Below are positions 1 through 47,684 of a stretch of 47,684 bases of DNA, in pieces. The position numbers and the translations under genes were made by a program. This DNA comes from Tortispora ganteri (Eukaryota): contig PPNB01000001.1 in assembly GCA_003707115.1 (NCBI GenBank), positions 744,001 through 791,684 on the forward strand, in the 5' to 3' direction. The notes below the pieces were generated by a model. That model was not told where the DNA came from and made no database searches. It saw nothing but the letters and a program-made list of their open reading frames with translations. Within the stretch, counting starts at the first letter, position 1; every line of letters starts with the position of its first letter.

Positions 1-207
1 CGGAAGCCTGACGTCCAGAGAGGTCGAAGAAATAGGGGGTAGCAATGCGCTTGCGGAGGAAGCCAAACCAACTGATGAGCTTGTTCCAGTTGTAGAGGTG
101 GAAGACATTGATTCTTCACGCTCATGTGAGGAAAACGGTCGTTCTTGTCTCGCAGATGGAGATAAAGAATAATGCAAGTTAGAAGGATTAGCAACAAAGC
201 TCTTCAT
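1..207 (-). CDS. Partial CDS (N-terminus; runs off the left end), Ser/Thr-rich, possibly a transcription factor or other regulator
   Basis: Manual translation from ATG at 207: MKSFVANPSNLHYSLSPSARQERPFSSHEREESMSSTSTTGTSSSVGLASSASALLPPISSTSLDVRLP, open to the edge. LPPI/RLP motifs and the long upstream region are typical of fungal regulators. Not in the ORF track. Confidence 0.65.
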   Translation of the reverse strand, partial: MKSFVANPSNLHYSLSPSARQERPFSSHEREESMSSTSTTGTSSSVGLASSASALLPPISSTSLDVRLP

Positions 208-321
208 AAACGGTTGAGGTCGAGAAATGCAGAAATGAGAGTTTGAGTGATTTTTATTTTGGTTCTGCAGTTATGTATATATAATTGCTAGAAAAAAATA
301 TTGCAGAATTTAAGATATACA

Positions 322-1243
322 CTGAATATGTTAGTAATGAAGCGGAAGAGAATGGAAGATCGAGGATCGAGGTTCTAGTCAAGTATTGCGAAAAGTAGCC
401 GAGTGATGATAGTGAAAGAGATTCAATTTGCGTCTGCGGGGAATGTAGAAAACAAAATAGGGAATTTATTTCGAGCAAAAGATGTTATGCAACTTAAAAT
501 CAAATAAAAACGAAAGGTGAAATGTGGAAGACTAGAAGAGTGATAAAGAGACAGGGGAAATGTGTCGCAGATATTCGTTACGAAGTCGAAAACCTTAAAA
601 TTCGTGTGGTTCCAGAACCCAGGATAGACGGGTGCTAACCCTAGGGAAACAATATGAGCGGAAATAGTGAAAATGGAGCGCACGGGCCTCGCAAAAAATA
701 GCTCTGCAAATAACAATTATTATTGAAGAGAATAGAGCTGAGGTCAGTGCTAGCGATAGAAGGAGGAAGTCGCTGTTGCGCGGTGAGTTGGTGATTAGTG
801 AAGCGAGTGGGAATCCAGGATCGAAAGGTTTGACCTTCCGGTTGGAGCAAAGCAAAAAATGATGAAGCGGCCTGGCACTAAGCTGTAAGGCTAAAAATTT
901 TTGGCTATATAATTGCAGTAGCAGATAGAAAAGCAGTGTATATATTTTCTGGTCGTTCAGGTTGAAGAAAATAGCACGAGAGGCAGTTAGAGGAGTTATA
1001 GATATGGAGCTGGCCGGAGAAATGAGGAGAAGGCGGCAGAGGCCAGCGAGAAACGAAGAGTGCAAAGAAGAGAGCTGAATTAAGCGTAAACCAGCGTCGA
1101 AAAAGCCGAAAGTAATCTGCAAAACAGATACTAGTTAGAGGAATTGAAAAAAGACAACACTTGACTAGAATAGCGACAGGTGGATGTAAAAGGCCTGCAA
1201 AGGTGGAATAGAACCTCAAAATGACAGAGAAAAAATGACTTAC
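322..1243 (-). other. Putative spliceosomal intron in the 5' UTR of the left-edge gene
   Basis: Minus strand: AAG|GTAAGT donor at 1243, perfect TACTAAC branch point at 336-330, CAG acceptor ending at 322. The body is pyrimidine-rich. Confidence 0.5.
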
Positions 1244-2840
1244 CTTTAACTGAGCGGATTTAATTGTAATTGTGTCCCCAAAGAAGAAAAGCTAGAATGT
1301 TGACAAGTACGTATGAGTAAAATGGAGATAGAATAAACGTAGCAAAAGCAAAGAAGCAGGTCTTAAGGGAAACTGACCTTTAGTGCAAATAGACGTATAT
1401 ATAACAGGAAAGAAAAGGTGTAATCTGAAGCCTTTGGTTGGAAACCTTAAATGATATATTAAAGTTCATATTTTTTGTTTCTGAAATCGGCAAGAAGGTG
1501 AAAGGGGGTTTGGTATGAGAGTTGTCTGTGGTGTTGCAGACTTCATTTTTGTCTGAACTAAAATTTAAATGTCTATTTAAAAAGTTATTAGTGTAAACAG
1601 TATATAGAATATTATACATTCCGGAACTAAAACGCCTGCAAGGCTGGTGGAAGCACAGATGCAAAAGGATCTTTTCATTGATTTAGAGTTCATCCGGTGA
1701 GGAATAAGGTTTCATAAGTGCACCAACAAATAGGGAATTCACCTATATTTTGTCTTGAATATTTGACAAACAAGGAGTTTACATGTGTGAAATTTGATCG
1801 ATTTATTTATATTTTATGCAAAATGTGCGGAGCTGAGTTTCCGAATGTACTGATGAGATTTCTGGGTGACGGAACGAGCGGTGGTATCAAGAATGAGGCC
1901 TGTACGCCTATGGGCTGCACAAAACTTGATGAAACTGTATGCGTATTCTTAAATATCTCTTCATGTTTGAAAAACAATAAGCAATATTCTAATTGAGTAC
2001 ATGCAATTAAAAGAACACTGTCTTCGTACATGAAATATAATATTGCTGGAGCACGGCGAATGCGTCACTATGCAAAACTCTATTCTGACTAAGCCTCTGC
2101 TCTATCTAAAGTACTTCTCGCGTCTAGTGATAATAATGCAGGATCTATGCGAAAACGGGTCAATAATACTGCGAATCGACTACTTTACTATCTTATTAAT
2201 GCGAAATTCGCTAAATCTGATGTCGCAGCACATGGTGCACGGTCATGCATGGTATATGCACCCGTTCTACCTAATCATTCCGGCAACACAAAAACCAGTA
2301 CCCTCGATAGCACGTTAGTCTACTTTATTTTCAATTTACCTAATTCAGACTTAAATTAGTTTTACCTTTTCCTCTTGTAGTCCTATGATGAAAATGTCTC
2401 TTTCGAATCCTATTTTCGGCTGCCTCGCAACCCTCATGTTCGGCTTACCCTGTCAGCCCTAACTCGCCCAGGTCCCATTCACGACTGCGACCTACACTCT
2501 TATTGCAACATTATAAAAACCAGTAGATACGCTTTTCACATACATTCCAGCTGTTACCACCTTCGACATCGCCCTTACAGTTGACATGCATACTCCGCCG
2601 CGCTATCAAACCTATATTTACATTGTATCCTTATACGGCAACTACACGTATAGTCAACGCGTGTCACGGTCGCAAACTCCCAATAACCTCTTGTTCATCG
2701 TTACCCGGCTTTCAGCTCACTAATCAAAAACTTAATTTTCTTTTCAATTTCTCGCTCATTCACATTCAGCGTTCAACGACCAATATTTCTTCTTCTTCTT
2801 CTTCGCTGTACTCTTCTTTGTACGTGTGCTTTCCTTTGTC

Positions 2841-5800
2841 ATGCCTTCGTCTGCACTGCTGAATAAGGTTGATGACGGGTTTGAACCACTCACAAAGCCC
2901 TTTTATAAAGGCAAACACCTTACTGATCGCATTGATACTGCAAAAGACAAGTGGGAACTCGTACCTGCATTCTTGAAAGCAAAAGGTCTCGTAAAACAAC
3001 ATCTGGATTCATTCAACTACTTTGTTGAACAAGATCTTAAGAAAATTGTTAAAGCCAACGAAAAAGTGCTTTCGGACGTCGATCCACAGTTCTACTTGCG
3101 CTACTTAGACATATACGTGGGCATGCCTCAGCGAAAAGACCCGCACGCTGTCAATGTAGATATCACACCACACGAATGCCGTCTGAGAGATTTGACATAC
3201 GCAGCGCCTATTTTTGTCGACGTAGAATACACAAGAGGTAGAAGGAAAGTGCTTCATAAAGGCCTCGAAATAGGGAGAATGCCTATAATGTTGCGCTCAA
3301 ATCGCTGCGTCTTGAAAGGCAAATCTGAAAAGGAAATGGCTGATCTTCAAGAATGTCCATTAGATCCTGGTGGATATTTCATTGTCAACGGTACTGAAAA
3401 GGTAATCCTCATTCAGGAACAACTCACGAAGAATCGTATAATCGTCGAAGCAGACGAGAAAAAAGGAATTTTCCAAGCTTCTGTCACGTCCTCAACGCAC
3501 GAGCGCAAGTCTAAAACATACGTCTTGAACAAGGCTCCCTCTTCCTATTCAGCTTCGCATAATACTCCTAGCACAAAGCTCTACCTCAAACATAATTCTA
3601 TTGCAGAAGATATACCTATAGTAATCGCCTTGAAGGCTATGGGAATTGCAACTGATAAGGAATGCATGGAGCTCATATGTGGGTCTGACACTCAATTACA
3701 GGAAATGTTCGCTGTTAATTTTGAAGATCCCGCAAAACTCGGAATATTTACACAATACCAGGCTCTCGAATATATTGGATCAAAAGTAAAAACCAGCCGC
3801 CGTCCAATGGCCCCAAAATTGTCTGCCGTCCAGGAAGGTATAGAATCTATGGCCAATATCGTGATTGGACATATCTCGGTCGACGACCTCGATTTCCACA
3901 CGAAGGCAGTATACACGGCGTTAATGGCTCGTCGAGTATTCTCCGCTATGGCTGACTCTACTCTTATTGATGATCGCGACTATCTTGGAAACAAGCGTCT
4001 GGAGCTGGCAGGACAACTACTATCGCTGCTATTCGAAGATCTGTTCAAAAAGTTCAATTCAGATTTCAAAGACAATATTGATAAAGTTCTCCGGAAACCA
4101 AACAGAACTAATGAATTTGACGCCCTTTTGTCAATCACAATCCATTCAAATAATATCACAACTGGAATGAACCGCGCTATATCCACTGGCAACTGGTCCT
4201 TGAAACGTTTTAAAATGGAGAGAGCAGGTGTAACTCATGTTTTGTCAAGACTCAGCTACTTGTCGGCGCTCGGAATGATGACAAGAATATCCAGTCAGTT
4301 TGAAAAGACAAGGAAAGTATCCGGCCCACGCTCTCTGCAGCCTTCTCAATTTGGCATGCTCTGTCCGTCAGATACACCGGAAGGTGAAGCTTGTGGTTTA
4401 GTAAAAAATCTCGCATTGATGACGCATATTACTACAGATGTCGATGAAGAGCCAATTATGGAACTTATTGACTATTTGGGTGGTGAGCCTATTGGTTATC
4501 TTTCCGGTCTCGAAATCCATGCTAAAGGAAGTTATGGTATTTTAGTTAACGGAACCCTTGTTGCAGTCACAAAGAACAAACCGGGATTTGTCTCAAAATT
4601 TAGAAATATGAGACGCAAGGGTCTCATTTCTGCGTTCATATCCATCCACTCTAACGACAAAACTCAAAGCATTAACATTGCTACAGATGGCGGCAGAATT
4701 TGTCGCCCCTTAATTATAGTGACAAAAGGGGTTCCTCATTTATCTGAACAGCATATACAGGGCTTGCGTGATGGCACTTATGATTTTGATCATTTGTTAG
4801 CTACTGGAATTGTTGAATACCTGGATGTAAACGAGGAAAACGATGCACAGATCGCCTTAAATTTAACGGATGTTCAGCAGGATGTTACACATCTGGAAAT
4901 AGAGCCATTCACTATATTGGGTGCAGTAGCAGGTGTGATTCCTTATCCTCACCACAACCAGAGTCCTCGTAATACTTATCAATGTGCGATGGGTAAACAG
5001 GCGATTGGAACTATTGGATATAATCAGCAGCTGCGCATTGATACTTTGCTCTATTTAATGGTTTATCCTCAGAAACCTTTAGTAAAGAGCAAAACAATTG
5101 AGCTAATAGGGTATGATCGCCTCCCTGCAGGCCAGAATGCAACTGTCGCAGTGATGTCCTACTCCGGATATGATATAGAAGATGCATTGGTACTCAACAA
5201 AGCCTCTCTCGATCGAGGTTACGGCAGATGCCAAGTAATGCGGAAAAACACTACCACCCTTAAGCGATACCCCAATTCAACTTTTGACAGACTTGATGGT
5301 GTTCGGGTTGGTTCTGACGGTAATCCTATATTTCAACACTCTGTACTTGAATCGGATGGTTTGCCTGCGGTAGGAGATTTTGTTGAAGCTGGTATGGTTT
5401 ATGTGAATAAGCAGGTTCCACTTAATACTGGTGATCAAATCAATCCCGAAACTAGTCATAACCGTGCCGGCGGAGCTGGAGAGTATAGAGATGCACCAGT
5501 TTATTACAAAACTCCAGTACCTAGCATTATTGACAAAGTCATGCTCAGCTCTTCTGAATCTGAACAGTCTCTAATCAAAGTGCTCCTCCGACAAACTAGA
5601 AGACCTGAAATTGGTGACAAGTTCTCTTCCAGACATGGTCAAAAAGGTGTATGCGGTATTATTGTACCTCAGGCTGATATGCCCTTCAATGACCAGGGAA
5701 TATGCCCCGATATCATCATGAACCCACACGGCTTTCCTTCTAGAATGACAGTAGGAAAGATGATAGAGCTTATATCTGGGAAAGCCGGCGTGTTGAATGG

Positions 5801-6335
5801 CACCCTTGAATATGGTACTGCATTTGGAGGGTCCAAGTTAGACGATATGACTGAAATCCTAGTAAAGCACGGCTTTTCATATTCTGGTAAAGATATGCTT
5901 TACTCTGGAGAGACCGGCGAGCCGTTAGAGGTTTATGTATTCTTTGGACCAATCTATTACCAGAAACTGAAGCATATGGTCATGGACAAAATGCACGCAC
6001 GACCTCGAGGACCTAGAGCGGTGCTTACTCGACAGCCGACAGAAGGAAGGTCTCGCGATGGTGGACTACGATTAGGTGAAATGGAGCGCGATTGTTTGAT
6101 TGCGTATGGCGCATCGCAGCTTCTGCTAGAAAGACTTATGTGGTCATCTGATGCATTCGAAGTCGATGTATGTCGACAATGTGGGCTTATGGGATATTCT
6201 GGTTGGTGCAGTATGTGTCAGAGCCATAAAGATATGGTGAAAATGAATATTCCGTACGCTGCAAAATTGCTGTTTCAAGAACTTCTTTCAATGAATATTG
6301 CGACACGGTTTACTTTAACTGATGTTTTCCAATGA
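2841..6335 (+). CDS. RET1: RNA polymerase III second-largest subunit (C128)
   Basis: [43 protein letters not shown] and [11 protein letters not shown] motifs plus C-terminal Zn ribbon; N-terminus is Pol III type. First ATG at 2841 (the track used a GTG). Confidence 0.97.
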
Positions 6336-6512
6336 TTGTTCCAATGAGATATATGCATGCATGAATTGATGAATGATAGTATCGCGAAACTGCTACGCAT
6401 ATAGTTGCTTTAAAGTGGTAAGGATACAAATTATCCTAGTAAGGTCTCTTACTTAGAAATAGCCACGACACATGATTGTGTAGTGAGCCCAAATTAATCT
6501 TTTTTGTAGAAA

Positions 6513-8516
6513 ATGACCTCTAAAGTAGGATTGTTGGCCGTTGACTCTTATAGGAAGAAGAAAACATTGGAACATGTAGGCAGTGTTATTGGTGCTGTGG
6601 ATGATACGCCATCTGACGAAGTTTTTGATTGCTGTAAAAATCCTGTAAGACTGAAAAATATGGCGCATGTATTTGGACCTTTGAATACCAACACATTTCT
6701 GATGAACTGGCTTGATTCATCTGCGGGTCTGCCAGTATGGACGTATCCTTATGCACTAAGATGGTTTAGTGAAGGTAAAGGAGGAATAGCCATTGATATT
6801 CCCTGTATTAGTGCCAAAAAATTGAATATAATGCTGTTGAAATGCAAGAAACAACCGGAAGAACAGACACATGCGTTCAGAGAAGGTGAAATTGTGCTAT
6901 CGGCAAGAGAGTTCGAAGAAGGAACAGTGCTTCAGATCGATGAAGTAAAAGATCACGCAGCAAAAGTGAAGTTGATACCCAGCAACATAGATAAGCGAGG
7001 ATTTATGGCCATGGATCTAGTGCAAGGTATGGGTTACATCACAGCACTGTATAAAAGTCTTACCCCTGTCGTGCGGGTGCCTGGTGGTATATATGCCGTT
7101 GAGAAGCAGCCCGACAAAGTAATTGGTGCAACTAAACTGATAATCAAGACAGTTGAGTACGGATATTGGGTGCTCTTTGTAATTGCAAACAATTGCGGCA
7201 CAAACGTAGAAATACGTTCAGTGTCATACAACGAGATAGTCCTTGACAGCAGCGGAGAGCTTTGCACGTTGCAGCTTGCTCGATACTGTACTGAATTCGA
7301 TGCTCTATACAACTTAACAGCTGGATGTTATGCGAGAAATGCGTATGTAACAGCCGAAGCCAATGAAGGAGTCGGGTTCTACCAGATCAGATACGATATC
7401 GGGTTGGTCTGTGCCAGAAGCGCGCAGCTACTAATATTTGCGCATCAGCATCAGGTAGAACATTTCACTAAGAATAAGAACACTGAGGCGACAGTAACTA
7501 ACCTGCAGATCGCCTCAATGAAAGGCTATATGATTGCTGTAGTCGGGAACCGGCTTGATTTTCGAGTTGAGCTACCGACAAGGTTGTCGTTTGACTGTAT
7601 CTTTAGCGACATTGAAAGCACGGTAACAATACCAGTGACACACGAAGAAAAGGTGCTTCTGCGGAAACTAGTCAGAGAGGAGACAGCTGAACCATTGAAA
7701 TATAAGTTAAGAAAACCTGGCAGTAGTTTGGCTAGCGATGGTGTGGCTTTGGTAGAATACGCGAACCATGCAGTGATCGCGCGAATAGTGCTGGCGGATA
7801 GCCGGCTAACTGCTATTCTGCTTGAACAGCTAAAGATGGAGATAGCGCACTTGATATCAAAAGACGGACACTATGCGATGGCATATGATAGCGATTTTAA
7901 AGGACTAATACCAGCTGTAGGCGGTCATGGTGGATACAAGGAGAGCCGACATTACAGCGATCGGACGAAAGAGTTTGGCAGTATTATATATGCGTGCGCT
8001 GCGGTGGCATTTGTGGACCGGAGTCTTGGAGGCCGTTGGGGGTCTAGAAATCGTCGAGCGGTAAATATGTTTGTGCGAGACGTATTCAGCATGGAAGATG
8101 AGCCTGTGTGGTTTCCGAGGTCTCGATGTTTTGACTGGTTCAGTGGGCATTCGTGGTCTAGTGGGATCGGCGAGCACTTGTACGGACGGCGTGCAAGCAA
8201 CGTCGAAGACGATGCGCTTTTACTGTTCGGCATTAAGTCTTGGGCACGAGTAACTGGCGATGAGCTGATAGAGCTACAGGCTGCGCTGGCGCTGGGGGTG
8301 CTGAAGGAGGCGCGCAAGGACAACTGGAGGATGGAATTCGCAGAGGGTAAGATTGTGTATATCCATGACAGATGCCGTATATCTAATTTAAGTACCGCAT
8401 TACTATGGGTATTGTGGGAAGAGAAAGAGTTTTTGCTGAAACAAAGAAGAGATTCGTGGGGAGTTGTAATGGCAGCTGTGGCCAAGAGGGCTGCTCGCCT
8501 TATAGACGGTTCCTAA
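6513..8516 (+). CDS. Divergent GH81 endo-1,3-beta-glucanase-like protein (Acf2/Eng2 family), catalytic motifs degenerate
   Basis: PLNTNTF..N, PVWTYPY, MDLVQGMGYITALY and FPRSRCFDWFSGHSWSSGI match GH81 motifs; no signal peptide. Confidence 0.8.
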   Translation: MTSKVGLLAVDSYRKKKTLEHVGSVIGAVDDTPSDEVFDCCKNPVRLKNMAHVFGPLNTNTFLMNWLDSSAGLPVWTYPYALRWFSEGKGGIAIDIPCISAKKLNIMLLKCKKQPEEQTHAFREGEIVLSAREFEEGTVLQIDEVKDHAAKVKLIPSNIDKRGFMAMDLVQGMGYITALYKSLTPVVRVPGGIYAVEKQPDKVIGATKLIIKTVEYGYWVLFVIANNCGTNVEIRSVSYNEIVLDSSGELCTLQLARYCTEFDALYNLTAGCYARNAYVTAEANEGVGFYQIRYDIGLVCARSAQLLIFAHQHQVEHFTKNKNTEATVTNLQIASMKGYMIAVVGNRLDFRVELPTRLSFDCIFSDIESTVTIPVTHEEKVLLRKLVREETAEPLKYKLRKPGSSLASDGVALVEYANHAVIARIVLADSRLTAILLEQLKMEIAHLISKDGHYAMAYDSDFKGLIPAVGGHGGYKESRHYSDRTKEFGSIIYACAAVAFVDRSLGGRWGSRNRRAVNMFVRDVFSMEDEPVWFPRSRCFDWFSGHSWSSGIGEHLYGRRASNVEDDALLLFGIKSWARVTGDELIELQAALALGVLKEARKDNWRMEFAEGKIVYIHDRCRISNLSTALLWVLWEEKEFLLKQRRDSWGVVMAAVAKRAARLIDGS

Positions 8517-8524
8517 CTTTCGAC

Positions 8525-9103
8525 ATGATTTGGTTGTTGTTGGTAGTTTTTCAGGTTGTAGCATTTCAGATTACTGGCCAAATAAAAGAAGAGTATCCAG
8601 CAAATAATATTATAGAAGTGCGATTGAATTCTGTCAATAAGCGGTATGTTGGCGGACTCAAGAAAGATGGTGTATTCGAAATCGAAGTTGACCCCGGTGT
8701 TTACTCACTTCATATTTTAAGCACTACGCACAAGTATCCGCTAGTTAAAGTCAATGTTAGCGAATTTGATGAGATAAATTGTCAAATAATGGAAATAGAT
8801 GTGCCATTTAATGAATCAGGCATTCCTGTGGCATACCCTCTTCAACTACATTCGACTAGTTGTCTTATATGTAAAGATGACGGCAATTCTTCATTCTCAA
8901 TATGGGGACTCATCAAGAACCCGGCTGTTTTTATGATAGTCACTTCGTTAGGATTTATTTACGCAATTCCAAAACTTAACAAATTTACTGCCGATCTCAA
9001 TAAAGAGCTCGAACAAGCTGCCCGCGATAATCCTCCAGCAGCTAAACCCGTGGAGAAAAGGCAAGAAAAACTACAACAGAAGAAATTAAAAAAGAGGAAA
9101 TAA
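8525..9103 (+). CDS. ER membrane complex subunit 7 (EMC7/Sop4)-like
   Basis: Signal peptide MIWLLLVVFQVVA, beta-sandwich with DGVF..V.PG.Y.L, LIKNP-hydrophobic helix-PKL, basic tail. ATG at 8525. Confidence 0.75.
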   Translation: MIWLLLVVFQVVAFQITGQIKEEYPANNIIEVRLNSVNKRYVGGLKKDGVFEIEVDPGVYSLHILSTTHKYPLVKVNVSEFDEINCQIMEIDVPFNESGIPVAYPLQLHSTSCLICKDDGNSSFSIWGLIKNPAVFMIVTSLGFIYAIPKLNKFTADLNKELEQAARDNPPAAKPVEKRQEKLQQKKLKKRK

Positions 9104-9131
9104 GCTGTAAAGTTATCTTAATAGAGAACAT

Positions 9132-10574
9132 CTAAAATTTAAATTTCTTCTTATTTTGTTTCTTCCTCGGTGGCGGAACAGGTGTGTCCTCTTTTGTGTT
9201 ATCATTTGTCAGCATTTCTTCCGTCTCCAGATTGGACCGCTTGCTAGGCAGCTCATATTTCTTGTCTACCAACCCTTGAATTTCCGTTTTCTTCTCTTCG
9301 AGAACTTCGTATAAATTGTGTTTTGGCACTGCCGACATTACAGGTGATGGTGATTTAGTATTCCTGACAGGTACCTCTCGTTGCAGTTCCTCAGCGGTCG
9401 GGACAAGTATTGGTTCGGGCTCTGTATTCACTGCAGATACAGGTTTGACAGTATTCACGACTCCCGGTAAATCTGTTATACTATCATCGTCATTCTTACT
9501 CGCACCATCTTCTTCCTCTCCATCTTCGTCCTCATCATCATCGTCTTCGTCCTCGTCCGAGTATTCGATACTCGCAATCCCCCATTTCGGCAGTCTAGCT
9601 GTTTGAGCCGGTGTCGATACAGGTCCTTGCGCGAGCACTTCAGGATAGAGAGGCTTGTTCTGTGAATCTACCGGCGGTCGACCAAATTGACCAGGGTCGA
9701 ATCCCCATTGCGCGCCAGCTGGTATCGGTGCATTTATTCCGCGCACCTTGAGACCGGGATATGAAGGTGGCAGTCCTATCTGCTGCATTTTGTATAGCCA
9801 TGGTAAAGGATCGTTCGGACCTATTTGTAAAGCATTGTATAACTCATTAGAAATGACGCCCGGTTGGTACTGTCTTGCGTCAGAATGTGATTCCTTGCCC
9901 TCATAATAGATGTCACCGTATGTTGTCAGTTTAGGACGTGTCTGAAATTTAAAGAAAGCTGCATGTAGTTTGTGATAGTCAATATCTAATTTACCTAATT
10001 TGGGTTGTACGCGGTCGCGCATTTGCTGCTGTAAAGTTGAGTCTGCAGCGTCAACATCTCGCATTTCAGCAATACCTGTATCGGCAATAAACTTGGGCAA
10101 CCGATAGGATGATCGTTCTAAGCCTTTTTTTGAAGATAAATAAGCCTTTTTAGATTTCCAGTGAGCCGGAACAGGTGCAACGTTCTTGTAAGTTTTGATA
10201 TGAACAAGTAGGACCGGGTCTGCAGCGTCAGCATCAAACCATTCAACTTGTTCCGGATATGTGGTATATTTCTTTAACTCAACTAAAGCCATTTTAGGTT
10301 TCCTTTTAACCTGTGGCAAAGGTTCCTCTTGAACAACTGATCTGGTATCAGAATCTGTATCTTCAGGTGCAGCAGGCTGTAACTTGGATACAACAGATGA
10401 GTACAAGTCCATAAGAGAGTCTGTGATTTCAGGATTCAGCAAAGATTCAAGGTCATGTTTGGGTAAATGTTTACTTATTTGTTCCTTATGTACTTGTTCA
10501 AGTTTAAGTGCATTATGTTCTTTTAGTTCTTTTAAACGTTTACGTCTTGCTTGATTTTTGGTCAACTTCACCAT
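9132..10574 (-). CDS. CUS1: U2 snRNP SF3b subunit Cus1/SF3B2
   Basis: VEWFDADAADP, PVPAHW..K..YL, RVQPKLGKLDIDYHKLH.AFFKFQ and the PSP domain PPSYPGLK..GINAPIP. Confidence 0.93.
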   Translation of the reverse strand: MVKLTKNQARRKRLKELKEHNALKLEQVHKEQISKHLPKHDLESLLNPEITDSLMDLYSSVVSKLQPAAPEDTDSDTRSVVQEEPLPQVKRKPKMALVELKKYTTYPEQVEWFDADAADPVLLVHIKTYKNVAPVPAHWKSKKAYLSSKKGLERSSYRLPKFIADTGIAEMRDVDAADSTLQQQMRDRVQPKLGKLDIDYHKLHAAFFKFQTRPKLTTYGDIYYEGKESHSDARQYQPGVISNELYNALQIGPNDPLPWLYKMQQIGLPPSYPGLKVRGINAPIPAGAQWGFDPGQFGRPPVDSQNKPLYPEVLAQGPVSTPAQTARLPKWGIASIEYSDEDEDDDDEDEDGEEEDGASKNDDDSITDLPGVVNTVKPVSAVNTEPEPILVPTAEELQREVPVRNTKSPSPVMSAVPKHNLYEVLEEKKTEIQGLVDKKYELPSKRSNLETEEMLTNDNTKEDTPVPPPRKKQNKKKFKF

Positions 10575-10668
10575 TGTGAGATGAAGTCTAAAACTGGGAG
10601 AACTTTTTGAACCAATCAGGCTAGCTACTTAACTTTACTAACACGTTGGCACTACTCTACCAATTACC

Positions 10669-11742
10669 ATGAGCGAATCAAAATCATCGGTAGTTGAGTC
10701 TTTGTCACGAAGACGTGGTTCAAGCGTGTCAGAAATCACACATCAGATAAAAGATTTAGCTCCACCAGTATCACCAAAAATCGTGATACTATGTTTAGCG
10801 TGGTGCGCCTGCTCAGCCTTTTCAAATACTCTAAACAAATCAATACTCAACTTATTTCCTTATCCTATTACTTTAACAGAACTCCAGTTCTTGTTTATTG
10901 TTATATGCGCATTATTCACGCGTATTTTGCATAGAATACCCTGGTTTGGATCCATTGCTACCGTTGACTTAACTGGTCCTAGATCACTCTTCAGCACTAC
11001 GCAATCATGGCTAAAATATGTAACAAGAAGAACTGCTATTCTTGCTGTTTTCCAACTATCCGGTCACATATTTTCACACAAGGCCACTTCTCTCATAGAC
11101 GTATCTCTCGTGCATACTATCAAAGGATCTACGCCACTCTTCGCCGTTATTGCAGCACGTATTTTCCTAGGTTCGACCTTCTCAGCCGCAACCTACTGGT
11201 CTCTTTTGCCCTTAACAATAGGTGTCATGATGACATGTTCCGATAACTTATCTGGAAACCTCATTGGAATACTGTGGGCGCTCACAGGAACTATTGTTTT
11301 TGTTGGTCAAAATCTTTACTCCAAAAAGCTAGTCACTGTTGATCCAAATGCGATTATGGGTGAGTACAAGATGGATAAAGTCACACTACTATTCTTTACA
11401 TCAATTTATGCATTTCTGTTCTCAATACCGGTTTGGTTGTCCATCGAAGGTCGCGGTCTGTACACTTACAGTAAAGAGAATACCGTCCCACGAAACGAAC
11501 TGCTCATCCTCTTCATTTTAAACGGTGTTTCTCACTTCGGACAATCATTACTGGCTTTCCAGCTCTTGGGTCTTGTTTCCACTGTGACATACTCTGTCGC
11601 TTCACTAATCAAGCGTATTCTGGTAATTGTGGTAGCCATTGTTTGGTTTGGAAGGCCAGTGTCTTTTATACAAGGTGCAGGCATATGTTTGTCATTTGTT
11701 GGCCTCTACTTGTACGATAGAGTTGGTACTAAGCATCATTAA
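10669..11742 (+). CDS. SLY41: Triose-phosphate/nucleotide-sugar transporter family protein (Sly41-like)
   Basis: Multiple TM helices; FPYPITLT..QF, VSLVHTIK..P.F.V and VTYSVASLIKR motifs. Confidence 0.8.
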   Translation: MSESKSSVVESLSRRRGSSVSEITHQIKDLAPPVSPKIVILCLAWCACSAFSNTLNKSILNLFPYPITLTELQFLFIVICALFTRILHRIPWFGSIATVDLTGPRSLFSTTQSWLKYVTRRTAILAVFQLSGHIFSHKATSLIDVSLVHTIKGSTPLFAVIAARIFLGSTFSAATYWSLLPLTIGVMMTCSDNLSGNLIGILWALTGTIVFVGQNLYSKKLVTVDPNAIMGEYKMDKVTLLFFTSIYAFLFSIPVWLSIEGRGLYTYSKENTVPRNELLILFILNGVSHFGQSLLAFQLLGLVSTVTYSVASLIKRILVIVVAIVWFGRPVSFIQGAGICLSFVGLYLYDRVGTKHH

Positions 11743-12457
11743 TGCGGCAGTATCACACACATATAGATCGATTGCGATTGATCTGTAATACTTTTTGTCA
11801 ATGTGGCTACATCGCCAAGCTTTTTGACAACATAGAAATTTGTTGGCCCATTTAAAGCACGTCAGAAGTCTAAAAGCTAATTTATCAGTCTCAGTGCCTG
11901 TTTTACGAATAGGGTCTTCGACGAATGACTTTAAAAATTACACTCTACTCCTGGTACATTCCATATACTTGACCTATCGCTCACTCACCACCCCCTCAAC
12001 GCCAAAATATAATATTCAACTAGAACTATTTGACTTATTACGCCCCGCAATATGTTTTCGAAGTCGAAGGAGGTGTATTCGCAAAAATATGTTGCGCTTT
12101 CATACTTGAACCCCCACTTCACGGCTGAATATGTCCACGCGTTGTGATGCTGTATGGACAATGTCAATTCCCATTTAGGAAGGTTACCCCTCATTCAAAC
12201 TCAACAGTTTTTCCTATGGCACCCCCAATCGCCTCGTCGCACCACTACCCCCAAAGCGAACTAACCGATTAAATTAGCCTGTCAGGTGCGTTATCTCGGT
12301 GGAATTTATTGTTTATATTTGCATCTCCTCTTGAGGTTATCAGAATTCGTGCGAGTTAGTCTTATTTTCCTCCACTTTTTGTCGCTATAAATACTGTCGG
12401 TCATCTCCTCCCTCCCCAACTGCTGTTTCGCGACAGTCCATATAGAACAACGTAACA

Positions 12458-13378
12458 ATGTCTACTGCTGTTCCCCAAAAAAAGAAAGTGTCGTGGTCTA
12501 ACATTCTCCTTGGAGCCGGACTCAATCTGTTTGAAGTCACTACGCTTGGTCAGCCGCTCGAAGTGACTAAAACTACCATGGCTGCTAATCGCGGAGACAG
12601 TTTCGCGACCGCTATAGGGCGTATATGGTCTCGCGGTGGTATCCTAGGATTCTATCAGGGACTTATCCCATGGGCATGGATAGAAGCCTCTACCAAAGGT
12701 GCAGTTCTGCTCTTTGTCGCTACCGAAGCCGAGTACTACGCCAAACTCGCCGGCGCTGGTCCATTCCTAGCGGGTATCTCTGGTGGTGTGATTGGAGGTC
12801 TTGCACAGGCCTATGCGACTATGGGATTCTGCACATGCATGAAAACTGTTGAGATTACTCGCGCTAAGCAAAGCGCTTCTGGCGTGAAACCGCCTTCTAC
12901 GTTCCAAGTGTTTGCGGATATCTACCGAAAGGATGGTATCCGTGGAATCAATCGCGGTGTGAACGCGGTCGCTGTGAGACAGTGCACTAACTGGGGATCA
13001 CGATACGGTCTTTCGCGACTATCGGAGTCTCTTATCCGTAACGTTAGGGGTAAAGACAAGGACGCTGCGCTTTCTATACCCGAAAAGCTGCTGGCTTCAG
13101 CTCTAGGAGGCGGTTTGAGCGCCTGGAATCAACCTATTGAGGTCATTCGCGTCGAAATGCAGTCGAAAAAGGAAGATCCAAACAGACCCAAGAATATGGG
13201 TGTGATGGGCGCTGCTAAATATATTTATTCTCAAAATGGAATAAAAGGCTTGTATAGAGGCGTCACACCTAGAATCTGTTTAGGTGTGTGGCAGACTGTT
13301 TGCATGATTGCTCTTGGAGACATGGCTCGTTCTGCTGTCGAAAAGATAACAGGTGAAAAACCTGTGGCCAAACATTAA
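12458..13378 (+). CDS. YHM2: Mitochondrial citrate/oxoglutarate carrier
   Basis: SNILLGAGLNLFEVTTLGQPLEV.KT.MAANR, GLIPWAWIEASTKG and NQPIEVIRVEMQS are typical of Yhm2. Confidence 0.95.
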   Translation: MSTAVPQKKKVSWSNILLGAGLNLFEVTTLGQPLEVTKTTMAANRGDSFATAIGRIWSRGGILGFYQGLIPWAWIEASTKGAVLLFVATEAEYYAKLAGAGPFLAGISGGVIGGLAQAYATMGFCTCMKTVEITRAKQSASGVKPPSTFQVFADIYRKDGIRGINRGVNAVAVRQCTNWGSRYGLSRLSESLIRNVRGKDKDAALSIPEKLLASALGGGLSAWNQPIEVIRVEMQSKKEDPNRPKNMGVMGAAKYIYSQNGIKGLYRGVTPRICLGVWQTVCMIALGDMARSAVEKITGEKPVAKH

Positions 13379-13448
13379 ATTTCCACAAATACTAAATGCA
13401 GGCTAATCTACCCAAACATTTTTAGAATATAATAATACTAATCCACTG

Positions 13449-13646
13449 TTATAAATCGTTGAATCGCGTATTGAAATCTTCTAGTTGTTGTAGTGCAATT
13501 TTACATTTATTCGCTTCACGCTGATGTTCGCGCACTGCTGACTCGTATTGCAAAAGAACTGAGTTTGTTTTAATAGCAGTTTTCATATACTTCGAATCTA
13601 TTTCATTTGATTGCTTTTTCAGTTCAGCTAGCCTGTCTTTAGACAT
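13449..13646 (-). CDS. Small coiled-coil protein, weakly resembling the Lge1 C-terminal domain
   Basis: 65-aa helical heptad ORF with a good start context (ACAACC-ATG after an A-rich leader), in a gene-sized gap. The family call is weak. Confidence 0.5.
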   Translation of the reverse strand: MSKDRLAELKKQSNEIDSKYMKTAIKTNSVLLQYESAVREHQREANKCKIALQQLEDFNTRFNDL

Positions 13647-13995
13647 GGTTGTGTATTGAGTCTGAGTTTTTTTTTTTCTTTTTTGGATAGAAAATGCTGG
13701 GATTTACTTGTACTATCTGTTGAATCACGCCCGCGGAAGTGGAAAAGGGGAAGAAATTTTCTCTGTATTGCTAGCACAACAAACTCCAATCAAATTTTTA
13801 ATACTTTATAGTTCTTAAAACGCTTAGAGTACTTAGTTCGGCTTAGTATCCGCAATAATTGATTTTACGGCTCAACCAAAAGTTACAGGATAGTGCCGTG
13901 CGAGCGGAGTTTCATATAAACCGGCAGCTGCTCCCAATATATACACCCTTATATTACCCAACCACCCTTACTCGCTTCGATCACACCAACTCTTG

Positions 13996-14280
13996 ATGCT
14001 ATTTTTTAGGATCTTCACAATAATTGCCTGCGTTATAGCGCAACAAGCGTACGTTGTCTCATTTACCTCAGATGAAGTTGAATCAAGTGCCATGAAGAAT
14101 TTGGAGGCAAAACTTCGCTCAATGGGTGCAGAACTCACACACAAGTACGACTCCGTGATTATTAAAGGATTTGCCATCCGTTTCCCACAAACATCAGAGA
14201 TAACTTCAAAACATATCCTCAGCGACACGTTGAGCGATTTTCCCGTATATGTCGAAGAGGACAAACAAATTCATATTTAA
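13996..14280 (+). CDS. Peptidase inhibitor I9 domain protein with signal peptide (Pbi2/YHR138C-like)
   Basis: Hydrophobic leader, then YVV.F, GAELTHKY...IKGFA and VEEDKQIHI (I9 pattern). TATAAA at about 13915. Confidence 0.8.
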   Translation: MLFFRIFTIIACVIAQQAYVVSFTSDEVESSAMKNLEAKLRSMGAELTHKYDSVIIKGFAIRFPQTSEITSKHILSDTLSDFPVYVEEDKQIHI

Positions 14281-14399
14281 TATCAGCTATTCAATTGCTA
14301 TAACGTGTACCGGTGCACCCCGTGGGTATTATTATGATCTTCATTCTTACACGTTGTTGCACTTCCAAGTAAAAAACCCTTATCTTCTACACTAACCTA

Positions 14400-15464
14400 A
14401 TGGCTACGTTAAGTCTGTTCTCTCGTAAAGGCGCTACACCACAAAACGCTGTAGACAGTATTCTAAATATCCCTAAATCTACAATTGCTGATTTACAAAA
14501 TGCATTTAAAGCTATTCCAGAGTTAGGATCTATTCCCCCGTCAATCACGCCATCTTCTATCCCATTGTCATTTGACCACCCTGATGCGCTGCTGCTGGCG
14601 AACCTCTGTACTGTGCTCCAATTGTACTCTAATGACGATCAACAGCGTATAGAAACAGTAAACGAAATACAGGATCTCTCAGAATCTGATCAAGCACAGA
14701 TACGCGATGTTATTGAACTAATAGCAGAATTGGCACACAACTCTGCCAATTCCGTTGACGAGCTAGCAAACCTTTACTCTAAATACTCTGAGCTCGATGC
14801 ACGGTACCATGACCTTCAAGCGGTTCATGCGCGAACAGAAGAGCAGCTACTACAATTGAGGCAACAACAAGAACAACAGCAGCCGGCTATCGTTGTCGAC
14901 TTGCCTGCTGCCCCTCAAACAAACAGTGACTCGGTGATTCTCGAGCTAGAAAACAAGCTTCAATCCACAACAGACGAGCTCGTGTCTTCTAAAAAACAGT
15001 TAACAGCTCTTACTAGGAAAATTGCTGCTCTCGAGTCCGAAACTTCTAAACTTGCAACACTCCAAGAGGAGCTCGATCAAGCACGGATACAGGCTGAACA
15101 GTACCAGAAACTGACAAATGTGATTGAAAAATACAAAGAGAAGCTATCTCGCACAGCAGACCTAGAGCGTGAGTTGTCTTCGGCCCAAAGTGAACTTGTC
15201 GACGTCAAGTTGCAGCTCACAGCACTTCAGAAAGACAAGAAAAAAACGGAAACAGCAGAACCTTCTAAAGACGCTCAAACAGTAAATAATTTAGACGAAG
15301 CTACTATTAAGATATTTGAACGAGAAAGACGTCTAATGGCTTCTGCATGGTACGCCAATAGCGTCCGCATGAACTTCCCTACTACGACATTTTCGAGAAA
15401 ATCTACAGAAAATCCACAAAGTTGGTTGAATCGACAAAGAAAAGCGCTCGATGGAGCATTATGA
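14400..15464 (+). CDS. Hook-family coiled-coil protein (HookA/Hok1-like), shortened
   Basis: IQDLSESDQAQI (end of Hook domain), LQEELD...KL.NVIEKYKEKL coiled coil, and C-terminal ERRLMASAWY ... SWLNRQR typical of fungal Hook. Confidence 0.7.
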   Translation: MATLSLFSRKGATPQNAVDSILNIPKSTIADLQNAFKAIPELGSIPPSITPSSIPLSFDHPDALLLANLCTVLQLYSNDDQQRIETVNEIQDLSESDQAQIRDVIELIAELAHNSANSVDELANLYSKYSELDARYHDLQAVHARTEEQLLQLRQQQEQQQPAIVVDLPAAPQTNSDSVILELENKLQSTTDELVSSKKQLTALTRKIAALESETSKLATLQEELDQARIQAEQYQKLTNVIEKYKEKLSRTADLERELSSAQSELVDVKLQLTALQKDKKKTETAEPSKDAQTVNNLDEATIKIFERERRLMASAWYANSVRMNFPTTTFSRKSTENPQSWLNRQRKALDGAL

Positions 15465-15501
15465 CTATTCGTAAAGAAAATACTTGCTCATAAATATGAA
15501 A

Positions 15502-16659
15502 CTACGAAGAAATCCAGTCTTTTGGATTCAGCACTGCGTCCATTAGTTTTGCTTCTTCCGTTCCGACTTCTGGCGAGTGTTTATATTCCCATCTTGCAGT
15601 GAGCGGCAGTGACATCAGAATGCTTTCAGTTCTTGCGTCAGGCATGGCAATGCCGAATTTGGTGCCTCTGTCATGCAATAAGTTGAACTCAACGTACCTG
15701 CCTCTTCGCAATTGCTGCCACTTCTTTTGATTCTCAGTGAACGGGGTATCTTTGCGTCGGCGTACTAATGGGCAGTACGATTCTATGACTGAATTGCCTA
15801 GAGTTTGAGCCATTTCAAAGCTTTTACTCGCTTCAAATCTGTCGAAATCGTCAAAGAATATACCGCCAATACCTCTCATTTCGTTGTTTCGATGTGTGTT
15901 TCTGAAATAAAGGTCACAGGTAGTCTTGAACTCGCTGTACAAATCTTCACCGAACTTATCGCATGCATTTTTTAAGACGGTATGAAAATGTACAGCATCC
16001 TCTTCATATAGGTAAGACGGCGTGAGATCACTACCTCCGCCGAACCACCACATACCACCATTATCCGTATCGAAGTAGCGATAGTTACAGTGGAACGTTG
16101 GTGCGTGTGGATTTCTCGGGTGAATAACCATAGATAACCCAATAGCACAAAATTTCATAGACTTGACCTGTTCAAGTTCCATATTGGTCTGGTACGCACT
16201 CATGCGTTCTAGAACAGCTTTCGGCAAGTCACCGTATATAACAGATACATTAACCCCACCTTTCTCAAAAACAGATCCGTCTTGAATCACACATGTCAGA
16301 CCATGTCCGCGGCCATTCGGACGCTCCCACGGGTCTCTTCTGAACCTTTTACCTGGTCTTCTCTCTACACCGTCAAATGCAGCAGATGCTTCGTCACCTT
16401 CTTCTTCAATCTTCTCTAAAGCTTCAACAATCCTACTTTGTAGGTCTATAACGTATGCTTCCATTTTGTTGCGCATATCAGGGTCCTGGTCGTACTCATT
16501 CTTCAGTGCCGCTCGCTTGACCCTACCGCTCTCGCTGTTTGGCTTAACACACTTCACTGCGCTTCCGATTTTATCATATATACATTTCCAGTTCAAAACC
16601 GTGACCGCACCAATAGCTCCAAGAGCTATACCGGATACTAGCTCGATTCGGTGATGCAT
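15502..16659 (-). CDS. HEM13: Oxygen-dependent coproporphyrinogen III oxidase
   Basis: FEKGGVNVS, HPRNPHAPT.H.NYRYF, WWFGGG.DLTP, RGIGGIFFDD and QLRRGRYVEFNL. Confidence 0.97.
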   Translation of the reverse strand: MHHRIELVSGIALGAIGAVTVLNWKCIYDKIGSAVKCVKPNSESGRVKRAALKNEYDQDPDMRNKMEAYVIDLQSRIVEALEKIEEEGDEASAAFDGVERRPGKRFRRDPWERPNGRGHGLTCVIQDGSVFEKGGVNVSVIYGDLPKAVLERMSAYQTNMELEQVKSMKFCAIGLSMVIHPRNPHAPTFHCNYRYFDTDNGGMWWFGGGSDLTPSYLYEEDAVHFHTVLKNACDKFGEDLYSEFKTTCDLYFRNTHRNNEMRGIGGIFFDDFDRFEASKSFEMAQTLGNSVIESYCPLVRRRKDTPFTENQKKWQQLRRGRYVEFNLLHDRGTKFGIAMPDARTESILMSLPLTARWEYKHSPEVGTEEAKLMDAVLNPKDWISS

Positions 16660-16976
16660 TTTATGAAGCTCAAAGGGAAAGAATTCTAGCGACTTGTAGT
16701 GTCTTTATATAGCGGCACCTGATCACCCCACATCCCAATACGGAAGGTACCAATGGTTAGACTACAACTGGCTCTCGCCACTATGCCAATAGTGTAGATA
16801 ATCTAATAAGAATATAATTTATATTTGAATAAATTAAATCATTTTTAGTGCTCTGGATTTTGTTTTCTGCAGAAATTCAGCATAAAAAACTGAAAGTATT
16901 GCCCCTACTAGAACCTATAAGGGTGAACTTTAATGTACTTGATGGCCTTAGTAGCTCACAGCACCTGCTAAATACC

Positions 16977-17792
16977 ATGGTTTCCTCGCCCCTGACGCCC
17001 TTAACGTCTAAACTGAAGCTACAACTGAAGCTCGCTATTTCGCGTTTGCGGATGGTGCAGCAGAAACAGGCAGCAGAATCCAAACAGCGACGCCGTGACT
17101 TGGCAGATCTACTGCGCGCAGGTAAAGTCGAGAGCGCGAGGATCAGAGTGGAAAACGTCATACGCGAAGACATCGAGAACGAGCTACTAGAAATACTCGA
17201 ATTATACTGCGAGTTATTGCTTGCTCGAATTGCATTAATGGAAGGTCACGATATCGATCCAGGTCTCGAAGAAGCAGTTGCGAGTATTATTTATTCTGCT
17301 CCTAGAATCACCGTCAGAGAACTAATAGTTATTAGAGACATTCTCGTGGCAAAATACGGACATGAGTATGCAGAAGCAGCTTTAGAAAATAAATCAGGTG
17401 TGGTTCCCGATAAAATCACATCAAGACTTGCAGTCACCCCGCCATCGCAGGAACTTGTTACCCTCTATTTGTCAGAGATCGGCCGCACATACGGCATAGA
17501 GTATCCTGCTCGGCAGAAAGACGACAGTAACAGTGACAACGACTCGGGCGGAGTAAAAGAGAAGGCATCTTACGAGCCTACAGATATTACAGAAGACCCA
17601 GAATTAGAGGTGCCTATTGCTGTGTCGCCACCTGCACCGACTTCAGACAACTTGAACCCAAAAGTGACTGTGCCTAAAGACGTACCTGCCCCTAGACGTC
17701 CTTCATTGTCTGATCGTGGCAATCTACCAGCGCCACCTCGCTTGGATGATCTTACAGAGCTGCAGCGTAGGTTCGAGGCGCTGCGGAAATAG
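16977..17792 (+). CDS. IST1: ESCRT-III-associated factor Ist1
   Basis: LKLAISRLR, SARIRVENVIRED, LELYCELLLAR and C-terminal MIM L.RRFEALRK. ATG at 16977. Confidence 0.93.
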   Translation: MVSSPLTPLTSKLKLQLKLAISRLRMVQQKQAAESKQRRRDLADLLRAGKVESARIRVENVIREDIENELLEILELYCELLLARIALMEGHDIDPGLEEAVASIIYSAPRITVRELIVIRDILVAKYGHEYAEAALENKSGVVPDKITSRLAVTPPSQELVTLYLSEIGRTYGIEYPARQKDDSNSDNDSGGVKEKASYEPTDITEDPELEVPIAVSPPAPTSDNLNPKVTVPKDVPAPRRPSLSDRGNLPAPPRLDDLTELQRRFEALRK

Positions 17793-17913
17793 TTAACATC
17801 GCTACTTTTTTCCTTCTACTACTAGTGTTGTTTTAGTATATGGCAAATTGTACGCCAACTTATATGGTTATATTGCACTTTCCTGCAACCAATAACTGCA
17901 TTAGACACTGCAG

Positions 17914-19224
17914 TTATATAGATTTTACGGCAGCGCGTGACTTGCGTAACTTTTCATAGGCATAGTAGCTGCTTTTCCCGAGCCCAGCACTTAACAGACC
18001 TTTAGCGCTCTGTATCCAGCTTGAACGCCTAACAATCTCTTGAATCGAAGTTTGAATCGTTTGTGAGAGCATATTATCACTGGCAATACGCTGTTCGAAT
18101 TCTCCGCCTACGCGCATCTGATATGTCTCGTCTTTTCCTGTGACAGGGTAGTCTTCGGGCTGTGGCGGCCGTTTTGTTCCAAATTTCGAACCGTAATGCG
18201 TTTGTATTCGTTTCCTCAGAGCTCGCGGCAGTCTCCGTATCATATTACTCCGCGGAACAAGATCCATATCTTGTTGCAATTTACAGGATCCGTCCATACC
18301 GGTATTGAGAATAGTGATGTTGGGGAGATTATTAATAAGTGGTCTGTACTGCAACTGGAACTGTGGGAGCTGATTTTCAACAATATTGTGTACTTTGTAT
18401 GGGTTTTCACCGATACCCATACGCATGTCTCCAGTGTACGATAGACCGGCAATTGTGGTATAGAGCTGCTTCTCAGTGAACGATTCAGGCAATATAAGCA
18501 TGGAAGTACGAATTGCAGAAAGAATGTTACCTTGTTGTGCAGCTTGGATCCCCGCGTCACGCTTGAATAGACGTACTGGTTTGTGAAGACGGCCTGCTAA
18601 GTACATGTATTTCCATTCAGACAGATCTTCAAGTAATTGGTCCATTGATACTACTCCGTACTTGACAATAGGTCCCTGGCCCGGATGGCTTTTTGGCGAC
18701 ATATCAACATACGGGTTGTAATAAACACCCGGTCCCAGACTACTAAGTTTTGTTATAGCTCCGGATCCCAGGAACCGCAGACACGAATAGTGGTCTCGAT
18801 GCTGCATCAAGTTCAACGAGTGGAAGTGTTCAGGGTATGTTACTGCAAATATTAAATCAAGTTGTGGTGTTGTTTCGGTAGATATATGTTTACCCTGCGG
18901 CAAGGCAGCTGACCCATAGGCAAAGGCGTGTCTTATTGGCGCTCTAAATTGTTTTAGTAACTGTCGCAGTTGTTCTTCCAAATGGTCCTGGTCATCGCTC
19001 GGAATCTGGGGCAAACTAAGCACTTTCGACTCTCGTTCCGGGATTTCGGCATCGTCTTTTACCATACTGAACATTCTGATCGACATCCCATACTGAATTG
19101 CGTGCCTCACTGGTAATCGTCTTTGGAAGAGCATATTGTGGCAGAAGGTAAAGTCCTCCTCGGCGGTTTGGGATATGAGAGTGTAACATCTACCTATTAG
19201 TCCTCGGCTGGTACGGCCGAACAT
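17914..19224 (-). CDS. TAM41: Mitochondrial phosphatidate cytidylyltransferase
   Basis: AFAYGS, HSLNL.Q...HYS, KYGVVS, YLAGRLHKPV and SY.GD.RM..GENP.KV; Arg-rich presequence. Exact start uncertain. Confidence 0.93.
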   Translation of the reverse strand: MFGRTSRGLIGRCYTLISQTAEEDFTFCHNMLFQRRLPVRHAIQYGMSIRMFSMVKDDAEIPERESKVLSLPQIPSDDQDHLEEQLRQLLKQFRAPIRHAFAYGSAALPQGKHISTETTPQLDLIFAVTYPEHFHSLNLMQHRDHYSCLRFLGSGAITKLSSLGPGVYYNPYVDMSPKSHPGQGPIVKYGVVSMDQLLEDLSEWKYMYLAGRLHKPVRLFKRDAGIQAAQQGNILSAIRTSMLILPESFTEKQLYTTIAGLSYTGDMRMGIGENPYKVHNIVENQLPQFQLQYRPLINNLPNITILNTGMDGSCKLQQDMDLVPRSNMIRRLPRALRKRIQTHYGSKFGTKRPPQPEDYPVTGKDETYQMRVGGEFEQRIASDNMLSQTIQTSIQEIVRRSSWIQSAKGLLSAGLGKSSYYAYEKLRKSRAAVKSI

Positions 19225-19408
19225 CTCTACAATTTCTCCACAAATCCTTTTGATGAATATTAATAATAATAAATAGATATATGCAAAATATTAATTAATA
19301 TAAAACAAAACTAAGAAAAAGTAATGTCTTACACAGCACATAAAGATGATCTGGAGCACTCACCATCGGTTGCTATACGATCGCGGATCTCGCCGATCTT
19401 AAAAACTT

Positions 19409-19810
19409 ATGCAGAGACTAAAACAACTAAGTAGCCAGATGACCACCCGTCCACCTATCACGTGCCACATCCTTGATACCGCTAAGGGGAAACCTGCACC
19501 AAATGTCGAAATCTCTATATACAAAAAAGTTAGCGATTTTGAACTCATAGGTACATCTTCAACCAACTCTGACGGAAGGGTTCCAGCCTGGAACATAGAT
19601 CCATCCGCCCCAGTCCACACAGCCAATGGCTCATGGATTCTAGAGGCTGGAATTTACCGTCTTGATTTCAATGTAGACAGCTATTATGGCTCTGAACCAC
19701 ATTTCTTCCCTTCAGTGTCTATCCATTTCGAGGTCACAGACCCTTCCCAACATTATCATGTGCCTCTGCTTCTGTCCCCGTTCTCGTACTCCACTTACAG
19801 AGGAAGCTAA
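19409..19810 (+). CDS. 5-hydroxyisourate hydrolase (transthyretin-like, urate catabolism)
   Basis: PITCHILDT..GKPA, TNSDGR and HYHVPLLLSPFSYSTYRGS with the diagnostic YRGS terminus. Confidence 0.95.
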   Translation: MQRLKQLSSQMTTRPPITCHILDTAKGKPAPNVEISIYKKVSDFELIGTSSTNSDGRVPAWNIDPSAPVHTANGSWILEAGIYRLDFNVDSYYGSEPHFFPSVSIHFEVTDPSQHYHVPLLLSPFSYSTYRGS

Positions 19811-19942
19811 ATCACATATATCCATATATATATACATATAATCACTGTATCTTTATCCTAATTTACATATACTCCACACATATACCGGCTTCTCAAGAAG
19901 CACCCAAAAGAAAAAAAAAACAAAACCAAAAACAAAAAAAAA

Positions 19943-21124
19943 TTATAGAATCATGTCATATCGTAAGCGGGCCCAGTCTTCATCGAGTATGGCGCTTTCG
20001 GAATCATACTGATATTTCGAACCAGAAGATGATTCCATCTCTAAGCCAGTAGCAGTAACAGCTGCGGCTGCAGCGGCAAGAGTCCTGAACATTATCATTT
20101 CCTCAGACTTGTCAAATACTGACGGCCTGGTTCTGATCACTTCCGATTGCGATCGGTTACCTTTCGGTTCTTTATGTTCCGAGTACCCTACCACTCGTAA
20201 CTGTTCTTGTCCATCCCATTTCCAGAGCCGACCAGCGCACTCAAACCCACCGCCCATACGGTTATCAAAACTCCATCGCCTACCTGATCTACCAGCAGAG
20301 AGTAGCTGCAGTGATCGCGTCGCCCTCAAAACCTGCAAAAAATCGTTAGGAGAAGCTGCTAGTTTATCGTCATTGACAAACTCCAATTTCAAAGGTAACG
20401 GTGGTGGTGTCAGTGGGCCATCAATGCTCTCTTCTGACGAGGAGTTAGTGCCCCTTCGGTTCTGGTCAGGCATAGGCAGAGAGTCTGAACGTGACAAAAT
20501 CGGCTTAGAGCTGGTAGACGCACTTGAAGACTTTCGGCGTCGTCTTCGGCGGATATTTCCGGTGAATCGCAATTGTAGCTGACCAAACCCAGGACGGTCC
20601 GGCTCCAGACACGCATCCGGGAAAGAATCTCCGAACAGTGGTATAAGAGTATATCGTACATGATAGCATGTACGGATAGCAAGGGCTCGTGCATATTGGA
20701 AAGGAAGCCAGGTGCCTTGGATCTTCAAGAAACCGCCACGGACTCTTCGTATGAACGGTTCCAAGTCGGGCGAGTTCTCTACCAACCGCACTATGTCAGC
20801 TTTCGAGTTGCCAATAGCCTTCCAGATACCAGTTAGGTGCACATATCCTGAATGGTAATCCCACATTATACTCTGCCCATTTAGTGTGTATTCGAACACC
20901 GTAAAGCAATGTCTTTCATCCAACGCAGTGGCATATTTCCGAGTCACAATGGCATGGTTCTTCCCTAGCATATTGGCCTGTTCGCTAGGTATTTTTGAAA
21001 TGTCAAACGCATACACTGGATAATTTACAGTATCGTCTTCTGGAGATAACAAAAAACGATTGCGTTTGCTCGTTACTTTAGTTGTTGCCTCTTTGCGGGT
21101 CTCGGCCGGTTCTAATAAGACCAT
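19943..21124 (-). CDS. APSES/KilA-N DNA-binding protein (Xbp1-like group)
   Basis: IMWDY.SGYVHLTGIWKA, RVRGGFLKIQGTW.PF..A and Y.LIPLFG..FP..CL.P; RRRRRRK NLS. Confidence 0.85.
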   Translation of the reverse strand: MVLLEPAETRKEATTKVTSKRNRFLLSPEDDTVNYPVYAFDISKIPSEQANMLGKNHAIVTRKYATALDERHCFTVFEYTLNGQSIMWDYHSGYVHLTGIWKAIGNSKADIVRLVENSPDLEPFIRRVRGGFLKIQGTWLPFQYARALAIRTCYHVRYTLIPLFGDSFPDACLEPDRPGFGQLQLRFTGNIRRRRRRKSSSASTSSKPILSRSDSLPMPDQNRRGTNSSSEESIDGPLTPPPLPLKLEFVNDDKLAASPNDFLQVLRATRSLQLLSAGRSGRRWSFDNRMGGGFECAGRLWKWDGQEQLRVVGYSEHKEPKGNRSQSEVIRTRPSVFDKSEEMIMFRTLAAAAAAVTATGLEMESSSGSKYQYDSESAILDEDWARLRYDMIL

Positions 21125-22131
21125 AGCGAGGCAGTACTATTATTTGCAAAAGTCGCGGCTAGTTACCGAAAATATCAGCAGTGTGCGTAAGTAAGCAAAA
21201 TTCGCGTTAGTATTTGTCGGGTTTAACGAATAAACGCGGTGGCGTAGATGTTTGACCAGGTCTTGCTCGATCTCGGAGGTGAGCGGGCTCGACAGGGGCA
21301 GCGGTGGCCAGATACACAAAGGGAGGGGTTAAAAGGCTCGTTCAACGGCTAATTATCAGTGTTTTCTTCCACTTGGAGCTCAAGTAAAACTCTAGGCTAA
21401 ATCCTTAAACAGCCTAATACTTATAACAGTCAGCTTCAAGGCACAAAAGTACGCGACTTTTGCTCTTTCTGATACAATTAGTCGAAAGAAGATAGCAAGT
21501 CTACCCGCTTTTTGATTGTTAATACTCAATCCCAATTTCGACATTAAACTTTATTCTGTTATTCAACGTTAAACCCTTAACCACATTAAGATAGTTCTAC
21601 TGATTGGCTAGTTACTGGGACATTCGTAGATAAGGCTTTTAGTAAAGAACTCATCCTAAGCTTATCTATGTTATATCTTGCCACACATTCTCGACCACAG
21701 TTGCCGTTATACGGTCAATGGATAATTTTTTCACGCAGCTTCAAACTATAAGTATTTAATACAGTGATTTAAGAAATTCTTAAAGCTCCTAATGTGTTTT
21801 CTCCGCTTGGAACTAGTGTCTAGCAACCTCTTTTAGACGTGAAAATAAGCATATATGATCTGCTAGTGTTTGCCAATAAGACCATTCACTTTCCGTTGGG
21901 ACAAAACCTTATATTTAAAGATAAGACGCGCACGGTCAATTCTTAAAAACACCAAAAGAATCAAATTGCTGTATAGTCGCAAAGGTTAAAAAGCGTGACA
22001 TCATAATAACCTCACGCGTCATTCAGGTATACATAGAATATTTTCTTATAAAAATGTGAATTATATAGCAGTACCGTTAGAGCAATTAATAGAAGAGCAA
22101 AAGGCATCGCTATCCGAAAGGTTGTTTGACC

Positions 22132-25100
22132 TTAATCAGATTGGTATTCGTCGCTCTCATCATCATCAACCATATCAGATTCGTCAGAGGAGTCGCTGAC
22201 TTGATAAGATTTGGCCGATTTGCTGCGAGAAGATTTCCTGGCAGGAGCTTCAGCGGTAACTTCAACTGAGTAATCATCTTCGGATTCATCAGAGCTCTCA
22301 ATCTTATTCTTAGAAGTTTTCTTAGGAGCTGAAATGTTGGTAGTCCTAGCTGCTGCTTCTTGCTTGACAATAGGCTTGATATCTTCTGAGCTAATCTTAG
22401 AGAGAGAATCTCCCGATACAGCCACATCAAAGAGAGACTTGCCTTGCCCAAAAATAGCACTAGCAGATGTGGGAACAGGACTGCTGACCTCCGTGGCAGT
22501 AGCTGTAGCTGTGGCTGTGCTCCCAGCATCTGCAGCATCTTCAATCATATCCATATCTCCTACTTCACTAGCAGGAGTTGCTGACTGTTCCTTCTTAATT
22601 CTCTTGACAGGAGGCACATACGCCGGGATCGGCACAACTACACCTTTCACGGGCGCAGTTAAGTCCTCATTTTTCTTCCCCTTTTTGGTCTTCTTCTTAC
22701 CAGACGGATCATACTCGTCATCTTGGCCCTTACGCTTCCGGCCTTTCTTTGCTGAAGTAGCAATCGTAGGCATATTTAGCTCACGACTAATGCGATCTGC
22801 ATCCAAAAATTGATGGTAAGCCTCTTCAAAGTCATTCAGGTCATTATTCCACATATCTTTTGGTGTCATCTTGAGCAATAGAGCGAGTTCGTCTTCCTTA
22901 GCAGCAACCTCTCTTAGAAGTTTTTCATAGCGTTCACGCGTCAACGACCAAATCTTCATACCCAGCAAGTAATCATAATGAGCTGGATTGGCTTCAGACT
23001 CTCCATCGTCATCTACTTCTTCTTCCTCTTCTATGGCATCATCTTCTAGAGCAGATCCTTTGTTAGCAGAGTCTTTCATAGGAGGAAATTTCAGACGAAC
23101 TAGATCCTTAACGATCTCTTTTCTCTTTCTGTTCGAAACTGATAATTCACCGTCAATGATCATTTTAATGAAGCGGGCTTGAGCTTTAAGGCGTTCAAGC
23201 AACAACGTCAAGCGATTGGCAAGATCATCTTTACGCTTTTGATAAAATTCAAGGCGGACGAAGTAGAATTCTTGCAACATCTCCTCTGCATTGGCATACT
23301 TTCTGATACGGCCATGGGTATCAAATGCGACCATATTAGAGGTGTTAACCGTGGAAATCAAATGGAATCGCTTATAGAGGCCTTCTGCTTCAGCCTTGCG
23401 CATTTCATCAGGGGAAAGTTCAACCTCAAATCGAATACCAGTTCCATGTTGTTCGGTCATATCTTTAAGCCATGGCTTCGTCTTCTCTGTACCACCAAGA
23501 GCATTTAAAAGGTATTCTTTCATTTGAATAGTCCACTGGCGAACGGGCAATTCTGTGATAGCTAGCTTGTTAGGACCAATTTTTTCAAGAGTACCGTATA
23601 CACGATACTGTGTCTCGTCAACTTGCTCAATATGACCTGTCCAGCCTTTAAACCAAGGGTGCATTTTAACCATTTCTTCACCGTTTAAAAGCCTGCGAAT
23701 ATTGGCTGAAATATCTAACGGATTAAAATTAGGAATCTGTGTACTCCATCCCGTTCCGATACCATCAGCACCATTTACAAGAACCATAGGAAGAATGGGA
23801 ACATACCACTCAGGCTCCACAGTACTCTCGTCATCTTGCAAGTAATCCAAAAGTGGATCATCAGCAGGATGGAAAATCTTACGTGTGATCTTAGAAAGCG
23901 CTGTGCTGATATAACGAGCTGCAGAGGCATCTTTACCACCCATAGCACGAGTACCAAAACCACCAATAGGCTGAAGCAAATTGATGTTATTGCTGCCAAC
24001 GAAATCTTGCGCCATACCAACAACAGTTTGCATGAGAGATTGATCACCATGATGGTAAGCTGTGTCTCCAGAAATATAACCAACCAACTGACTCACTTTA
24101 GTATCATGATACACGTTTCTTTTGAAGCATCCATAAAGAACTTTGCGCTGGCCAGGCTTAAATCCATCCATCACAGAGGGAATCGAACGCATGTTATCGG
24201 CAATGCTGAATAGAATAAGTTCTTTATTTATAAAATCGGAAATGGGGACCGTAGCCTTCGTTGAATCGAGGTGAGTTCCTGGGGTATAAGTGCGAAGCCA
24301 TTCTTTACGCATGTCAGCTTTTCTTTTATTAAATGCGAGATCAATGAGATCTCGGTCATTGCCTCTAAGAGTTTCAAATTCACGTCTATGGCGGTCCAAG
24401 TCGCTAAAATATTCGCGCATTTCACTTGCTTGTGAAGTACCCAAACCTTTATAGTACTTGTGCTTCCATTTGAGAGTTTGACCTTCTGTGTCGCGCCAGT
24501 GCTCAAATTCTGGCATATTGTAGAAAGGAATCACAGTCTCCTTGCGGCCTTTGGTAACAGTCACCTTTACAATAGGGGTAATAAACTCAAGGAGAAATCC
24601 CGGAATATCAAGTAACCCAGGGAAAGCTGCGTCAAGCAAGTTCATAATCAAACCTTTGATATGACTACCATCGTGATCTTGATCTGTCATGATCATAAGG
24701 TGACCATATCTCAGTCCTTTAGTGTCCTTGTAGTGAGTTTTATGTTGAAGGCCAATAATTTGCTTCAAAGCCTGTATTTCAGCATTCTTCATAATTTGTG
24801 CGGGCGTAGCATCACGTACATTCAGAAGCTTACCACGAAGGGGAAATACACCATAGTAATCACGACCAACTACAGCCAACCCTGCAACAGCTAGACCCAT
24901 AGCGGAGTCACCTTCCGTGAGAATCAAAGTGCATAGGTGGCCATCTTTCGTACCAGCTCTGTTCGCATCATCAAGTTTGACGATGCCAGTGATACGAGAT
25001 TTCTTAGTTCCATCCGTCTTCTTCAGTTGCTTTTCGGCGGTCAAATTCGACATTTCAACTAAATCAGTGACAATATCGGTGCGCAATACTTTCTTAATAT

Positions 25101-26346
25101 AATCGTCGCTAAGAACACATTTGGAGCCAAAAGCGCTGGGTTTGGTAGTTAACTGCTCTTTAGTTTGAGAAGTAAACGAAGGATTAGTAATCAAGCAGTT
25201 GACAAAAACAAACATGGAATTCTTAATTTGGACAGGGCGCAGCATTCCATGTTTATTTTTCTTTTTGATGTAATCACCAATTTTAGTCACCAGCTGATCA
25301 ACAATGTAGTTCACATGAGTACCACCAGAGGTCGTAGCAATTGAGTTCACAAAGGAAACCTGATTAAAACCAGTTTTAGAAACGGCAAAAGCAATCTCCC
25401 AGCGTCTATTAGGATGCTTAGGGTCAGTAAAGTCCTGATAAACAATAGTTGGTTTGGGTTCGCTTGGCAACATAAGAGGTTTCGAATCTTCACCACCTTC
25501 GGTATCAGTGGGTAAGGCAGAACTAGTTTCTCCAGTTCCATATTCATTGGCAGATTCCATTAGCGATTTGACATAGAGTTCAGTATAACTCTTAAAATTG
25601 CTCACTTTAATGCGATTACCATTGAGAAACACTTGTACGCCGCGCACGGTACCTGCCAAATCATACACGCGGCGACGCATAACAGATATAATATCTTCAT
25701 CCAGTTCCTGCATACTGAATAGTTTCAAATCAGGTTTGAAAGTAATTTGAGTATAATCCTTAACACTTTTGCCTATCTTTGTAATAGTCGGCTTGTTTAC
25801 GGTGCCCATATTGTCACCCCACACTTGATGATACTTTAAGCCATGCGCAGAATCGACAGTTTCTAGAGTGAACTCTGTAGAGAAGATATTACAGAGTTTT
25901 GCGCCGTATCCATTTCTACCACCTGTAACTTTCTCTTGATTATCGTCGTAGTTGCTAGAGGTCAAGAGGTTACCAAAAATTAGTTCAGGGATATACATTT
26001 TTTCTTTCTGGTGAATTTCAACGGGAATACCATTACCATTATTGGTGATACTGATTGTGTTAGCAGCTTGATCAATTGTAACCTTGATGAAAGTCATAGA
26101 AGGATCTCTAATTTTATTATCAGCAGCGTTAACAAGAATTTCGTCAAATATCTTGTAAAGACCAGGAGTGATGACGATCTTTTTATTTACCATATGTTCA
26201 TCTTTGTCACAAATCCACATCTCCATCTCTGTTGGCTCGACAGAGCCGACGTAGGTGTCAGGACGCTTGAGGATATGCTCCAGCTGCGATAAACGCTGAT
26301 ACGTCTCTGTGGCTGTTTTCTTGTTTCCGTTTGTAGCTCCGTTCAT
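22132..26346 (-). CDS. TOP2: DNA topoisomerase II
   Basis: EHILKRPDTYVGS, GGRNGYGAK, TEGDSA, PLRGKLLNV, DQDHDG and ASAARY (catalytic Tyr). First ATG at 26346; the true start may lie in an upstream exon. Confidence 0.97.
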   Translation of the reverse strand: MNGATNGNKKTATETYQRLSQLEHILKRPDTYVGSVEPTEMEMWICDKDEHMVNKKIVITPGLYKIFDEILVNAADNKIRDPSMTFIKVTIDQAANTISITNNGNGIPVEIHQKEKMYIPELIFGNLLTSSNYDDNQEKVTGGRNGYGAKLCNIFSTEFTLETVDSAHGLKYHQVWGDNMGTVNKPTITKIGKSVKDYTQITFKPDLKLFSMQELDEDIISVMRRRVYDLAGTVRGVQVFLNGNRIKVSNFKSYTELYVKSLMESANEYGTGETSSALPTDTEGGEDSKPLMLPSEPKPTIVYQDFTDPKHPNRRWEIAFAVSKTGFNQVSFVNSIATTSGGTHVNYIVDQLVTKIGDYIKKKNKHGMLRPVQIKNSMFVFVNCLITNPSFTSQTKEQLTTKPSAFGSKCVLSDDYIKKVLRTDIVTDLVEMSNLTAEKQLKKTDGTKKSRITGIVKLDDANRAGTKDGHLCTLILTEGDSAMGLAVAGLAVVGRDYYGVFPLRGKLLNVRDATPAQIMKNAEIQALKQIIGLQHKTHYKDTKGLRYGHLMIMTDQDHDGSHIKGLIMNLLDAAFPGLLDIPGFLLEFITPIVKVTVTKGRKETVIPFYNMPEFEHWRDTEGQTLKWKHKYYKGLGTSQASEMREYFSDLDRHRREFETLRGNDRDLIDLAFNKRKADMRKEWLRTYTPGTHLDSTKATVPISDFINKELILFSIADNMRSIPSVMDGFKPGQRKVLYGCFKRNVYHDTKVSQLVGYISGDTAYHHGDQSLMQTVVGMAQDFVGSNNINLLQPIGGFGTRAMGGKDASAARYISTALSKITRKIFHPADDPLLDYLQDDESTVEPEWYVPILPMVLVNGADGIGTGWSTQIPNFNPLDISANIRRLLNGEEMVKMHPWFKGWTGHIEQVDETQYRVYGTLEKIGPNKLAITELPVRQWTIQMKEYLLNALGGTEKTKPWLKDMTEQHGTGIRFEVELSPDEMRKAEAEGLYKRFHLISTVNTSNMVAFDTHGRIRKYANAEEMLQEFYFVRLEFYQKRKDDLANRLTLLLERLKAQARFIKMIIDGELSVSNRKRKEIVKDLVRLKFPPMKDSANKGSALEDDAIEEEEEVDDDGESEANPAHYDYLLGMKIWSLTRERYEKLLREVAAKEDELALLLKMTPKDMWNNDLNDFEEAYHQFLDADRISRELNMPTIATSAKKGRKRKGQDDEYDPSGKKKTKKGKKNEDLTAPVKGVVVPIPAYVPPVKRIKKEQSATPASEVGDMDMIEDAADAGSTATATATATEVSSPVPTSASAIFGQGKSLFDVAVSGDSLSKISSEDIKPIVKQEAAARTTNISAPKKTSKNKIESSDESEDDYSVEVTAEAPARKSSRSKSAKSYQVSDSSDESDMVDDDESDEYQSD

Positions 26347-27971
26347 GATTTTGGATCGCGGTTGAGAGGGTACTTCGGACTCGTGGTCAGATTTGAAATC
26401 AAAGCCTAGCTCAGATTCTGGCAGGTCTGGAGCAGAGTTAGTTAGAAAAGCTTTACGGATTTGATCACCGCTAAAAGAGAATCTACCAGTAAGCGGGAGT
26501 GAGCTTCTCAACCGTAAGGCGGCGCAGGGAGAAGCAAAAGGTGCGAAGTGTAGAGGGAGTCTTAGAAAGACTGTTGTTCGAACAGCTCTCGATGTTAGCT
26601 TAATAATCTTATAAGAAGTGAAGGATTTCCCTTAGCGGAAAATATATCAGAGATTAAAAGTATTTCACGGATTCAAATTACGTGAATTCTCCACGAATTA
26701 CGGAATCTAGGGCGTCTACTATTGAAAAGCCGAAAAGTGGACGTGTCGAGGTGCACCAGACTCGCGCAAAGAGCAAAACAAACAGACCAAGAATATTGTC
26801 ATGACAACGTGTATAAGCTCTGATTGGTGTATTTTTTTTAACTGTATGTGACGGTAGTAAAACAAGAGAAAAGAGTAATATAGCCATCGAAGAAAACAAT
26901 TACCTGTTTAGAATATGTCTATGCCTATTACATAATGGAGTAATGTGATAGTAAAGCACTGAAACATGTAAATGTTTAGTCGGTGTTGTAGTATAACGTA
27001 TCGGTCAAGATTAAAATTCGGCTGTTTCATTAGTCAGTAATTTCGCCTTAAGCATTATTCATCCTATTCTATTTGATTACGACAAATGATTGATTAATTC
27101 TAGCACAGACAAAAGCATTACAATGGTTTTTTATCTACATGAGGTATATCAATGACGAAGATATTATAATCTGACGGTGATCATGATATCGATTCAGTTG
27201 TTTTAAGAATGTTCCATATAAAACAGTAATACGAATGATTCTCATTTACTATCCTTTATATTTAGTCGTGACTGGTGCTGTTTTAGTAGCATTAAGATCA
27301 TTAATTACTTTTTTAGTGAGCCTTTATGCTGTCGAATATACGCATAATATGTCAATACTGCTTCTCTACATTTTAAAGCACTTAGACATTGATTTCCATA
27401 TAAGAATAATCACTTGACTAAGTTTGATTATGAGTTCCAGTTTAATTATCATACGCAAATGTACTAGGCTGTAGTAGATCTCATTGCCTAGTTATATTTT
27501 ATATTTCAAAGAATACTAATAGATTGCTGTTTAAGTCTACATTTATTGCATTCTTCAAGGTAATAATCGAGCTTGAAATTATCTGAAAAGAGCTACTACA
27601 TGGCATTATAACTGACTCCAATACCTTGTCGTGGATGCACAATAAGGCCGACAAAGAAACTTGTTTATCCTAGTATAAGATATTTGGTCACTGTTTTGTT
27701 AGGAAATGATAAACAGTTAATACTCCCTTGAATTTCCTAACTGCGATATGTCTGTTATCTGACACTGCTGGCTACAAAGTGGGCTTAGTGCTGACTGACA
27801 TAATAGGTGATATATAAACGGTCCCGTAAATTAGTTTATATATATTTCATTATAGTTATATCGCATAAACACTGCCGGTCTGTATGTATACCCTTCAATT
27901 GCTATTAGATCAGCAAGCTCGGTTCAATTGAATACACAATCTATTCAGTTCAATACGAAGTACATAGATTG

Positions 27972-28805
27972 TTATTCTTCTTCGCTGCTGCTGGACATGT
28001 CAATTTCCTTTGCAAGCTGGCTCCGAGCAAGGTCACTGAGCGATTTAGGTCCAGGTCGAGCAATTTCTATTTCTGGTTCCTGCTCTTCTTGAAGGCTCTC
28101 TTTGAGTTCGTTGGCCAAGTCTAGAAGGTCGGCATCACTAACATCACTGACGTCGCTAGCATTGTTTGCACTATCAATATCATTATCGGTCGACAATTGC
28201 TTCGAAGGAATAGGAAGGGATTTTTTTGCAACCGATGTACGTTTTGGTTTAGGAGATGGAGGTGTAAGTTTCTTGACTTTCGCTTTCGACTGCGATCCTG
28301 ACACCCTCCGCTTAGGTGCAGGCTTTTCAAGTTTTATAGTCTTTTCTGGCTTTGCAATAACCGGCTGTTCTTCCTGGTTGTTAGCCGAGAGTCTTCTTGG
28401 TCTAGTTGCTGCGGCACTGCGTACAACTGGTTTACTCCTTTGCCGTGCCTTCGATTCACCCGATTCCTTAGAGGGACGTTTTTCGAGGTTGAGCCTAAGC
28501 AGCGAATTGGCATTCTCAAGACGGAACCTATTCGCTGTCTCGTCGAATATCAACATACAATCGATGTCCTTAACCTCTGTCTCGCGGCCTGTGAATGTGA
28601 CCTGCTCGTTGTTCGGTAATGTTGCCGCCAGCTCTAACTGCGCATTGTCTCGCGTCAGCGTGAGTTCATCAATGGCATCAACAGAGTCTGGTTTGAACAA
28701 GTACCGGATGGCATAAATGACGTAATCACTGGTACTACCAAATACCGTCGACCCTATTGATACTTCATATTCTATATCTTCCGCTTTGTCTGCTGCAACA
28801 GCCAT
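27972..28805 (-). CDS. ELL-associated factor (EAF domain) homologue
   Basis: IRY.FKPDSVD, F.G......DCMLIFDE....F.LE EAF core; acidic SSSSEEE C-terminus. Confidence 0.75.
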   Translation of the reverse strand: MAVAADKAEDIEYEVSIGSTVFGSTSDYVIYAIRYLFKPDSVDAIDELTLTRDNAQLELAATLPNNEQVTFTGRETEVKDIDCMLIFDETANRFRLENANSLLRLNLEKRPSKESGESKARQRSKPVVRSAAATRPRRLSANNQEEQPVIAKPEKTIKLEKPAPKRRVSGSQSKAKVKKLTPPSPKPKRTSVAKKSLPIPSKQLSTDNDIDSANNASDVSDVSDADLLDLANELKESLQEEQEPEIEIARPGPKSLSDLARSQLAKEIDMSSSSEEE

Positions 28806-29119
28806 GAGGGATATCGGAGTTTAAGGTTTCAGAATCCCAAAATGGCAATCATATCTTGCTTGTCCACTACAATGCTGGATTTTGTGTCGGTCCTTAACTA
28901 ACACTTTTATTTGTCTTTTAGTATGTCTTTTTCTTATTTACTGCTCTTTTTGTAATATCTATTGTTATTATATGTCTTTAAGACTCTAGAACATACAATT
29001 ATCTCTTAAGGATATATGTGTAACGACAAAACCGGGATTGATGTTATACATGCTACATATTTTATAGAACAATAAAAAACGACACAATCAATATACTAAT
29101 TTTTCAACAAGTAGAAGCA

Positions 29120-30724
29120 CTAATGAGCCATACCGTTGTCGATCATGGTCTGGACATAGCTCCAGTAAGTATCCTTGGTCATGATACGACATTTCTTGCC
29201 GAAAAAGATCATAATAAGGAAGGTCAAACTGCACGCAATACAGACAAAGGCTGCAGTAATAAAGCAGTTTTGGTATCCCATACCTTCGACCCATGGTGTG
29301 ATACCGTATCCCATGCCAAAACTCATGCTGTTACGGATAACAATGACTAGTACCATTGCAGGGGCAGCACCCTCTCTGTAGCAATCAACTACATAGTTCA
29401 CAGGTGCTGTGATAGTCAAGATAATAATACCACCAAGCATACCCATTCCAAACATCAGACCAATCCAATGGATGTGATGCGCAGCTCCAACTCCCCACAG
29501 AATCAATGCAGCAGGTGCGATGATCATGAAAGGAAGCAAACTCCACAAACGATGTTCTGGTTCAGATATACCGTTATTCCTGCGCGCAAAGTAGATACGA
29601 AGCCAATCAGACATGTATCCTGCCCAGAAATACACAATAAGACAACCAATAAGTGTCGCAATGTACGCAAGACCGACAATAGATGCCCTAAAGTTGTATG
29701 GAGGCGAACTGAGAATCAATGAAGCAGTAGCATTGAGCACATTGAACCAAATCAAACCAGATCCGTACATAAATCCGGCCCAAACAATACCGGGGAATCT
29801 AACAAGAAAAAGAGGTTGAACCGCCATTGTCCACAACATAAATGGACGTTTATGATCGAACATTTTTAGTTTTTGCCAGAATGTCTTAGGTTTCTTCACG
29901 ACAACAGGAGATTCCAGCTCTCCATCTTCACTGACTTCACCAGAAACAACAACAGGTCCAGTTTTCTCGGGAGCAGTCTCGCTATCATCATCTGCAAGTT
30001 CGTCTTCGGGTGCGATAGTGTTTCGGCTCCAGTTAGTCTCTTCCATGAAAAGAAACATCCAGACCGTGCATACTGCACCAAAGATACTGCACCAGTAGAT
30101 AACCCAAGGCCATCCCATACCGTCTGCGATGAAACCAGCAACAAGTGGACCAGCAAAGTTGGAGGTGATAAGTGCAAGACCGTACACTCCTATCCATGTT
30201 CCACGTTCATGTTCAAACCAGATATCAGACACCGAAATTTCAAGAAGTGATTCGACAGGAGCTCCTAAAAATCCTTGAAGAATTTTGCCTCCAAGCCACT
30301 GACCTGAATTTTTCGCGTAAGGGGCCCATAGAATAATAAGAGTAGTAGATAAGACACTAAAAACGTAAACAGGACGCTTGCCATATTGCTGAGCAATAGG
30401 TTGCCAGAAGAGATTTCCAAGACCAAAAAATAAAAACATATAACCAGTACCTGTGTTGAGAGTATCTGGTGAAAGATTCATATTCTCAGCAACAGGAACA
30501 ATGATAGAGTAAACTGCAGCGGAAGGGACACCGAGAGCATAGATGTACACTACAATACAGAACATATGCATGTACTTCCTCTTTCTATCCCAATTAAGAG
30601 GATCATTAGGATCATCAGATGGTGTAGGACTAAGCACAATATCTTTCAAGTGCTTTCCTTTGATATTACCATTCTCATCAATGAGATGGATAGTACCTGG
30701 CACAGCATTTCTGTCGATATGCAT
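29120..30724 (-). CDS. MFS transporter, HOL1-like
   Basis: VPGTIHL, L.PTPSDDPNDPLNW, YGKRPVY, F.HERG, FMEET and EPEHRL motifs; about 12 TM segments. Confidence 0.9.
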   Translation of the reverse strand: MHIDRNAVPGTIHLIDENGNIKGKHLKDIVLSPTPSDDPNDPLNWDRKRKYMHMFCIVVYIYALGVPSAAVYSIIVPVAENMNLSPDTLNTGTGYMFLFFGLGNLFWQPIAQQYGKRPVYVFSVLSTTLIILWAPYAKNSGQWLGGKILQGFLGAPVESLLEISVSDIWFEHERGTWIGVYGLALITSNFAGPLVAGFIADGMGWPWVIYWCSIFGAVCTVWMFLFMEETNWSRNTIAPEDELADDDSETAPEKTGPVVVSGEVSEDGELESPVVVKKPKTFWQKLKMFDHKRPFMLWTMAVQPLFLVRFPGIVWAGFMYGSGLIWFNVLNATASLILSSPPYNFRASIVGLAYIATLIGCLIVYFWAGYMSDWLRIYFARRNNGISEPEHRLWSLLPFMIIAPAALILWGVGAAHHIHWIGLMFGMGMLGGIIILTITAPVNYVVDCYREGAAPAMVLVIVIRNSMSFGMGYGITPWVEGMGYQNCFITAAFVCIACSLTFLIMIFFGKKCRIMTKDTYWSYVQTMIDNGMAH

Positions 30725-30792
30725 TTTTACTAAAGTACTTGAAAACTTGTCGCCACATTCAGAATATCGGCAATCTATTTATACTGTGAGCC

Positions 30793-30798
30793 CCGAGG
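30793..30798 (-). promoter_or_regulatory. CCTCGG element (FarA/Ctf1/Por1-type) just upstream of the TATA of the MFS gene
   Basis: CCGAGG on + strand, 69 bp upstream of the ATG; TATAAATA on - strand at about 30776-30783. Confidence 0.4.
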
Positions 30799-32074
30799 TC
30801 TTTCAAATGGAACCCCGTCGATAGATAGCCACTATCTATAAACTCTATCGGAGTTTATAACATTGGCAAACCATTGATTCGAATAGGAAGTAAGTGGTAC
30901 AATAATTCCTTTGCTTTAAAGTGTCGCCTCAGTTCCTGATTGGCAGATTGCTATTTTAACTTTTTCATCACTTAGGCACTGAGATTTCTGATCGTTCTTA
31001 TCTCTTGGCCACATGGGTTAATTAAGCTCTAACTTTTTAAAAGCCCGCAAATGCACTTCTTGATTAACGGAGAAGACATATGTTTTGTTCGTACCCGGAA
31101 CTAAATTTCATAATGAATGCTGATATTTTCATTTTCAGTTTTTACCAAGTATATACTGGTTTTTTTTTTAGATGGTATACGCATATTGTAAGTTTATCTT
31201 ATCGATAAACTTGATTTCAGGCCCTGATGCTCGCCAAGGAGGGAAGCTGCGCGATTACCGCAAGTGTAATTAAGCGTGAACCTTAACTCAAATAGTTAAA
31301 CTGCTTTCCATTGACTTATGATGTTGAGTGTTTTGCATCGAACGGCACTGTAAGAGAGAATAATGGAATAATGGGAAGAGAATAATAAAAATAACGCTGA
31401 ATCTATGGCTGCATAATTCCAAATGAACAATTTGATTTACAGTATTAATTGATCTTAAGTAACTGTACATACTGTGTATGCTACTACTTATTTTCATATC
31501 ATTGCGGATCATTGCAACATACAAAGTACTTTAATCTCACTTATCTACACTACACCAATTTACCCTTATCTTTAGAACTGTGTTTATCGCGTATGCTGAA
31601 CAGGTGCTATCGTATGTTACTACGTGATCTCAGTCTCATCATATACAGAAATTTCATTAAGCTTGACGCGCTGATACCCTGCGCCTATATCGCTAATGAT
31701 GATTTCAATTCACAATCTACTGCTTCATTTCCCTTATGATTTAAGTTTGCATGCTTATCTGCTGATTTTCACGCTTCTTTTAGCTTTTGGTTCGCCTATT
31801 GCATTTACGCTTATCATTACGCGACCCACTCGTGAACTCTTCTACATACGCGACTTTGCATGCTGTAAACATTGATCATAGTTCCTTCCTATTATCTTCA
31901 TAACTTTGTTATACGCGATTACATTAATCTCAGTAATAACAACTGCAAGATAATTATTGATTTTGGATCAGGATTCAATTTATTCCAATTACGCGCGTTA
32001 TTAAAATAACTATGTTGTATGTATGTATTTGTGTATAATCTACTTAAGGGTTTTAAGATATACGATCAGTACTT

Positions 32075-33709
32075 CTATTCTCCAAGGACAGCGGCTGCAA
32101 TCACTTTAGTGTATGCAAGTACCTCCTCGTCGCGGAATTGTCTTCCTAGAAGTTGAAGATTGATAGGAGCATCAATGTACTTTTCAGGTGCATTGAGATA
32201 TTTCGCTCTCTGTCTAGCTTCGTACTCTGTGCGAGGTTCAAATGAATCTTCAGCATCAATTTTAGGATCAATGGTTATTCCAGTAGGGATTACTGATCCA
32301 GGCATATCTAAGACGTTAAATATTGCCGTATATGCCCAATGTTCACACTCGTGCGAAATTGCTGCTGGTCCAAAACTTACAGGGCACATAATAATATCAA
32401 TTCCTTCCTTGTTCATTTTGTCAAACCAAGCTATTCTTGAAGCATTTCTAATAGCATTTTGCTCCCATAGTTCTGCGCCAGAAAGTGGTTTTGCGTAGGA
32501 AAGCGCGTATTTAGTTAATTCAAGCCAAGGTTCACCAGATATTCCAAGTGCTTTCTTCTGGGCTGTACCATCATCAGCAAAAAATGACTTCAATGCCATT
32601 TCATATATCTCCTTCGAGTTCAATGGATCCCAAGTCACTACCTTATGTCCTGCTTTTTCCAACTTTTCGATAGCATGATCCAGTGCGCGGAAAACAGGTT
32701 TCAAAGGATACACAATACCGTCCTCTTTCATCACTCCAATAGTAAGGCATTTTGGTGTATCCACCTTACGCCAAGGCATAATTGGAATGGTGCAATCTAC
32801 CTCCCATGGTTCACCGTCTATAACTGTTTTCATATACAGTTCCAGGTCTTCAGCTGATTCAGTAAAAGGCCCGATAGATGGAAGAAGTGTAATCTGGCCT
32901 GCACCTGCGCCAGAACGACCTTTAACAGTAATACGTTGTGCTGTTGGACGGAATCCGTAGCATCCATTGAATCCTGCTGGATTGCGAATAGAGCCTGCTA
33001 TATCGCTACCAATTCCAAAGGTTGAACCATAGAATCCAACTAAGGAACCCTCGCCTCCAGAAGACCCACCAGCTGTCAAAAGACGATTATGAGGGTTCAA
33101 TGTCATTCCAAAAATGTTATTGTAGGAATCGGCGTGCATAAGTGATTGTGGCTCATTTGTACGAGCAAACGGAATAGCGCCAGCTTTTTTCAAGATACTT
33201 AATTGCAAATTGTCTTCATTAACAACGCGACCAATGAATCCAACAAATCCGGCATTAGCTTCTTTACCTTTCACCCAAAGATGTTCTTTGATAGAAAGTG
33301 GAATTCCATGAAGAGGTCCAATAGTCTTTCCAGTTTCTTTGAAAGTCTTATCTAAACTCTCGGCAATTTTCATGGCGTCATCTGCCATAAATTCAGTAAC
33401 ACAATTCAGCAATTGTTGTGCCATAGTGGCTCTTTTAAGGAATGCAGTCAATGTCTCAACAGCAGTGTATTTTCCTGTAGCAATTTCACCAGCCAAAATG
33501 TAAATTGGAGTTTCAGTAATAGTCAATTCCTTTTCTGTCATAATTCCGCTCTCACGAGGCACATTCATGACATTAAGTCGATCTGATGGAGGTAACTTGT
33601 CTTCGGGAATCAAGTATTCCTTGATGATCGAATCATCACGGATCTTACGAACCCTTTCAATCTCAGATTTCCATTGCTCGTATTTAACAGGATCTTCAGT
33701 AGTTTCCAT
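32075..33709 (-). CDS. Amidase signature family hydrolase (AmdS/FAAH-like), copy 1
   Basis: GPLHGIPLSIKE (Lys), GGSSGGEG (cis-Ser) and GSDIAGSIR (nucleophile Ser): triad intact. Confidence 0.95.
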   Translation of the reverse strand: METTEDPVKYEQWKSEIERVRKIRDDSIIKEYLIPEDKLPPSDRLNVMNVPRESGIMTEKELTITETPIYILAGEIATGKYTAVETLTAFLKRATMAQQLLNCVTEFMADDAMKIAESLDKTFKETGKTIGPLHGIPLSIKEHLWVKGKEANAGFVGFIGRVVNEDNLQLSILKKAGAIPFARTNEPQSLMHADSYNNIFGMTLNPHNRLLTAGGSSGGEGSLVGFYGSTFGIGSDIAGSIRNPAGFNGCYGFRPTAQRITVKGRSGAGAGQITLLPSIGPFTESAEDLELYMKTVIDGEPWEVDCTIPIMPWRKVDTPKCLTIGVMKEDGIVYPLKPVFRALDHAIEKLEKAGHKVVTWDPLNSKEIYEMALKSFFADDGTAQKKALGISGEPWLELTKYALSYAKPLSGAELWEQNAIRNASRIAWFDKMNKEGIDIIMCPVSFGPAAISHECEHWAYTAIFNVLDMPGSVIPTGITIDPKIDAEDSFEPRTEYEARQRAKYLNAPEKYIDAPINLQLLGRQFRDEEVLAYTKVIAAAVLGE

Positions 33710-34322
33710 CTTTTCGTGTAGTATATACCTGCTTTTGCATATTGGACATTGGCTCTTATACTCCGCATTGGCGCTTAAGTAAAGACGACAAAGTTTGATT
33801 TAGGTTTGCCCTTGCACAAATAAGGTGCTATGAGCCATATCCGCTTAACTAAGTTACCGGAGATTTGCATTCTAAGCGACGCGTATAATCCCTAAATATG
33901 TGTTTATTATTAAAACTAGCCACCACTAAATGATGGCGAGTATTGTCGGTTAAAGAGATCAAGATGAGTAATTCTAGTATTAGTCTTAAAAGCATCATTA
34001 AATACCAGATGGGATTAATATATTCCTATCTTAAACTTTAATAGCAAAGGATAAGTTTAGATTAAATTCCTAGACTGCTTTTTGAAACTTGGTAAAGACA
34101 TTATACCGTTTTAATCATACTTGGATATCTCACAGTGGAATACTATGGCTTAATTTTATGTAATTTATGGCTAGCTTGAACTATTGTAAATGACGAACTA
34201 GTTATTGTATCTGGAATACAAATTGATGATTTATACAAAGAATATAGATGTATATAAAGAATATAAATGTATATAAAGAAAATAAATATATATATATATC
34301 TATATCTATCGCCTCATCCAAT

Positions 34323-35960
34323 TTAATTCTTAAGAACGGCAGCAGATATCACTTTCGTATAAGCAAGAACTTCCTCGTCACGGAAATGTCTTCCTATAAG
34401 TTGAAGATCGATAGGTGCACCGGCATACTTCTCTGGAGCATTAAGATACTTTGCTCTTTGTTTAGCCTCATATTCTGTGCGTGGTTTAAACGAATCTTCT
34501 TCTGCGTCAATTTTAGGATCAACTGTTATAACAGTAGGGAATACTGATCCAGGCATATCCAGAGAATTGAATAATGTGGTATAAGCCCAGTGTTCAGTAT
34601 CATGAGACAAAGCAGCGGGTCCGAAATAAGCTGGACACAGAATAATGTCCACTCCTAGTTCCTTCATTTTAGCGTCCCATTCGATTCTGGTGGCGTTTCT
34701 AATGGCATTCTGTTCCCACTGTTCTAGAGCCGAAAGAGGTTTAGCGTAAGACAAGGCGAACTTTGTGAGTTCTAACCATGGTTCTCCAGAAATTCCAAGT
34801 GCTGTCTTTTGAGCTGATCCGTTATCTGCATAGAAAGAATTAAGAGCAACATCATAGACTTCTCTTGGCTTGATTGCTTCAAACTTCACTATCTTATGTC
34901 CGGCTTTCTCCAGCTTTTCAACTGCATCATTCATTGCACGAATAACGGGCTTGACAGGATACACGAGACCATCATCTAACATAACACCAATAGTAAGGCT
35001 CTTAGGTGTTTCCACCTTACGCCACGGCATAATGGGAATCATACAGTCAACTTCCCAAGGTTCTCCATCTGCAACAGTCTTCATGTACAAGTCCAAATCC
35101 TCGGCAGATTGTGTCATAGGACCGATAGATGGAAGAACAGTAATTTGGCCTGCACCTGCGCCAGAACGACCTTTAACAGTAATACGTTGCGCTGTTGGAC
35201 GGAGTCCGTAGCAGCCATTAAATGCAGCAGGAATACGAATTGAACCACCAATATCACTACCAATGCCAAAAGCTGATCCATGGAACCCAATAAGTGCACC
35301 TTCTCCTCCTGAGGAACCTCCTGCCGAGAGTAGACGATTAAAGGGATTCAATGTCATTCCATAAATGTTGTTAGATGAATCAGCATGCATAAGTGATTGC
35401 GGTTCATTTGTACGAACAAACGGCACAACGCCTGCCTTTTTAAGGATACTTAATTGCAAGTTGTCTTCATCAACAACGCGACCAATGAATCCAACAAATC
35501 CGGCATTGACTTCCTTGCCCTTGACCCACAAATGTTCTTTGATAGAAAGTGGAATTCCATGAAGAGGTCCAACAGTCTTTCCAGTTTCTTTGAAAGTCTT
35601 ATCTAAACTCTCGGCAATTTTCATGGCGTCATCTGCCATAAATTCAGTAACACAATTCAGTAATTGGTGTGCCATAGTGGCTCTTTTAAGGAATGCAGTC
35701 AATGTCTCAACAGCAGTGTATTTTCCTGCAGCAATCTCACCAGCCAAAATGTAAACTGGAGTTTCAGTAATAGTCAATTCCTTTTCTGTCATAAGGCCGC
35801 TCTCACGAGGCACGTTCATGACATTCAGCTGATCTGATGGAGGTAATTTGTCTTCGGGAATCAAGTATTCCTTGATGATCGAATCATCACGGATCTTACG
35901 CACCCTTTCAATCTCAGATTTCCATTGCTCGAACTTAACAGGATCTTCAGTAGTTTCCAT
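34323..35960 (-). CDS. Amidase signature family hydrolase, copy 2
   Basis: Same triad (SIKE, GGSSGG, GSDIGGSIR). Start set at METTEDP (35960) by alignment with copy 1. Confidence 0.95.
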   Translation of the reverse strand: METTEDPVKFEQWKSEIERVRKIRDDSIIKEYLIPEDKLPPSDQLNVMNVPRESGLMTEKELTITETPVYILAGEIAAGKYTAVETLTAFLKRATMAHQLLNCVTEFMADDAMKIAESLDKTFKETGKTVGPLHGIPLSIKEHLWVKGKEVNAGFVGFIGRVVDEDNLQLSILKKAGVVPFVRTNEPQSLMHADSSNNIYGMTLNPFNRLLSAGGSSGGEGALIGFHGSAFGIGSDIGGSIRIPAAFNGCYGLRPTAQRITVKGRSGAGAGQITVLPSIGPMTQSAEDLDLYMKTVADGEPWEVDCMIPIMPWRKVETPKSLTIGVMLDDGLVYPVKPVIRAMNDAVEKLEKAGHKIVKFEAIKPREVYDVALNSFYADNGSAQKTALGISGEPWLELTKFALSYAKPLSALEQWEQNAIRNATRIEWDAKMKELGVDIILCPAYFGPAALSHDTEHWAYTTLFNSLDMPGSVFPTVITVDPKIDAEEDSFKPRTEYEAKQRAKYLNAPEKYAGAPIDLQLIGRHFRDEEVLAYTKVISAAVLKN

Positions 35961-36571
35961 CTTTACTTGTAAATTAACGCACAAGTGCGATATACTGCTC
36001 CATTTATATGAGAATGAATACAACGATTCCGATAAGGTTCTCGCATAAAATTGTGCTAGACCAATGAGAAGTCAAACCTCGCTTTCACGCTAAGGTTTTT
36101 ATTTTCTTTCCCAGCGGATACTTATAGACGACAAAGATAGCTCATCTCATCCGCTTTATCTTGAATTTAGTTATTTCAAACTTCTGCGATACTGAATTGG
36201 GTTGGCTACATAGGACCGCAAAGGCAAAATCTTAACTACAAAATAGAGTAAAAGTATAATTCATATAAGCTATAACTAACTTTACCGCTCTTGGCGCAGA
36301 CCTTAGCGAGTATCCTATTTAAACCTTATGTGTTCGTAATAATATTCGTCGCTTATACGATGATTGAAATTCTGTAGACGCAAAGCGCTATCTGATACGA
36401 TAAGCGATCTTACAAGTCTATTGATACAAAAACAATCCCGGTAAGTATGTTACACTTAGGATTGATACGAGATATCGCCTAGGTTGGATTAGTTCGATCG
36501 CCTTCAGTGTTTATGAGTCTAATTACCTTATATATTTATTTTATCAGTTTAACCGTTAAGGCACTACATGC

Positions 36572-38206
36572 CTAAGCAAGGACTGTTTCAGCAATGATCT
36601 TTGTAGCAGCGAGTACTTCTTCGTCTCTGTACTGGCGTCCGAGAACCTGGAGGTTGATCGGGGCGCCTACATATTTTTCAGGCCGGTCATTGTACTTTGC
36701 TCGCTGCATAGCTTCCCATTCTGTTCGCGGCTCATAGTCGTCAGGTCCGTCTAGAGCAAGATCAACAGTTATACCAGTAGGGAAGACTGCTCCGGGCATA
36801 TCGAGGACATTGAACAAGGTACAATAAGGCCAGTGACTTTTATCACTTTGGAGAGCAGCTGGACCAAAATATGCAGGACAAATTATAACATCGACGCCTC
36901 TTTCTCTCATGAGTTTATCCCATTCAGCTCTGCATCTGTTTCTGTTGGAATTGTGTTTCCATTGCTCGACACCACTAATATTCTTGCCTAATGCTATTAT
37001 TCTCTTTGTTATAGGTAACCATGGCTCACCAGATATTCCTAACGCTTCTTTTTGTGCAGCAAACCCGTCCGCGAAGAAAGAGTTTAATGCGGCATCAAGT
37101 ATAGCCTGGTTATCGTAGCCAGTCCATTCGACTATTTGGTGTCCTGCTGCACGGAGCTTGTCTACAGTATGTTTGATACCGCGAATCATAGGAGGTACAG
37201 GGTATACGAACCCATCTTCGTACATCATGCCTATCTTAAGCTTCCTTTTCCTCTCGACCTCACGCCATGGCATAATAGGTAAAAGTCCAACATCATTCCA
37301 GGGCTCTGCATCACACAGTACTTTCATGTACAATTCTAAGTCTTCACTAGACTGTGCTAATGGGCCCAATGATGGAAGTACAGTGATTTGGCCACTACCT
37401 GCACCTGTAGTTCCTGAAGTTGGTACTCGAGCAGCAGTAGGACGGAACCCGTAGCATCCATTGTATGCAGCAGGTCCTCGAATTGACCCGCCTATATCAC
37501 TGCCAATTCCTAATGGAGATCCTCGAAAACCAATTAGTGCACCTTCACCTCCAGACGATCCGCCAGAAGATAAGTTTAAATTGAATCCGTTCTTACACAT
37601 CCCCCATATATTGTTGTTTGTGTCGCCATGCATTAATGTCTGTGGCTCATTAGTGCGTGCAAACATTATAGCACCAGCGTCTTTAAATATCTTCACGTGA
37701 GGATTATCTGTTTCGGGAATCTTACCTATAAACCCTACAAAACCACCATTACATTCTTTGCCTTTCATCCAAATATGTTCTTTAACAGACATTGGCAATC
37801 CGTGCAGCGGTCCTACTGTCTTGCCGGTCTCCTTGTAGTATGTATCTAGTTCTTTTGCCTTTGTTAATGCCTCTTCAGTCAAGAATTCAGTCACACAATT
37901 GAGCAACTGTTGAGCAATTGTAGCACGTTTCATGAACGCAATCAGAACTTCTTCTGCTGAAAGCTCGCCGTCAGCTATCTGAGCAACTAAATCTACAGCA
38001 GTTGTTTCGGTAATCTTGAGCTCTTTTTTGGACATAGTACCGGCTTCGTATGGAACATTGATAACATTCATTCTGTCGGATGGAGGCAGCTTATCTTCAG
38101 GAATAAGATACTCCTTTACGATCGAATTATCTCTGATCTTTCTAACGCGCTCTATTTCTGGTTTCCATTGCTCAAATTTTACAGGGTCCTCAGTAGTTTC
38201 GAACAT
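36572..38206 (-). CDS. Amidase signature family hydrolase, copy 3 (more divergent)
   Basis: SVKE, GGSSGGEG, GSDIGGSIR; colinear with copies 1 and 2 but synonymous sites differ throughout. Confidence 0.95.
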   Translation of the reverse strand: MFETTEDPVKFEQWKPEIERVRKIRDNSIVKEYLIPEDKLPPSDRMNVINVPYEAGTMSKKELKITETTAVDLVAQIADGELSAEEVLIAFMKRATIAQQLLNCVTEFLTEEALTKAKELDTYYKETGKTVGPLHGLPMSVKEHIWMKGKECNGGFVGFIGKIPETDNPHVKIFKDAGAIMFARTNEPQTLMHGDTNNNIWGMCKNGFNLNLSSGGSSGGEGALIGFRGSPLGIGSDIGGSIRGPAAYNGCYGFRPTAARVPTSGTTGAGSGQITVLPSLGPLAQSSEDLELYMKVLCDAEPWNDVGLLPIMPWREVERKRKLKIGMMYEDGFVYPVPPMIRGIKHTVDKLRAAGHQIVEWTGYDNQAILDAALNSFFADGFAAQKEALGISGEPWLPITKRIIALGKNISGVEQWKHNSNRNRCRAEWDKLMRERGVDVIICPAYFGPAALQSDKSHWPYCTLFNVLDMPGAVFPTGITVDLALDGPDDYEPRTEWEAMQRAKYNDRPEKYVGAPINLQVLGRQYRDEEVLAATKIIAETVLA

Positions 38207-38416
38207 GGTTATTACCTGAATAAGTTACACATCGCAATTATACAAATATTTATACAATAAAAAATACGGCTCAAACATACTTGCAGCGCTAAGTTCGCGT
38301 GTACGCGGGGTTAAATAAAAAAAAAAAACTTTAATAAATATACAGTTACAAGTTTATATGATAATAGACTGATAAGGAGAAACGGAAAAGTAACACAGAA
38401 ATGGCAGTAAACAGGC

Positions 38417-40408
38417 TTATAAGCGTGATTTTGAAGCAAAAGCAGTACGCAGACGCAAAACATCCTTCTTATAGTCTTCTTTGTTGACAGCGTTGTGATT
38501 CTTTGCGATATTTAGTAGGTTTGCATATACGTTTCCATCGTACCTGCCAAGAGAGGAGTTGAGCTCATAGTCTGTGAACCCAAATGCATCAGTGAATGCG
38601 ATAAGCTTTGGCGAAAATCCCGCTACTGCTTCGCTGAAAAGTTCACGAATGATGCTAGCACCAGAAGGCGCAAGACCTCCACCTTCTTCTAGCAGTTCAG
38701 CCAAGCTACGGCTCAAGACAAACAACAAGTACACTTGAAGTGGCAAGTTAAGTTCAGTCACAATCTGTGCTTTACGGAACATTTCGCGACCTACATGCCA
38801 TTCAGCATGAGATCTAGTAAGTATCATAGTGTCCATACTATACTTAGCAAGATCAGGTTCAGCTCCTTGAGAAGAAGAATCACGCTTTATCTTATTGAGC
38901 AACTTAAAAGCGTTATTACGCACACGCGACTCAAGCAAACGGATCAAGATACGCGGATTTGATAAGTATTCTTTAGCTTCAAATGGATCACCTTTACCAT
39001 ATTCATTAGATGTCTTACGTGTGCTGCCAAAGTAACCGTATTTATCAGGTACATTGAGCACGCCTCCATCCTTATACACACGTTTTGCATACCTAAGAAT
39101 ATCACGAGCGGTTTGCTGGGCAATAACATAGTTCTCACCTTCATAAGTCTGACTTGGTATTAGTGACGCAAGAATAGCGCCTATACCATTCTGTTCCAGC
39201 ATACCGTGGCCACCAAGAGCCTTGCGACAGTCCTCAATCATCATTACACATTCGGTAGTCGTGAGAACTTTCAAAAACGACGACTTAATGTGCAAATCTG
39301 CTAGTCTTTTTGTGTTCTTTTGAAGCAGCTCTTCGCTAAACACCTTGAACTCCTCAGCCATCTGGTTTCCAATAATGCAGAATGCGTAAGCGGTCGCAAC
39401 AGCTGGAGCGATCCTCTCAGCAACGCCCGGGTACGTGATCACCTGACGTTCAATGCCCCTGAGTCGATCTCCGGGTGCAGCAAATTGGCGACGAATAGCA
39501 GTATACCTAGAAGCAATAGTTGCAGCTTTAGCAAGATTTTTGCCAAATCCGGCTACGATATTGGCACGCAGAGCAAGCATGGATCCGTACGATAGTTTCG
39601 GATGCACAGGCGGTAAGTATTTGCCATCAGGAGTCACATTCGAGAACCTGTTCAGCATATTTTCGCGCGGGATCCGCACTTTATTGACGCCTAAAAACCC
39701 GTTGTCCACAGTAGAATATGAATTGAGCACTTTTGCGCCGATATCGCCGACAGTGACTCCTGGCAGTACATTGTGTGTCTTCATGTCACGTATAGGCGTT
39801 ACAAATAAATGTGGACCGTAGTTCTTTCCATCAATAAACAACTGTGCTTGTATAAGACACGTGTTTGCAGTGACACCAAGATTACCAATCCAAAACTTGT
39901 AAGACTCTTCGCGCGGAGAATTCATTATAAATTCTTGAGTCTTTTTATCGTAAGTAGCAGTTGTTTCAAGACGCTGGACATTAGATCCATGAGCAATCTC
40001 GGTCTGGCCGTAACATCCAACCATCTGATAAGTCGAATAAAGTGGTTTCCATTTAGCGATCTGCTCATCAGAGCCTTGACTCTCGATAACAGGAACGAAT
40101 GCCTTTTCGTGAAGAGCTACCGAGAAGTCATTGGTAAAGAGCGACATTAGTTCCATAAATTCAGAGGGTGAAAGATTAAGTTCATCACGAAGTTTAAGCG
40201 CTTCATAAGTCGCATTGAAAGTGACATGCAGAGTTTCAGTTCGTGATAAGTCTACGAGATTACGCTTGTCGAAAGCTGGCTTTGACTTCAAAATCTGTAC
40301 AAAGCTATCTAATCTCTCTCGCTCACCTGGTTTCCATATACACTTTTTTAATTCATTGATTTCTTTTACAGAAAGTTGTTTTCTTGCAGAAACTAAATCT
40401 GCATTCAT
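38417..40408 (-). CDS. Peroxisomal acyl-CoA oxidase (ACOX1/AoxA type) with PTS1
   Basis: GCYGQTEIAHGSNV..LETTATYD, K.W.G.LG, DNGFL, CRKALGGHG, TYEGEN (catalytic Glu), LGRYDGNVY; ends -SRL. Confidence 0.93.
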   Translation of the reverse strand: MNADLVSARKQLSVKEINELKKCIWKPGERERLDSFVQILKSKPAFDKRNLVDLSRTETLHVTFNATYEALKLRDELNLSPSEFMELMSLFTNDFSVALHEKAFVPVIESQGSDEQIAKWKPLYSTYQMVGCYGQTEIAHGSNVQRLETTATYDKKTQEFIMNSPREESYKFWIGNLGVTANTCLIQAQLFIDGKNYGPHLFVTPIRDMKTHNVLPGVTVGDIGAKVLNSYSTVDNGFLGVNKVRIPRENMLNRFSNVTPDGKYLPPVHPKLSYGSMLALRANIVAGFGKNLAKAATIASRYTAIRRQFAAPGDRLRGIERQVITYPGVAERIAPAVATAYAFCIIGNQMAEEFKVFSEELLQKNTKRLADLHIKSSFLKVLTTTECVMMIEDCRKALGGHGMLEQNGIGAILASLIPSQTYEGENYVIAQQTARDILRYAKRVYKDGGVLNVPDKYGYFGSTRKTSNEYGKGDPFEAKEYLSNPRILIRLLESRVRNNAFKLLNKIKRDSSSQGAEPDLAKYSMDTMILTRSHAEWHVGREMFRKAQIVTELNLPLQVYLLFVLSRSLAELLEEGGGLAPSGASIIRELFSEAVAGFSPKLIAFTDAFGFTDYELNSSLGRYDGNVYANLLNIAKNHNAVNKEDYKKDVLRLRTAFASKSRL

Positions 40409-40470
40409 TTTCAGCTCACTGAAAGAAAAATCCCTGAAAATATCATGTCATTTATATGTTATTCGCTTCG

Positions 40471-40505
40471 CCTCGGCATAAAACTCTATTCAAGATTTTG
40501 CGGGG
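40471..40505. promoter_or_regulatory. CCTCGG element and Mig1/CreA-type GC box upstream of the acyl-CoA oxidase gene
   Basis: CCTCGG at 40471-40476, 63 bp upstream of the ATG and next to TATAAA (- strand, about 40451-40456); TTTTGCGGGG at about 40496-40505. Confidence 0.5.
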
Positions 40506-41020
40506 TTGGGTTCATAGTCTGTTTAAGATCACATTATCCGATTAGAGCGCACATAACCGAAAAATAAGTACACAATCAAGAATTCTCTGTTGAAAAATAA
40601 ATCAATTCAATCCCAAAATAAAATACTATACTTAGAAACGTTTTTACCGTGGTGTTTTTCTTTTCTTGGTTACTCTTTGAAAGGTTTTCTTAAAGAAGTA
40701 CAGTAATTATCGAAAATATGGAATCATCCCAATCGGGTATCTGTTCCTTAACCACTGATGGCCTTGGAAACCTTTGTCAGCAATACATTCTTACACATTT
40801 CATTATCGTCTATACAATCGCACTAGCAAAAGTTTGCCATAAATTATTAATTTTTTTCCATTGATTTACGTTTAGCTCTTAACTAGAAATTTAAAAATTG
40901 ACTCTTCTTTTTCTTCCCGCTAATATATTAACAGAATTGTTTCGTCGATGTTGCCCTAACCCTGATATCTCTATATACCAAACACCTAGGCGCGTTCCTG
41001 CTATTCCCATTATCCCCATT

Positions 41021-44000
41021 ATGGCTCGCGGTTCTTTGAAAGTAAAGCTGCGCGACGCAAATCAGCCCTCCATCACGAGTTTTTTCTCGAAATTGAAGAC
41101 ACCCGTGAAATCAAAACCAGATTTTACCACAACACCCGTTACGGTAGCTGCAGAAACCCAAAACGACATACCTACGCCTTCTTCAGAGGCGCGTAGCGAT
41201 AACGCGACTACTGATCCACAATCTTCACCACTTAAAGAACGTCAACCGGAACATAAGCTAACATCTTCACCATTATCTGAATCTGCAACTGCCCATCTGC
41301 AGTCTCCACCACCTACTTCACCAGACGCGTCAGATGAAGAACCTGCTGTGCAAATAAACAAACGTCGACGCGTTATCGATTCAGATGACGAAAACGAGTA
41401 TAAGCAATCTTCTAGAGAAGTATCAGATTCTGACGCGTCTGATGGCGATTTGGCACCTACAGATACCAAAATTCCTGTGCCTACTAAAAAGGCGCGTCCA
41501 ACGTCTTCTTCCATTGCAAAATACTCGTCCGGAACAAGCTACACTGCGTCTTCTGCAAAACCGACACACGCGTCTAAGCCTACACCGAAACGCGATTTTG
41601 AGAAAACAAACGAAGAACGATACTCCTGGCTGCTAGATGTTCGCGATGCAGATAAGAACCCGGTGGGTCACAAGGACTACGACCCACGTACTCTCTATAT
41701 TCCTCCATCTGCCTGGTCGAAGTTCACGCCGTTTGAAAAACAGTACTGGGAAATTAAAAGCAAAATGTGGAATACTGTCGTGTTTTTCAAGAAAGGAAAA
41801 TTTTACGAATTATATGAAAACGATGCTGAGATCGCAAGCTCAAAATTTGACCTTAAACTTGCTGGCGGTGGTAGAGCCAATATGCGTTTATGTGGCGTCC
41901 CAGAAATGTCTTTTGATTACTGGGCGTCTTCTTTTATTGCGCAAGGATACAAAGTCGCCCGTGTCGATCAGAAAGAATCTCTATTAGCTAAAGAAATGCG
42001 TGATTCTAAATCTGGCTCTAAAGAAGACAAAATTGTCAAACGCGAACTCAAATGCGTTCTTACCGGCGGCACCCTTGTCGACAGTGCAATGATATCTGAT
42101 GATCTTGCTATTTATTGTATGGCTATAAAAGAAATTTTACGTCCAACTAGCGGACCGGTTATTGGTCTCTGTATTGTTGACACTGCTACCGGAATGTTCC
42201 AGATCGCAGAGTTTGAAGATGACATGAATTACACGCGATTTGAAACAATTCTCGCTCAAGTGCGACCAAAGGAACTGCTTCTTGAAAAGAATGGCCTTTC
42301 AAGAGCTGCACTTCATATAATTAAGAATAATACTTCTACAGGCGTTATCTACAATTACCTTAAACCAATCACAGAGTTTTGGTCAGCTCAAATTACAGAA
42401 GAAGAAATTGCGCGAGCTAAGTACTTTAAGTCAAACGATCATGACGATAGGTCACATTGGCCTACTGCAATTAAGTCAGTACTGAACAGCAAAGAAGCTG
42501 CAATGTCTGCAATCGGTGCACTTTTGTGGTACCTACGGACGTTGAATATAGACGAACAGCTGGTATCTATTGGTAACTTCTCAGCTTACGATCCGCTTGT
42601 AAAAGCGAACAACATGGTCCTCGATGGCCAATCGCTGCAGAACCTTGAGATATTTGTTAATTGCTTTGACGGTTCTGAAACTGGTACTCTTTTCCAGTTT
42701 ATTAATCGTTGCACGACATCATTCGGTAAACGGATGCTGCGTAATTGGCTGTGTCGACCACTTTATAGTATTTCTCATATAAACGCCCGACTGGACTCTA
42801 TTGATCAACTTATCGAAGACTACACGCTCCAAGAATCCGTAGAGCGCCTGCTTGTTTCTCTTCCTGACCTTGAGCGTTTGTTATCGCGAATTCATGCCCT
42901 GAATTGCAAACCTAAAGACTTTTTGCGTGTTATTGAAGGTCTTGAACAGATCGCCGTGAATATGCAGAAAATCAAAAACCAGGAAATTCGTGGTGAATTG
43001 AAAACAGTAGTAGAAAGCATGCCGAGCCTAGATTCTGACCTTGAGCCCTGGATAGATGCATTTGATCGACAAAAACTGCTTGACGAAGGGATAATTATTC
43101 CGCGAGAAGGATTTGAACCTGATTTTGATGCTAGTCTTGGTGTTATTAAAGAGATAGAAGCACGTCTGCATCACCAGTTACGTGAATACCGCCGAATGCT
43201 GAAATCTCAGGATGTGATTTTCAAAGACAGTGGCAAGGAGATTTATCTTATTGAAGTTCCATTGAAATTAGTATCTTCTGTCCCGAGAGACTGGCTTCAA
43301 ATGGGCGCTACTGCTAAGACTAAACGATTTTGGTCACCTGAAGTGAGACTACTAGCACGTGAACTCATGGAAGCACGTGAACTACATAAGATAAAAGAAA
43401 TGGGCATTCAGAACAAATTGTACGAGATGTTTGCTACTAAATACGACACGTGGATTTCTGCTGTGGACGTTGTTGCTAAGATTGACTGCCTTTTGAGTAT
43501 TTCTAAAGCGTCTTCAGGACTAGGAGTACCTAGCTGCAGACCCGAGTTTGTGGATGAAGAAAGAAGTGTTTTGGAATTCAGAGAACTACGACATCCTTGT
43601 ATTTGCTCTAACACTGAATTCATTCCTAACGATATAGCGCTCGGGGGCTGTAATGCTAAACTGAATTTGTTGACTGGAGCCAATGCTGCTGGCAAATCGA
43701 CAGTACTACGCATGACTTGCATAGCGGTGATTTTAGCTCAGATGGGATGCTACGTCCCTGCTGAAAGCTGTCGAATGACACCCGTAGATCGTATAATGAC
43801 GCGACTTGGTGCGAATGACAATATTCTTGCTGGTCAGAGTACTTTTTATGTCGAACTGGCAGAAACGAAGAAGATACTTGCGGATGCTACAGATAGGACA
43901 TTACTTGTTATTGATGAACTTGGTCGTGGAGGTAGCAGTTTTGACGGGTTTGCGATTGCTGAATCGGTACTGCACCATATTGCTACACATATTGGTAGTC

Positions 44001-44392
44001 TGGGATTTTTTGCTACTCATTATGGCACATTAGGTACGTCATTTGAGGATCATCCTGAAGTTGAGTCTAAAAGGATGGCAATTCTCGTCAATGAAGACCA
44101 ACGAAGTGTTACCTTTTTGTACAAACTTGAAAACGGCATATCCCCCGGATCATTTGGCATGCATGTTGCTTCTATGTGTGGTATCAGTCACGAGATTGTC
44201 GACTATGCGGCAGAAGCGGCCAAGACTATGGAACGTACGTCTAAGGTATTAGCTAAAACCAACACGGAAAAAGTAATGCCACTTGGGATTTTTAGCGACT
44301 TGCGATATTTTGCCGACGCTGAAATGTGCAATTCTCGCTCTCTTTATACCTTTTACGATCAGGTGAGTAATGTACTGTCTAGCAGATCATAA
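41021..44392 (+). CDS. MSH6: DNA mismatch repair protein Msh6
   Basis: PIP box QPSITSFF, YDPRTLYIP, KGKFYELY (Phe-X-Glu), TGANAAGKST, DELGRG and FATHY. ATG at 41021. Confidence 0.96.
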   Translation: MARGSLKVKLRDANQPSITSFFSKLKTPVKSKPDFTTTPVTVAAETQNDIPTPSSEARSDNATTDPQSSPLKERQPEHKLTSSPLSESATAHLQSPPPTSPDASDEEPAVQINKRRRVIDSDDENEYKQSSREVSDSDASDGDLAPTDTKIPVPTKKARPTSSSIAKYSSGTSYTASSAKPTHASKPTPKRDFEKTNEERYSWLLDVRDADKNPVGHKDYDPRTLYIPPSAWSKFTPFEKQYWEIKSKMWNTVVFFKKGKFYELYENDAEIASSKFDLKLAGGGRANMRLCGVPEMSFDYWASSFIAQGYKVARVDQKESLLAKEMRDSKSGSKEDKIVKRELKCVLTGGTLVDSAMISDDLAIYCMAIKEILRPTSGPVIGLCIVDTATGMFQIAEFEDDMNYTRFETILAQVRPKELLLEKNGLSRAALHIIKNNTSTGVIYNYLKPITEFWSAQITEEEIARAKYFKSNDHDDRSHWPTAIKSVLNSKEAAMSAIGALLWYLRTLNIDEQLVSIGNFSAYDPLVKANNMVLDGQSLQNLEIFVNCFDGSETGTLFQFINRCTTSFGKRMLRNWLCRPLYSISHINARLDSIDQLIEDYTLQESVERLLVSLPDLERLLSRIHALNCKPKDFLRVIEGLEQIAVNMQKIKNQEIRGELKTVVESMPSLDSDLEPWIDAFDRQKLLDEGIIIPREGFEPDFDASLGVIKEIEARLHHQLREYRRMLKSQDVIFKDSGKEIYLIEVPLKLVSSVPRDWLQMGATAKTKRFWSPEVRLLARELMEARELHKIKEMGIQNKLYEMFATKYDTWISAVDVVAKIDCLLSISKASSGLGVPSCRPEFVDEERSVLEFRELRHPCICSNTEFIPNDIALGGCNAKLNLLTGANAAGKSTVLRMTCIAVILAQMGCYVPAESCRMTPVDRIMTRLGANDNILAGQSTFYVELAETKKILADATDRTLLVIDELGRGGSSFDGFAIAESVLHHIATHIGSLGFFATHYGTLGTSFEDHPEVESKRMAILVNEDQRSVTFLYKLENGISPGSFGMHVASMCGISHEIVDYAAEAAKTMERTSKVLAKTNTEKVMPLGIFSDLRYFADAEMCNSRSLYTFYDQVSNVLSSRS

Positions 44393-44459
44393 TGATCTAG
44401 GATAATATTTACATATATGGACTTAGGTTAGCCAATCGCAGAACAGCGTTTAGCTAAGT

Positions 44460-46661
44460 CTATGCTTTTGCCTTATTCTTCTTCTCATACTCTGCAATGA
44501 GTTCACGTTGCAGTTGAGGAGGAGTTGGAGCATAAGTTTTGAATTCCAGAGTAAATTCGCCTTTACCCTGAGTAGCAGCACGTATTTGAGTTGCAAATCC
44601 GAACATGCTATTTAGTGAACAGTCAGCAGTAAGAACAAACTCATCTGCTCCAATTTCTGTTTCGCTTATAATCGCGTTTCTTTTATTCATTAATCCAATC
44701 ACACTGCCTTGAAACTCAATAGGTGCAGTAATAGTGACTTCCATGATCGGTTCTAAAATGATAGGGTTGGCTTTCTTGAATGCTTCCTTGAACGCATAGT
44801 TCGTTGCAGTACGGAATGCCATATCACTTGAATCAACAACATGGGTAGCACCATCGTTGATCAACATATGTGCTCCAAGTACTTTATGTCCGACTAAAGG
44901 TCCTTTTTCACATGCGTCCTCGAATCCTTTCTGACAAGCCGACAAGAATTTCTCAGGAATCTTACCTCCCACAATCTGGCTCTCAAACGTATTTTCGCCT
45001 TCAACAGGTGACAACATTCCGACGACTTTAGCGTATTGACCAGCGCCACCAGACTGTTTCTTGTGCGTATAATCAAATGGTACTTCGCTCGTCAATGTTT
45101 CTCTATATGCTACCTGTGGTTTGCCCGTCTCACATTCGACCTTGTATTCGCGCTTCATGCGCTCCACATAAATTTCAAGATGTAACTCACCCATCCCGGA
45201 AATAATCGTTTCTTTACTCTCGTTATCGAACTTCACACGGAAAGTCGGGTCCTCACGCTGGAACCGGCTCATTGCTTTTGAAAAATTCGTTGTATCCTGA
45301 CCTTTTGGTTTTATCGCTAATGAGATAACAGGTTCAGGCACAAACATCGTCTCCATGGAATACATAACAGTTCCATCAGTGAACGTATCACCAGATGAGC
45401 ATTCAATACCAAAAGTTGCGCAGATCTCTCCCGCACCAACTTCAGACACTTCTTCCATATCATTAGAATGCATACGTACAAGTCGCGACAGTTTCGTCTT
45501 CTTGCCATTCTTGCTGTTTACAATAAACTGGCCTTTCTTGATCTTTCCCTGGTACACGCGCAGATAAGTCAGCTGACCATAACGTCCATCTTCGAGCTTG
45601 AATGCAAGTCCTACAAATGGTTCCGCCTCAGCAGGACTCAAAGTCACTTCGGCTTCCTTATTCGCAATATCTAAAGCAGTATTGGTAATATCAGCAGGAT
45701 TCGGTAAGTAGTCGCATACTGCGTCCAGACAAGGCTGCACACCAGTATTAGCAAGAGCACTACCCATAGCCACAGCTGTGAACTTGTTCTCAATAGTGCT
45801 GACACGAATTGCTTCCTTGATCTGCTCAATAGTCGGTTCTTTCTCTTCGAGGTACAGTTCCGCAATGTTGTCGTTCACATCAGCAAGCGTCTCAATCAGC
45901 AGAGCGCGTTTTTCTTCAACAACATCCTTCAAATCATCAGGAACAACGTCCACACGCAGCTTCTCGCCGCTAGACCCTTCATTGTATATGGCCTTGCGTT
46001 CAATAATATCTACCACACCTTTGAGATCGCCTTCAAGACCGATCGGTACTTGAATCGCAGCAGCAGGAATCTTCAGTTTCTTGTTCAACTGCTCAATAGC
46101 TTTCCAGGGGTTCGCACCCATTCTGTCAAGCTTGTTGATGAACGTGAGACGTGGCACATTGTATCGCCGCATCTGCCGATCAACCGTCATCGTCTGCGAC
46201 TGCACTCCAGACACCGCGCACACAACAAGAATAGCACCGTCTAGCACTCTTAGAGCTCTCTCTACCTCTATAGTGAAATCTATGTGACCTGGCGTGTCAA
46301 TAAGATTGAAATGGTAGTCCTTGTCGCCCTTTATCCACGTACAATATGTAGCAGCGCTTTGGATAGTAATACCTTTCTCTCGCTCGAGGTCCATCGAATC
46401 CATTTTAGCACCAACGTTGTCCTTTCCACGCACCTCATGTATAGCCTCGATACGGCCTGTATAATAAAGAACGCGTTCCGTAAATGTCGTCTTACCAGAA
46501 TCAATGTGCGCAGAAATACCGATGTTCCTGATACGATCTAGTCTGGAACTGTCGGCATCAGAGAGCGTCGACTGCAGCCGAAACCTACCAAACCCAATCG
46601 TTTCCATGCAAGTTAATCGTCTCCGACAAAGAGTCAGTCCTTTAGAAACTGTCCGCAGCAT
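44460..46661 (-). CDS. MEF1: Mitochondrial elongation factor G1
   Basis: [39 protein letters not shown] and GMGELHL; mitochondrial presequence. Confidence 0.96.
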
Positions 46662-47038
46662 TTCGATCCCAGTATGTACGTACTAACAAATTCGTATTGT
46701 GGAAGGCTGCTCAAGCTGATTTTATAAACTTCGTTCTTTCCTATTGGTTGGAGATTTTACCCATTACCCTGTCACTGTTGTTATCCTGACAAATTCACCT
46801 CTCCTGAGCTTTCACTTATACTAACTACCGCACATATGGCATCTTGACTCCAATAGGCTGGTTTTATGCCATGTAACCCTGAAAGTACTTTGCTTACCTT
46901 GCTATACTCTGATAGATAACTCAATTCTATCTTTTTATGCATTCACAGCAGCAAACCTTGCAGCGTCTAGGTTCGGGGCATCTGAACGAGGAGCGGCCAA
47001 CTCTGTTTTTGGCTTTCTTAGTAACTACGCAATTACTC

Positions 47039-47069
47039 AGACTATATATGATAGAGACTATATATGATA
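47039..47069. repeat. Short direct duplication (AGACTATATATGATA x2)
   Basis: Seen directly: agactatatatgatagagactatatatgata. Confidence 0.6.
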
Positions 47070-47528
47070 AAGTTATATCTATTCCTCAAACTTAAAACAG
47101 CCTATTTTACCAACCTATAACGACTGCGCACGGCAGCTTAAAGAACACACTAAATGCCAATGGAAGTCATTTAGGGTTCAGTAGTCAATAATTAGTTTTG
47201 GTTGTTCCGGTTATTGCGTTGATTTGCAAGCTTTGATATATTGACTCCCTCCTGCTGTGGCCTTTGCGACAAAAAAAACCTGAAAATCCATCTCATCATC
47301 ATAAAAATCTGAGACACTTTTGTGGTTCCTTTTGCTCCGGAGTCGTCGGTAATATTTCATTCGCCAAGGCCTGAATTTTAGTGTGCGGTTTAATTACATT
47401 TCTAGCGTGCTTATTGTGGATAGACTAAACCTTGTAATGAACTTACAGCGTCTAATCTATCTTTGCTTGAAAGCAACTAACTTATTTAACCACCGCAAAA
47501 AATGGAGTTAGGTCAGTTTCCTTAACTG

Positions 47529-47684
47529 ATGGCGACTTTTACCGAAATCGAAACTGTTCTCTGCGAACCACCTGTTGAAACTACAACAGTATATGCTCGT
47601 TCATTCACTTCCACGAAAGGTCAAGCTACCGTCTATGATGATTACTGTGAGCCTGTTATAACCGATGTAGACGGTTGGTACTGC
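47529..47684 (+). CDS. Possible partial CDS running off the right end, unknown product
   Basis: 52 open codons from ATG: MATFTEIETVLCEPPVETTTVYARSFTSTKGQATVYDDYCEPVITDVDGWYC. No family recognised. Confidence 0.4.
   Translation, partial: MATFTEIETVLCEPPVETTTVYARSFTSTKGQATVYDDYCEPVITDVDGWYC

Follow-up and report, generated by a model that had tools for sequence, protein, structure and literature searches.

A candidate amide-nitrogen utilisation locus in Tortispora ganteri: an MFS transporter gene and three tandem amidase genes beside a divergent acyl-CoA oxidase gene

In the window, the whole stretch of 47,684 nucleotides of Tortispora ganteri DNA that was analysed, EAF and MSH6 flank five intact genes, all on the minus strand. 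They encode an MFS transporter, three amidase-signature paralogues (A1 to A3) and an acyl-CoA oxidase (ACOX). Five adjacent, co-oriented genes at this place had been claimed in a reading of the letters alone (the sequence-only reading), and the open reading frames and Pfam domains bear this out.

27972-28805, EAF flank, PF09816.
29120..30724, minus strand, MFS transporter of 534 aa; PF07690 at 99 bits against a cut-off of 33.
32075..33709, minus strand, amidase A1 of 544 aa; PF01425 at 288 bits; motifs GGSSGG and GSDIAGSIR.
34323..35960, minus strand, amidase A2 of 545 aa from ATG; PF01425 at 313 bits.
36572..38206, minus strand, amidase A3 of 544 aa; PF01425 at 312 bits.
38417..40408, minus strand, ACOX of 663 aa; ACOX N, C-alpha1 and C-terminal domains; C-terminus -SRL.
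41021, first ATG of the MSH6 flank; protein with MutS I-V domains.

A 566-aa form of A2 starts at TTG and is a product of the start codons permitted in the open reading frame list. The shared orientation is nothing special to the block, as the minus-strand run comprises nine genes in succession from 17914 to 40408, TAM41, TOP2 and EAF among them. Spacers within the block measure 1350, 613, 611 and 210 bp at a GC content of 0.31-0.36, the shortest lying between the stop of ACOX and the start of A3. In the gene run at 2.8-20 kb they measure 177, 28, 94, 715, 1021, 37, 188, 121 and 718 bp, with one overlapping gene pair, and the three long spacers measured there have a GC content of 0.38-0.42. 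Thus, the longer, AT-rich spacers that were said to set the block apart are longer by the median, yet they are not unique to it. No other family-assigned ORF, tRNA, Rfam match or amidase pseudogene fragment was found when the block was scanned, and no convincing ORF in the MFS spacer (30725..32074). The block therefore holds neither an acyl-CoA ligase nor a regulator, in agreement with the sequence-only reading.

Matches of A1-A3 to PF01425 (cut-off 27 bits) span profile positions 1-445. GGSSGG and GSDI[GA]GSIR are present in all three proteins, and, numbered as in A3, K142, S217 and S241 do not vary across the nine aligned amidase sequences. We take these residues to be the Ser-cisSer-Lys triad of the FAAH literature, the rat FAAH numbering being identical. 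Mammalian FAAH-1 has this triad in common with A1-A3, but it matches only at E 1e-51 over residues 70-381, where the query alignment ends, leaving the C-terminal third unaligned. It also differs in its N-terminal membrane helix, which the Tortispora amidases lack; a hydropathy scan found no hydrophobic 19-residue window reaching 1.6 in any of the three. The closest solved relative of A3 is C. albicans 'CaFAAH' (PDB 6KVR; E 1.2e-119, A3 residues 8-540), whose FAAH name is homology-based. Min et al. reportedly found in their 2019 structure paper that CaFAAH lacks both the transmembrane domain and the hydrophobic cap that rat FAAH has. The assignment of 6KVR to a C. albicans amidase follows PMC13257838 (in a table) and PMC10169808 (in reference 44).

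According to an excerpt of PMC7003347, AmdS of A. nidulans and YlAMD1 of Y. lipolytica are acetamidases that free ammonia from amides. In S. cerevisiae, deletion of the homologue, AMD2, left palmitoylethanolamide (PEA) hydrolysis unchanged, as stated in part of PMC2691958. A1-A3 resemble AmdS, YlAMD1 and AMD2 in the amidase-signature fold, a length of ~540-575 aa and predicted solubility. By these features they are predicted to be soluble AmdS/AMD2-like enzymes and not membrane FAAH. The earlier assignment to FAAH/AmdS is upheld in PF01425 and the triad; FAAH in the strict sense is not supported, the anchor being absent and the rat FAAH alignment partial. The C-termini of the amidases (-LGE, -LKN, -VLA) and of the MFS protein (-MAH) indicate that these proteins lack a peroxisomal targeting signal of the PTS1 type.

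The amidase copies repeat in tandem at intervals of 2251 and 2243 bp. A1 and A2 are 83% identical and A3 is 61-63% identical to them, A3 being the oldest and most divergent copy. The 5' end of A1 (33510..33706, minus strand) and that of A2 (35761-35957) share 95% DNA identity, whereas the other A1/A2 stretches listed share 72-79%. At the protein level the two differ at 1-4 positions per 40 columns in the first 200 columns and at 4-17 per 40 beyond. The shared 5' stretch is probably a gene-conversion tract. The residue that follows G-S-I-R varies among paralogues (N, I, G, F, V or S) and is constant within each orthologue pair, N in A1 and Tc30132 and I in A2 and Tc21597.

In T. caseinolytica, A1 is matched by CANCADRAFT_30132 (93% identity) and A2 by CANCADRAFT_21597 (86%). 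The closest match of A3 among those listed reaches just 68%, so that no A3 orthologue is seen there. A second tandem amidase pair of that species, 32828 and 32829, lies on a different scaffold. In a FastTree phylogeny of 123 rows, the seven Tortispora amidases form an exclusive clade (support 100) that branches as (Tc32828,Tc32829),(A3,(Tc21597,(A2,(A1,Tc30132)))). From the pairing by identity of A1 with Tc30132 and of A2 with Tc21597, the duplications seem to be older than the separation of T. caseinolytica and the window species. The tree, whose rows do not include AmdS and YlAMD1, has a polytomy of four branches, namely the Tortispora clade, a pair from C. boidinii and O. philodendri, a 27-row yeast clade and a 74-row Pezizomycotina clade. 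The yeast clade beside that of Tortispora holds a Cyberlindnera fabianii protein named 'Acetamidase' by NCBI. Tortispora amidases are 39-49% identical to the non-Tortispora yeast and mould members compared. They differ from the AmdS type, with AmdS itself outside the comparison, in forming a clade of their own and, here, in standing as three tandem copies beside a permease.

The profile match of the MFS protein is to the general MFS_1 family only, and a crude hydropathy scan gave eleven, partly overlapping hydrophobic windows. The protein shares 92% identity with CANCADRAFT_389 of T. caseinolytica and 54% with OGAPHI_000875 of O. philodendri; in the MFS tree, the O. philodendri protein and the Tortispora pair fall within one 38-row yeast clade (support 90). 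Orthology is not settled by this grouping because the family has many paralogues. As to the HOL1-like type named in the sequence-only reading, the named proteins among the best 120 MFS matches include none from Saccharomyces and one from Saccharomycetaceae (Lachancea mirantina), HOL1 itself being outside the comparison; no second T. caseinolytica MFS was found among these 120. One hydrophobic segment carries the G-P-containing stretch FAGPLVAGF, which we take to be similar to the antiporter motif known from drug:H+ antiporters. Many DHA1-type MFS proteins work as exporters.

Promoter regions were compared for sites of nitrogen and fatty-acid regulators.

30725..32074, MFS promoter and spacer, 1350 bp, GC 0.35; six GATAAG and one CCTCGG.
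30793-30798, CCTCGG in the MFS promoter, 9 nt before TATAAATA and 69-74 nt before the ATG.
30997, 31198, 31540, 31565, 31754 and 31810, sense strand, GATAAG in the MFS promoter.
40409..41020, divergent ACOX/MSH6 promoter; one CCGAGG (gene sense), zero GATAAG.
40471-40476, CCGAGG (gene sense) in the ACOX promoter, 14 nt before TATAAAT and 63-68 nt before the ACOX ATG.

The six GATAAG in the MFS promoter compare with 0.85 expected, and none of 300 first-order Markov simulations reached six; four of the sites are over 800 bp away from the MFS start codon on its upstream side. The three amidase promoters hold 1, 2 and 1 (expected 0.37, 0.51 and 0.10), in sum 4 against 0.98. GATAAG is the site of the GATA factors of yeast nitrogen catabolite repression; in S. 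cerevisiae the share of promoters with at least two GATA sites showed no difference between bound and unbound ones, and counts predict binding poorly (excerpts of PMC6413948). CCTCGG is bound by the Far/Ctf fatty-acid regulators, proteins that are conserved in C. albicans and Y. lipolytica (part of PMC5068947). The CCTCGG sites in the MFS and ACOX promoters are similarly placed with respect to the TATA boxes. The hexamer is not enriched in the 47.7 kb window (7 against 9.06 expected) and is absent from all three amidase promoters, and a k-mer comparison of the five promoters gave no G+C-containing motif common to all.

In ACOX, three profiles score above cut-off (PF14749 58 bits, PF22924 168 bits, PF01756 78 bits), and the middle domain PF02770 reaches 22 bits, under its cut-off of 33. 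The TYEGEN motif has a Glu that lines up with YEGDN of Arabidopsis ACX1 and with residue 421 of the rat ACOX chain 1is2, presumably the catalytic base. The terminal -SRL is a PTS1. With these domains, the catalytic Glu and the PTS1, ACOX is predicted to be a genuine peroxisomal enzyme, as it had been called before. It shares domain order, length (663 against 659-661 aa), catalytic Glu and PTS1 with plant ACX1 and animal ACOX1, which give the best PDB matches (8e-110, for Arabidopsis ACX1, to 1.6e-94). It differs from them in its low identity, its long stem and the sub-threshold middle domain. Yarrowia ACOX1 and ACOX3 (PDB 5y9d, 5ys9) would have superfamily and reaction in common with it, but they match more weakly (1e-77, 3e-70), are ~45 aa longer and come after the enzymes of plants, rat, nematode and human in the ranking of PDB matches.

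ACOX is 90% identical to T. caseinolytica CANCADRAFT_30130 and only 33-39% identical to non-Tortispora proteins among the listed matches that cover at least 90% of the query. The two Tortispora oxidases have a stem branch of 1.26 substitutions per site in the tree and fall with Taphrinomycotina and Pezizales in a 16-row clade (support 98). T. caseinolytica apart, no named budding yeast was found among the best 120 ACOX matches; the ACX1/ACOX1-like oxidase is confined to Tortispora among the budding yeasts in the matches listed. The PDB ranking and the grouping with Taphrinomycotina and Pezizales speak against membership of the canonical budding-yeast POX1/Aox clade. By these comparisons, ACOX is to be regarded as a highly diverged relic from the ACX1/ACOX1-like lineage of plants and animals and not as the usual yeast POX type.

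Gene linkage in other genomes was followed through the records of the matches. T. caseinolytica has the MFS, ACOX and two amidase orthologues; all four records show a longest contig of 3,117,240 bp, and the JGI ids of ACOX (30130) and of the A1 orthologue (30132) are two apart. In O. philodendri, the best matches of the MFS protein (OGAPHI_000875) and of the amidases (OGAPHI_000876, 48%) bear consecutive tags, with a longest contig of 352,287 bp in both records; adjacency is deduced here from locus-tag numbers and contig records, not from DNA. Among the named species common to both best-120 lists, this is the sole MFS-amidase adjacency beyond Tortispora. For Cyberlindnera jadinii only the scaffold size agrees between amidase and MFS, and in Coleophoma, Capronia, Botrytis aclada, Tricladium and Scytalidium, present in both lists, the longest contigs differ between the two records. 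At the one metagenome yeast locus found (L001), an AMD2-type amidase (41% identical) has no MFS or ACOX neighbours, and no MFS within 8 kb. No ACOX-amidase linkage was found in a second lineage, T. caseinolytica being the sole species named in both the amidase and the ACOX best 120. For the recurrent MFS-amidase-ACOX linkage that the sequence-only reading proposed to look for, the records point to a pairing of MFS and amidase in O. philodendri, by tags, and of all partners in T. caseinolytica; in the best-120 lists ACOX is joined to amidases nowhere else. A tie of ACOX to the amidases is possible, given adjacency in one genus and one CCTCGG site similarly placed in the ACOX and MFS promoters.

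The explanation we prefer, with about an even chance of being correct, is that the locus has at its core a unit for the utilisation of amide nitrogen. It would consist of an MFS permease and, next to it, a tandem array that evolves by birth and death and encodes three soluble, cytosolic amidases with a Ser-cisSer-Lys triad, members of the fungal AmdS/AMD2/'CaFAAH' family, with ACOX as a conserved neighbour under its own control. When good nitrogen is scarce, GATA factors would induce the permease and, more weakly, the amidases. The amide would then enter the cell and be hydrolysed to a carboxylic acid and ammonia or an amine, and the three paralogues, differing three positions past the nucleophile Ser, may handle different amides. 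ACOX would be separately controlled, probably in response to fatty acids, and its coupling to the amidases is possible. The sequence comparisons show what the genes are, their catalytic residues, the PTS1, the history of duplication, the orthology with T. caseinolytica and the motif counts; substrates, transport direction, regulation and any flow of the acid into beta-oxidation are what we infer. A functional pairing of MFS and amidases is plausible, in view of the consecutive O. philodendri tags and the GATAAG cluster in the MFS promoter. In the DAL (allantoin) cluster of S. cerevisiae, described by Wong and Wolfe in 2005, adjacent permease and hydrolase genes are said to be under GATA-factor control, with co-regulation backed by experiment. 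The Tortispora locus resembles it as a locus of the nitrogen-scavenging type and differs in enzymes and substrate, and in being known from sequence alone.

A single five-gene catabolic pathway for fatty amides, primary or N-acyl, would comprise MFS import, amidase cleavage, a ligase encoded elsewhere and a dedicated peroxisomal ACOX. We consider such a pathway doubtful, and its N-acyl-amide form possible at the same low level. Block adjacency is retained in T. caseinolytica, but shared gene order is to be expected from common descent in congeners whose proteins are ~90% identical and carries little functional weight, and the best-120 lists gave no second lineage with ACOX-amidase linkage. A non-POX oxidase with a stem of 1.26 that is nevertheless 90% conserved between two Tortispora species would fit a specialised, constrained role, and its -SRL terminus and the mere 210 bp to A3 point the same way; it would simply be a housekeeping beta-oxidation gene if it is the only ACOX of the genome. 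The placing of CCTCGG just ahead of the TATA boxes, at 9 nt for MFS and 14 nt for ACOX, also favours one pathway. Against it stand the lack of CCTCGG excess in the window, its absence from the amidase promoters, an ACOX promoter free of GATAAG and the lack of a G+C-containing motif common to the five promoters. The amidases, moreover, have no FAAH anchor and align with rat FAAH over residues 70-381 only, and PEA hydrolysis persisted after AMD2 deletion (excerpt of PMC2691958). Thus, of the import, hydrolysis and beta-oxidation route proposed in the sequence-only reading, the MFS-amidase pairing stays plausible, whereas the oxidase step has congener-only linkage and promoter motifs that agree only in part.

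It is unlikely that there is no pathway at all, that is, that an amidase tandem duplication specific to the lineage came to lie by chance between an unrelated MFS and ACOX in a compact genome. Neighbouring yeast genes are mostly unrelated in function, and the nine-gene shared orientation takes in TOP2 and EAF. The second T. caseinolytica pair, 32828/32829, lies on another scaffold with no second MFS among the best 120, and the L001 amidase has neither neighbour. The consecutive MFS and amidase tags in O. philodendri argue against chance, as do the strong GATAAG excess in the MFS promoter and the weaker one in the amidase promoters. A detoxification unit, in which the amidases would neutralise toxic amides of plant or microbial origin and a DHA1-like MFS would export the product or toxin, is highly improbable. 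In its favour, the habitat of Tortispora species is cactus rots with abundant secondary metabolites, FAGPLVAGF is present and the paralogues diversify fast at a residue near the nucleophile; against it, the GATAAG cluster suggests nitrogen rather than stress control, and transport direction is not readable from sequence.

Under the amide-nitrogen reading, the transporter and the amidases of this Tortispora locus look like a nitrogen-scavenging unit, and it is possible that the oxidase belongs to the same pathway.

The window is yeast DNA with a GC content of ~0.42, and the block at 29120-40408 holds five uninterrupted open reading frames, all on the minus strand. These genes and their surroundings are given below.

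Genes of the block, its flanks and the remaining window
29120-30724, minus strand: MFS transporter (MFS), 534 aa (PF07690, 99 bits)
32075-33709, minus strand: amidase A1, 544 aa (PF01425; the three copies span 288-313 bits)
34323-35960, minus strand: amidase A2, 545 aa (PF01425, same range)
36572-38206, minus strand: amidase A3, 544 aa (PF01425, same range)
38417-40408, minus strand: acyl-CoA oxidase (ACOX), 663 aa (N-terminal, C-alpha1 and C-terminal ACOX domains above the cut-off)
Flank, one side: EAF-family gene and TOP2
Flank, other side: MutS I-V (MSH6-type) gene, first ATG at 41021, and mitochondrial EF-G
Remaining window, housekeeping genes: RNA polymerase second-largest subunit, GH81 glucanase, CUS1-like, HEM13-like, IST1 and TAM41

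The five genes proposed in the sequence-only reading are intact and match the profiles of their families, with only the middle domain of the oxidase scoring below the cut-off in the profile search. No further gene, tRNA, Rfam RNA or amidase fragment was found inside the block, in agreement with the earlier remark that it carries neither a ligase nor a regulator. The genes are co-oriented as had been described; however, the minus-strand run comprises nine consecutive genes, and orientation is therefore no argument for a cluster.

Elsewhere in the window, ~2.8 kb at 1-2825 lack a convincing open reading frame and show strong strand asymmetry, with GC skew of +0.35 in the first 1-kb bin and +0.28 in the second, and AT skew of +0.19 and +0.15, respectively; a long non-coding stretch or a very diverged element are candidate readings. 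The GH81 glucanase frame (6513-8516) overlaps an EMC7-like frame on the same strand (8405-9103) by 112 bp, and the match of its C-terminal GH81 domain is confined to profile positions 10-232 of 349. A frameshift, an intron or an assembly error could explain these features.

Close counterparts of four of the five proteins are present in Tortispora caseinolytica: ACOX is 90% identical to CANCADRAFT_30130, MFS 92% to CANCADRAFT_389, A1 93% to CANCADRAFT_30132 (Tc30132) and A2 86% to CANCADRAFT_21597 (Tc21597). The JGI identifiers of the oxidase and of the A1 orthologue are two apart. Since all four are listed with the same longest contig, of 3,117,240 bp, the locus is almost certainly syntenic in that species, to which the source of the window is closely related. 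A3 has no close counterpart there, the best match being 68% identical. Database matches in T. caseinolytica include at least five paralogues of this amidase, among them P0003, P0004 and P0075, a notable expansion given the very small genome of this yeast. A second tandem amidase pair of T. caseinolytica (JGI identifiers 32828 and 32829; Tc32828 and Tc32829) lies on another scaffold.

The three window copies recur at intervals of 2251 and 2243 bp; A1 is 83% identical to A2 and 61% to A3. In a FastTree phylogeny of the best 120 database matches and the three window copies, A1-A3 group with four T. caseinolytica proteins to the exclusion of all others (support 100). A3 is the first branch within the locus group, and Tc32828 and Tc32829 fall outside it. 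Since A1 pairs by identity with Tc30132 and A2 with Tc21597, the array appears to be older than both species, predating their split, and to be turning over now. Over their first 197 nt (33510-33706 and 35761-35957), A1 and A2 are 95% identical, as against 72-79% in the other stretches listed for this pair, and the differences between the two proteins cluster in the C-terminal half. No similarity was seen between the promoters upstream of the two genes. The 5' ends thus look like a gene-conversion tract that begins at the ATG. A 19-nt AT-rich tandem repeat of 3.3 copies (34228-34294) is located in the A1-A2 spacer just 3' of the A2 stop codon.

The columns of the catalytic Lys, the cis-Ser and the nucleophile Ser are invariant in all nine aligned sequences. 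The position three residues after the nucleophile is occupied by N, I, G, F, V or S across the paralogues and is the same within each orthologue pair. The equivalent residue of rat FAAH lines the acyl pocket, and variation at this position suggests that the amidase copies differ in substrate.

The closest solved relative of the amidases is the C. albicans amidase 6KVR, matched over the full length of the query (E 1e-119); the match to rat FAAH (E 1e-51) covers residues 70-381 only. A hydropathy scan revealed no hydrophobic segment in any of the three proteins, none carries a PTS1 at the C-terminus, and no PTS2 was seen by eye in the N-terminal sequences. They are soluble, and presumably located in the cytosol. 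In the same family, YlAMD1 and AmdS are described as acetamidases that serve the use of amide nitrogen (PMC7003347), and one report states that deletion of AMD2 in S. cerevisiae left palmitoylethanolamide hydrolysis unaffected (PMC2691958). The locus resembles the AmdS/YlAMD1 systems in enzyme family. Given the closeness to 6KVR, the partial FAAH match, the lack of an anchor and the acetamidase relatives, 'FAAH-like' describes their fold and not their substrate. The family spans C2 amides and further substrates, a range within which sequence alone cannot place the window copies.

GATAAG is described as the site of the GATA factors of nitrogen catabolite repression in yeast, site counts being by the same account poor predictors of GATA-factor binding (PMC6413948); six such motifs lie in the 1350-bp MFS promoter, every one on the sense strand, where 0.85 would be expected, and a count of six was not reached in any of 300 composition-matched simulations. 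The three amidase promoters together contain four (~1 expected) and the ACOX promoter none. Three GATAAG also occur at 21125-22131 (0.58 expected; three or more in 7 of 300 simulations), in the spacer upstream of a 393-aa open reading frame without a Pfam family (19943-21124). A scan for bacterial promoters and terminators gave chance-level results and is irrelevant for yeast.

In yeasts and moulds the MFS family has many members, and the MFS tree gives no clear orthology. Among the best 120 matches, the Ogataea philodendri protein OGAPHI_000876 is the eighth-best for the amidase (48%), and OGAPHI_000875 is the tenth-best for the transporter (54%). As read from the tags and not from DNA, the two genes are consecutive, and both are listed with the same longest contig of 352,287 bp. 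As Ogataea is placed in another yeast order, this single case lends some independent support to the MFS-amidase pair. For five other species found in both match lists, the longest contigs listed for the amidase and for the transporter differ in size. Recurrent linkage, which the sequence-only reading had put forward as a check, was thus seen once more for the transporter and amidase, but the oxidase was not found linked to an amidase outside Tortispora. Taken together, transporter and amidases are assigned with moderate confidence to one nitrogen-scavenging unit, alike in concept to nitrogen-scavenging clusters such as the S. cerevisiae DAL cluster.

A metagenome scan with the amidase alignment returned 176 stretches that matched a pattern, one of which was confirmed. 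Two Zn2Cys6 regulator genes flank a 572-aa AMD2-type amidase on this yeast contig (L001; 4356-6317, 7950-9668 and 9803-11848), and one of the two regulators belongs to the ERT1/AcuK type and has a PAS domain. It may represent a regulator-amidase arrangement; neither an MFS nor an ACOX gene is present beside the amidase.

The catalytic Glu of ACOX aligns with residue 421 of the rat enzyme and the protein ends in -SRL; by every sequence test it is predicted to be a working peroxisomal acyl-CoA oxidase. Among solved structures it is closest to Arabidopsis ACX1 (8e-110), tomato ACX1A and rat ACOX, with the Yarrowia oxidases well behind (1e-77 and 3e-70). Among the best 120 matches, the best full-length ones outside Tortispora are only 33-39% identical; they belong to Mucoromycota, Microbotryomycetes, Taphrinomycotina, Pezizales and animals, and the named matches include no further budding yeast. 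Many yeast genomes are without proteins in the searched database, and restriction to Tortispora therefore means restriction among the searchable ones; the window's own proteins are in none of the three match lists. For the oxidase tree (FastTree, 113 rows), 8 of the 120 matches, shorter than 560 or longer than 760 aa, were left out. The branches of this tree are long. The Tortispora pair, on a very long stem of 1.26, falls in a 16-row clade with Taphrinomycotina and Pezizales (support 98), and horizontal transfer was rejected because of this grouping with other early-branching Ascomycota. The pattern fits an old ACX1/ACOX1-type gene of vertical descent that would have been lost from most budding yeasts and would have changed fast before coming under strong constraint, the latter judged from the 90% identity between the two Tortispora species.

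Whether the oxidase belongs with its neighbours bears on the proposal of one five-gene pathway, in which the acid released from amides enters beta-oxidation through ACOX. ACOX is adjacent to the amidases in both Tortispora species, it is separated from A3 by only 210 bp, and it is an unusual, constrained copy; synteny between congeners is, however, expected anyway, and a second lineage with the linkage was not found. The scan for CCTCGG was motivated by its role as the site of the Far/Ctf fatty-acid regulators, reported from C. albicans and Y. lipolytica as well (PMC5068947). Two of the seven occurrences in the window precede the MFS and ACOX TATA boxes by 9 and 14 nt, respectively, 63-74 nt before the start codons, but the motif is not enriched (9.06 expected) and is absent from the three amidase promoters. 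GATAAG is in turn missing at ACOX, and a de novo search for words shared by the block promoters returned only AT-rich, TATA-like ones common to four or five of them. ACOX may also simply be the genome's sole acyl-CoA oxidase. A single pathway of all five genes is considered improbable, roughly a one-in-four prospect. The same low standing applies to its fuller form, an aliphatic or fatty-amide cluster in which a permease under GATA and Far/Ctf-type CCTCGG control would supply a fast-diversifying array releasing ammonia or amine and fatty acid, and a retained ACX1/ACOX1-type oxidase, absent from other budding yeasts among the matches, would be specialised to burn the acyl chains in peroxisomes. 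If the pathway is real, its substrates are most likely saturated aliphatic amides. Pollen phenolamides, suggested earlier, are unlikely to feed ACOX, since hydroxycinnamoyl-CoA is already alpha,beta-unsaturated; hydroxycinnamoyl amides would need no oxidase because none is among the enzymes given in one source for the Aspergillus niger pathway, namely a CoA synthase, a hydratase/dehydrogenase and a thiolase (PMC10512302).

Two CCTCGG motifs 44 nt apart also occur at 19158-19207, within the first 70 nt of the TAM41-like open reading frame; the pair would lie in its promoter if the true start codon is further downstream.

The locus is classed with the permease-and-hydrolase type of nitrogen-utilisation locus, with a tandem array and, beside it, a noteworthy apparent relic oxidase. 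Literature searches turned up no fungal amidase-ACOX-MFS cluster and no account of these genes in Tortispora. Budding yeasts have few known catabolic gene clusters, and those such as GAL and DAL are useful for studying how pathways are assembled. A nitrogen-regulated permease beside an array of amidases would make a new nitrogen-scavenging locus and would give a hint of the nitrogen sources important for Tortispora. The oxidase, as an apparent relic of the plant/animal type, bears on the remodelling of peroxisomal beta-oxidation in yeasts, and if the five genes do cooperate, amide hydrolysis would be joined to beta-oxidation in one locus.
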